DNA from: Eledone cirrhosa
Lineage: Eukaryota
Length of the DNA stretch: 64,000 nt
Assembly (NCBI GenBank): GCA_964016885.1
Contig: OZ024742.1
Coordinates: 16,058,001 to 16,122,000, forward strand
Direction: 5' to 3'
The position numbers and the translations under genes are program-made. Shown one piece after another: positions 1 through 64,000 of the stretch; the stretch's first letter is position 1; the number at the start of each line of letters is the position of its first letter. The notes beneath the pieces are model-generated. The model did not search any database. It had not been told where the DNA came from and saw only the letters and a list, made by a program, of their open reading frames with translations.

Positions 1-414
1 TGTAATTCTTTTATGCTTACTGCCTCTGTAATTTGCCTAAACATTGCATCTTTTCTGTGTGTGGATTCTATTTTTATTTCTATGTTCTCTAATTTACCCT
101 TGTGTTCTATCTTAGCATGTTGGTAGAGTACAGATGATTCTTTATTATCTTGAAGGTCTCGCCAGTGTTCATTTATCCGTTCCCCTATACTACGAGCTGT
201 CTCACCTATGTACACTATATTTTTGTTTCTACATTGTCCTTCGGTACATCTTATGCTATACACTACATTTCTAGTTTTACAGTTAATATGGGGGCTTATT
301 TTACAGGTTATACATTTCTTATCTATACATGAGGGGCTTTGGAATGGGTATGTCTTGCTAATAAGTGTTTTTACGGAGGTACCTGGTCTTTCTACTATCT
401 TAATATTGTTGTAA
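1..414 (-). mobile_element. Penelope-like element fragment: linker Cys motif + GIY-YIG endonuclease (runs off the window edge)
   Basis: Manual minus-strand translation, absent from the ORF track (no start codon): YNNIKIVERPGTSVKTLISKTYPFQSPSCIDKKCITCKISPHINCKTRNVVYSIRCTEGQCRNKNIVYIGETARSIGERINEHWRD...DAMFRQITEAVSIKEL. The VVY..YIGET..R..EH..E pattern is the PLE GIY-YIG signature. Confidence 0.85.
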
Positions 415-477
415 TAATATTGCCAGAATTAATAACAGAACACACTCACTGTTTGGTTGGTTTTCGCTTCTGTATCT

Positions 478-920
478 TTTATATCAGTTAATTTATTCGG
501 TCCTCAATGTTTACCATTGACTGACCAACGGTCAAAAATACAGATATAATATAGACACAAACACATATATATAGTCTAAAAAAGTTCTTTCGTTGCACTG
601 CTGCAACATCGTCAGTGGTGCTATTACGTTTCCTTCTGTTGTATTGTATGTCTACGCCATCTTTATTTAATCTGTTTATTTATTTATTTATTTATTTATT
701 TATATATTTTTGTCTTCTTCTCTGAGCATGCGTTTGCGTGTGTGTATAGTGTTTGATGTGTGTACGTGTTTGCGTGACTGTGTTTTGGTTATTGTATTCT
801 ATCTTAGTTTACTAGTGTGTGTTTATATGTGTTTGTTGTTATTGTGCGTGTGTATATATTTATTTATTTATTTATTTATAATGGTAAACATTGAGGACCG
901 AATAAATTAACTGATATAAA
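478..920. repeat. Inverted repeat pair (41-bp arms) around a PLE terminal-repeat-like segment
   Basis: 478-518 tttatatcagttaatttattcggtcctcaatgtttaccatt is the reverse complement of 880-920. A diverged relative of 452-595 occurs at about 59266-59410. Confidence 0.75.
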
Positions 921-933
921 TATATATCTATAT

Positions 934-1444
934 ATCTTATATATAAAGTGAAGTTGGGCGTTGTTTGGTGTACCGAACTTGCATGCTACACCGTTCATCC
1001 AATTTTCATGAAACCTCACACATATATAAAACTCAACGCGTAGAGTGGAATAGGCTACTTGAAAATTTCGAAAAATCGATAATCGGGACCCCAGAAGCCA
1101 AAAATCGATAGTTTCAAAAATCGATGAAACTCGACGCATGTGTGTATTTTGATCCGGGGATAAACGTGCGCTACATTAAATTTTCGAAAAATCGATAATT
1201 GGATCACCAGAGGCAAAAATCAGGACAACTCTAACTTACTCTCTTCCCTCCCTTCCACCTCACTGGCGCAGCCACACCTCCTGCCTGCTGATAAAATACA
1301 TAGATAGATTAACACACACATATATAGTTATGTATATACTCTCTTTCCCTCTCTTCCACCTCACTGGCGCAGCCAAAACCTCCTGCCTGCTGATAAAATA
1401 CATACATAGATAAACACACACATATATAGTTATGTATATATGTA

Positions 1445-1485
<41 letters not shown>

Positions 1486-2725
1486 ATATATATGTGTGTA
1501 TGTATATACATGTCGTCCCACTGCATCGTCATGCCTCACCATGTCGCATCCATGCTCTGTCAGCCACCATGCCCTCCCGTTCCCTCTCCAATACCCGCAC
1601 GACTTGGTCCTTCACGAGTGCCATGGTTCACCATGCGGAATCCCTGCAACCGTCAATCCCGGCCATCTCCCTTCCCTGCACGCCGTCGTCCCACTGCATC
1701 GTCATGCATCACCATGCCGCATCAATGCTCTGTCAGCCGCTATCCCCTCCTTGGCTCTTTCTTTTTCCTGCCCGCAGTGCTCCTTCAAGACTACCATGGA
1801 TCACCATGCGGCATCCTTGCCACCGTCCACTCCTGCCCTCTTCCTTGCCTGCTGGCCGTCGCCCCACTACATCTTCATGCCTCAGGATGCCGCCTCCATG
1901 CACTGTCAGCCACCATCCCATCCTCGGCCCTTTCTTTTGCCTGACCGCCGTGCTCCTTCAAGACTCCCATGGCTATCTATGCCGCATCAATTCCTTGCCA
2001 CCCGCTTAAACGTCATCAGTATGGCTTATTGTTGCCTCATTTGATCACCGATTTTCGCAGGCTAAACACAATACCAACGTGCACGATAGTCGATGGTAAA
2101 TCTTTTTAATTACATGTTCTTGAGGCTGTTGCAAAGGGCAATAACCCTAGACGCAATTTTGATCAACTTTTTTTCACATATAGCAAATTTACTGGAACAG
2201 GTCTTTAGCTACTCAAATCTACTTCAGAGGTCACGCGTTCATGTAAGAAATCAATAAAACTGAAGCGGGGGTTCGACTTTGCGCAAAAAACAAGGCAAAG
2301 TTGCAGATGGGATAATTTTTTACAGGAACGTCCGATTTTCGTGAAAACTGTCGCAAATGAATCGTCCATTAGGCCGCGATTCAGATAAAGGCCCCTTTAT
2401 TTCTTCTTCTGCACATGTGAGCGCCAAAATTGTAAAAAAAAAAAATATTTGAATAAATCGACTTTTACACCCTGCTTTAAAAATCAACTGAAAATTCAAT
2501 TTCAAGTGAATTTGACTTCCGTCAGTCTTGCAGAGAACAATTTCAACGATACACTGTGAACCTACAATTGATCCATTATTTATGCTCAATTACACACCTG
2601 CGTAGACTAACCTCTGTTTTTTTCCTTGAGGTTCGAAGGTTTTTGCACCTGTGATACGCGGGAAGTAACTTTCAAACATTTTAACAACAGACCAAAGTTC
2701 GACTTAACGCCCGGTACTGCTGCTA

Positions 2726-2727
<2 letters not shown>
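934..2727 (+). mobile_element. Non-autonomous Helitron-like element with internal tandem repeats
   Basis: Starts atcttatatataaagtgaagtt and ends cgcccggtactgctgctatt (degenerate CTAGT-type end). Internal ~100-bp duplication (1241/1341) and ~173-bp GC-rich units at 1512, 1685 and 1858. Same terminal style as 4098-4715. Confidence 0.5.
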
Positions 2728-2756
<29 letters not shown>

Positions 2757-2877
2757 AATATATATATATATTTATATATATATAAATATATATCTATATA
2801 TATAAATATATATATAGATATATATTTATATATATATAAATATATCTATATATAAATATATATCTATATATATATAT

Positions 2878-3132
2878 CAATATGTTGAAAAGGTAACTCA
2901 CTAGAGAGAGATACAGTGCACTATCAATAAAACAGGGAAAAACAGATCACTTTGGATTTGTACGTGTGTTATATAGTTATAAAGGTATTTATTTACGCTT
3001 TAATTTATATTTTTAATTATCGTGTCTACTCTGCCTTTCATAGGTTATAGATTCCATACACTGGTGGTTTTTCCTTGTTCTATTGATAGCGCACTGTATC
3101 TCTCTCTAGTGTGTTACCTTTTCAACATATTG
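2878..3132. repeat. Inverted repeat insert between (TA)n tracts (~66-bp arms)
   Basis: caatatgttgaaaaggtaactcactagagagagatacagtgc... (2878-2943) is the near-perfect reverse complement of 3067-3132. Confidence 0.8.
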
Positions 3133-3255
3133 TATTTTAAAGAGCTCAGGATTTCTTCTCCTTTGAGCACATTATTTACAGGGAACGGCGAGATCTATAG
3201 CTCCGTTAATGTATCTATATATATATCTATATTTATATCTATCTATCTATATATA

Positions 3256-3330
<75 letters not shown>

Positions 3331-3338
<8 letters not shown>

Positions 3339-3572
3339 TAAAATAACAGATTAAAGTTTAAGCAAAGAATCGCTGCTTTCACCCTTAACGGGATCTTCTG
3401 AAACTAAAAATGTCAATCTGTAAACGCAGAAGTGAATATTTCAAAAAAACGTTGCAACCGGAGGAAGGCAGGAAGACGATACGAAATATTTGCTCTACGG
3501 TTCTTATATATTTGATATATATTTATCCTTATCGAGCCCTCTTTGGATTTTAGTCTTCAAATTTATTATTAT

Positions 3573-3578
<6 letters not shown>
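3331..3578. mobile_element. Collapsed copy of the 59768-60708 inverted-repeat element
   Basis: 3331-3482 matches 59768-59918 and 3484-3578 matches 60615-60708; flanked by (TA)n on both sides. Confidence 0.8.
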
Positions 3579-3635
<57 letters not shown>

Positions 3636-3667
3636 AAAATTGCAAACTTGACTGTCACCACAGAATA

Positions 3668-3706
3668 TGAACCTGAGGATTGCGAAAGCATGAATGTACT
3701 TGTTCA
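3668..3706 (+). ncRNA. Minimal/degenerate type I hammerhead-like motif
   Basis: tgaac-CTGAGGA-ttgc-GAAA-gcatgaatgtac-TT-gttca. Stem I tgaac/gttca is perfect; only 4 nt lie in the stem II position. Confidence 0.45.
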
Positions 3707-3839
3707 ATTAACACTTAACATTTAATATTCTACCATACTATTTCATTCTAATACCATTATAAATTTTAAAGGATTGTAAATAAAATGAGTAAATCACACA
3801 AAGTTGGAATTCCTTTTATTAATATATATATATATATAT

Positions 3840-4074
3840 TTCCTGTCAGCATGACTTGGCAAGCTATTTAGAACGCTGGTTTAACAACTTTACTTCCCTC
3901 CGGAGAAGAGATATTATCTCGAAAATTAAGGATATTTAAATAAATTTAAGGTAAAAGACAACATCTTTTGCATTTGCATTTATATTTCATATCCATACCT
4001 GCATTGTTTTGGCTTTACAAATACAAACGTCTATACCTCATTACACAATGCTTCAAGTGAACTATAACTTCCTC

Positions 4075-4078
<4 letters not shown>
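3840..4078. repeat. Dispersed (TA)n-flanked repeat; also at 7370-7567 (direct) and 7160-7310 (inverted)
   Basis: Shared gcaagctatttagaac...gagatattatctcgaaaattaagga...tttggctttacaaatacaaacgt. 7160-7567 forms an inverted arrangement. Confidence 0.75.
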
Positions 4079-4097
<19 letters not shown>

Positions 4098-4108
<11 letters not shown>

Positions 4109-4715
4109 TGTAGTTCCTGTTTGGTTTGTTTGTTTGTTTGTTCACGAACTCCTCCTATGGTTTTGGAGATAGATCCCCATAGCCATATATATTCTGAAAC
4201 TACATTGCCCAGGGTACTTGGATAAGTATATTCCATTTTAATGAAAGGGTTCCCCGGGGCCACAAATCCCCGTTGAAAATGTTTTCCCTTCGATTTATAT
4301 GAAATTTAAATCATAGGTAAATGACAAGATATGATGCCTAATCACAAAATCTCAGCAAATTTCAATAATATTAAGACACCCTAATAGGTGTTAAACCCCT
4401 ATAGTGAAAATAATGGAGGCCCATAATTTCAGTATTGGAACCTCTATTATCACGGGGTTTTTCTATTAATTAAACGTAAATCAACAAAAAGCATCTCTCT
4501 TTTATTATAAAATTTGGATAATTTAGATATTTTATCTATGGAAAAACATCACTAGAATTATGACAATAAAAATTATTAATTAATGCCTCTACTTTTTTAA
4601 CATTTTCCCTTTATTTTTTCTCCATAAATTATATCACTGATTTAAAATCAATCATCATTTTCTTACGAAAAAAAAAAATGTGTGAAACGCAGCAAGGCGC
4701 GGGTAATTCGGCTAG
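4098..4715 (+). mobile_element. Non-autonomous Helitron-like element
   Basis: 5' atatataaagttgtagtt followed by (gttt)n; 3' end gcaaggcgcgggtaattcggCTAGt directly before (TA)n, a typical CTAG terminus after a GC-rich subterminal motif. Confidence 0.6.
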
Positions 4716-4740
4716 TATATATATATATATATATATATAT

Positions 4741-4805
<65 letters not shown>

Positions 4806-4847
4806 CCGAATTACACATTTTTTTAACGCTTGCTATAATAGGAAAAG

Positions 4848-5030
4848 AGTGATTGGCAGTATCGGTAGAGGGTCGGACGCCATGCTTTCCAGCATAGTTA
4901 CGTCCCTTTACGATCTGAGTTCAAATCCCGCCGAGGTTGACTTTGCCTTTTATCCTTACGGGGTCGATAAAATAAAGTACCAGTAATGCACTGGGTAATT
5001 GCTGGCCTTGTGCCTAAAGTAGAAACAATT
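4848..5030 (+). mobile_element. tRNA-derived SINE
   Basis: A-box-like tggcagtatcgg, B box gagttcaaatccc, body gactttgccttttatccttacggggtcgataaaataaagtaccag, 3' end ggccttgtgcctaaagtagaaacaatt; at least 5 copies in the window. Confidence 0.85.
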
Positions 5031-5044
5031 ATATATATATATAG

Positions 5045-5235
5045 GGCGGTGGATTGGCAGTATAGGTAGAGGGTCGGACGCCATGCTTTCTAGCATAATT
5101 ACGTCCCTTTACAGTCTGAGTTCAAATCCCGCCGTGGTTAACTTTGCCTTTCATCCTTACGGGGTCGATAAAATAAAGTACCAGTAATGTACTAGGTATT
5201 TGGTGGCCGTGTGCCTAAAGTAGAAACAATTATAT
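5045..5235 (+). mobile_element. tRNA-derived SINE (tandem second copy)
   Basis: Same A box, B box, body and tail as 4848-5030. Confidence 0.85.
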
Positions 5236-5351
5236 TATATATATATATAATGTTATTAAAACTCTTTTCCTAATATAGCAAGCGTTAAACTAATACATAT
5301 TTTCAATGTGCTGTATCTCTATTGTTTTTTTTCTGTACTTTTCGCACGCGT

Positions 5352-5481
<130 letters not shown>

Positions 5482-6498
5482 CTATATATATATATATAGT
5501 TCTTTTAATTGTTTAGTCTCAGGTCAACCCTGATCAAGCAGACCCCAGTCGTGATTATGTCATCTTGTTAGCGGTATATCCAGGACTACGTTCTCCAATG
5601 TATCCTTAAGAGCGCATCGGGTTACCTGAAGCTTATTTGGCTGTTTTTATGTTTGTAACACCTTATATTCACTCATGGAGATTAGTTATACTGGCTGGAA
5701 TATGGTAAAAAAAAAATTGTATATTTTATAGCTTTGTTTTCAATGTTCTTAATGTCATAACCATCCTTAATAGCGGATGGATATATATATATATATATAT
5801 ATATATAAATCAGGGTCGATGACCATTACTCAACAGCATTCGATACTTGGGGTTGTAGCGCATTGTTATATTATAAAGAGTCGGGACTCCGAAGGCTTTT
5901 GATATCCTGTATTAAGCGCCGAAACATCTATGATCTACGGTTTACAGCTGATGAAGGATTCTTTCGTCCATATTACCATCTTAAACTTTGTTTACAGTAA
6001 CCACACAACTCGTTTCGTTTCTTATAATTTTATATATATATATATATATATTTCAGTTTGTGTACCGAACTTATTCCATTGCTCATAATTTGAATTTGAT
6101 CGCCAAAAACCGGGTGTTAGCCCCTTTGGAGAAACATGTGCTCACTCACAACCAGCCTGGCGTCTGAACGGAAGCCTGTTGGGAAAGTAAATCCTCTGTT
6201 CGATCTTCCAGAACCAACAACTTGCATAAACCGCAAGCGGACTTTGTAGATTTCACATTTACAGAAACCTAACTGAGATATTGCAAAATATCGAAGTGAT
6301 GGTCCAGGTTTGTTATATATATATATATATGTATTTTTTATCGCGTGTCAATTCTTTCGTTGCTACGGTCCCCGCGGCTGAATTACCGGTCGCTATCTTC
6401 AATTTGCAAAGCCCTTTAAACGGAATGTTATTACTCTAAGGTTTTATACCTTATCGAGTGCTTAGCTGCACTTCTGATTGCATTCATTGGCTTAGCTG

Positions 6499-6535
6499 CG
6501 GCTCGAGCTTCGACTATGCTGTACTTCCATTTATA

Positions 6536-6616
<81 letters not shown>

Positions 6617-6644
6617 GGAAGTACAGCATAGTCGAAGCTCGAGC

Positions 6645-6646
<2 letters not shown>
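6499..6646. repeat. Inverted repeat (~35-bp arms) centred on a (TA)n tract
   Basis: cggctcgagcttcgactatgctgtacttccattt-(TA)n-aaatggaagtacagcatagtcgaagctcgagccg. Confidence 0.85.
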
Positions 6647-6687
<41 letters not shown>

Positions 6688-6695
<8 letters not shown>

Positions 6696-7141
6696 ATATT
6701 AACAAATGGAAACTATATTTATAAAACCATATTTATTTTATTATACATATTTCAAGGGCTACCAAGGCAAATTATGGTGCGCTTTCATCAGATAAAGTAC
6801 AATACAGATTTGTTTTATAAATAAATATTGACATACCCTGAAAAAGACAACCTTAACGGTTCCTATCCAGGAAGCTCCAACCGTTAAGGTTGTCTTTTTC
6901 AGGGTATGTCAATATTTATTTATAAAACAAATCTGTATTGTACTTTATCTGATGAAAGCGCACCATAATTTGCCTTGGTGGCCCTTGAAATATGTATAAT
7001 AAAATAAATATGGTTTTATAAATATAGTTTCCATTTGTTAATATATTGTATATTTACTCCACTAAACTGTTGAGTGCTTTATATCAGTTATAAAACATGT
7101 TAAGCTTGTTGAATCCCAACAAATTAAATATAACCTCTGCA
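6688..7141. mobile_element. Fold-back PLE pLTR-like insert with a hammerhead in each arm
   Basis: Arms 6688-6861 and 6879-7053 are reverse complements (17-nt spacer), with a unique tail to 7141; (TA)n on both sides. Family members at 12752-13073 and 63795-64000. Confidence 0.8.
6941..7006 (+). ncRNA. Type I hammerhead ribozyme motif (mirror copy on minus strand in left arm)
   Basis: tactttat-CTGATGA-aagcgcacca..tggtggccctt-GAAA-tatgta-TA-ataaaata. Stem I tttat/ataaa, quasi-palindromic stem III, AUA triplet. Confidence 0.65.
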
Positions 7142-7577
7142 TATATATATATATAGATATATATATAAAGGAGGAAGTTATAGTTCACTTGAACCATTGT
7201 GTAATGAGGTATAAACGTTTGTATTTGTAAAGCCAAAACAATGCAGGTATGGACATAGAATATAAATGCAAATGCAAAAGATATTGTTGACAATTAGTCT
7301 TTTACCTTAAATTTAAATGTCTTTAAATTTAAATGTCCTTAAATTTAAATGTCCTTAATAGCTTGCCAACTCATGATTGGCAAGCTATTTAGAACAATGG
7401 TTCAACCGCTTTACTTCCCTCCGAAAAAGAGATATTATCTCGAAAATTAAGGACATTTAAATAAATTTAAGGTAAAAGACTAATTGTCAACAATATCTTT
7501 TGCATTTGCATTTATATTCTATGTCCATACCTGCATTGTTTTGGCTTTACAAATACAAACGTTTATATATATATATG

Positions 7578-7830
7578 TTTATTAATGGATCATTCGGGGA
7601 AAGTCTGCAACAACAATAACACCTAGATGGCAGGCCGACCTCGAATCAAATATTTTTTCTGTTTGTGTATGCCATCATTCCTATATTTATTACCTAATTA
7701 TGTAATATGATGATGTCGCCAAGATATTACGTAACCAGGCCATTGAAATATATAATAGTGATTTTGCAACACTAATACTTTAAAGGAATATCACCAGTCC
7801 GGCCTTCTGTTGTTTCAATGAAACCTGTAT
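7578..7830. repeat. Dispersed repeat; inverted copy at 15244-15492
   Basis: ggatcattcggggaaagtctgc...tcaatgaaacctgtata is the reverse complement of 15244-15492. Confidence 0.8.
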
Positions 7831-7845
7831 ATATATTTTTTTTTA

Positions 7846-8637
7846 TATTAAAAAAAAGCCTTCGTGAGCCACCTTTTTTTAAGTAAAAAGAAATTCAAAC
7901 ACACACACACAACACACACACACACACACGCGCGCACACACACAAGCACACAAATAAACATACATATCTTTACATTCTTTATTCAATAGAAAATCTGAAT
8001 TCTGACACCCCAGCGAACTAACCATATTCACTGAACCAGAACAATTCTCCCATCCCTTTCTCTTGACCATTATCTTTCACTTATCATAAAATTCTCTAAA
8101 AAGGCTACAGAATGGATTTCCAACTAAGGGCGCGAACATTTAATGAAAACTTGTTCACGTTACAGCCATAATTTCATTTATAACCAATCAAATTACGCTT
8201 ATTTAAAAAAAAAGCTTTCGTGAGCCCCTTTTTCAAGTAAAAAGAAATTCAAACACTCATATATGAAAAAACAACCTGTGACACCCCCCTCTTATTTGAA
8301 GAACTATTGTAACGCTAACTGGCGCGAAATTTATTATAATTATTGATCAACCAATCAAATTACTTCTCGAAAAACCTGGCATTTCGAGCCACTTTTTCCA
8401 TATAAAACAAGTAACATTCAGAGACCAACCAGATGTGAGAAAAACCAGAGACCCTCTATCTCAACTCTACTTTTGAAAAGCAGAAGAACTGCGAAACCGG
8501 TAAAGGAACCAAATAAATATATATATATTTTTTTTAAAGAAGACTCCAGTTTCATTTTCGATTTCATCTTTTTTTCTTTATACTTTCACTCGTGTAGGAC
8601 ACCTCGTTTATTTTTAATTTCGTAAAAAAAACCTCAC

Positions 8638-8645
<8 letters not shown>
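7846..8645 (-). mobile_element. ~800-bp dispersed repeat (Helitron-like 5' end on minus strand); second copy at 54884-55652
   Basis: Collinear high-identity match including the internal (CA)n and the terminus cctcactttctaa-(TA)n. Confidence 0.7.
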
Positions 8646-8692
<47 letters not shown>

Positions 8693-8812
8693 TATAGACA
8701 TAGAATATTCGAAAATATTCTGTATGTTTATAATAAACATTTTGAAGACCTAATCGCTATAGAATAGAATACGTCACGTATTACAATTAGATTCTCGATA
8801 AAAGCAAGGGAA

Positions 8813-8855
8813 GTAATCTACGCGTTTCATTCTCGTTAGAAATCATCAGGACTAC
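8813..8855 (-). ncRNA. Type I hammerhead ribozyme motif (5 minus-strand copies: 8813, 9123, 9433, 9743, 10053)
   Basis: Reverse complement reads gtagtc-CTGATGA-tttctaacgagaat-GAAA-CGCG-TA-gattac. Confidence 0.8.
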
Positions 8856-10649
8856 ATATCCAGTGCTTTTATCGAGAATGACACAGCTAGAGACTTATAG
8901 AATACTTAGCTGTGTACAGGAACTGGTTTGAAAGAGCAGTTGCCGGTCCGGCAGAAATTAGAAATTGGAATAAATGCTCTGAAATAGCGATATATATGTG
9001 AATATAGACATAGAATATTCGAAAATATTCTGTATGTTTATAATAAACATTTTGAAGACCTAATCGCTATAGAATAGAATACGTCACGTATTACAATTAG
9101 ATTCTCGATAAAAGCAAGGGAAGTAATCTACGCGTTTCATTCTCGTTAGAAATCATCAGGACTACATATCCAGTGCTTTTATCGAGAATGACACAGCTAG
9201 AGACTTATAGAATACTTAGCTGTGTACAGGAACTGGTTTGAAAGAGCGGTTGCCGGTCCGGCAGAAATTAGAAATTGGAATAAATGCTCTGAAATAGCGA
9301 TATATATGTGAATATAGACATAGAATATTCGAAAATATTCTGTATGTTTATAATAAACATTTTGAAGACCTAATCGCTATAGAATAGAATACGTCACGTA
9401 TTACAATTAGATTCTCGATAAAAGCAAGGGAAGTAATCTACGCGTTTCATTCTCGTTAGAAATCATCAGGACTACATATCCAGTGCTTTTATCGAGAATG
9501 ACACAGCTAGAGACTTATAGAATACTTAGCTGTGTACAGGAACTGGTTTGAAAGAGCGGTTGCCGGTCCGGCAGAAATTAGAAATTGGAATAAATGCTCT
9601 GAAATAGCGATATATATGTGAATATAGACATAGAATATTCGAAAATATTCTGTATGTTTATAATAAACATTTTGAAGACCTAATCGCTATAGAATAGAAT
9701 ACGTCACGTATTACAATTAGATTCTCGATAAAAGCAAGGGAAGTAATCTACGCGTTTCATTCTCGTTAGAAATCATCAGGACTACATATCCAGTGCTTTT
9801 ATCGAGAATGACACAGCTAGAGACTTATAGAATACTTAGCTGTGTACAGGAACTGGTTTGAAAGAGCGGTTGCCGGTCCGGCAGAAATTAGAAATTGGAA
9901 TAAATGCTCTGAAATAGCGATATATATGTGAATATAGACATAGAATAATCGAAAATATTCTGTATGTTTATAATAAACATTTTGAAGACCTAATCGCTAT
10001 AGAATAGAATACGTCACGTATTACAATTAGATTCTCGATAAAAGCAAGGGAAGTAATCTACGCGTTTCATTCTCGTTAGAAATCATCAGGACTACATATC
10101 CAGTGCTTTTATCGAGAATGACACAGCTAGAGACTTATAGAATACTTAGCTGTGTACAGGAACTGGTTTGAAAGAGCGGTTGCCGGTCCGGCAGAAATTA
10201 GAAATTGGAATAAATGCTCTGAAATAGCGATATATATGTGAATATAGACATAGAATATTCGAAAATATTCTGTATGTTTATAATAAACATTTTGAAGACC
10301 TAATCGCTATAGAATAGAATACGTCACGTATTACAATTAGATTCTCGATAAAAGCAAGGGAAGTAATAAACGCGTAGATTACTTCCCTTGCTTTTATCGA
10401 GAATCTAATTGTAATACGTGACGTATTCTATTCTATAGCGATTAGGTCTTCAAAATGTTTATTATAAACATACAGAATATTTTCGAATATTCTATGTCTA
10501 TATTCACATATATATCGCTATTTCAGAGCATTTATTCCAATTTCTAATTTCTGCCGGACCGGCAACCGCTCTTTCAAACCAGTTCCTGTACACAGCTAAG
10601 TATTCTATAAGTCTCTAGCTGTGTCATTCTCGATAAAAGCACTGGATAT

Positions 10650-10692
10650 GTAGTCCTGATGATTTCTAACGAGAATGAAACGCGTAGATTAC
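10650..10692 (+). ncRNA. Type I hammerhead ribozyme motif (7 plus-strand copies, every 310 bp from 10650 to 12510)
   Basis: Stem I gtagtc/gattac, core CTGATGA (10656-62) and GAAA (10677-80), stem II ttct-aacg-agaa, palindromic stem III ACGCGT, GUA triplet (predicted cut after 10686). Confidence 0.8.
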
Positions 10693-12709
10693 TTCCCTTG
10701 CTTTTATCGAGAATCTAATTGTAATACGTGACGTATTCTATTCTATAGCGATTAGGTCTTCAAAATGTTTATTATAAACATACAGAATATTTTCGAATAT
10801 TCTATGTCTATATTCACATATATATCGCTATTTCAGAGCATTTATTCCAATTTCTAATTTCTGCCGGACCGGCAACCGCTCTTTCAAACCAGTTCCTGTA
10901 CACAGCTAAGTATTCTATAAGTCTCTAGCTGTGTCATTCTCGATAAAAGCACTGGATATGTAGTCCTGATGATTTCTAACGAGAATGAAACGCGTAGATT
11001 ACTTCCCTTGCTTTTATCGAGAATCTAATTGTAATACGTGACGTATTCTATTCTATAGCGATTAGGTCTTCAAAATGTTTATTATAAACATACAGAATAT
11101 TTTCGAATATTCTATGTCTATATTCACATATATATCGCTATTTCAGAGCATTTATTCCAATTTCTAATTTCTGCCGGACCGGCAACCGCTCTTTCAAACC
11201 AGTTCCTGTACACAGCTAAGTATTCTATAAGTCTCTAGCTGTGTCATTCTCGATAAAAGCACTGGATATGTAGTCCTGATGATTTCTAACGAGAATGAAA
11301 CGCGTAGATTACTTCCCTTGCTTTTATCGAGAATCCAATTGTAATACGTGACGTATTCTATTCTATAGCGATTAGGTCTTCAAAATGTTTATTATAAACA
11401 TACAGAATATTTTCGAATATTCTATGTCTATATTCACATATATATCGCTATTTCAGAGCATTTATTCCAATTTCTAATTTCTGCCGGACCGGCAACCGCT
11501 CTTTCAAACCAGTTCCTGTACACAGCTAAGTATTCTATAAGTCTCTAGCTGTGTCATTCTCGATAAAAGCACTGGATATGTAGTCCTGATGATTTCTAAC
11601 GAGAATGAAACGCGTAGATTACTTCCCTTGCTTTTATCGAGAATCTAATTGTAATACGTGACGTATTCTATTCTATAGCGATTAGGTCTTCAAAATGTTT
11701 ATTATAAACATACAGAATATTTTCGAATATTCTATGTCTATATTCACATATATATCGCTATTTCAGAGCATTTATTCCAATTTCTAATTTCTGCCGGACC
11801 GGCAACCGCTCTTTCAAACCAGTTCCTGTACACAGCTAAGTATTCTATAAGTCTCTAGCTGTGTCATTCTCGATAAAAGCACTGGATATGTAGTCCTGAT
11901 GATTTCTAACGAGAATGAAACGCGTAGATTACTTCCCTTGCTTTTATCGAGAATCTAATTGTAATACGTGACGTATTCTATTCTATAGCGATTAGGTCTT
12001 CAAAATGTTTATTATAAACATACAGAATATTTTCGAATATTCTATGTCTATATTCACATATATATCGCTATTTCAGAGCATTTATTCCAATTTCTAATTT
12101 CTGCCGGACCGGCAACCGCTCTTTCAAACCAGTTCCTGTACACAGCTAAGTATTCTATAAGTCTCTAGCTGTGTCATTCTCGATAAAAGCACTGGATATG
12201 TAGTCCTGATGATTTCTAACGAGAATGAAACGCGTAGATTACTTCCCTTGCTTTTATCGAGAATCTAATTGTAATACGTGACGTATTCTATTCTATAGCG
12301 ATTAGGTCTTCAAAATGTTTATTATAAACATACAGAATATTTTCGAATATTCTATGTCTATATTCACATATATATCGCTATTTCAGAGCATTTATTCCAA
12401 TTTCTAATTTCTGCCGGACCGGCAACCGCTCTTTCAAACCAGTTCCTGTACACAGCTAAGTATTCTATAAGTCTCTAGCTGTGTCATTCTCGATAAAAGC
12501 ACTGGATATGTAGTCCTGATGATTTCTAACGAGAATGAAACGCGTAGATTACTTCCCTTGCTTTTATCGAGAATCTAATTGTAATACGTGACGTATTCTA
12601 TTCTATAGCGATTAGGTCTTCAAAATGTTTATTATAAACATACAGAATATTTTCGAATATTCTATGTCTATATTCACATATATATCGCTATTTCAGAGCA
12701 TTTATTCCA

Positions 12710-12751
<42 letters not shown>

Positions 12752-12756
<5 letters not shown>

Positions 12757-13073
12757 GATATTAAATAAATGGAAACTATATTTATAAAACCATATTTATT
12801 TTATTATATATAATTCAAGGGTACCACGACACATTGGTACGCTTTCATCAGAGAAAATACAAAGTTTGTTTTATGAATAGAGACATACTCATGAAAATCA
12901 TACCTTATCGGTTGGATATTCATATGATTTTCATGAGTATGTCTCTATTTATAAAACAAACTTTGTGTTTTATCTGATGAAAGCGTACCAATGTGTCGTG
13001 GTACCCTTGAATTATATATAATAAAATAAATATGGTTTTATAAATATAGTTTCCATTTATTTAATATCATTAT
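12752..13073. mobile_element. Fold-back insert of the 6688-7141 family; hammerhead core mutated (GAAT)
   Basis: Arms 12752-12902 and 12922-13073; CTGATGA at 12974-80 followed by aagcgtacca..tggtaccctt-GAAT-tatatata-ataaaat. Confidence 0.8.
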
Positions 13074-13086
13074 ATATATATATATA

Positions 13087-15250
<2,164 letters not shown>

Positions 15251-15572
15251 GTTTCATTGAAACAACAGAAGGCCGGACTGGTGATATTCCTTTAAAGTAT
15301 TAGTGTTGCAAAATCACTATTATATATTTCAATGGCCTGGTTACGTAATATATTGGTGACATCATCATATTACATAATTAGGTAATAAATATAGGAATTA
15401 TGGCATACACAAACAGAAAAAATATTTGATTCGAGGACGGCCTGCCATCTATGCGTTATTGTTGTCGCAGACTTTCCCCGAATAATCCAGTAAACTGTTG
15501 AGTGCTATAAATCAGTTATAAACATTTATATTTGTCGGACTTCCAACAAATTAAATACCCCTTCTACTTATA

Positions 15573-16420
15573 TATCTATAAGACTTATATGCCCTTCCAA
15601 ATCTGACATTGGCATCATTAGTAAAAAAAAATTAGATAGAGTCATCCCACAATTAAGAAAACCTGTTAATTTACCACTCTGGGAAAACACATCCCAGGTA
15701 ACTAACTGGTTTACTAATATTAGAAATAAATCATCTGCTTCATTTCTACAATTCGATATAGATGCTTATTATCCCTCTATATCACCCATACTCCTGAACA
15801 AAGCCTTGATATTTGCCAAAAATAGATCAAACTTAACTATGGATCACATTAATATTATCACGCACGCTAGACAAACACTACTGGAATTTCAGAAGGAATA
15901 CTGGACCAGAAATACATATAGTAATCTATTCGACATTACTATGGGCTCTAGTGAATCTGCCCAAATTACCGATCTTGTGGGCATCTTTCTTCTATTTAAC
16001 ATAACTGCTTCTTTTCCCCACCTTAAAGGTGGTTTATATCGTGATGACTGTCTTCTTCTTTCCACTAACCTTAGCCTATCAGAAATTGAAAAAAAACAAA
16101 AAAACTTATTAGAACTTGCCTCAAAGACCATTATAGTCTCACTATTACATTTGAAAACACCAGTAAAGTAGTTAATTTCCTTGATATAACTTTAGACTTA
16201 TCTACGGGTATCTACAAGCCTTACAATAAACCTAACCAAAACTTACATTACATACACTCACAATCCAATCACCCTAAATCTATCCTTAAAAACCTAGCAT
16301 ATAATATCTCACTCAGAATTTCTAACCTTTCATCTAACCAGGATGTATTCGATAAAAATGCGACCTTTTATAACGAAGCTTTAGCTAGAAGCGGCCACAA
16401 AAACAAATTAGTACCTAGTA
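15573..16420 (+). pseudogene. PLE reverse transcriptase, disrupted
   Basis: ORF 15806-16171 plus flanking frames; frameshifts near the A-run at ~15625 and at ~16100-16170. Confidence 0.85.
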
Positions 16421-16937
16421 CCAATAATACTACAAACATACAACCCAGTATTACCAACAAACACCAAATGAAAAACACACACCTAAATGCCACTCACACT
16501 ATACCCATAAATACCAACTTAAAACTTAATTTATCTACCTCTTCTCACATAAAATATAATAACTTTCAAAACACCATTCATCCTTATACTCCAATATACG
16601 TTAATAACATTACTAACAAAATCCTAATAATCAGTCTAAAACATCTAAATCAGTGAATCTAACTAAACATATGTATAATAAATTCCCTAATACTAACTCT
16701 CTTAGTAAACATCAGGATACATCGTATAAAAATTAAAAAAACAGCATCGAAACCGTAATAGACGAGTTACTTGATATAATGCTCCATTTAATCTACAAAT
16801 TAAAGATAATATCCCTAAACATTTTTTTACTATCCTAGAGAAAAACTTCCTGCGAAACCATAAATACCATCAAATTTTAAATAGATCAACGGTCAAATTC
16901 TCCTACTCCACTACCAAAAATATACAACAAAATATAA

Positions 16938-17534
16938 GTGCCTACAATGCATATAAATGTAAAAAAAACCATGAATATACCACCAACACATCAAACTAAC
17001 CATAATACTAAAATAAACCACAGCAAACCACCGTCTCCTTCACATACAACAAGTCGAATAAATTCCACACCTAATTTGACTAACTCCCCTGATATAATAT
17101 TCACGAAAGGTTGTAACTGTAGAAACAAAGCAAATTGCCCATTAAAAGGAAATTGCCTTATTAATAACATAGTATATAAATGTAAAATTAACACTAAGGA
17201 CTCAACTTATTCATATATAGGAGCTACTTCTAACCAATTTAAAGTAAGATTTAATACCCACAAACACAGTTTTAAAAATGCCACATTAGCTAATACAACA
17301 TTCCTGGCTGAAATAATTAATAATTATAGAAAAAAGAATATCGATTATAACCTGACCTGGAGTGTGCTCAAAAGGGCCACCCCTTATCAAAATAACAGAT
17401 ATGAGTGTAGATTATGTTCCCAGGAACTTTTTGAAATAATGAAATCTAAGGATATCCTATTAAATAAGCGACAAGAATTAATTATATCGTGCAATCATAG
17501 AATTAGAACTTTCAAATATTATAAACCTAATTAA
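16938..17534 (+). CDS. PLE GIY-YIG endonuclease domain (open segment of disrupted ORF)
   Basis: GCNCRNKANCPLKGNCLINNIVYKC...YSYIGATSNQFKVRFNTHKHSF...CRLCSQE...LLNKRQELIISCNH. Confidence 0.85.
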   Translation: MPTMHINVKKTMNIPPTHQTNHNTKINHSKPPSPSHTTSRINSTPNLTNSPDIIFTKGCNCRNKANCPLKGNCLINNIVYKCKINTKDSTYSYIGATSNQFKVRFNTHKHSFKNATLANTTFLAEIINNYRKKNIDYNLTWSVLKRATPYQNNRYECRLCSQELFEIMKSKDILLNKRQELIISCNHRIRTFKYYKPN

Positions 17535-18250
17535 TATACACTTATATTTTACAAATTATTATAATTATTTTTTTTAAATTTAGTTAACCTATAACTAGTA
17601 TTTTACTACTTCATAATTTTATTTCCCTTTTACAGCTCTCTTTTCCTAAAATTAATACCTATAAGTATACATATAAACTATTTTAATTTCCTGTTATGAA
17701 TCTAAATTCCTTGTAGTCTATTTAAGTTTGTTATTTCTCACTAATACATTTATCCCGCAAAAAGAAAAAAAAATGTTTTCTTCGTTTTTAACAACATTCT
17801 TTAATAACATCTAACTCTTATTTATCACATCTATATGAATTAATATAAATTTATCCCTATAAGTATACCTATCAATTACATTAATTTAATTTCTTTTTAT
17901 AGATCTAAATTCCTTGTTTTAAATAAGATTGGTATTTCTCACTAACACATTTATCCTAAAATTTTATTCTCCTTCGATTTTAACATTAGCATTATTCCTT
18001 AATAACATCAAATTATTTTCGTGTACCTTTCACCGGCTTGACCTCTTTTCATCCCCAAAGTAATCTTTTCATTCAAAATATTCTTTCCATTCAAAACTGA
18101 AGTCTGCATTCCTCTACCCCTAAATTAAATTTCTACTACTACTATTCTATCAACTTGACCACTTACTACTTTTCTATTGGTCAATTCAAAACCTGTTCCC
18201 AAACAGACCTATTATATTAAACTTTGTTGTTTTTTTTCAATAAACAAATA

Positions 18251-18434
18251 TCATTATTTCTGCGGGTAATTGCTGGCCTTGTGCCTAAAGTAGAAACAAT
18301 TATTTCTGAAGACAGCATATATATATGTGTAGGTATGTATATTCCCTCTGATAGTTTGTAAAAGTTTTACATAGATCTATATGATATACATACCAACACA
18401 CACATATATCCTAGAAACGATCGTAAAATGATGA
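18251..18434 (+). ncRNA. Type I hammerhead motif with ~100-nt stem II, at the PLE 3' end
   Basis: CTGAAGA 18306-12, GAAA 18414-17, palindromic stem III ACGATCGT, GUA triplet; downstream aaatgatga pairs with tcattattt (18251-59). Confidence 0.65.
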
Positions 18435-18595
18435 ATTTTTTAATATAAGGAACTGTTTCTTTGTTTTTATTCATTGTTTTTATTAATTTATATATATATA
18501 TATATACTATATATATTTACTATATATATATATATAGGGCCTATGCCTCCGTTAATTTATCGTGATATATATATATATATATATATATATTTACA

Positions 18596-18704
<109 letters not shown>

Positions 18705-19400
18705 ATGGTTACAAACACACAGAGGATATTTATAAATATATAGAGGATGACTTTGATCGATTATATAATATCCAATAATTGACTGGTCTTATTTTATTAA
18801 CGTTTGAGGGATAAAAGGTAATTTCAGCTCCTGCAAGAAGGAAAGTTAGAATTTAATAGAGAAAGATATAAATTCCGGCATTATTTATATCACCTCACCT
18901 TATTTACATTAGTCAAATTAAATGCTTACAGATAGGAATTGAATCCAAGTGTAGTTGTGTATCATTGGAAGTATGCTGCACTTACCCCGTTTGAGTTAAT
19001 AGGTGAAACGAAGTCAGTTGTATGAGGTGAAGAGATAATTGGTTAAAGCTTGATTTTAGTTTACTGACCAAACATATTTCAGGTTTGCTTCTGGATACAC
19101 TCAAGTGTAAGAGATTAAAAGAAAATAAAACTGTCACTAGTAATAGGACGAATTAAAATAGAAGATATACAGCTGGAGAAAAGAGATACAGATATGCATT
19201 TGATACAGTGGAAATATAAAGATAAAGAGAGGGGGTGTCACACATATATCTTTCTTTCCTTCTTTCTTTCTTTCTTCTTCCCTTCTCCCCCCTCCCTTTG
19301 TATATATATATATTGGTATGTATCTATAGATAGATATTGGTTGAAAAAAAGAGCAAAAGACAAATCGAGGGAGAGAGAGGGAGAAAGGAAGGGAGAGAAG

Positions 19401-19410
<10 letters not shown>

Positions 19411-19492
<82 letters not shown>

Positions 19493-19500
19493 TGTGTGTG
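19411..19500. repeat. (GA)n(GT)n microsatellite
   Basis: Directly visible. Confidence 0.95.
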
Positions 19501-20370
19501 TATATATAACAGGTCAAGGAACAACGTTGAAACACCTTTGTTGTCCGTGTGTGGGTCTAGTGGACTGCTTCGCTGTTATGAGCTCAGAAAGTAGTTCAGA
19601 TCACTACTTTCTCCATTTAAAGGAGATATTGCTTTACATTCTACAATGGTGACAAACTAAGTACCAGTAAATTACGAGGGTTGATGTAATCGGTTAACTC
19701 CTTTAAAATTGTTCATAAATCACTGTTATCATTAGAAATCAAGGATGACGTGGTAGTATGTATCATGCTTTCGTTTAAATACATATTTAATCGCGGGAAG
19801 ACTCTCTCTAGGGCCAGATTTAATGGGAGGCAACTGAGGCAATTGCCCTAGGCCTCTTGTAGTGTGTGTGTGTGTGTGTGTGGCGGGGGGCTCCAGTGAC
19901 GGCCGTAGCAATTTATTTGTGCCCTCAGCTGGGCTTTTTAGTTTTAGGGTAGTTAGAATTTTTGAATTTAATCCCTGTATGTATAACTTTTTAATTCCAA
20001 TTACTTACACCAAGCTAACTTTGATATGTAAAATTAGGGGGTTTGCTGTGTAATTCTATTGTTTTGTGTATGAGCCCCGCCGAAGTGTCCCCCCCCCCCC
20101 CAACATCTAAATCCAACCCTCTCCCCTTTTATATAACGAAACATTTGGAATATGATGGCTAGAAAGAGAGAAAGCTGCCCCAGCATGGGGTGGAACTATT
20201 TTTATCGACCTCGAAAGAATGAAAGACAAAGTGGAACTTGGTGAGATTTGAACCCAGAAAGCCGGGACAAATGTAGTAACGCAACACATTTTATCTGCCC
20301 CTCTATCGACTCTGCTAGTCATCAACCATCTTAAAATTTTGTATATCTATCTACCTACCTAACTAATCTA

Positions 20371-23300
20371 CCCCTCCCTTCCAACGCGGAAGATGACCCT
20401 CGTTCGTCATCAGACGGGGAGGAGCACTTCCACACAATCAAAAGAAAAAAAAGAAAACACACCTCAGACACACAAATGAAAACAACCCCTCCCCAAAACA
20501 TAACACAGACACTAACACAAAAGAGCACACAACAGCAGCAAACAAAAAACACCACACAAAAACAAAAACATGCATACACATACATAAACACAAGAAATAA
20601 AAACTGCTAAACATTGTATACAACAACAATTTATTAAAAACCCAAGGGCCTAAATTCACTCAGGCAGGGGTTTTCCCCCACCTCGAAATGATTAAGGCCC
20701 CAGAGGACACTTATAAACACTTACAAAATACTAAAAAACAACTTTAAAGAGGACGTGCCCCCCCCCTCTTGCGTCGGGTCCATTAACCGCGTCCTCCTAA
20801 AAAACTTTCCCACCCCTCCCCAAACACCCAGACAACTCCAAACACCCCAACCACACAACACACTGATGCCCCTACACTTCCACAAACCACCACCCCATCC
20901 AGCAACCCATCCCCCACCCTCATGGAAATTGTGCAGCCCGATACCCGGGACGCAGAGAGGTAAGTGCCTTTTCTCTTCACCACCAACATGGCTATGCTAA
21001 GAGTAGGCTGTCTAAATGCGCGTGGCCTGGGCTCAACTTGGAAGCAAGCAATGCTTCTAAATAACTTCAGGTCACAACGTATAGATGTGATGGTTATTTG
21101 CGAGGCCCGGATCAGCAACGTGCGGCAGCTGGCCCCACCTTTGATGACTTTGAGATGCACGCATCTCTCTGTCAGCCCGGACGTGGGGGTGGGGTTGTCG
21201 TTCTGCTGAAAAAACATCTGGGTCTCGCAACACAGACGGTACATTTGGACCCGGAGGGTTGACTCGTGGTTCCTGACCTTGGCAGTGGTGAAGGCGGAGC
21301 GTTTAGGCTGGTAGCCGTCTACGGCCCTTTCGGGTCAACGCGGCCGGACTTCTTCCATCGTCTGGAGACTTTTCTAGGGACGTCCCGCTCCTTGCTATTA
21401 GTGGGGGACTGGAATGGTATCCTAGCTGCACGTTGGGACTACGTAGGGGCCTGTCCCGATAGAGAGGGGTGTAACAGCCTCAAAGGGTTAATCGGTCGAT
21501 TTGACCTGGCCGATAGATATCGACTAGATTTTCCGACTGCGCCAACCTGGACTTGGGCAAACCGTAGCAGATCATCTAGGTCGTACCTAGATAGGTTCTT
21601 AGTTAGAAATAAGGATAAGGACTTTTTAAATTGTCCAAAAATGCTCATGGTTGGCTATTCAGACCACAAGTTAGTGACCTGCATGGTCAATCTTGACAGA
21701 ACGCATTCACAGGGACCGGTTACTGGAAGCTCAACTTGTCCTTATCGGCAAGTAAGGCTTATAGGGACCGGATTAGCACTTTAGTTAAGGAGCGTTTGAC
21801 GGGCGCCATCGTCAACAGCAGGTGGTGGGGATCTCTCAAAAGAGAGGTTAGAGTTGTCTCTATAGGATTTAGTAAGGAGTTAGCCTCAAATAGAAATAGG
21901 AAGGAAAGGGAATTGGTAGATAGTGTAGAAGAGGCAATTAGAAGCGGCGACGTGGCCAGAGTGCTAGCGTCGAAAACGGCCCTGGGCCAGTTCTTCTGCG
22001 CGAAACACGAAGGCTGCATCGTCCGAAGCAAACTACGTGCTCTGGGAAACGAGGGGACCAAAGCTGTTAGCTGGGCCCGCGTGAGAGAAGCCAAAAGAGG
22101 GAGTAGATCCACTATCCGGTCTTTGCGAGACCAGGATGGACGGGTGATCCTTGAACCTAAGCAGATGTGCGAGGCTTTTCAAAAGCATTTTGCCAGATTG
22201 TTCGGAAGGAGCGGGGAACCGGTTGGGGAAGTGGGCTTCGGTCCATACCTCGACGGCCTGCCGCGTCTCTCGGACAGGGAGGAAAAGTCCTGCGAGGAGC
22301 CGATTTCAGCCGCTGAGATAGAGGACGTGCTGAGCCAATGCGGTAAACGCAAATCCCCGGGTCTCGATGGTCTTCCATACGAACTATATCTAGCTATGCC
22401 GGACTTGTTCCCCGATCTCCTCGAAGCGGTCTACTGCAACTGGCAACAGAACGGGAGAATTCCCTGTGCTGTGACCAAGGGTGTAGTCACGCTAGTGAGG
22501 AAGGACGAGAACAAGGGGGACGATATAAATAATTTCAGGCCCATATCTGCTAAATACAGAGTTACAAATTTTGGCCAAGGTGCTAGCAAAGAGGTTGTCG
22601 CTTGTCGTGGGCAACCTGGTGGGAGATGCGCAGACATGTGCAATCCCGTCCAGGTCCATCCACGACAACCTCCACCTCATGCGATACATCATAGAGAGGG
22701 CTGGAAACGAACCCGGCTTTGGTGGAGCTCTGATCAACTTGGATCAATCTAAGGCGTTCGATAGGGTCGACCATGGTTACTTTGATGCGGTGCTAGCGGC
22801 GGCAGGCTTCGGACCCGGTTTCAGGGGCTGGATCAATGCCATGCACAGCAGCCGCATCTGCTCTAGGGTCAAGGTGAACGGCTACCTCTCGGAGCCGTTC
22901 GAAATCGCGCGGTCCATCCGACAAGAGTGCCCTCTCTCCTCCCTTCTGTATGTAATGACTCAAGAGCCACTGCTGCGGAAGTTGGAGTTGTTGCAGGGCA
23001 TTCCGTTAGAACCGGGATTGCGGAAAGCGGTGTCGGCCTACGCCGATCACGTAACAGTAATGGTGTCGACGTGATCGGAAATCGGGTCGATCAGCACCTT
23101 ACTGGAGAAGTACGAAAGGTTTACAGGGGCTAAGCTGAACCGGGACAAGTCGATCGGTCTGCAACTCGGCACGTGGAGAGGCAGATCGATGCCCTCCGAT
23201 GGCGTCGTCGGGCGCTGGACGGAGAGCCCGGTGAAGTTGCTCGAGGTCTGGTTCGGACCAGACCTCCAGGTGGAGAAGAACTGGGGTGAGGTAACGAACA

Positions 23301-24657
23301 GGGTGTTTGCACTGTCCCAGAAGTGGGCCGAGTGCAAACTGTCCCTGAAAGGTCGGGCGGATGGCGAACACTTATATAGCGTCCGTCATCTACTACCGCC
23401 TGACCGTTGTGCCTTGCACAAGGGAAACTTCGCCAAAATGGAGCGCGCACTCTTCTAATTCCTTTGGAAGAAGCGGGGTCCTATGGTGAGGAGATCCATC
23501 TGCTGTCAACACCCTTCGAAAGGAGGGCAGGGGATGCCGTGGCTAATGATACGTAAACACGCATTAAGGCTACGGCACCTCCAGGTATTCCTCACGGGTC
23601 AACCTGTGTGGGCCTCGTTTGTGAGGCGAGCCTTTCCCAGACTCGTCTCGCTCACCTTGCTGCAATCCTGGGTCAAACAAAGACCGAGAAAACTGGGCGC
23701 CTTCCACACCGAGTGTGCCCAGGCGCTCACGGCTCTCTGGCAGGCGGACCCGGCTGTCAGTGGAGAGGGCTGGTGGTTAGCAGGTGCGACGCCGCCCTCG
23801 GAGAAGCCCTAGGCATGGAGGTGACGAATTGGCCAACCTGTTCGGTAGGACATTCAGACCGGGACCCATGGATAACTTCCAGAGGTCCCTGGCCCGGAAG
23901 TGCTATCGAGGGGCTCTGCCCGTTCGAGAAAGGCTCTACAGACACGGGCGCCCGGGTAGGGACCCCTCGAAAAAGATCTGTCCCAGATGCGTGCGCGACG
24001 AGGAAACCGTTGCACACGCATTGGTACACTGCTCGGGCATTGCCGATCTGTGGGGCTATGTCGAACAACTGCTGTCAAGGGTGGGACCGATCCGGTTGAC
24101 CACCAAGTCTATTGTAACGATCAAGCCGCCTCCCCTCTTCAAAAACGAAGAAGAGGCGGTGTTTCTGTGCGTAATAGCCATGGCGAAAGAGGTTGTATGG
24201 TGGACGCGTCTGAAAAGACTGAGGTCAGACACCTTTCTCTCTGGCCAACAACTGGTCCGTTTCTTCCGATATCATTTCGGAAGAAGGATCAGGATGGAGA
24301 GAGGGGTGCCGTTTTTATGAAAGATGAGTGAAAGTGGCGAGAATGGCCCGTGTAAATGGGCCTTCACTCTACATCAGACTATAGGTGAGGAAGATGAAAG
24401 ATCAAGGGAGCACCCCCTCTCTGTGCTCCCGAGGAGAAGGGTTGCACTCTTTTTTCGGGGGTGGGGGGGTGCGACTCCCCCAAGGCGCCTCCTGCCTATT
24501 GAGGATTTTGTTATTAAATTTATTTTTGTTATATTTTATATTTTATTTTTTATATCTTGTTATTGCCTCCTCCTTAGTGAGGACACCTTTTTATGTAAAC
24601 TCCCCCATTGTACTTGTCCCACTTTTTGATGCCCTGGTGGCAAATAAAAAAGAAAGT
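20371..24657 (+). mobile_element. Tx1-type (L1 clade) non-LTR retrotransposon copy 1, truncated in ORF1
   Basis: ORF2 from ATG 20987: APE (GCLNARGL, VGDWNG, SYLDRF, SDHKLV), RT (KSPGLDG, NLDQSKAFDRVDH, RQECPLS), CCHC (CPRC..ETVAHALVHC); AATAAA then tatctatatatcta; several frameshifts. Confidence 0.92.
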
Positions 24658-24671
24658 TATCTATATATCTA

Positions 24672-27600
24672 GTGTTAGCGGGGGACTGAATGGCATCTTA
24701 GACGCACGTTGGGACTATGTAGGAGCTTGTGATAATAGAGGGGGCAGGGGGTGTAATAGCCTCAAAAATCTCATCAGCCAATTCCAACTGGCAGATAGAT
24801 ATCGACTAGACTTCCCAACTGAACCACTGTGGACCTGGAGCAACCGCACTGGGTCTTCTAGATCGTATTTAGATAGATTTTTAATTAGACAGAATGATAA
24901 GGAAACATCAAGCTGTCCACAAATGCACATGGTTGCCCATTCAGACCACAAATTAGTCACCTGCGTAGTAAACCTTGATAGAACACATAGACAGGGACCC
25001 GGATACTGGAAGCTAAACATGTCGCTCCCGGGGCGTAAGGCCTACAGTAAACGGATTAGCACCTTAGTTAAGTGCCAGTTAACGGGAGCGATCATCAACA
25101 GGTGGTGGAGCTCTCTCAATAGAGCAATTAGAATAGAATCGATAGCATTTAGCAAGGAAGAGGCTTTAGACAAAAAAAACTGAAAAAGAACTGGGAGTTA
25201 AAATAGAAGAGGCACTTAGGAATGGCAGTACAGGTGACGTGCTAGCGGCGAGAACGGCACTAGACCAGGTTGTATTGTCAGCAGTAGAACACGTGCTCTA
25301 AGAAACAAGGGAGCCAAAGCTGTTAGCTGGGCCCGAGTGGCAGAGGCGAAAAGTGGCAATAAATCCACAATTCGGTCTTTGCAAAACAAAGATGAACGCA
25401 TTATACTTGAACCCAAGCAGATGTGCACGGCCTTCCAGCAGCATTTTGCATAACTGTTCGAGCAAGCGGTATGTCGAGGGAGATGATGGTCTTCAGCTTT
25501 TACCTCGACTCTCGAGCACGGATGCAGAGAGCTGCGAAAGGCCGATCACAGCGGGCGAAATAGAAGATGCCCTTAGGCCACTGCGGGAAACGCAAATCAC
25601 CCGGTTTAGAGGTCTACCCTATGAGTTTTACATAGGCATGCCAGACTTGTTCTCTGGCGTCCTCGAAGCGGTCTACTGCAACTGGCACCAGAACGAGAGG
25701 ATTCCCAGTTCTGTAGGCAGAGGCGCAGTAACACTGATCAGGAAAGATGAGAACAAGGGGGATGAGATAAGCAATTTCAGGCCCATAACTCTGCTCAACA
25801 CAGGGTTAAAGATTTTGGCCAAGGTGTTAGCAGCGAGAACCTGGTAGGGGAAGCCCAAACGTGTGCAATCCCGACCAGGTCCATACACGACAACCTCCAC
25901 CTCATGCGATACACCATAGAGAGGGTAGGGTGTAAACCTGGCATCGGTGGGGCTCTGGTCAATTTAGATCAGTCTAAGGCATTTGATAGGGTCGACCATC
26001 AATACTTGGAAGCGGTTCTCAAGGCAGCCGGCTTCGGTCCCATCTTCAGAGGCTGTATAGCTGCCATGCACACCAGCATCTGATCGGCAGTCAAGGTGAA
26101 TGGCTACCTATCAGAGCCATTCCAAATCATGCGCTCTAAATCATGCCCTGTCTCCTCCATTCTGTATGTACTGACTCACGAGCCGTTACTGCGGAAGATG
26201 GAGCTGTTGCAGGGAATCCCGATCGAACCAGGACTGCGGAAAGCAGCGTCGGCCTATGCCGATGGCATAACCGTAATGGTGTCGAAAACCTCGGAAATCG
26301 GGGTAATCGGCAACCTATTACAGGAATACGAAACGTTGACAGGAGCAAGACTAAACCCAAAAGTCTGTCGGTTTGCAACTCGGCACATGGAGAGGAAAAC
26401 CCATGCCTTCCGACAGTGTTGTTGGACGCTGGACGGAAGGACCGGTGAAATTGCTCGGGCTCTGGTTTGGTCCAGACCTCCAGGTGGACAAGAACTGGAA
26501 CGAGGTCGCGGCGAAGGTGTTTGCACTCCCCCAGAAGTGGGCTGAGTGCAAACTCTCCTTAAAAGGTCGAGCGGAGGTGGCGAACATTTACATAGCGTCC
26601 GTCATTTCCTACCGCTTGACAGTCGTGCCTCGCCCCCGCGAATACCTTACCAAAATGGAACGCCTACTCTTCAAGTTCCTCTGGAAGAAACAGGCTCCAT
26701 TGGTGAGGAGATCCATCTGCTGTCAACACCCTTCTAACGGAGGGCTGGGCATGCCGTAGCTGATGATGCGCAAACACGCGCTGAGGCTACGCCATCTCAG
26801 GTATTCCTGACCGGTTAACTGGTGTGGCTGTCGTTTGTGAGACAAGCTCTTCCACAACTCGTCTCACTAACAGAGCTGCAGTCCTGGGTCAAGCGAAGAC
26901 CGAAAATGGGTGCCTGGCACCTCGAGTGCCTACAGGCGCTCACAGCCCTCTATCAAGCGGAAACGGCAATCAGCGGAGACTCCACTTCGACATTCTATAG
27001 GGGATTAGTTGAGGATAAGTGCGACGACGTTCTCGGGGAAACTCTAGACATCGAGGAGGACGAACTGACCAGTCTGTTCGGGAGGACTTTCCGTCCAGGG
27101 CCTATGGATAACGTCCAGAGGTCTCTGGCCTGGCAGTGCTACCGAGGAACTCTACCAGTTCGAGACAAAATCTACAGGCACGGACGCCCTGGCAGAGATC
27201 CTGCCAAAAGGACCTGTCCAAAATGCGAGCAGGACATCGAAAACGTTCTGCACGAAATTGTTCAGTGCCCAGGGGTGACCGACTTGAGGAATCATGTCGA
27301 ACAGCTGCTGTCACGTGTGGGACGCATCCAGTTGTCAGCCGAGTCCATCGTGAGGATCACCCCACCGCCTTTATTTAAGAACGAAGGAGAGGCGGTTTTC
27401 CTCTGTCTGGTGGCTATGGGGAAAGAGGTAATATGGTGGACGAGGTTAAAAGGACTGAGGGCAAACACCTTTCTCTCCGGACAACAACTTATCCCCTTCT
27501 TTAAGTATCACTTCAGAAGGAAGGTGAGAGTGGAGAGAGAGGTGCTACACCCCAGTAAATTTGCTGGTGGGTGAATGTGGCGAAAATGGCCCGAGTGAAT

Positions 27601-27876
27601 GGGCCTTCTCTGTATATAAACTTGTAGGTTGAGGAAGATAAACAGAGGGAAGACAGGAACACCTACAAAACGTGTTCCTGGTGTTGAGGGCTGTTCTATC
27701 CACGGGGTGTAAAACAACCCTGCAGTAACGTTCCCCCTATTGGAGATTTCAATTGTTATTTTATTATATATAGTTTATTGTTATTTATTAATGTTAAAGT
27801 TATTTTTATGTAAAACCCCCGCCGTCACGTCTTTATTGTCCCATTTTTGTACGCCCCTGTGGCAAATAAAGAAAGA
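24672..27876 (+). mobile_element. Tx1-type LINE copy 2 (divergent subfamily), truncated within APE
   Basis: Starts at the GDxNG-equivalent motif; same domain order; ends aataaagaaaga followed by (TATC)n 27877-27968. Confidence 0.92.
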
Positions 27877-27969
<93 letters not shown>

Positions 27970-28192
27970 CTCTTTACGATGGACACATGTGTTGAGCTCG
28001 CTCGGTAAGTTTTGTTTAAATTCATCCGGAAATTGTAAACTGTAAACTTTCATTTTTGTACCATTTTGTAGAGGGACTGCCAGGTCAAATTTTGATCTGG
28101 TCGGTCTCTCAAAATATTCTGCGCCTTTGGGCGAAATAGTATTGTAAACATTTTATCTTTCGAAAAACTTCGAAAAACCCTATTTTGAGAAA

Positions 28193-30070
28193 ATGGCTGA
28201 AGCATCTTCACCATCAATCAAAGAAGGAAAGGGGAAGTCATAATCACAGCTTCCCCCTGCCACTGTCACAGCAGCAGATGCCAAAGGCAGAGGTCAGAGA
28301 GAGGAAGAATTGTCTTCACCTGTTGACCGACCACTAGATGTAGCCACAACTATACAAGAAATTGAAAACAACAACAACAACAACGACAACAACAGCAACA
28401 ATAAAGACAACAAAAACAACAACAACACAAACGTCACAAGTATCCACACACCAAACGAGAAAGACAACTACAATAACAAAGATGAAAACAACTCAAACGA
28501 CGAAAAACAAAACAATACAAACACCAACAACGAAAACAAAATATCTTTTGCACAAACGGCTAAATTATCAATCACGTATGTGCTGGAAGATATTTCAAAA
28601 GCAAAAGAAATGCTGGAAAAAGCCAAGAAATATGTATCTTTTGGCGAAAACAGTTCGTTTTCTATAAATTCACCCCCAGAACTAAAAAAACAGACGGAAT
28701 TACGAACTGTCGTATTCCGTACAATTTTAAATAAAACAAAAAAACCAGCACAACCATCTCAAGCTGAAATTCAGTTAGTACTGAAAGAAGCGATGAGAGA
28801 CATCACTTTCATACAAAAGGATAAACTCTATGGGAGTTTATCCATATTGATGAAAGACGAATTGGCGGCGAAAAAATACTCTGTGTCGCCAATTCGGTCC
28901 ACACACTACACCTTCTTCCCCACCTACATGGGTAAAAAACCCCAGAGGATATGGATAACCACCATCATCCCAAACATAAACTACTGGGGGCTACTAACCG
29001 GTTTCCTCAATTTAGACGAGGACAACCTCATTTCAATAGGGAAGGCATCCGGCGACGCGTTCAGTGGAACGAGCATCGAAGTTCTGACCCAAATAAGGCC
29101 AGAACGTATCGCCCAAATCCCTGAGCGCGTCATGCTGGATGACCGTACCCACCTCAACATTATTGTGGAGGGTAGGCGTCCCTCCTGTTACCTCTGTGGC
29201 AATAGAGGTCACCTGAGGGCTGCCTGTCCCCAGCTCACACAGAAAAAAACACTGCTACCAACACCAACACCACCCTAACAACAACAACAAAAACAACCAC
29301 AACAACAACAACAACAAAAACCAACAACACCACCACCACCACTACCACCACCACCACAACAACAACAACAACAAACACGTGAACAAATGACACAGAATAC
29401 TGTCCCACCCAATCCCTCCCCACCCAAAACAAATACAAAAACACACACACTGCAAACACTACCAGAAAACATACCCCTCCCACCCAACAAGGAAGACGAA
29501 CCCCTTTCGTCGCAAGACGAAAAAGATCCCTTCCAACAAGTAAAAAGAAAGAAGAGGAGACGCACCACAGACACACATGTTAACTTTAACCCCCCCCCCC
29601 CCAAGAGAACACAAACTACACACAAACCACCCCTCCCTGTCACACAACACTAACTGCTACACAAAAAAAGACCTTACAATATACATACATGAACACAGAC
29701 AACAAAGAATTACGGAAAACAATTTCAGCAAACCCTTCGGTCCAAACTGAAGGGCCTAACTTTATAACTGCTGTGGGACTACCTCATTTAAAAATGATAA
29801 AAGTCCCAATGAACTTGTACAAAACACTGAAAATAAATTTCACGGAGGACGTGCCCCCCCCCCCCCCCCCCCCCCCCGCTGCGCCAAACCAATCAACCAC
29901 GTCCTCCTAAAAAAATCCCCCCCCCGACCCAGACACCCACTCAACCACAAACACCCCAACCCCACAACACACCGATGCCCCTTCACTTCCACAAACCACC
30001 CCCACCCAACAACCCATCCCCAACCAGCATGGAAATTGAGCGGCCCGTTTCCCGGGACGCAGAGAGGTAA
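28193..30070 (+). pseudogene. Tx1 ORF1 (gag-like, CCHC knuckle), disrupted
   Basis: ATG at 28193, early stop, open 28310-29278 with CYLCGNRGHLRAAC, then low-complexity Thr/Pro segments, basic KRKKRRR, ending MEIERPVSRDAER* at 30070; 3' half homologous to 20371-20963. Confidence 0.75.
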
Positions 30071-30094
30071 GTGCCTTTTCTCCTTACCACCAAC

Positions 30095-33000
30095 ATGGTT
30101 GTGCTAAGAGTAGGGTGTCTTTGACGACTTTGAGATGCACGCATCTCTCTGTCAGCCCGGAGGTGGGGGTGGGGTTGTCGTTCTGCTGCAAAAACATCTG
30201 GGCCTTGCAACACAGATAGTTCACTTGGACCCAGGGCGTCGACTGGTGGTGCTGGACCTTGGCAGTGGTGAAGGTGGAGCCTTTAGGCTGGTAGCCGCAT
30301 ATGCCCCTTTTGGGACAGAGCGGCCTGACTTTTTCCAGCGTCTGGAGTCTTTTCTAGGGACGTCCCGTTCCCTGCTTTTAGTGGGGGATTGGAATGGTAT
30401 CCTGGATGCACGTTGGGACTATGCAGGGGCATGTCCCGATAGAGAGGGGTGCAACAGCCTCAAGGGGTTACTCGGCCGATTTGACCTGGCCGATAGATTT
30501 CGACTAGATTTTCCAACGGTGCCAACCTGGTCTTGGTCAAATCGCAGCGGATCATCTAGATCGTACCTAGATAGATTTTTAGTTAGAAATAAGGACAGGG
30601 ACATTTTAAGTTGTCCAGAAATGCTCATGGTTGGCTATTCAGACCACAAGTTGGTGACCTGCATGGTCAACCTTGATAGAACGCATAGACAGGCCCCCGG
30701 TTACTGGAAGCTCAACTTGCCGGCAAGTAGAGCTTACAGGGATCGGATTAGTACGTTAGTTAAGGAACGGTTGACTGGAGCGATCGTCAACAGCAGGTGG
30801 TGGGTATCTCTAAAGCGAGAGATTAGAGTAGTCTCGATAGAATTTAGTAAGGTTCTAGCTGCGGATAGGAATAGGAAGGAAAGGGAGCTAATAGATAGAG
30901 TAGAAGAGGCAATTAGAAGCGGCGACGTGGCCAGAGTGCTAGCGTCGAGAACGGCTTTGAGCCAGTTTTTCGACGCGAAGCACGAAGGCTGCGTTGTCCG
31001 AAGTAAAATACGTGCTCTAGGGAACGAGGGGACCAAAGCTGTTAGCTGGGCCCGCGTGACAGAGGCTAACAGTGGAACTAAATCAACCATCCGGTCTTTG
31101 CGAGACCTGGATGGACGGGCGATTCTTGAGCCTAAGCAGATGTGTGAGGCCTTTCAAAGGCACTTTGCCCGACTGTTCGGGAGGGGCGGGGAGCCGGTTG
31201 GGAACGTGGACTTCGGTCCATACCTCGACGGCCTGCCGCGTCTCTCGGACAGGGAGGCGAAGTCCTGCGAGGAGCCGATTTCGGCCGCTGAGATAGAGGA
31301 CGTGCTGAGCCAATGCGGCAAACGCAAATCCCCGGGTCTCGATGGTCTTCCTTACGAATTATATCTAGCTATGCCGGACTTGTTCCCCGATCTCCTCGAG
31401 GCGGTCTACTGCAACTGGCAACAGAACGGGAGAATTCCCTGTACTGTGACCAAGGACGTAGTCACGCTAGTGAGGAAGGACGAGAACAAGGGGGACGAAA
31501 TAAGTAACTTCAGGCGCATAACTCTGCTAAATACAGAGTTACAGATTTTGGCCAAGGTGCTAGCAAAGAGGTTGGCGCTTGTCGTGGGCAACCTGGTGGG
31601 AGATGCGCAGACATGCGCTATCCCGTCCAGGTCCATCCATGACAACCTCCACCTCATGCGATACATCATAGAGAGAGTTGGGAACCAACCCGGCTTTGGT
31701 GGGGCTCTGATCAACTTGGATCAATCTAAGGCGTTCGATAGGGTCGACCATGGTTACCTGGATGCGGTGCTAGCGGCGGCAGGCTTCGGACCCGTTTTCA
31801 GGGGCTGGATCACTGCTATGCACAGCAGCCGCATCTGCTCTAGGGTCAAGGTGAACGGCTACTTCTCGGAGCCGTTCAAAATCGCGCGGTCCATCCGACA
31901 AGGGTGCCCTCTCTCCTCCCTTCTGTATGTGTTGACTCTCGAGCCACTACTGCGGAAGTTGGAGTTGTTGCAGGGCATCCCTTTGGAACCGGGATTGCGG
32001 AAAGCGGTGTCGGCCTACGCCGATCACGTGACAGTAATGGTGTCGACGGCCTCCGAAATCGAGGCGGTCGGCACCTTACTGGAGGAGTACGAAAGGTTCA
32101 CAGGGGTTAAGCTGAACCGGGACAAGTCGATCGGTTTGCAACTCGGCACGTGGAGGGGCAGACCGATGCCCTCCGATGTCGTCGTCGGACGCTGGACGGA
32201 GGGCCCGGTGAAGTTGCTAGGGGTCTCGTTCGGACGGGACCTCGAGGTGTAGAAAAACTGGACGGAGGTTACGAACAGGGTGTTTGCACTGACCCAGAAG
32301 TGGGCCAGTTGCAAACTATCCCTGAAAGGTCGGGCGGAGGTGGCGAACACCTATATAGCGTCCGTCATCTACTACCGCCTGACCGTAGTGCCCTGCCCAA
32401 GGGAAACCCTCGCCAAGATGGAGCGCGCGCTCTTCCAATTCCTTTGGAAGAGGCGGGCTCCTATGGTGAGGAGATCCATCTGCTGTCAACACCCTTCGAA
32501 AGGAGGGCTGGGGATGCCATGGCTAATGATGCGTAAACACGCATTAAGGCTACGGCACCTCTACGTATTCCTCACCGGTCAACCGGTGTGGGCCTCGTTT
32601 GTGAGACGAACCTTTCCCAGACTCGTCTTACTCATCGAGCTGCAATCCTGGGTCAAGCAAAGACCGAGAAAACTGGGCGCCTGGCACACTGAGTGTGCCC
32701 AGGCGCTCACCGCCCTCTGGCAGGCGGATCCGGTTATCAGTGGAGACTCCACCGCAACATTCTATAGAGGGCTGGTACGCAGCAGGTGCGACGACGCCCT
32801 CGGAGAAGCCCTAGACATGGAGGAGGACGAACTGGCCAGCCTGTTCGGTAGGACATTCAGCCCGGGACCTATGGACAACTTCCAGAAGTCCCTGGCCTGG
32901 CAGTGCTACCGAGGGGCTCTACCCGTTCGAGAAAAGCTCTACAGACACGGGCGCCCGGGTAGGGACCCCGCCAAAAAGATCTGTCCCAGATGCGTGTGCG

Positions 33001-33397
33001 ACGAGGAAACCGTTGCACACGCATTGGTACACTACTCGGGCGTAGCCGATCTGTGGGGCTATGTCGAACAACTGCTGTCAAGGGTGGGACCGATCGGTTG
33101 ACCACCGAGTCTATTGTAAAGATCAAGCCACCTCCCCCCTTCAAAGATGAAGGAGAGGTGGTGTTTCTGTGCGTAATAGCCATGGTGAAAGAAGTTGTAT
33201 GGTGGACACGTCTGAAAGGACTGAGGTCAGGCACCTTTCTCTCTGGCCAACAACTGGTCCGTTTCTTCCGATATCATTTCGGAAGAAGGATCAGGATGGA
33301 GAGAGAGGTGCTCCACCCCAGTCGTTTTTATGAAAGGTGGGTGAAAGTGGCGAGAATGGCCCGTGTGAATGGGCCTTCTCTTTACATAAGCCTGTAG
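30095..33397 (+). pseudogene. Tx1 ORF2 (APE-RT-CCHC), disrupted
   Basis: 705-aa open stretch 30135-32252; 127-nt deletion after 30120, stop at 32250-52, frameshift near 33095; catalytic motif reads YADH. Confidence 0.9.
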
Positions 33398-33661
33398 GTG
33401 GAAAGGAGGAAGGAACGAGGGAGCACCCCCTCTCTGTGCTCCTGAGGAAAAGGGTTGCACACTTTTTTCGGGGGTGTGTGCGACCCCCCAAGGCGCCTCC
33501 TCTCTATTGAGGATTTTGTTATGAATTTTATTTTTTGTTATATTTTATTTTATTTTTATATATTGTTATTGCCTCCTCCTTATTGAGGACGCCTTTTTGT
33601 GTAAACTCCCCCCTTTGTACTTGTCCCACTTTTGATGCCCTGGTGGCAAATAAAAGAAACA

Positions 33662-33723
<62 letters not shown>

Positions 33724-33769
33724 CCTATCTATCTATCTATCTAGCTATCAACCTCCCTTTCTCTGTAGC

Positions 33770-35986
33770 AATGCCAGACTTGTTCTCCGGACTCCTGGAA
33801 GCGGTCTACAGCAACTGGCAGCAGAACAGGAGAATTTCCAGTTCTGTAACCGGGGGCGTAGTCACGTTAGTCAGGAAGGACGAGAATAAGTGGCATGACA
33901 TAGGCAACTTCCGGCCCATAACTCTGCTAAACACAGATTTACAGATTTTGGCCAAGGTGTTGGCAAAGAGGCTGGCGCTTGTCGTCAAAAACCTGGTGGG
34001 AGAAGCGCAGACATGCGCAATCCCGACCAGGTCCATACACGACAATCTCCATCTCATGTGATACATCATAGAGAGGGTAGGGTGTAAACCCGGCTTCGGT
34101 GGGGCCCTGATCAATTTGGATGAGTCTAAGGCTTTCGATAGGGTTGACCATCGTTACCTGGATGCGGAACTCGAGGCGGCAGGCTTCGGACCCATGTTCA
34201 GGGGCTGGATTGCTGCAATGCACAGTAGCAGCATCTGCTCAAGGGTCAAGGTGAACGGCTACCTCTCGGAGCCGTTCCATATCACGCGATCCATCCGACA
34301 GGGATTCCCTCTCTCTCCCCCTCTGTACGTACTGACTCTCGAGCCACTACTGCGGAAGTTGGAGTTATTGCAGGGCATCCCTTTGGAACCGGGACTGCGA
34401 AAAGCGGTAATGGTGTCGAGCACCTCACAAATCGGGGAAGTCGGCACCTTACTGGAGGAATACGAAAGGTTCACAGGAGCGAAGCTGAACCGGGACAAAT
34501 CCGTCGGTTCGCAACTCGGAACGTGGAGAGGCAAACCGATGCCTTCCGATGGTGTCGTCGGACGCTGGACGGAAGGACCGGTAAAGCTGCTCGGGGTCTG
34601 GTTTGGTCCGGACCTCCAGGTGGAGAAGAACTGGAACGAGGTGACGGCCAAGGTGTTTGCGCTCACCCAGAAGTGGGCCGAGTGTAAACTATCCTTGAAA
34701 GGTCGAGCGGAGGTGGCGAACACTTTTATAGCGTCCGTTATCTACTACCGCTTGACCGTTGTGCCTTGTCTACCCAAAATGCTCACCAAAATGGAGCGCG
34801 CGCTCTTCCAATTCCTTTGAAAGAGACGGGCTCTTTTGGTGAGAAGATCCATCTGCTGCCAACACCCTTCAAACGGAGGGCTGGGGATTCCGTGGCTGAC
34901 GATGCGCAAACACGCGCTTAGGCTGCGGCACCTCCACGTATTCCTCACCGGACAACCGGTGAGGTGAGCATTCCCACGACTCATCTCGCTGACCGAGCTG
35001 CAGTCCTGGGTCAAGCAAAGACCGAGTAAAATGGGCGACTGGCACATCGAATGTGCTCAGGCGCTCACAGTCCTCTGGCAAACGGACCCGGCAATCAGTG
35101 GAGATTCCACTTCGTCATTCTATAGAGGGTTGGTCCGCAGCAAGGGCGACGACGCGCTCGGAGAAACTATAGGCGTAGAGGAGGACGAACTGGCCAGTCT
35201 GTTCGGTAGGACCTTCCGCCCGGGACCGACGGACAACTTCCAAATGTTCCTGGCCTGCGTGTGCTACCGAGGAGCTCTACCAGTTCGAGACAAGCTCTAC
35301 AGACATGGGCGCCCGAGCAGGGACCCTTCGAAAAAGATCTGTCCGAGATGCGTGCGCGGCGAGGAAACCGTCGCGCACGCATTTGTACACTGCCCGGGCG
35401 TTACCGACCTGTGGGGCTATGTAGAACGACTATTGTCGCGGGTGGGAGCAATCCTGTTGACTACCGAGTCCATTGTCATGATCAAACCGCCACCTCCTTC
35501 AAAAACGAGGCAGATGCGGTTTTCTTATGTGTTATGGCTATGGTAAAAGAGGTTATATGGTGGACGAGGTTAAAAGGGCTGAGGTCAGACACATTTCTCT
35601 CCGGCGAACAACTGATTCGTTTTTCAAATATCATTTTGGAAGAAGAATCAGGATGGAGAGAGAGGTGCTGTACCCCAGCACATTTTATAAAAGATTGGTG
35701 AATGTGGCAAAGATGGCCCGAGTGGTTGGGCCTTCTCTCTATATAAGCCTGTAGGTTGAGGAAAAAGAGGAAGAGATGAAGGGAGTACTCACTCTCGGTG
35801 CTCCTGGAGATGAGGGTTGTACATTTTTTCGGGGTGTGTACAACCCCTGTGTAACACCTCCCCCCTATTGGGGATTTCATTTGTTATTTGTTATTGTATT
35901 AATAGTTTTATTTTCATATACCTGTATGTAAATTCCCCATTTGTATTTGTCCCCTTCTTTTGTGCCCTTTTGGCTAATAAATAAAT
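33770..35986 (+). mobile_element. Tx1-type LINE copy 4, truncated at start of RT
   Basis: Begins MPDLFSGLLEAVY; in-frame loss of the YADx motif; ends aataaataaatt + (TATC)n 35988-36060. Confidence 0.92.
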
Positions 35987-36060
<74 letters not shown>

Positions 36061-36061
<1 letters not shown>

Positions 36062-37060
36062 ACCGAGAAAACTGGGCGCCTGGCACACCGAGTGTGCCCA
36101 GGCACTCACGGCTCTCTGGCAGGCGGACCCGGCTGTCAGTGGAGAATCCACCTCGTCATTCTATAGAGGGCTGGTGGTTAGCAGGTGCGACGACGCCCTC
36201 GGAGAAGCCCTAGGCATGGAGGAAGACGAACTGGCCAACCTGTTCGGTAGGACATTCAGCCCGGGACCCATGGATAACTTCCAGAGGTCCCTGGCCTGGC
36301 AATGCTACAGAAGGGCTCTGCCCGTTCGAGAAAGGCTCTACAGACACGGGCGCCCGGGTAGGGACCCATCGAAAAAGATCTGTCCCAGATGCGTGTGCGA
36401 CGAGGAAACCGTTGCACACGCATTGGTACACTGCTCGGGCATTGCCGATCTGTGGGGTTATGTCGAACAACTGCTGTCAAGGGTGGGACCAATCCGGTTG
36501 ACCACCGAGTCTATTGTAACGATCAAGCCGCCTCCCCTCTTCAAAAACGAAGGAGAGGCGGTGTTTCTGTGCGTAATAGCCATGGCGAAAGAGGTTGTAT
36601 GGTGGACGCGTCTGAAAGGACTGAGGTCAGACACCTTTCTCTCTGGCCAACAACTGGTCCGTTTCTTCCGATATCATTTCGGAAGAAGGATCAGGATGGA
36701 GAGAGAGGTGCTGCACCTCAGCCGTTTCTATGAAAGATGGGTGAAAGTGGCGAGAATGGCCCGTGTGAATGGGCCTTCACTCTACATCAGACTATAGGTG
36801 AGGAAGATGAAAGACCAAGGGAGCACCCCTTCTCTGTGCCCCTGAGGAGAAGGGTTGCACACTTTTTTCGGGGGTGTGTGCGACCCCCCAAGGCGCCTCC
36901 TCTCTATTGAGGACTTTGTTATAAATTTTATTTTTTGTTATATTTTATTTTATTTTTATATATTGTTATTGCCTCCTCCTTATTGAGGACGCCTTGTTTT
37001 GTAAACTCCCCCCATTGTACTTGTCCCACTTTTGATGCCCTGGTGGCAAATAAAAGAAAC
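36061..37060 (+). mobile_element. Tx1-type LINE copy 5, 3' 1-kb fragment
   Basis: CCHC domain ORF 36174-36797; 3'UTR nearly identical to copies 1 and 3; followed by degenerate (TATC)n. Confidence 0.92.
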
Positions 37061-37674
37061 ATATCTATCTATCTATCAACCTCCCTCTCACTGTATCTAT
37101 CTATCTTTCTATCCATCTATCTATCTATCTATCTATCAACTTCTCTCTCACCCTCTCTCTCGTTCTCTCCCTCTTTCTCTCTCTCTCTGTATCTATCTAT
37201 CTTTCTATCCATCTATCTATCAATCTCTCACTCTCATTCTGTCTCTTCCCCCTCTCACTCTAGACAGATAGACAGAAACAGCCTCTTTTGTTATACATCT
37301 AAATCTTCGCTGCAAGTATATATCTATCAATATTCTTATCGATCTCTCTACTCACACATATGATCTGATGTTCAGTTTAAAGTAACTATAGACATTACTT
37401 AGAAGTATCTCAAGATAGTTATTGGTGTTCTCTGAAATATTATTTTCTGGCATCCTCACCTTTCAAGCTTTTTCTCTGAAAAACCGGATCAGATGAATTT
37501 GAAGAATTCATTTCGTGTATTTCAATAAGAAATAGTTTTAGCCTAAAGTTAGTTTCGGTTTCAAAGATGATTTTCTTACATACATACATACACACATACA
37601 TACATACATACATACATACATACATACATACATACATACATACATACATACATACATACATACATACATACACA

Positions 37675-38056
37675 CATGGTGGCTGCCAACTCGTTTTCGA
37701 CTGCACAAAGCCAGTCCCACTCTCTTAACCAAGATGATATTTACCAAAAAGAAGAACAAGTCAACATCATTGGATACCATCAGGGTTGCAGGTGTTATAT
37801 CAGAGTTTTCCTTCTCCTAGAATTCTGCCTTGACAAAGGTTAAGGGGTATTCTCTCCCGGTGATTTTGGATGGCCATTGACTCTTAAGAGCTCTTTTTCC
37901 CTTTGACAGGTTTTGTTTTTAGTCCTACAGGATGTTCAAAGTCACCCTCCTCACCAAGAAACCTTGGTGGGGTTGCCAGTTTAGTCGGCAACGACCCGAC
38001 CATGATATAGGTTGTACTGGGATACATGTTACCAGTAGCACCAACTGGTGACCTGA
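37675..38056 (-). mobile_element. Short RTE-derived bipartite element (more deleted copy) in (CATA)n
   Basis: Matches 38153-38178 joined directly to 38405-38760. Confidence 0.65.
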
Positions 38057-38152
38057 CATACACACATACATACATACATACATACATACATACATACATA
38101 CATACATACATACATACATACATACCTACATACATACATACATACATACATA

Positions 38153-38760
38153 CATGGTGGCTGCCAACTCGTTTTCGAGTACGGCCACTACTTTATATCC
38201 ATGTAGGAGAACCCCTACCGATGCGCTGAACAAGTGTGACTTTTTAGTCAAGCCAGCGACTTGAAAACTCTGGTACAAACACTACACTTGTGACAATTAT
38301 TGACACAGTGCTGGGCCCATGGTACCATGTGACGACAAGTGCAGAGAGATCTCCAGATATAAAGCAATGCCTGTGCCGTGAAGATTTTATAGTGAGCAAA
38401 GGCACTGCACAAAGCCAGTCCCACTCTCTTAACCAAGATGATATTTACCAAAAAGAAGAACAAGTCAACATCATTGGATACCATCAGGGTTGCAGGTGTT
38501 ATATCAGAGTTTTCCTTCTCCTAGAATTCTGCCTTGACAAAGGCTAAGGGGTCATCTCTCCCGGTGATTTTGGATGGCCATTGACTATTAAGAGCTCCTT
38601 TGCCCTTTGACAGGTTTTATTTTTAGTCCTGCAGGATGTCCAAAGTCACCCTCCTCACCAAGAAACCTTGGTGGGGTTGCCAGTTTAGTCGCCAATGACC
38701 CGACCATGGGAAAGGTTGTACTGGGATACATGTTACAAGTAGCACCAACTGGTGACCTGA
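38153..38760 (-). mobile_element. RTE-derived bipartite non-autonomous element in (CATA)n
   Basis: Minus strand: 5'UTR-like part with ggagaaggaaaactctga, then an ORF C-terminus HKCSVCTRVFKSLA*LKSHTCSAHR* (C2H2-like, 38292-38215), short 3'UTR and (TATG)n tail; no RT in between. Confidence 0.65.
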
Positions 38761-38828
38761 CACATACATACATATATACATACATACATATATACATACA
38801 TACATACATACATACATTCATACATACA

Positions 38829-38862
<34 letters not shown>

Positions 38863-38892
38863 CATACATACATACATACATACATACATACA

Positions 38893-41800
38893 TAACAGTT
38901 ATAACGACAGTGTTGTATATAACAGCAATAACGACAGTGTTGTATATAAGAGCAATAACGACAGTGGTGTATATAACATCAATAATGCCAGTGATGTATA
39001 TAACAGTTATAACGCAGTGTTGTATATAACCGCAATAATGACAGTGTTGTATATAACAACCATAATGACAGTGTTGTATATAACAGTAATAACGACAGTG
39101 TTGTAAATCACAGCTATAACGACAGTGTTGTATATAACAGCAATAACGACAGCGATGTATATAACAGCTATGATGACAGTCTTCTATAACAGCTATAACG
39201 GCAGTGTTGTATATAGCAGCAATGGGAGACAGTGTTGTATATAACAGCAATAACGACAGTGTTGTATATAACAGCTATAACGACAGTGTTGTATATAACA
39301 GCTATAACGACAGTGTTGTATATAACAGCTATAACGACAGTGTTGTATATAACAGCTATAACAACAGTGTTGTATATAACAGCTATAATGACAGTGTTGT
39401 ATATAACAGCTATAACGACAGTGTTGTATATAACAGCTATAACAACAGTGTTGTATATAACAGCTATAATGACAGTGTTGTATATAACAGCTATAACGAC
39501 TGTTTTGTATATAACAGCAATAACGACAGTGTTGTATATAACAGCAATAACGACAGTGTTGTATATAACAGCAATAACGACAGTGTTGTATATAACAGCT
39601 ATAATGACAGTGTTGTTTATAACGGCAATAACGACAGTGTTGTATACAACAGCTATAAGGACAGTGTTGTATACAACAGCTATAAAGACAGTGTTGTATA
39701 TAACAGCAATGACAGACAGTGTTATATATAACAGTTATAACAACAGTTTTGTATATAACAGCAATAACGACAGTGTTGATATGACAGCAATAACGACAGT
39801 GTTGTATATAACAGCTATAACGACAGTGTCGTATATAACAGCTATAACGACAGTGTCGTATATAACAGGAATATTTACAGTGTTGTATATAACCGCTATA
39901 AGAGACAGTGTTGTATATAACAGCTATAATGACAGTTTTTTTAATATAACAGCTATAATGACGATGTTGTATATAACAGCAATAACGACAGTGTTGTATA
40001 TAACAGATATAACGACAGTGTTGTATATAACAGCTATAATGACAGTGTTGTATATAACAGCTATAACGACAGTGTTGTATACAACAGCAATGAGAGACAG
40101 TGTTGTATATAACAGCAATAACGTCAGTGTTGTACATAGCAGCTATTACGACAGTGTTGTATATAACAGCTATAATGACAGTGTAGCATATAACAGCTAT
40201 AATGACAGTGTTGTATATAACAGCAATAATGGCAGTGTTGTATATAACAACTAAAAGGACAGTGTTGTATGTAACAGCTATAAGGACAGTGTTGTATATA
40301 ACAGCAATAATGAATGTGTATATAACAGTTATAATGACAGTGTTTTATATAACAGCTATAGTGACAGTGTTGTATATAACAGCTATAACGACAGTGTTGT
40401 ATATATAAGTTATAACGGCAGTGTTGTATATAGCAGCTATAACAACAGTGTTATATAACAGCAATACCGACAGTGTTGTATATAAAACTAATCACGACAT
40501 TATTGTATATAACAGCTATAACGACAGTGATGTATATAACAGCTATGATGACAGTTTTGTATATAACAGTTATAACACAGTGTTGTATATAACAGCAATA
40601 GTGACAGTGTTGTATATAACAGCTATGATGACAGTTTTGTATATAACAATTATAACACAGTGTTGTATATAACAGCTATAACAACAGTGTTGTATATAAC
40701 AGCTATGATGACAGTTTTGTATATAACAGTTATAACGACAGTATTGTATATAACAGCAATAACGGCAGTGATGTATATAACAACTATGAGAGACAATGTT
40801 GTATATAACAGTAATAACGACAGTGTTCTCTATAACAGCTCTAAATGCAGTGTTGTATATAACACCTATAACGACAGTGTTGAATATAACAGCTATAACG
40901 ACAGTGTTGTATATAACAGCAATAATGACAGTGTTGTATATAACAGCTATAATGACAGTTTTGTATATAACAGTTATGATGACAGTGTTGTATATAACAG
41001 CAATAACTACAGTGTTGTATATAACAGCAATAATGCCAGTGATGTATATAACTGCAATAATGACAGTGTTGTATATAACAGCAATTATGATAGTGTTGTA
41101 TATAACAGCAATAATGTCAGTGTTGTATATAACAGCAATAATGACTGTGTTGTATATAACAGCAATAATGTCAGTGTTGTATAGAACAGTTATAATGACA
41201 GTGTTGAATATAACAGCTTAATGTCAGTGTTGTATATAACAGCAATAATGACAGTGTTGAATATAACAGCAATAATGACAGTGTTATATATAAAATTAAT
41301 AACGGCAGTGTTGTATATAACAGCTATAACGACAGTTGAATATAACAGCTATAATGACAGTGTAGCATATAACAGCTATAACGAAAGTGTTGTATATAAC
41401 AGCTATAACAACTGTGTTGTATATAACAGCTATAATGACAGTGTTTATATAACAGCTATAATGACAGTGTTGTATCTAACAGCATTACCGAGAGTGTTGT
41501 ATATAATACCAATAACGACAGTGTTGTATATAACAGCTATAACGACAGTGTTGTATATAACAGCTATAACAACAGTGTTGTATATAACAGCTATAACGAC
41601 AGTGTTGTATATAACAGCAATTACGACAGTGTTGTATATAACAGCTATAACGACAGTGTTGTATATAACAGCTATAACGACAGTGTTGTATATGACAGCT
41701 ATAACGACAGTGTTGTATATAACAGCAATAACGACAGTGTTGTTTATAACAGCAATTACGACAGTGTTGTATATAACAGCTATAACGACAGTGTTGTATA

Positions 41801-44800
41801 CAACAGCTATAAGGACAGTGTTGTTTACAACAGCTATAAAGACAGTGTTGTATATAACAGCAATGACAGACAGTGTTATATATAACACTTATAACAACAG
41901 TTTTGTATATAACAGCAATAACGACAGTGTTGTATATAACAGCAATGAGAGACAGTGTTGTATATAACAGCAACAACGACAGTGATGTATATAGCTGCAA
42001 TAACAACAGTGTTGTATATAACAGCAATAATGACTGTGTGTATATAACAGCTATAATGACAGTGTTTTATATAACAGCTATAATGACAGTGTTGTATATA
42101 ACAGCATTACCGATAGTGTTGTATATAACACCAATAACGGCAGTGTTGTATATAACAGCTATAACGACAGTGTTGTATATAACAGTGATAACGACAGTGT
42201 TGTATATAACAGCTATAACTGCAATGTTGTATATAATACCAATAACGGCAGTGTCGTATATAACAGCAATAATGACAGTGTTGTATATAACAGCAATAAT
42301 GAGAGTGTTATATATAACACTCTCATCGGCAGTGTTCTATATAACAGCAATAGCGATAGTGTTCAATATAACAGCTATAACGACAGTGTTGTATATAACA
42401 GCTATAACAAAAGTGTCGTATATAACAGCTATAACGAAAGTGTTGTATATAACAGCAATGTAAGACAGTGTTGTATATAACAGCAATAACGACAGTGTTG
42501 TATATAACAGCAATAACGAGAGTGTTGTATACAACAGCTATAACCACAGTGTTGTATATAACAGCTATAACGACAGTGTTGCATATAACAGCTATAACGA
42601 AAGTGTTGTATATAACAGCAATGTGAGACAGTGTTGTATATAACAGCAATAAAGACAGTGTTGTATATAGCAGCTATAACGACAGTGTTTTATATAACAG
42701 CTATAACAACAGTGATGTATATAACCGCTATGATGACAGTTTTGTATATAACAGTTATAACGACAGTGTTGTATATAACAGCAATAGTGACAGTGTTGTA
42801 TATATAAGCTATGATGACAGTTTTTTATATAACAGTTATAACGACAATGTTGTATATAACAGCAATAACGCCAGTGTTGTATATAACAGCTATAACGACA
42901 ATGTTGTATATAACAGCTATAACGACAGTGTTGTATATAACAGTAATAACGACAGTGTTGTTTATAACAGCTATAATGGCAGTGTTGTATATAATAGCTA
43001 TAACGACAGTGTTGTATATAACAGCTCTAATGACAGTGTTGTATATAACAGCAATAATGACAGTGTTGTATATAACAGCTATAATGACAGTTTTGTATGT
43101 AACAGTTATAATGACAGTTTTGTATATAACAGCTATGATGACAGTGTTGTATATAACAGCAATAACGACAGTGTTGTATATAACAGTAATAATGCCACTG
43201 ATGTATATAACTGCAATAATGACAGTGTGGTATATAACAGCAATTATGATAGTGTTGTATATAACAGCAATAATGACAGTGCTATTTATAACAGCAATAA
43301 TGACAGTGTTGTATATAACAGGAATAGCGACAGTGTTGTATATAAAAGCTATAACGACAGTGTTTTATATAACAGCTATAACGACAGTGTTGTATATAAC
43401 AGCTATAACAACAGTGTTGTATATAACAGCTATAACGACAGTGTTGTATATAACAGCTATAAAGACAATGTTGTATATAACAGCAATAATGACAGTGTTG
43501 TATATAACAGCAATAACGACAGTGTAGAATATAGCAGCTATAACGACAGTGTTGTATATAACAGCTGTAACGGCAGTGTTGTATATAACAGCTATAATGA
43601 CAGTGTTGTATATAACATCAATACCGACAGTGTTGTTTATAACACCAATAATGACAGTGTTGTATATAACAGCTATAACGACAGTGTTGTATACAACATC
43701 AATAATCACTGTGTTGTATATAACAACAATAACGACAGTGATGTATATAACAGCTATGATGACAGTTTGTATATAATAGCAATAACGCCAGTGTTGTATA
43801 TAAAAGCTATAACGACATTGTTGTATATAACAGCTGTAATGACAGTGGTGTATATAACAGCTGTAATGACAGTGGTGTATATAACAGCTATAACGACAGT
43901 GTTGCATATAACAGCTATAACGACAGTGTTGTATATAACAGCTATAGCAACAGTGTCGCATATAACAGCTATAACGTAAGTGTTGTATATAACAGCAACG
44001 TGAGACAGTGTTGTATATAACAGCAATAACGACAGTGTTGTATATAGCAGCTATAACGACAGTGTTTTATATAACAGCTATAACAACAGTGATGTATATA
44101 ACCACTATGATGACAGTTTTGTATATAACAGTTATAACGACAGTGTTGTATATAACAGCAATAGTGACAGTGTTGTATATAACAGCTATGATGACTGTTT
44201 TTTATATAACAGTTATAACGACAATGTTGTATATAACAGCAATAACGTCAGTGTTGTATATAACAGCTATAACGACAATGCTGTATATAACAGCTAGAAC
44301 GACAGTGTTGTATATAACAGTAATAACGACAGTGTTGTTTATAACAGCTATAATGGCAGTGTTGTATATAACAGCTATAACGACAGTGTTGAATATAACA
44401 GCTATAACGACAGTGTTGTATATAACAGCTCTAATGACAGTGTTGTATATAACAGCAATAATGACAGTGTTGTATATAACAGCTATAATGACAGTTTTGT
44501 ATGTAACAGTTATAATGACAGTTTTGTATATAACAGCTATGATGACAGTGTTGTATATAACAGCAATAACGACAGTGTTGTATATAACAGTAATAATGCC
44601 GGTGATGTATATAACTGCTATAATGACAGTGTGGTATATAACAGCAATTATGATAGTGTTGTATATAACAGCAATAATGACAGTGTTATTTATAACAGCA
44701 ATAATGACAGTGTTGTATATAACAGGAATAGCGACAGTGTTGTATATAACAGCTATAACGACAGTGTTTTATATAACAGCTATAACGACAGTGTTGTATA

Positions 44801-47800
44801 TAACAGCTATAAAGACAGTGTTGTATATAACAGCAATAATGACAGTGTTGTATATAACAGCAATAACGACAGTGTTGTATATAACAGCTATAATGACAGT
44901 GTTGTATATAACAGCAATAATGACAGTGTTGTATATAACAGCAATAACGACAGTGTTGTATATAACAGCTATAATGACAGTGTTGTATATAACAGTTGTA
45001 ATGACAGTGTTGTATATAACAGCAATTATGACAGTGTTGTATATATCACCTATGATGACAGTGTTGTATATAACAGCAATAATGAACGTGTTATATATAA
45101 CAGCATTACCGACAGTGTTGTTTATAATAGCTACAATGACAGTGTTGTATATAACAGCAATAACGACAGTGTTGTATATAACAGCAATAACGACAGTGTT
45201 GTATATAACAGCAATAACGACAGTGTAGAATATAGCAGCTATAACGACAGTGTTGTATATAACAGCTGTAACGGCAGTGTTGTATATAACAGCTATAATG
45301 ACAGTGTTGTATATAACATCAATACCGACAGTGTTGTTTATAACACCAATAATGACAGTGTTGTATATAACAGCTATAACGACAGAGTTGTATATAACAT
45401 CAATAATCACTGTGTTGTATATAACAGCAATAACGACGGTGATGTATATAACAGCTATGATGACAGTTTGTATATAATAGCAATAACGCCAGTGTTGTAT
45501 ATAAAAGCTATAACGACATTGTTGTATATAACAGCTGTAATGACAGTGGTGTATATAACAGCTGTAATGACAGTGATGTATATAACAGCAATAGCGACAG
45601 TGTTGTATATAACAGTTATAATAACTGGGTTGTATATAACAGCTATCATGACAGTGTTGTATATAACACCAATAACGGCAGTGTCATATATAACAGCAAT
45701 AATGACAGTGTTGTATATACCAGCAATAATGACAGTGTTGTATATAACAGCTGTAATGACAGTTTTGTATATAACAGCTATAACGACAGTGTTGTATATA
45801 ACAGCAATGAGAGGCAGTGTTGTATATAACAGCAATAACGACAGTATTGTACATAACAGCTATAACGACAGTGTTGTATATAACAGCAATGAGAGACAGT
45901 GTTGTATATAACAGCAATAACGACAGTGATATATATAACAGCAATAATGACAGTGTTGTATATAACAGCAATAATGACAGTGTTATATATAACAGCAATA
46001 ACGAGAGTGTTGTATATAGCAGCTATAACGAAAGTGTTGTATATAACAGCAATAACGACAGTGTTGTATATATCAGCTATAACCGCAGTGTTGTATATAA
46101 CAGCAACAACGACAGTGTTGAATATAACAGCAATATAACACTAATAACGGCAGTGTTTTATATTACAGCACCAACGACAGTGTTGTATATAACAGCTATA
46201 ACGAAAGTGTTGTATATATCAGCAATTATGACAGTGTTGTATATAACAGCAATAGCGACAGTGTTGTGTATAACAGCTATAACGACACTGTTGTATATAA
46301 CAGCTATAACGACAGTGTTGTATATAACAGCAACGTGAGCCAGTGTTGTATATAACAGCAATAATGACAGTGTAGTATACAACAGCTATAACGAAAGTGT
46401 TGTATATAACAGCTACAACGAAAGTGTTGTATATAACACCTATAATGACTGTGTTGTATAGAAAAGCTATAATAACTGTGTTTCATGTAACAGCAATAAC
46501 GACTGCGTTGTATAAAACAGCAATAACGACAGTGTTGTATATAACACTAATAACGGCAGTGTCGTATATAACAGCTATAACGTCAGTGTTGTATATAACA
46601 GCTATAATGACAGTGTTGTATATATCAGCTATAACGACAGTGTTGTGTATAACAGCAATGAGAGATAGTGTTGTAAATAACAGCTATAATGACAGTGTTG
46701 TATATAACAGTTATAACGACAGTGTCGTATATAACAGCAATGAGAGACAGTGTTGTATATAACAGCAATAACGACAGTGTTGCATATAACAGCAATAACG
46801 ACAGTGTTGAATATAGCAGCTATAACAACAGTATTGTATATAACAGCTATAATGACAGTGTTGTATATAACATCAATACCGACAGTGTTGTATATAACAG
46901 TTATAACGACAGTGTTGTATATAACAGCAATGAGAGACAGTGTTGTATATAACAGCTATAACGACAGTGTTGTATATAACAGCTGTAACGACAGTGGTGT
47001 ATATAACAGCAATAGCGACAGTGTTGTATATAACAGCTATAGTGACAGTTTTGTATATAACAGTTATAATAACAGTGTTGTATATAACAGCTATAATGAC
47101 AGTGTTGTATATAACACCAATAACGGCAGTGTCGTATATAACAGCAATAACGACAGTGTTGTATATACCAGCAATAATGACAGTGTTGTATATAACAGCT
47201 GTAATGACAGTTTTGTATATAACAGCTATAAAGACAGTGCTGTATATCACAGCATTGAGAGGCAGTGTTGTATATAACAGCAATAACGACAGTATTTTAT
47301 ATAACAGCTTTAACGACAGTGTTGTATATAACAGCAATAATGACAGTGTCGTATATAACAGCTGTAATGACAGTTTTGTATATAACAATAATAATAACAG
47401 TGTCGTATATAACAGCTATGATAACAGTGTAATATATAATACCAATAACGGCAGTGTCGTATATAACAACAATAATGCCAGTGATGTATATAACAGCAAT
47501 AACCACAGTGATGTATATAACAGCAATAATGACAGTGTTGTATATAACAACTATAACAACAGTGTTGTATATAACAGCAATAACGACAGTGTTGTATATA
47601 ACAGCTATAAAGGACAGTGTTGTATATAACAGCTATAATGACAGTGTTGTATATAACAGCAATAACGACAGTGTTGTATATAACAGCTATAACAACAGTA
47701 TTGTATATAACAGCTATAATGACAGTGTTGTATATAACAGCAATAGCGACAGTGTTGCATATAACAGCAATAATGAGAGACAGTGTTGTATATAACACCA

Positions 47801-50800
47801 ATAATGACAGTGTTGTATATAACAGCAACAACGACAGTCTTGTATATAACAGCTATAATATCAGTTTTGTATATAACAGCTATAACAGCAGTGTTGTATA
47901 TAACAGCATTAATGACAGTGTTGTATATATCAGCTATAATGACAGTGTTGTATATAACTGCAATAACGGCAGTGTTGTGTTTAACGGCAATAATCACAGT
48001 GTTTTATATAGCAACTGTAATGACAGTGTTGTATATAACAGCAATAATGACAGTTTTGTATATAACAGCTATAATGACAGTGTTATATATAACTCTAATA
48101 ACAGCAGTGTTGTATATGACAGCAATAACGACAGTGTTGTATATAACAGCTATAAGAGACAGTGTTTATATAACAGCTATAAGGACAGTGTTGTATATAA
48201 CAGCTATAACGACAGTGTTGTATATAACAGCTATAACGACAGTGTTGTATATATCAGCAATAAAGACAGTGTTGTATATAACAGCTATAACGGCAGTGTT
48301 GTATATAGCAGCTATAATGAGAGACAGTGTTGTATATAACAGCTATAAAGGCAGTGTTGTATATAGCAGCTATAATGACAGTGTTGTATATAACACCAAT
48401 AACGACAGTGTTGTATATAACAGCAATAATGACAGTGTATCATATAACAGCTATAACGGCAGTGTTGTATATAACACCTATAACGACAGTGTTTGTATAT
48501 AACAGCTAAAACGACAGTGTTGTACATAACAGCTATAATGACAGTGTTGTATATAACAGCAATAACGACGGTGTTGTATATAACAGTAATAACGACAGTC
48601 TTTGCATATAACAGCAATAACGACAGTGTTGTATATAACAGCTATAACGACAGTGTTGTATATAACAGCAATAACGACAGTGTTTTATATAACAGCAATA
48701 ACGGCAGTGTTGTATATAACAGCTATAACGACAGTGTTGTATATAACACCAATAACGACAGTGTTGTATATAACAGCTATAATGACAGTGTTGTATATAA
48801 CAGCTATAATGACAGTGTTGTATATAACAGCTATAACGACAGTGTTGTATATAACAGATATAAGGATAGTGTTGTATATAACAGCTATAACGACAGTGTT
48901 GTATATAACAGCAATGAGAGACAGTGTTGTATATAACAGCAATAATGACAGTGTTGTATATAACAGTTATAATGACAGTGTTGTATATAACAGCTATAAT
49001 GACAGTGTTGTATATAAATCAATGAGAGACATTGCTGTCTATAAGAGCAATAATGAGAGACAGTGTTGTATATAACAGCAATAACGACAGTGTTGTATAT
49101 AACAGCAATAACGACAGTGTTGTATATAACAGCTATAACGACAGTGTTGTATATATCAGCAATAAAGACAGTGTTGTATATAACACCTATAACGGCAGTG
49201 TTGTATATAGCAACTATAATGAGAGACAGTGTTGTATATAACAGCTATAACGGCAGTGTTGTATATAGCAGCTATAATGAGAGACAGTGTTGTATATAAA
49301 AACAATAACGACAGTTTTGTATATAACAGCTATAACGACAGTGTTGTATATAACAGCAATAACGACTGTGTTTATATATAACACCAATAACGACAGTGTT
49401 TTATATAACAACAATAATGACAGTGTTGTATATAACACGAATAACGACAGTGTTGTATATAACAGCAAAAATGACAGTGTATCATATAACAGCTATAACG
49501 GCAGTGTTGTATATAACAGCAATAACGACAGTGGTGTATATAACAGCTATAACGGCAGTGTTGTATATAACAGCAATAACGACAGTGTTGTATATAACAG
49601 CAATAACGATGGTGTTGTATATGACAGATATAACGACAGTGTTGTATATAAAAGCATTAACCACACTGTCGTATATAACACCAATGACGGCAGTGTTGTA
49701 TATAACAGCAATAACGAAAGCGGGGTATATAACAGCGATAATTACAGTGTTGTATATAACAGTTATAACGACAGTGTTGTATACAACAGCTATAAGGAGA
49801 GTGTTGTATACAACAGCTATAATGACAGTGTTGTATACAACAGCTATAATGACAGCGTTGTATACAACAGCTATAAGGACAGTGTTGTATATAACAGCAA
49901 TAACGACAGTGTTGTATACAACAGCTATAACGACAGTGTTGTATATAACAGCAATAACGGCAGTGTTGTATATAACAGCTATAATGACAGTGTTGTATAT
50001 AATAACAATAACGACAGTTTTGTATATAACAGCTATAACGACAGTGTTGTATATAACAGCTATAATGACAGTGCTGTATATAACAGCTATAACGACAGTG
50101 TTTGTATATAACACCAATAACGACAGTGTTGTATATAACAGCAATAATGACAGTGTATCATATAACAGCTATAACGGCAGTGTTGTATATAACAGCTATA
50201 ACGACAGTGTTTGTATATAACAGCTAAAACGACAGTGTTGTATATAACAGCTATAATGACAGTGTTGTATATAACAGCAATAGCGACGGTGTTGTATATA
50301 ACAGTAATAACGACAGTGTTTGCATATAACAGCAATAACGACAGTGTTGTATATAACAGCTATAACGACAGTGTTGTATATAACAGCAATAACGACTGTG
50401 TTTTATATAACAGCAATAACGGCAGTGTTGTATATAACAGCTATAACGACAGTGTTGTATATAACACCAATAACGACAGTGTTGTATATAACAGCTATAA
50501 TGACAGTGTTGTATATAACAGCTATAATGACAGTGTTGTATATAACAGCTATAACGACAGTGTTGTATATAACAGCTATAACGACAGTGTTGTATATAAC
50601 ACCAATGAGAGACAGTGTTGTATATAACAGCAATAACGACAGTGTTGTATATAACATCAACAACGACAGTGTTGTATATAACAGCAATGAGAGACAGTCT
50701 TTATATAACAGCTATAAGGACAGTGTTGTATATAACAGCTATAACGACAGTGTTGTATATAACAGTAATGAGAGACAGTGTTGTATATAACAGCAATAAT

Positions 50801-51656
50801 GACAGTGTTGTATATAACAGTTATAATGACAGTGTTGTATATAACAGCAATAACGACAGTGTTGTATATAACAGCAACAACGACAGTGTTGTATATAGCA
50901 GCTATAATGAGAGACAGTGTTGTATATAACAGCTATAACTACAGTGTTGTATATAACAGCTATAATGACAGTGTTGTATATAAAATCAATGAGAGACATT
51001 CCTGTCTATAAGAGCAATAATGAGAGACAGTGTTGTATATAACAGCTATAACGACAGTGTTGTATATAACAGCAATAACGCCAGTGTTGTATATAACAGC
51101 AATAACGACAGTGTTGTATATAACAGCAATAACGACAGTGTTTGTATATAACAGCTATAACGACAGTGTTGTATATATCAGCAATAAAGACAGTGTTGTA
51201 TATAACACCTATAACGGCAGTGTTGTATATAGCAGCTATAATGAGAGACAGTGTTGTATATAACAGCTATAACGGCAGTGTTGTATATAGCAGCTATAAT
51301 GAGAGACAGTGTTGTATATAACAACAATAACGACAGTTTTGTATATAACAGCTATAACGACAGTGTTGTATATAACAGCTATAATGACAGTGTTGTATAT
51401 AACAGCTATAACGACAGTGTTTTATATAACAACAATAATGACAGTGTTGTATATAACACCAATAACGACAGTGTTGTATATAACAGCAATAATGACAGTG
51501 TATCATATAACAGCTATAACGACAGTGTCGTATATAACACCAATAACGACAGTATTGTATATAACAGCTATAACGACAGTGTTGTATATAACAGCAATAA
51601 AGACAGTGTTGTATATAACAGCAACAACGACAGCGTTGTATATAACAGCAATAATG
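38893..51656. repeat. 27-bp minisatellite, ~12.8 kb (~470 units)
   Basis: Consensus ACAGTGTTGTATATAACAGCWATAAYG; 9-codon periodicity gives the spurious TVLYITAIT / DSVVYNSYN ORFs. Confidence 0.97.
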
Positions 51657-51868
51657 GTTTCGTATACAGGCACAAGGCCATCAATTTTTGGGGAGGGGAG
51701 AGTCGATTAAATCGTCCCCAGTACTTGACTGGTACTTTATTTTATCGATACCATTAAGGATGAAAAGCAAAGTTAACCTCGGTGGGATTTGAACTCAGAT
51801 CATAAAGGGTCGTAACTCTATACTACAAAGCATGGCGTCCGACTTTCTACCAATACTGCCAATCCACC
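51650..51868 (-). mobile_element. tRNA-derived SINE at the minisatellite edge
   Basis: Reverse complement of the 4848 family (gggatttgaactcag; ccaatactgccaatccacc). Confidence 0.85.
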
Positions 51869-52511
51869 AGTGTTGTATATAACAGCAATAATGACGGACA
51901 GTGTTATATAAGAAAACGATGAATTGTTTAGGGTTTCCTTCTACTTAGAAATACGAACTATGTTTAAGTTTTCTCATAAAGAGAGAAATTGTTTTTATTG
52001 AAATTGAGGAATTTGAAAGGCGACAATTTTCGAAACAGATTAAAATGGAATAATCGCATTAGAGTATGTAATAGAGGATACCTTAGAGCAGGGGTGGAAT
52101 AATAGATTTATAGTTGTTAGGGTAATAACTTATATACACAAACTTGAGGATAAATGTTGAGTAAACTGGAAATAAAGCGAAATATACACATGTAAAGAGT
52201 ATAATAAGAAAGGGTGTTATATAGGATGACGAATATCTAACATCTAAGAAACTAGAAATAGTTACTACATAACTAACCGGCACTCCGTCGGTTACGACGA
52301 CCAGTGTTCAAGTTGATCTGGTGAAAGCTTGCTTGTGAAATTACCAATCTTTCAACCACGTTAGCTTATTCTAACACCACCCGCGCTTATTCCACTTCTT
52401 CGCTTACCTCCCCCCCCCCCCCCGCATATTATTGGGACCTGTGAGTACATGTATCTTGTAGTTTGTGATTTGAATGGTCAGATCGGTAGAGTGTTGTACA
52501 CATTATTTTGC

Positions 52512-52698
52512 GATTGTCAGTATCGGTAGAGGGTCGGACGCCATGCTTTGACGCATAGAGTTACGTCTCTTTCCATTCTGAGTTCAAATCCCGCCGAGGT
52601 TAACTTTGCCTTTCATCCTTACGGGATCGATAAAATAAAGTACCTGTAATGCACTGGGAATTTGCTGGCCTTGTGCCAAAAGTAGAAACAATTATTAT
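52512..52698 (+). mobile_element. tRNA-derived SINE
   Basis: Same family as 4848-5030, with (att)n tail. Confidence 0.85.
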
Positions 52699-53185
52699 TT
52701 TGCGCCAGTTTATGTTCCACCTTTTATTTCTTCCTTCATGGGACAATAAAATAATTCCTACTGAACTACTGCTGTATCGATAATCGATTGGACACGTCTG
52801 CCGGAATGTGTTGCTTTAAGCCAATTTAAAAAAGAATATTATTATTAAAATTTCAATCTCCTTAAATCACCAGTTCAGTGCACACATCGATATATTTACT
52901 AGCAAATAAGCTGTCATCTAAACGTATAAACACACTAAGAAACTCTCATCAAGAAAGGAAAACATCGAATATTGCCAATTTTCATATTTCTTTACTCCAG
53001 AAGGCTTATCTGTTAATATAGGAAATAAAAATAAAAGACATTCTGTTTTTTCAGTGTAAAATATCTATGGTGTGTATTAAGCTTTTGTTTTTCTACAATT
53101 TTGCCAGATATATTAACCAAGCTTAGCTAATGCACCAGAGCGGGAAAAAGCAAGCGAGACTACGCTGCTAAATTATACAGTTACA

Positions 53186-53188
<3 letters not shown>

Positions 53189-53259
<71 letters not shown>

Positions 53260-53260
53260 C

Positions 53261-53305
<45 letters not shown>

Positions 53306-53369
53306 CATGGCTATATATATATATAGATGCATGTATATGGATTTATATATATGGATTATTTATTATTTA

Positions 53370-53441
<72 letters not shown>

Positions 53442-53942
53442 TATAATATATATATATATTATATATATATATATATTATATATATATATTATATATATAT
53501 ATATTATATATATAATATATATATATATATTATATATATTATATATATATATTATCTATATATATATATTATATATTATATATATATATATATTATATAT
53601 TATATATATATATTATATATATATTATATATATTATATATATTATATATATTATATATATATTATATATTATATGTATGGATATACATACGTATATATAT
53701 ATATATATGTATATATATGTATATATATGTATATATATATATTATATATATGTGTGTGTGTAAGTATATATATATACATATACATATATATAATTATATG
53801 TGCGTGTGTGTGTGCGTAAGTATATATATATATATAAATATACATATATATGTGTGTTTGTGTAAGTATATATATATATATATATTTATAAATGAGTGTG
53901 TGTAAGTATATATTTATATATATATGTGTGTGTGTGTGTGTA
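53189..53942. repeat. Compound (TA)n/(TTATATA)n/(TG)n microsatellite
   Basis: Directly visible. Confidence 0.95.
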
Positions 53943-54883
53943 GTGCATACGCATATACGCATACAAACACATACAGTCACTTATACTCGCACTGATTAAA
54001 ACATACAAACACATACAGGCACTTATACTCGCACTGATTAAAACATACAAACACAGATACCAATTACATTTTTAGTTTATTTTTTAAACTTTAGATTGAA
54101 AATAGTTTTAGAAAATACATTAAAAAATAAATTAATTTTCCAAGTTAATTCGATTTTCTTATAGAAAAGAATAACGGGATATACAGGAAGGTCTTGTAAT
54201 TATTTTGTTTTTATATATCTTTAATGATCTTTTCAGAGTGTCGTTTAGATGTCTTAATTTTGTAATGTTTTGAATTAAGAAGAGATTTCTAGAATACTCT
54301 TTTCAATTTACTCAACGTCTTTAGTTTAGTAAAATGCAGATAGACACACAAACACACACACGCTCTCTCTCACACACACTATCTCTCACTCTCACACACA
54401 CATTCTCTCTCACACACACACACTATCTCTCACTCTCACACACACACTCTCTCTCACACACACACTATCTCTCCCTCTCACACACACACACACATACATG
54501 GATTGGTCGCTAGATCAATAAAAAGGTCAACAAGGAAAAACAACGAAGAACAATAAAATACAAAGGTGTTTTTTTTAGTTTAATGCCTGATATAATTGGG
54601 AGAGAGTCTTGTATGTATATATATATATATATTTCGTTTCTGAATTTGTTTAGCAAGATTCTTTATCTGAAATCGTGTGTTGAAACCGATATTGTTATAC
54701 TTTGGGAGGGTCATGTTGCCAATAAGAAACACACGCACCAGTTGCTTTCACTTCAATTTATTATAATAAATTTATAATAAATTTATAATAAATTTATAAA
54801 TTTATAAATTTCTGGTTGGTTGGTTGGTTCCACAACCAGATAGTTGTTTATATATTGTCATAGTTCTTTATAAGGTTTTTTTT

Positions 54884-55760
<877 letters not shown>

Positions 55761-55929
55761 AGCGATTTAAACATCCGTATAGAGCTAGTAAACCGTGACA
55801 GATTAGTTGAGAAGTAAAATAAGTGAAAATTCAAATAAAATAGAATAAAAAATATAAATAGGGAAGGCCAACTGTAGGCAAAATAAAACAAAAAAACAAT
55901 AACGAAAAAATGTGAAGCAGGGGAATCTT

Positions 55930-56165
55930 TTCGTAATCTCCATGTACTTAAACATTTTGTATATGGTTAGTAGATGTTTTACAATATATATTATCTTCAA
56001 TCTTGATACTTTCTTAATGATCAGCTTCACGATGTCCTCTCTCTTACACTGATAGTGCCAAAGAGTTTCTAGGAAGTCACCACAAAAACATAGAAGTGAT
56101 TCTCTACGACCACTTCGCGATAGAATGTAATTCAATGGAATATGTCCAGTTTGAAGCCAGCATAG
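55930..56165 (-). mobile_element. 3' fragment of an I/Jockey-group LINE (C-terminal zinc knuckle region)
   Basis: WLQTGHIPLNYILSRSGRRESLLCFCGDFLETLWHYQC resembles the LxTGH..L...L.R.G....C.CG...ET..H...C LINE C-terminus. Confidence 0.55.
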
Positions 56166-56201
56166 TCTTCTTTTTATTAACATTGCTCAATGTCTGGTGA
56201 A

Positions 56202-56340
56202 GGCGCATGGCTTAGTGGTTAGAGCATTGGGATTGCAATCAAAAGGTTGTGAGTTCAATTCTCGGACCAGGTGATGTGTTGTTTCCTTGAGCAAGACACT
56301 TTATTTCACGTTACTCCAGTTTACTCAGCTGTAGAAATGA
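56202..56340 (+). mobile_element. tRNA-headed SINE, second family
   Basis: ggcgcatggcttagtggttagagc (A box) ... gagttcaattc (B box), then ccttgagcaagacactttatttcac (CORE-like body). Confidence 0.8.
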
Positions 56341-56810
56341 GATGATAGGACCTGGGTCCCTATCATTAAATCCCCAAAGACACCTACAACGAGATATACC
56401 TTGGAGGAGGCCAGCTAAACCTGCATAGGTGTGAACTGTCACACACACTCACACATAATGTCTGATATAATTTAAATGTTGTCAGATCTGGTTGAGAAAG
56501 TGGGGAGTTGAAATTTGAGAGATTATCTCAAGATTCTTAACTAAAATTTTCCCATATTTGATTAGTTATATTTTTACTAATACCTGCGATAGGTTTGGGA
56601 TGTAATCTTCAGAAAACAAGTTTAATAGTGAATCGTAACACCAGCTCTGCTCTGATTGCGCAGACCTGTGATCAAAGTCATTCCAGCCGTGAACATACTG
56701 CTTTGTTCAGATACAATATATCTAGGAATACGTGTTCTTTTTTAAGACTGAAGGATGCGTTTGAGGAAGATGATGTTACTATTTCTATTAAGCTGAGTAA
56801 CTAATTATAT

Positions 56811-56994
56811 AATTGTTTCTACTTTTGGCACAAGGCCAGCAATTACCCAGTGTATTACTGGTACTTTATTTTATCGACCCCGTAAGGATGAAAAGAAAAG
56901 TTAACCTCGGCGGGATTTGAACTCAGAATGGTAAGGGCCGTAACTCTATGCGTCAAAGCATGGTGTCCGACCCTCTACCGATACTTCCAATCCA
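56811..56994 (-). mobile_element. tRNA-derived SINE
   Basis: Reverse complement of the 4848 family. Confidence 0.85.
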
Positions 56995-59767
56995 CGAACC
57001 AACAAGTGACACTGAATTGATTTGCTTAACATGCTGGAAATAACAGTTAAATATCATTTAAATCCCATCTTAAAATATTTTAAAAGGCGAACATCTGATA
57101 ATGTAGAGCTTTATATACTGTGTCGCTAAAGAAATGGTCAAAGTTAGAGTGACTAGGATGGAATTTGTTACGGGTTTCGCTCAACATTTGTTTAGTCCTT
57201 CTCTCTTGACAGCGCTTCTTAATGATTTTCAGATGATAGTCAAAAATTGAAAATAAAAAATAAATTAATCATGACTAAAACTAATAAATTGTATTTATAG
57301 TCTTCACTACAAATTGTTTTTTTTCACCATTTTTGATGTAGGAATATATTTAGTGAGGAATAATTTAATATCTAATTAAGAAACAAAAGATAATTTAGTA
57401 CTGCAATACGGGAAATGGTTGATTATTTAGTCAGGAATTCTATATACGATAAGTCTACAAAATAATGACACTGAATTTCATTGCTTCAAAACTCAAAACA
57501 CCAGAGAAAAGCTAATTAATTTTACAATTATGGCGATTTACTAAATTTATTTTTGAAGGTAATTTATTTTATGAAAATGGATATTGGGAAACCTCAAGAA
57601 AATGATTGATGTTTTGTATACATAATTATAATATGGTCTGGTCTTAAAGTGTGTTTCATACACACACACACCAGGTCTGAACACAAAAGAACCAACCTAC
57701 CACAATCACTGCCTCCGTCTCTCATTATTAAGAGAAAATGGGGACCCTGGCGCTGGCAGACCCACGACCCCGGAATACAGAATATAACTATGGTCTATCA
57801 CTTGTTATTTAATAGTTTCACTTACAGCAATAGTATGACGTTTTTATGTCTTACGTTTAATTGTGTTTCGGGAGTTTTAAAGGAAAACCAAAGAATGTCT
57901 TTGTCAGAATGTCGCGTTTGTGTGACAGACTGACAGAAAAGAAAATGTAATACGATTATCACCAAATCGATCGATTCCTTATTGTTAAATACAGGAGATT
58001 TTAGTCTTGAATTATATATGACGATACAACAATTCCTATGTGGTGTACTTTACTACAATATGTATTATGTACTTTTTTGTTTTCTTTTTTTTATAATTAT
58101 TTAGCGTCAAACAGTGTCATGGAATCTTAGAATATTATATAAAAGTTATTTTTAAGTTAAGATTTAGTAACATTAATTCGAAAATATTTGGGTTCATAAT
58201 TTAAAAACCCCAGTCTCTTTGCAAACTCTCCTCATGTCCAACTTTCCTCCTTTTTACAGTTATATTCCATAGCTACCATTAATAAAACTGTATATTTAAA
58301 TAATATAATTTTCGTATTTAAGCTGCATCTTAAGTTATATTCTAATTAAAATTAGTTTCTTGGTTTTATTTGTTAGACTTGAAAACCCCGATTCATCGTG
58401 GTATGTTGTAGTTAATGGGTGAACACTCATTCATTTCTAAAAAGAAAAAATGTTTTTTTTTCTAACATTTAAGCAGAATGCACTGATAGATTCTATATTT
58501 TTATTCAAATTATAATTGTCACTTCATTTTGTATTTTAATAATAATCTAACCTTGAAATCTACCAATATTCACAATAACTCACATCATTAATGTTAGCGA
58601 AATGGAATTCGTACCCAATTACATTTTCTGCATTTTCTGTCGTGATTGATTTGTTATCAATGTTGTTAGATGGTGCAATATATTCTGTACCTCATTAAAA
58701 TTGTCACCGCAATCTTTTTTGAGTAGATTGCTCCACTTTGAACATTTCTTTTCTGTATTGAACCAATAATTGTTTGATTACGGCCTTATAGAGATATATT
58801 TAAACCATTAAATTCAGAATATGGGAATGATAATCTAATTGAACCATTCACTTGAAATCTGAAAATCTTGAAGATAAAGAATGATTTCTTTTTCAGATAA
58901 AAATATTTCTATCTTCATTTCGTAGGGACAACTAACTGCAGATAACAATTTGATCTCTGAATTATATATTAGATCGTTATATTGAGATTTGATTGAAGAA
59001 GAAAAGTCACCGAAATATGTGTTATTGAGAAATTTTACAATTTACACTTTATCACCCAGGATTAGAATAAGCTCTGATTCTGAACTTCATGAAGTAAAAC
59101 TTTCTCTATACTAACACAATGGAAAACGTTAATATGAGTGTTAATTTCCCCTACTTTTCAGCTAAACCGTTGACTAGCTCTATATATTGCTAATGCACTG
59201 TCAGTGCATATACTGAAACATTCATTTCAGTAGAATTATATACATTAAAGAAATAGTAAAACAAATTGTTTGGTTTGGTTTTCGCTTCAGTTTCACTATA
59301 CATATTTTTTATATTTCCATGAATAATTTAGCTGGCAATTAACGTTTATCATTGATTGACCAACAGTTAAATGTATAAATATAAATATATTTCTTAAAGT
59401 TTTTTCGTCACACATTTCTGTTTCAACCCACGATTTCATATAAAAAACCTTGCAAAACAAATATATTTATTAAAATAAAAGGAATAAACTATTTAAAAGG
59501 TGTTCCTGTTGCTGAAGAAGGAAAACAGTTTACAGAACAAAATACTTTTATCCCCGGAATGTAGCAGAGAACCCCTTGGGCATCTTTACCCACTTTCTCG
59601 GAATATAGCACAGAATCCCTTAGGTATCTTTACCCACATCGACCCATTTAACTTAATATCAAATATTTCATATCGCTTTTGTAGGGGTTGATCTCCATAT
59701 TTAAAATAAAACCTTTCAAAATATCATGTATATATATATCTATATATCTATATATCTATATATATAT

Positions 59768-60708
59768 ATATTTATTAAAATAACAGGTTAAAGTTTAAGC
59801 AAAGAATCGCTGCTTTCACCCTTAACGGGATCTTCTGAAACTAACAAAGTCAATCTGTAAACGCAGAAGTGGATATTTCAAAAAACTTTGCAACCGGAGG
59901 AAGACAGGAAGACGATACTTTGGTTCGTGGAAACGTTCCCTGGCAAAGAACGGGAAAAAACGAATATATATACGTCATTATTTATTTATTTGTATACACG
60001 CACACACACACACACACACACATATTTATATGTGCGTGGTTTTGTATACCTATGGTAAGTGTTTTCGCGTATGCTTGTGTATGTACGTATTTGTATGCGT
60101 GTATGTATTTATTTAATTTCTATTACCTCTGTATTGTATTTATTTACTTTATTCTTAACTCTGAAGCGGAGATTCATTCGGTCTCCTAGTTAGAATTTTA
60201 GTCTACGTCTTCTGCTATACCATTTACGTGGTTTTGTCTTTGCGTGCAATTGTTCTCCACGATCCACATATGATGTATTATCTTCGTTTTTTCCGTCCAT
60301 TGCCAGAGAACGTCTCTATGAAACACCTAAGAGAACATTAGTCTACGACCTCTTTTATACCATAAACGTGGTTCTGTCTTTGCGCGTAATTGTTTTTCAC
60401 CGCTCCTATTAATGACGTATTATTCGTTTTTTTCCCGTTCTTTGCCAGGGAACGTTTCCACGAACCAAAGTATCGTCTTCCTGTCTTCCTCCGGTTGCAA
60501 CGTTTTTTGAAATATCCACTTCTGCGTTTACAGATTGACTTTGTTAGTTTCAGAAGATCCCGTTAAGGGTGAAAGCAGCGATTCTTTGCTTAAACTTTAA
60601 TCTGTTATTTTAATAAATATTTGCTCTACGGTTCTTATATATTTGATATATATTTATCCTTATCGAGCCCTCTTTGGATTTTAGTCTTCAAATTTATTAT
60701 TATTACTA
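59768..60708. mobile_element. Inverted-repeat insert (~200-bp arms) with variant hammerhead and internal ~140-bp tandem duplication
   Basis: 59768-59965 is the reverse complement of 60421-60620; 60198-60320 and 60338-60460 are direct repeats; tail to 60708; (TA)n flanks. Confidence 0.85.
60546..60596 (+). ncRNA. Variant type I hammerhead-like motif (CAGAAGA core)
   Basis: agttt-CAGAAGA-tcccgttaagggt-GAAA-gca-gcgattctt-tgc-TT-aaact. All three stems pair; the same core is in the minus-strand copies at ~3355-3405 and ~59793-59843. Confidence 0.55.
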
Positions 60709-60731
60709 TATATATATATATATATATATAT

Positions 60732-64000
<3,269 letters not shown>

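Follow-up and report, generated by a model that had tools for sequence, protein, structure and literature searches.

The locus described here raises the question of what decides where a tandem array of a ribozyme-bearing repeat turns round on itself, and whether the turning point can be read as the trace of an RNA intermediate. The window, a stretch of 64,000 nucleotides from Eledone cirrhosa (contig OZ024742.1, forward-strand positions 16,058,001 to 16,122,000), contains two arrays of the same monomer, each built of two arms lying head to head. The initial annotation held that both arrays invert at the predicted ribozyme cleavage site and share their outer ends, and proposed that the cleavage/ligation junction makes reverse transcriptase (RT) stall or switch template, and that RT starts at preferred sites.

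Two head-to-head arrays of a 310-nt monomer

The reference monomer (window 10687-10996, plus strand) is 310 nt long with 35% GC (107/310 G+C). Phases are numbered along it, with +1 being the G that follows the predicted GUA^ cut. Judged by its length the monomer is noncoding, as a frame within 310 nt is too short for an RT, and because all arm sequence maps to this monomer the element contains no ORF for RT plus GIY-YIG. Motif inspection indicates a type I hammerhead in every unit, with a predicted cut after A310; Rfam lends no support, returning no hammerhead match to the unit at the gathering threshold and chance hits only up to E 10. The copy at 10650..10692 on the plus strand, with its predicted cut after 10686, comprises a putative helix I GUAGUC/GAUUAC, the core CUGAUGA...GAAA, a 4-bp helix II and a palindromic ACGCGU helix III/loop 3, and folding prediction has two monomer copies co-folding through the ACGCGU helix III. 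A dimer-type hammerhead layout with a palindromic helix III is described in the available part of PMC4209133.

Array 1 consists of a minus arm at 8680..10367 (5.4 monomers) and a plus arm at 10368..12713 (7.6 monomers), set between (TA)n targets at 8644..8689 and 12713..12754. The outer end of the minus arm is the short one; it lies at phase 130-139 and merges into (TA)n, the last diagnostic base being phase 130 (position 8689) and TA microhomology extending the match to 139. The plus arm runs to the long outer end at phase 165 (12711), beyond which two further T match to 167. The segment of phases 130-165 (12676..12711, plus strand), hereafter called the tail, is present at this outer end and missing from the opposite one. 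The inversion junction (10359..10386) forms a hairpin with a 10-nt loop, where the minus arm stops at phase 2, a single nucleotide short of the predicted cut, and the plus arm starts at phase 302 (-9). Array 2 has a minus arm at 60726..62551 (5.9 monomers) and a plus arm at 62551..63650 (3.5 monomers), flanked by (TA)n targets at 60707..60736 and 63649..63798. Its short outer end lies at phase 121-127, with phase 121 (60732) as the last diagnostic base and TA microhomology to 127, and its long outer end is again phase 165. The inner ends are phase 162 in the minus arm and phase 306 (-5) in the plus arm, which share one G at 62551 as a 1-nt microhomology.

Mapping of every arm onto the monomer confirmed the coordinates first given for both arrays. 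Three of the four inner ends do lie within 9 nt of the predicted cut, as had been claimed (p = 7.5 × 10⁻⁴ for a site named beforehand), a value to be read in the knowledge that the 9-nt width was picked after looking and that two of the three ends belong to a single junction. The outer ends common to both arrays are also real (165 in the plus arms, 130-139 and 121-127 in the minus arms) and recur throughout the family.

The shared ends might have been inherited by both arrays from one insertion through segmental duplication, which the initial annotation had named as an outcome that would overturn its reading. This is ruled out. Array 1 is fixed for 295G and array 2 has 295A in every unit, the junctions and arm lengths differ, the left flanks are unrelated, and on the right side dispersed repeats alone are in common. 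Because haplotypes, junctions, arm lengths and flanks differ, the arrays are separate insertions. Variant 12C is found in 2/6 minus-arm units and 1/4 plus-arm units of array 2. A DNA-level origin in the wider sense (segmental duplication, an extrachromosomal DNA circle or satellite spread), or a fold-back artefact of assembly, is regarded as hardly credible. Long perfect inverted repeats are prone to misassembly and the junctions are those of the assembly, but such an origin has to contend with the differences in flanks, haplotypes and junctions between the two window arrays, with unequal arms and two distinct base-precise ends in 85/85 insertions, and with an end rule that recurs in related families and in ORF-bearing ones.

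Outer ends and inversion points across the family

Genome-wide counts were made with exact sequence patterns. The 3.0-Gb genome contains 14,896 exact matches to a 26-nt hammerhead-core stretch spanning the cut site, and 992 exact copies of the 165 end followed by (TA)5, with 0 for the reversed control. In the first 36 Mb of contig C1 this exact end is carried by 11/19 known insertions, from which the family is estimated, roughly, at ~1,700 insertions, about 1,300 of them two-armed. The locus sample comprised 96 loci, all on contig C1, of which 80 were selected for the 165 end and 16 regardless of ends. Together with the window these gave 99 insertions: 88 simple minus-plus pairs, 10 single-arm cases (among them one next to an N gap, one cut at the locus edge and one whose second arm is too short to map) and 1 double inversion. 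Junction counts excluded L047 (the window's own array end), L048 (-+-+), the two window junctions and the 10 single-arm cases. Median arm length is 1,057 nt, about 3.4 monomers, and arrays reach 27+ units. The family consists of over a thousand very young insertions, the singleton divergence being 4 × 10⁻⁴ (107 differences in 264,242 bases of ungapped-diagonal alignment).

In each of the 85 complete two-armed insertions a long outer end (about 165) is paired with a short one (about 126-139), the two offset by about 26-44 nt, and the rule holds in 12/12 two-armed insertions chosen regardless of their ends. The single exception, L286, found among later loci, has 165/165 ends. Short ends fuse with the target through the AU run of the unit, where C131 is often replaced by the T of the target TA; long ends are almost without homology to TA. 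Insertions of Penelope-like elements (PLEs) are described, in the portions available of PMC8557442 and PMC3846280, as having an inverted 5'-truncated copy, a 30-40-bp tail that is often at one end only, and a bias towards (TA)n. Each of these features was found here: a head-to-head inverted 5'-truncated copy in 88/99 insertions, a 30-40-bp tail at a single end in 85/85 with L286 as the exception, and an AT-rich or (TA)n target, including the 12 unselected two-armed cases. The shared outer-end pattern is thus explained by a known PLE feature, the tail. According to the accessible text of PMC11167929, the purified protein of Poseidon, a lizard PLE, cleaves and extends both strands and starts reverse transcription at two tail-bounding sites, and hammerhead mutants insert normally in vitro.

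Initiation at preferred sites, one half of the initial interpretation, is therefore strongly supported by 992 exact 165+(TA)5 ends against 0 in the control and by the long/short rule in 85/85; the other half, a stall or switch at the cut, did not hold (9/172 ends vs 10.0). An RNA intermediate is likely, on the basis of Penelope-type ends and whole-array homogeneity, not of the inversion points.

Among 86 head-to-head insertions, with the window left out, the cut has 9/172 inner ends no farther than 9 nt away, where 10.0 would be expected (95% CI 2.4-9.7%, background 5.8%), and 5/172 no farther than 3 nt, where 3.3 would be expected. The arms in this sample traverse about 830 cut sites. Testing for clustering of breakpoints, as had been suggested, therefore showed inner ends that are not enriched at the cut, though not perfectly uniform either (chi-square p 0.22, Kuiper p 0.062, Rayleigh p 0.028, mean phase 63). 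The densest windows, phases 13-23 (scan p 0.062) and 74-92 (p 0.04), are both marginal, and the first arises partly from an internal inverted repeat. Genome-wide, a pattern for units without a preceding A310 gave 76 matches, 15 of them isolated, which resolved into 6 inner ends exactly at +1 (5 junctions), 2 same-strand jumps at +1 (L270 and L271) and 7 point changes. About 4-6 exact +1 inner ends would be expected (3.8-6.1 for 1,000-1,600 junctions). Fold-backs of the array 1 type numbered 3 genome-wide, in the window, in L252 and in the locally repeated locus L247-249, with about 1-4 expected and 1 at the control phase. One of the same-strand jumps, in L271 (C3:16014046, 44 kb before the window), belongs to a third nearby family insertion and loses about 8 nt before the cut.

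RT stalling or template switching at the cleavage/ligation junction as what sets the inversion point is consequently considered very improbable. It could draw on the three of four window ends, on L127 and L252, which are also joined near the cut, on the two +1 same-strand jumps, and on one insertion in which both arms stop exactly at +1. This last (L248 1010-1321, C3:172484.3-172484.6 kb) has arms of 168 and 139 nt and a 5-nt insert, and parts of it are repeated locally; it may represent a rare run-off class, as from a cleaved linear monomer. L252 lies on contig C17, unlinked to the window, and repeats the array 1 junction plus one G, from which we infer that both were joined through a 3-nt AAT microhomology flanking the cut (phases 298-300 with 2-4). 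Against these cases stand the family counts: 9/172 vs 10.0, 5 vs 3.3 within 3 nt, about 830 cut sites crossed, 6 exact +1 ends vs 3.8-6.1 expected, and a 95% upper bound that allows an excess of at most about 4 percentage points. Joining at the cut is plausible as a rare side class and refuted as a general rule, by a criterion that the initial annotation had itself set, and chance most likely accounts for three window breakpoints lying so near the predicted cut. The enrichment of inner ends at the scissile bond that would mark a class of cleavage-site-directed inversions was absent, and the claim that the inversion points give direct evidence of an RNA intermediate fails with it. Inversion at the cut site is not a property of the family and should not be used as evidence for an RNA intermediate.

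Inner joins follow microhomology, not the cut site. An insert of 1-16 nt is held by 19/86 junctions. In the 67 insert-free joins, microhomology of at least 1 nt was seen in 57 (47% expected), of at least 3 nt in 24 (6.7% expected) and of at least 8 nt in 5 (0.15% expected). The two recurrent 250/13 joins both run through an identical 16-nt internal inverted repeat. Self-priming has been proposed for head-to-head Penelope repeats in the available part of PMC3846280; one cDNA would fold back on itself and the second arm would be a DNA copy of the first. For the family studied here this is judged quite improbable. The two inner phases of a junction are unrelated (9/86 within 15 nt vs 8.6 expected), leaving no excess of short loops, and the long-end arm is longer than its partner in just 45/82, so either arm can be the longer, which argues against a simple fold-back even though a short-loop hairpin forms at the array 1 junction and 2/82 junctions have zero phase difference. 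Common arm haplotypes, sometimes with in-register variants, would also be expected of a fold-back, but the outer ends are fixed separately for the two arms, and the target-derived TA that replaces element bases at the short end is primer-like.

The template of the arms

The two arms of one insertion have an identical majority haplotype in 52/57 cases, compared with 304/2,850 between-insertion pairs. Thirteen variants are fixed in only one of 88 insertions, and three of these were checked genome-wide. Variant 216G is fixed in 18/18 units of L102 and in no other array; its 29 genome-wide matches are the 18 of L102, 4 singletons and those of a mosaic array whose background differs. Variant 88T marks a subfamily of 4 arrays and 119G is found in 2 arrays, the sampled array having the longest arms in each. 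Five insertions with five different haplotypes are each fixed for a change of A310 in both arms (9/9, 20/20, 4/4, 14/14 and 13/13 units), two to G and three to T. These are L284 (C28:81391217-81394011), L285 (C1483), L286 (C21), L287 (C4:347.0 Mb) and L288 (C1:269.46 Mb), and a genome-wide pattern count found no other array fixed for the same A310 change on the same background. A variant carried by all units of one insertion with no parent is what copying of a single monomer circle gives, and the shared arm haplotype together with the private A310 changes favours rolling-circle copying of one monomer. It is possible that the A310 changes are ligation scars or post-cleavage changes on RNA. L284 and L285 read GUG at the cut. 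GUG violates the NUH cleavage rule, and its fixation in these two arrays calls into question the need for cleavage in every round.

The same two-ended PLE priming could also act on a long uncleaved linear multimer, with homogeneity derived from the parent array or from local unequal exchange. Mosaic arrays (L061, L086, L158 and window array 2) are found in the family, and in L069, L086 and window array 2 variants present in part of the units keep the same register when counted from the outer end of either arm (in the last it is 12C, at window positions 61151, 61771 and 63187). The partial-unit variants of window array 2, L086, L069 and L158 call for a template of several units, for switching between templates or for later conversion, and in-register variants are not the product of a pure monomer circle. 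Such a template also accords with the GUG arrays having propagated at least once, with arrays of at least 27 units as possible parents, and with in vitro work in which unprocessed RNA was the dominant PLE substrate (PMC11167929, as far as available); poor cleavage can occur in hammerheads whose palindromic helix III is short (PMC4209133, available part). It is less easily reconciled with 216G and the five A310 changes, which are fixed in whole single insertions with no parent array in the assembly, or with the longest 88T and 119G arms, for which there is no longer source, and 5' truncation would shorten arrays in each round. A parent may be absent from the haploid assembly. On these grounds a linear template is considered unlikely, and the monomer circle is taken, with some reserve, as the probable usual template.

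Two other origins for the variant pattern were examined and set aside. Fixed variants fall on the 17 core positions in 0/29 cases and singletons in 8/112, counts too few to argue for selection on the hammerhead core, which the A310G arrays contradict. A>G accounts for 8/29 fixed variants and 11/108 singletons (p 0.03), a single post hoc test with arbitrary polarity, and A-to-I editing as their source was dropped on that account.

The unit (window 10606-10915) was also detected in 20 public runs (X1-X20) with 18 organism labels. In X1 and X2 it forms one 340-nt circular unitig without differences, a form that tandem DNA also yields, and two Hi-C runs of the same study and label as X1 contain 0 unit reads in 12.8 million each. 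Among the runs listed none is on record as RNA, a point that has no bearing on expression. Cross-contamination, diet and mobile RNA are all possible explanations for the presence of the unit in these runs.

Relationship to Penelope-like elements and retrozymes

PLE ORFs with RT and GIY-YIG are present in the genome, and no autonomous PLE with the same tail was found among 39 GIY-YIG loci and 68 further loci. The cis links found are limited to a hammerhead helix II of similar form, in an ORF-bearing family, and a tail shared with a noncoding sister family. The sister family (L039 5330-5720, L129 2424-2866, L161 480-1110 and L208-L237) is older, has a period of about 313-324 nt and 5,967 matches, and is about 77% identical to the 310-nt monomer over phases 59-196; the two have the tail motif and the long-end position in common. 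A diverged 312-nt subfamily (L001/L031, L163, L167 and L254) with about a dozen fixed changes follows the same end rule.

The ORF-bearing hammerhead family (L178-L207 and L238-L245; 9,826 core matches) has an ORF with weak similarity to PLE RT (E about 3 × 10⁻⁴ to 1 × 10⁻³) and no Pfam hit. Long/short ends were seen in 11/12 clear compact inverted pairs, at +15..28 and +88..95 from its predicted cut. In a sample selected for the core, 18/30 loci are truncated no more than about 10 nt upstream of it, at a point where the longer copies carry a pyrimidine run followed by ...CCAG|ATT, a splice-acceptor-like sequence. An intron of Drosophila virilis Penelope has its end at the 5' end of helix I (PMC4209133, available part), and by analogy these stops could reflect run-off close to the 5' terminus of an RNA that is linear and spliced. 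A defined 5' terminus would then be marked by a sharp peak, with which the 310-nt family, having no such peak, contrasts.

Several PLE-like features lie near the arrays. Window 7850-8645 is a PLE 3' region/pLTR, and array 1 sits in its terminal (TA)n. The region shows about 86% identity to L169, in which a 938-aa frame gives RT and GIY-YIG matches. The region and the monomer both end ...AAT before (TA)n; no other similarity between them was seen. Small inverted elements occur in TA tracts at window 6684-7056, 12737-13088, 13117-15029 and 3673, and hammerhead motifs were scored at 3673, 6791, 6949, 13187 and 14959; the small elements look like 5'-truncated PLE ends, not MITEs. A 27-bp minisatellite of about 470 copies occupies window 38892-51654.

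Metazoan non-LTR retrozymes are described, in the available passages of PMC7229834, PMC7761336 and bioRxiv 10.64898/2026.07.22.740005, as noncoding tandem monomers of 170-400 nt with GC under 50% and a type I hammerhead, and the copying of circRNA templates to tandem cDNA by PLE RT has already been proposed in the same passages. The present family resembles them in its noncoding, tandem, low-GC unit of 310 nt with one predicted type I hammerhead each, and in its insertions dispersed alongside PLEs (14,896 core matches; RT and GIY-YIG ORFs). It departs from those passages in its two-armed head-to-head insertions, its fixed uneven ends and the join statistics given here: the word 'inverted' occurs 0 times in the main text of PMC7229834, as do 'head-to' and 'breakpoint' in the searchable text of bioRxiv 10.64898/2026.07.22.740005. 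In the literature searched (main texts, with few subscription journals), no description of two-armed or inverted retrozyme arrays or of PLE twin priming was found. Expression and cleavage have been demonstrated, in the passages available, for other retrozyme families; in this one cleavage is predicted from the sequence. With EN+ PLEs, as far as their published descriptions were available, the family shares the inverted 5'-truncated head-to-head copy, the one-ended 30-40-bp tail, (TA)n targets and 5'-junction microhomology, and the two internal RT starts have a counterpart in the PLE protein, which extends both strands in vitro. It differs from them in being a monomer repeat without an ORF, in having multimers of up to 27+ units for both arms, in the near strictness of the tail rule (85/85, one exception), where theirs is called 'optional' in the text available, and in that the 39 GIY-YIG loci and 68 further loci yielded no sequence link to any autonomous family. 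The monomer-repeat family is accordingly best classed, from its sequence features, as a putative metazoan non-LTR retrozyme with a Penelope footprint.

An inverted 5' part also arises in twin priming of L1, where a single RNA is primed by two target ends and microhomology serves to join the resulting cDNAs. Two priming ends, one RNA and a microhomology join are common to both systems; here, unlike in L1, both starts are fixed, 26-44 nt apart, and neither arm stops at the start of the other.

The explanation that best accounts for these data as a whole, and that we hold to be on balance probable, is a two-armed hammerhead-repeat insertion written by a PLE, probably from a circular template. In the first step a genomic array would be transcribed, would self-cleave via dimeric hammerheads and would be ligated into a circle. 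A PLE protein would then nick both strands of (TA)n; one 3' end would prime at phase 165 without homology and the other would pair with the AU run at 121-139. Two RTs would circle the template for ~3.4 monomers (median 1,057 nt), without pausing at the sealed junction and with near-random stops, and the two cDNA ends would finally be joined via 1-16 nt of microhomology or a short insert. The steps from nicking to joining are held to be very probable.

The link between retrozymes and PLEs was already known as a proposal, and the 310-nt family appears, from its sequence, to add a member. Over a thousand young insertions provide a large natural data set on Penelope-like integration, each event showing a long end and a short one, with truncation points scattered and joins made through microhomology. 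They connect the in vitro result for a lizard PLE, two starts and both strands, to a non-autonomous retrozyme in vivo, and the family sets up a direct test of a circular against a linear template. A bolder reading, put forward tentatively and thought rather doubtful, is that each array is a single-molecule record of one RNA circle made by the ribozyme, on which the two RTs of a PLE dimer start at the tail edges, almost invariably one RT per edge, and roll. If it were true, one-off post-cleavage changes of the RNA (A310 to U or to a non-cleavable G) would have become fixed in every unit, the head-to-head structure of Penelope would be explained without antisense self-priming, and the arrays would prove, from a genome, that rolling-circle reverse transcription takes place in an animal.

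Follow-up and report, generated by a model that had tools for sequence, protein, structure and literature searches.

A 310-nt hammerhead retrozyme unit in Eledone cirrhosa, arranged in inverted arrays with Penelope-like ends

The window analysed here, a stretch of 64,000 nucleotides of Eledone cirrhosa DNA (contig OZ024742.1 of assembly GCA_964016885.1, positions 16,058,001 to 16,122,000 of the forward strand), contains near-identical tandem arrays of a 310-nt unit with a hammerhead ribozyme motif and a clamping 16-bp helix, arranged as head-to-head arms with (TA)n flanks and offset 3' ends. Most likely these arrays are an animal non-LTR retrozyme, the RNA of which probably cuts itself, closes into circles and is copied into (TA)n by a Penelope-like reverse transcriptase (RT). 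A narrower reading, the chances of which seem to us good if a little short of even, takes the arrays as fresh fossils of a Hydra-type Penelope enzyme that copied ribozyme-cut RNA from both (TA)n ends, starting at two fixed sites some 30–45 nt apart and stopping at the cut. The retrozyme class, its circles and their self-paired structure are already known; what may be new is the Penelope footprint of the arrays, seen in two insertions.

The repeat has a period of 310 nt and a GC content of 34.5%, and one unit from cut site to cut site occupies 10377..10686 of the plus strand (unit positions 1–310); the 338 nt that the original prediction took for the monomer (10377-10714) comprise one such unit and 28 nt of the next. 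About 22 units are present as genomic DNA, distributed over two elements with four arms of 3.5 to 7.6 units. The type I hammerhead (10644..10696, plus strand) consists of stem I (10650-10655 with 10687-10692; GUAGUC/GAUUAC, bulged and extended by GGA/UCC), the CUGAUGA box (10656-10662), stem II (10663-10676; basal U.U, 6-nt loop), GAAA (10677-10680) and a palindromic ACGCGU (10680-10685), and the motif predicts a cut after GUA at 10686 (unit position 310). Helix III is a single A-U pair on the palindromic loop. The core is intact in all 19 full units aligned, and the window holds 21 GAAACGCGUA sites. How does this motif relate to catalogued hammerheads? At the gathering threshold Rfam has no match in the window; at a relaxed threshold, Hammerhead_HH9 (RF02275) is the best of six weak matches to a 141-nt stretch, scoring 15.8 bits (E 0.14) and thus staying below its gathering score of 52. 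Hammerhead_HH9 is a type I hammerhead of the same geometry as the retrozyme motif, with a 6-bp stem I carrying a bulge and a 6-nt loop II ending in A in common, whereas helix III of the unit is reduced to the palindrome. The arrays contain no open reading frame (ORF) of at least 120 aa and encode neither RT nor endonuclease, no LTR-type layout is seen in them, and the minus strand of the unit, read by eye, has no CUGANGA core.

Animal non-LTR retrozymes of coral, mussel and axolotl are described as tandem units of 150–450 bp with type I hammerheads, low GC content and self-paired circles, with a U.U in helix II and a palindromic one-pair helix III in the axolotl motifs and with much better cleavage as dimers (PMC7229834). 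The unit of Eledone shares with this class the tandem arrangement at 310 bp, a type I hammerhead per unit, a GC content below 50%, the lack of an ORF and a circle predicted to be self-paired. The basal U.U of helix II resembles HHR_Amex2, and the single-pair helix III recalls the palindromic tetraloop of HHR_Amex1 and the newt motifs. It differs from the known retrozymes in being a new sequence, in bringing the amphibian-style weak helix III into an invertebrate, in a circle predicted to favour an inactive fold, and in its arrays, which sit in (TA)n as head-to-head pairs tailed on one side, an arrangement undescribed in the accessible portions of PMC7229834 and Li et al. 2026. With hammerhead viroids and viroid-like satellite RNAs the unit has in common a size within 220–400 nt (PMC7761336), the non-coding character, a branched fold and the hammerhead; in contrast to them, it is genome-encoded, carries the ribozyme on one strand only and in type I topology, and bears no sign of RNA-to-RNA replication. 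The unit is a retrozyme, not a viroid, and the word viroid-like in the original prediction applies loosely, in the sense published for animal retrozyme circles, to what is genomic DNA with a one-strand ribozyme.

The perfect 16-bp helix that had been proposed to extend stem I exists as described, 10626-10641 and 10699-10714 being reverse complements at 16 of 16 bases (feature span 10626..10714 of the plus strand, unit positions 13–28 with 250–265), and a perfect stem of this length was found in none of 300 shuffles, the longest shuffled stem measuring 13. Likewise, all eight listed hairpin motifs are found in the sequence, two of them having been drawn with impossible 1-nt loops in place of the 3-nt loops with which they fold, and the picture of an interior tiled by hairpins proves overstated, with about 59% of the bases paired and just 39% at positions 146–213. 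The refuting check set beforehand, a comparison with shuffled sequence, went in favour of the fold: the circle is better than all 200 shuffles (circular minimum free energy (MFE) −67.8 kcal/mol, z −3.9, 0/200 shuffles as low; linear z −4.4). The minus strand folds at least as well (circular z −4.5, linear z −5.1), and among 62 further 310-nt stretches from the window 18 reach a z of −3.9 or less (20 shuffles each), five of the 18 lying inside a plain 27-bp satellite; the folding z-score of the unit is not unusual for such a repeat-rich window. The signal sits mostly in ribozyme and clamp, which together reach z −5.5; the interior 29–249 yields z −2.2 (3 of 100 shuffles as low), and leaving off the ACACAGCUA hairpin (29–213) weakens this to z −1.25 (10 of 100). 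Thus, the earlier statement that the unit is no ordinary satellite stands as far as it concerns a structured, ribozyme-bearing unit, because of the hammerhead core and the clamp and not because of the folding score, which plain satellite matches.

Within the circle, the pair probabilities are 0.97–1.0 for 14 of the 16 clamp pairs and 0.86–1.0 for stem I, followed by the helices ACACAGCUA (0.9–1.0), AGAAUAUU (0.65–0.97), UGCCG (0.84–0.98) and AAUACG (0.81–0.93), with AUAGCGAU (0.49–0.61) and AUGUUUA (0.34–0.44) being weaker. In the fold of the cut monomer, the 16-bp helix again pairs 13–28 with 250–265, and stem I pairs 1–6 with 274–279 (p 0.99–1.0). The clamp had been expected to hold the monomer ends together, which is borne out for the fixed 5' end, the last 31 nt being weakly paired; the clamp is predicted to close the molecule and bring the ends near each other, the alignment of the ends not being its own doing. 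Since published retrozymes self-ligate to 1–3% circles as compared to 30–80% with RtcB (PMC7229834), a host ligase is the likelier agent of closure.

How could a hammerhead with such a feeble helix III cleave? By analogy with the class, transcription, self-cleavage after GUA and ligation, probably by RtcB, are to be expected. The weak helix III suggests that cleavage would need two ribozymes paired as a double hammerhead within a multimer; the 16-bp helix would lend stability to the weak ribozyme and prevent the monomer from opening. In eight of eight constructs spanning two cut sites the double hammerhead costs 2.0–8.8 kcal/mol over the free ensemble, as against 15.8–17.3 kcal/mol for two single hammerheads, and it is the MFE structure in two of the eight. 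In six of them its cost is about that of one single hammerhead, which counts against the dimer model. When three longer multimers are folded freely, palindromes of adjacent units do not pair with each other, and one pair forms between non-neighbours (p 0.84); furthermore, the register of the clamp varies with the transcript start. All these are nearest-neighbour energies, which leave out tertiary contacts and magnesium, and the dimer model therefore draws on the palindrome and on precedent (PMC4209133), not on folding alone. Of nine predicted retrozyme dimers of Xenopus, just one showed cleavage (Li et al. 2026, 10.64898/2026.07.22.740005). For the circle, the active single-ribozyme fold lies at −67.4 versus −75.3 for the ensemble, about 8 kcal/mol apart, and U287-C290 (UUUC) tends to pair with GAAA. 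Such sequestration of GAAA by UUUC would, according to the model, protect the circle from cleavage and allow it to persist.

The 19 full units differ at five sites and are 99% identical, so alike that compensatory changes, of which none was found among them, could not be expected to reveal covariation. Adding three contigs from outside sequencing runs raises the number of variable sites to eight. G295A and T12C fall on unpaired positions, C191T and T30C on mostly unpaired ones; A20G turns a U-A pair of the clamp into U.G with pairing kept, and T287A turns the U.U of the active stem II into A-U, by which the inactive circle fold is predicted to be weakened and the active one improved, a reading that depends on the model. 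A111T, a singleton in one copy, and G180T, in one contig of depth 3, each break a predicted pair. The four variants present in several copies or at a contig depth above 5 are two at unpaired positions, the U-A to U.G change in the clamp and the U.U to A-U change in stem II, a pattern that selection on the fold could have produced, though so few variants do not demonstrate it. Position 295 is G in all 11 full units of element 1 and A in all eight of element 2, which fits one template per insertion. In element 2, three of ten sites carry T12C, in an arrangement mirrored about the junction (outward from it T,T,C,T,C,T on the left and T,T,C,T on the right) that is less readily reconciled with a single monomer circle than with fold-back copying, a mixed linear template or gene conversion. 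Element 1 carries three private changes in about 4 kb; both insertions are very young.

The two elements lie 48 kb apart, and each is composed of a minus-strand and a plus-strand arm, the 5' ends of which meet head-to-head in both elements, with the 3' ends running into (TA)n in all four arms, in a window of which (TA)6+ makes up 2.4%. In element 1 the left arm (8689..10367, minus strand, 5.4 units) extends from unit position 2 at its 5' end to 130–139 at its 3' end and into (TA)n at 8644-8688, and the right arm (10368..12713, plus strand, 7.6 units) from position 302 to 167 and into (TA)n at 12713-12754. In element 2 the left arm (60732..62551, minus strand, 5.9 units) extends from position 162–163 to 121–127 and into (TA)n, and the right arm (62551..63650, plus strand, 3.5 units) from 306 to 163–165 and into (TA)n at 63649-63798. 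The 3' ends of the right arms thus lie further along the unit than those of the left arms, by 28–37 nt in element 1 and 38–44 nt in element 2, the ranges stemming from overlap with (TA)n. Three of the four arms start within 9 nt of the ribozyme cut (naive p 0.0009, right arms alone 0.004, for a distance set after the fact and arms that are not independent). The left arm of element 1 begins one base inside the 5' end that the cut RNA would have; the right arms extend 5 and 9 nt beyond the cut site, from which it follows that at this point their templates had stayed uncut or had been re-ligated or bridged. In element 2 the left arm starts at 162–163, where the right arms end, a position that the mechanism proposed below does not explain. 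As source of the junctions, self-priming via the ACGCGU palindrome was considered and rejected, neither junction being centred on it.

Which enzyme leaves such ends? Penelope-like elements typically have, at the 5' end, an inverted copy that is 5'-truncated, along with a one-sided tail of 30–40 bp and a bias towards (TA)n (PMC8557442, PMC3846280); (TA)n, inside which target-site duplications cannot be told, is the target of nearly all Hydra families (PMC8557442). The arrays display this footprint, with an inverted 5'-truncated copy in two of two elements, a one-sided tail and (TA)n at four of four ends. For a lizard Penelope protein, the tail was traced to the gap between two internal reverse-transcription start sites, and the protein cut and extended both strands of AT-rich DNA in vitro (PMC11167929). 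In addition to the inverted truncated copy, the one-sided tail and the (TA)n target (PMC8557442, PMC3846280), the arrays appear to share with Hydra-clade Penelope-like elements a hammerhead that likely works as a dimer (PMC4209133); they differ from them in lacking RT and endonuclease, in their many short tandem units and in a ribozyme of canonical rather than minimal size. An ORF for RT plus GIY-YIG, as in an autonomous Penelope-like element, is absent within the arrays. L1-type twin priming was rejected, the arrays having no poly(A) tail and ends that match the Penelope pattern. The window also contains L1/Tx1-like RT ORFs.

A candidate for the helper family lies 2.8 kb away from the array, where a broken, 5'-truncated ORF for a Penelope-like RT with a C-terminal GIY-YIG (15494..17534, plus strand) has Hydra-type motifs: besides the C-terminal GIY-YIG, the translation reads a CxCx5C linker (CNCRNKANC) and CxxC and CxH motifs (CRLC, CNH), all common to relatives, and no CCHH. 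Three pieces of this remnant gave no match in Pfam. Neither the remnant nor any other element of the window matches the retrozyme unit in sequence, and homology therefore does not name the helper family. Other hammerhead-bearing head-to-head elements in (TA)n within the window share the layout, one of them with an 87-nt one-sided tail. Penelope-like elements have been called 'a strong candidate' for mobilising retrozymes (PMC7229834), and a Penelope origin was recently argued from co-occurrence and a phylogeny of Penelope terminal repeats (pLTRs), the mechanism being left to work out (Li et al. 2026, 10.64898/2026.07.22.740005). The main text of that study does not mention tails or inverted arms, and a term search of it returned no sampled mollusc; in open-licence literature search listings neither a cephalopod retrozyme nor such an insertion footprint came up. 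To judge from their sequence, the array ends support the proposed Penelope helper of retrozymes.

A multimeric RNA likely cuts itself after GUA into unit-length pieces, which likely close into self-paired circles, probably via RtcB, and are likely copied into (TA)n DNA. A Penelope-type protein, as the footprint suggests, would cut both strands of a (TA)n tract, and each of the two DNA ends would prime synthesis at one of two sites within the RNA, at about 121–139 and 163–167. The two cDNAs would meet at their far ends, giving head-to-head arms that are tailed on one side. The outcome of fold-back copying would look the same as that of two-ended priming.

Where else does this sequence occur? 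Twenty sequencing runs under 18 organism labels contain 65–100% of the sampled words of the unit, and none of them is recorded as RNA. For the label with the best word match, 1.9 Gb of raw reads contained no read of the unit, as compared to about 18–45 predicted from the arrays alone for a genome of 2–5 Gb. Three other runs each yielded one or two short contigs with four substitutions in total and no genomic junctions, the depths of three contigs being 3–49; a contig joint that leads back by 310 is to be expected of tandem DNA no less than of a circle. Horizontal transfer is not claimed from the 18 labels, as depths are low, carry-over is possible and the top label has no reads. A search of metagenomes with a 15-mer, which is too short, in 10 of 64 parts returned 119 chance loci, none matching the unit beyond 22 nt, and a 20-mer of the unit had no match in viral and genome contig collections. 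Elsewhere in the window, a LINE protein has its only named relative, one of four matches, in Argonauta hians (59% identity), and a SINE at 4851-5245 is one that we take to be octopus-like.

Could the arrays have arisen without circles? An account that we consider unlikely regards the unit as a detached pLTR, with a linear multimeric transcript, local expansion at the DNA level and a weak or silent ribozyme, no circle being needed; the hairpins would serve protein binding or be by-products of fold-back. It gains from the tracing of Xenopus retrozymes to pLTRs along with their cleavage in one of nine cases (Li et al. 2026, 10.64898/2026.07.22.740005), from the dispensability of ribozyme cleavage for insertion in vitro (PMC11167929), from the mirrored T12C pattern, which fits a mixed linear template or fold-back, and from the two right arms running 5 and 9 nt past the cut, which points to a template uncut or re-ligated. 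However, stems I and II of canonical size, the bulge and the 6-nt loop are unlike the minimal pLTR ribozymes (PMC4209133), the pLTR-like families of the window itself differ from the unit in this respect, the arm starts cluster at the cut site, and circles were demonstrated for three of three retrozymes tested (PMC7229834).

Two further accounts are far less probable. That the unit is ordinary palindrome-rich satellite, amplified by DNA mechanisms and bearing fold and ribozyme motif by accident, appears highly improbable: folding is strand-symmetric, a plain satellite of the window scores as well and Rfam gives no match at gathering threshold, yet chance would have to supply a full hammerhead core whose stems are correct, a clamp of 16 bp unmatched in 300 shuffles and retroposition-type ends in two of two elements. 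Least credible, by a small margin, is the view that the unit derives from a viroid-like replicon, multiplying from RNA to RNA, that became integrated. Size and branched fold are viroid-like, RNA-RNA replication has been raised as a possibility for mussel retrozymes (PMC7229834), and near-identical sequence appears in 20 runs under 18 organism labels. Against this stand the minus strand without a CUGANGA core, copies that are 99% identical with five variable sites, unlike a quasispecies, and the absence of reads in 1.9 Gb of the top label, which, for this label at least, points to carry-over or to DNA from outside the host.

The enzyme that mobilises animal retrozymes is an open question in the field, and the footprint makes the helper testable. 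The arrays predict two reverse-transcription start sites, which could be probed by the in vitro assay of PMC11167929. Moreover, a self-circularising RNA of 310 nt whose helper is defined would serve as a compact model of how Penelope elements come by their inverted repeats. If the copying of ribozyme-cut RNA by a Hydra-type Penelope enzyme is true, the arrays would provide an insertion footprint that names the helper of animal retrozymes, together with a genomic trace of ribozyme cleavage in vivo, in a cephalopod.

A second hammerhead family, with the core CUGAUGA, is found at 6684-7145, 12750-13075 and 63798-64000 and is characterized by a long stem II and a palindromic helix III, UAU(G/A)UA. 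Its copies are near-perfect head-to-head palindromes within (TA)n, and stem II appears to covary between them (GCACCA/UGGUG versus GUACCA/UGGUAC). Their 3' ends occur in a long and a short form differing by about 87 nt. Elements 1 and 2, the head-to-head arrays of the 310-nt retrozyme unit, each adjoin one member of this family, the (TA)n tract being common to both neighbours. Within these arrays, element 2 has a left arm whose start (62551) falls at unit position 162-163, and the right arms of elements 1 and 2 end (12713 and 63650) at unit positions 163-167, almost exactly matching that start.

Inverted arms are also present in a third hammerhead family (13089-15150, core CUGAAGA), in which each arm is 627 nt long and the two are 97% alike; the right arm alone carries a tail, about 95 nt in length. 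Further inverted-arm elements adjoin (TA)n at 59768-60620, 7170-7567, 3332-3482 and 3850-4075, and a core scan of these found no canonical hammerhead core. A motif CAGAAGA...GAAA, located near 8480 and 60560, is similar to a hammerhead core that has undergone one change. Dispersed repeats likewise end at (TA)n tracts, one of 247 nt (7582-7828 and 15247-15493, 96%) and one of 708 nt (7942-8643 and 54961-55649, 91%) that borders element 1 on its left side.

The window additionally contains a 27-bp satellite (38892-51654) of about 470 copies with 85% matches, parts of which reach folding-energy scores against shuffled sequence as low as z = -7.8, and several decayed L1/Tx1-like LINE copies (21697-37363) with endonuclease, RT and zf-RVT, whose GC content of 48-57% contrasts with the AT-rich background and whose nearest named relative comes from Argonauta hians. 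A 5'-truncated, frameshifted ORF of a Hydra-type Penelope-like element, carrying an Asn/Thr-rich insert, lies on the forward strand at 15494-17534, and a decayed hammerhead-like motif with the palindrome CGATCG near 18300-18430 may represent its terminal repeat.
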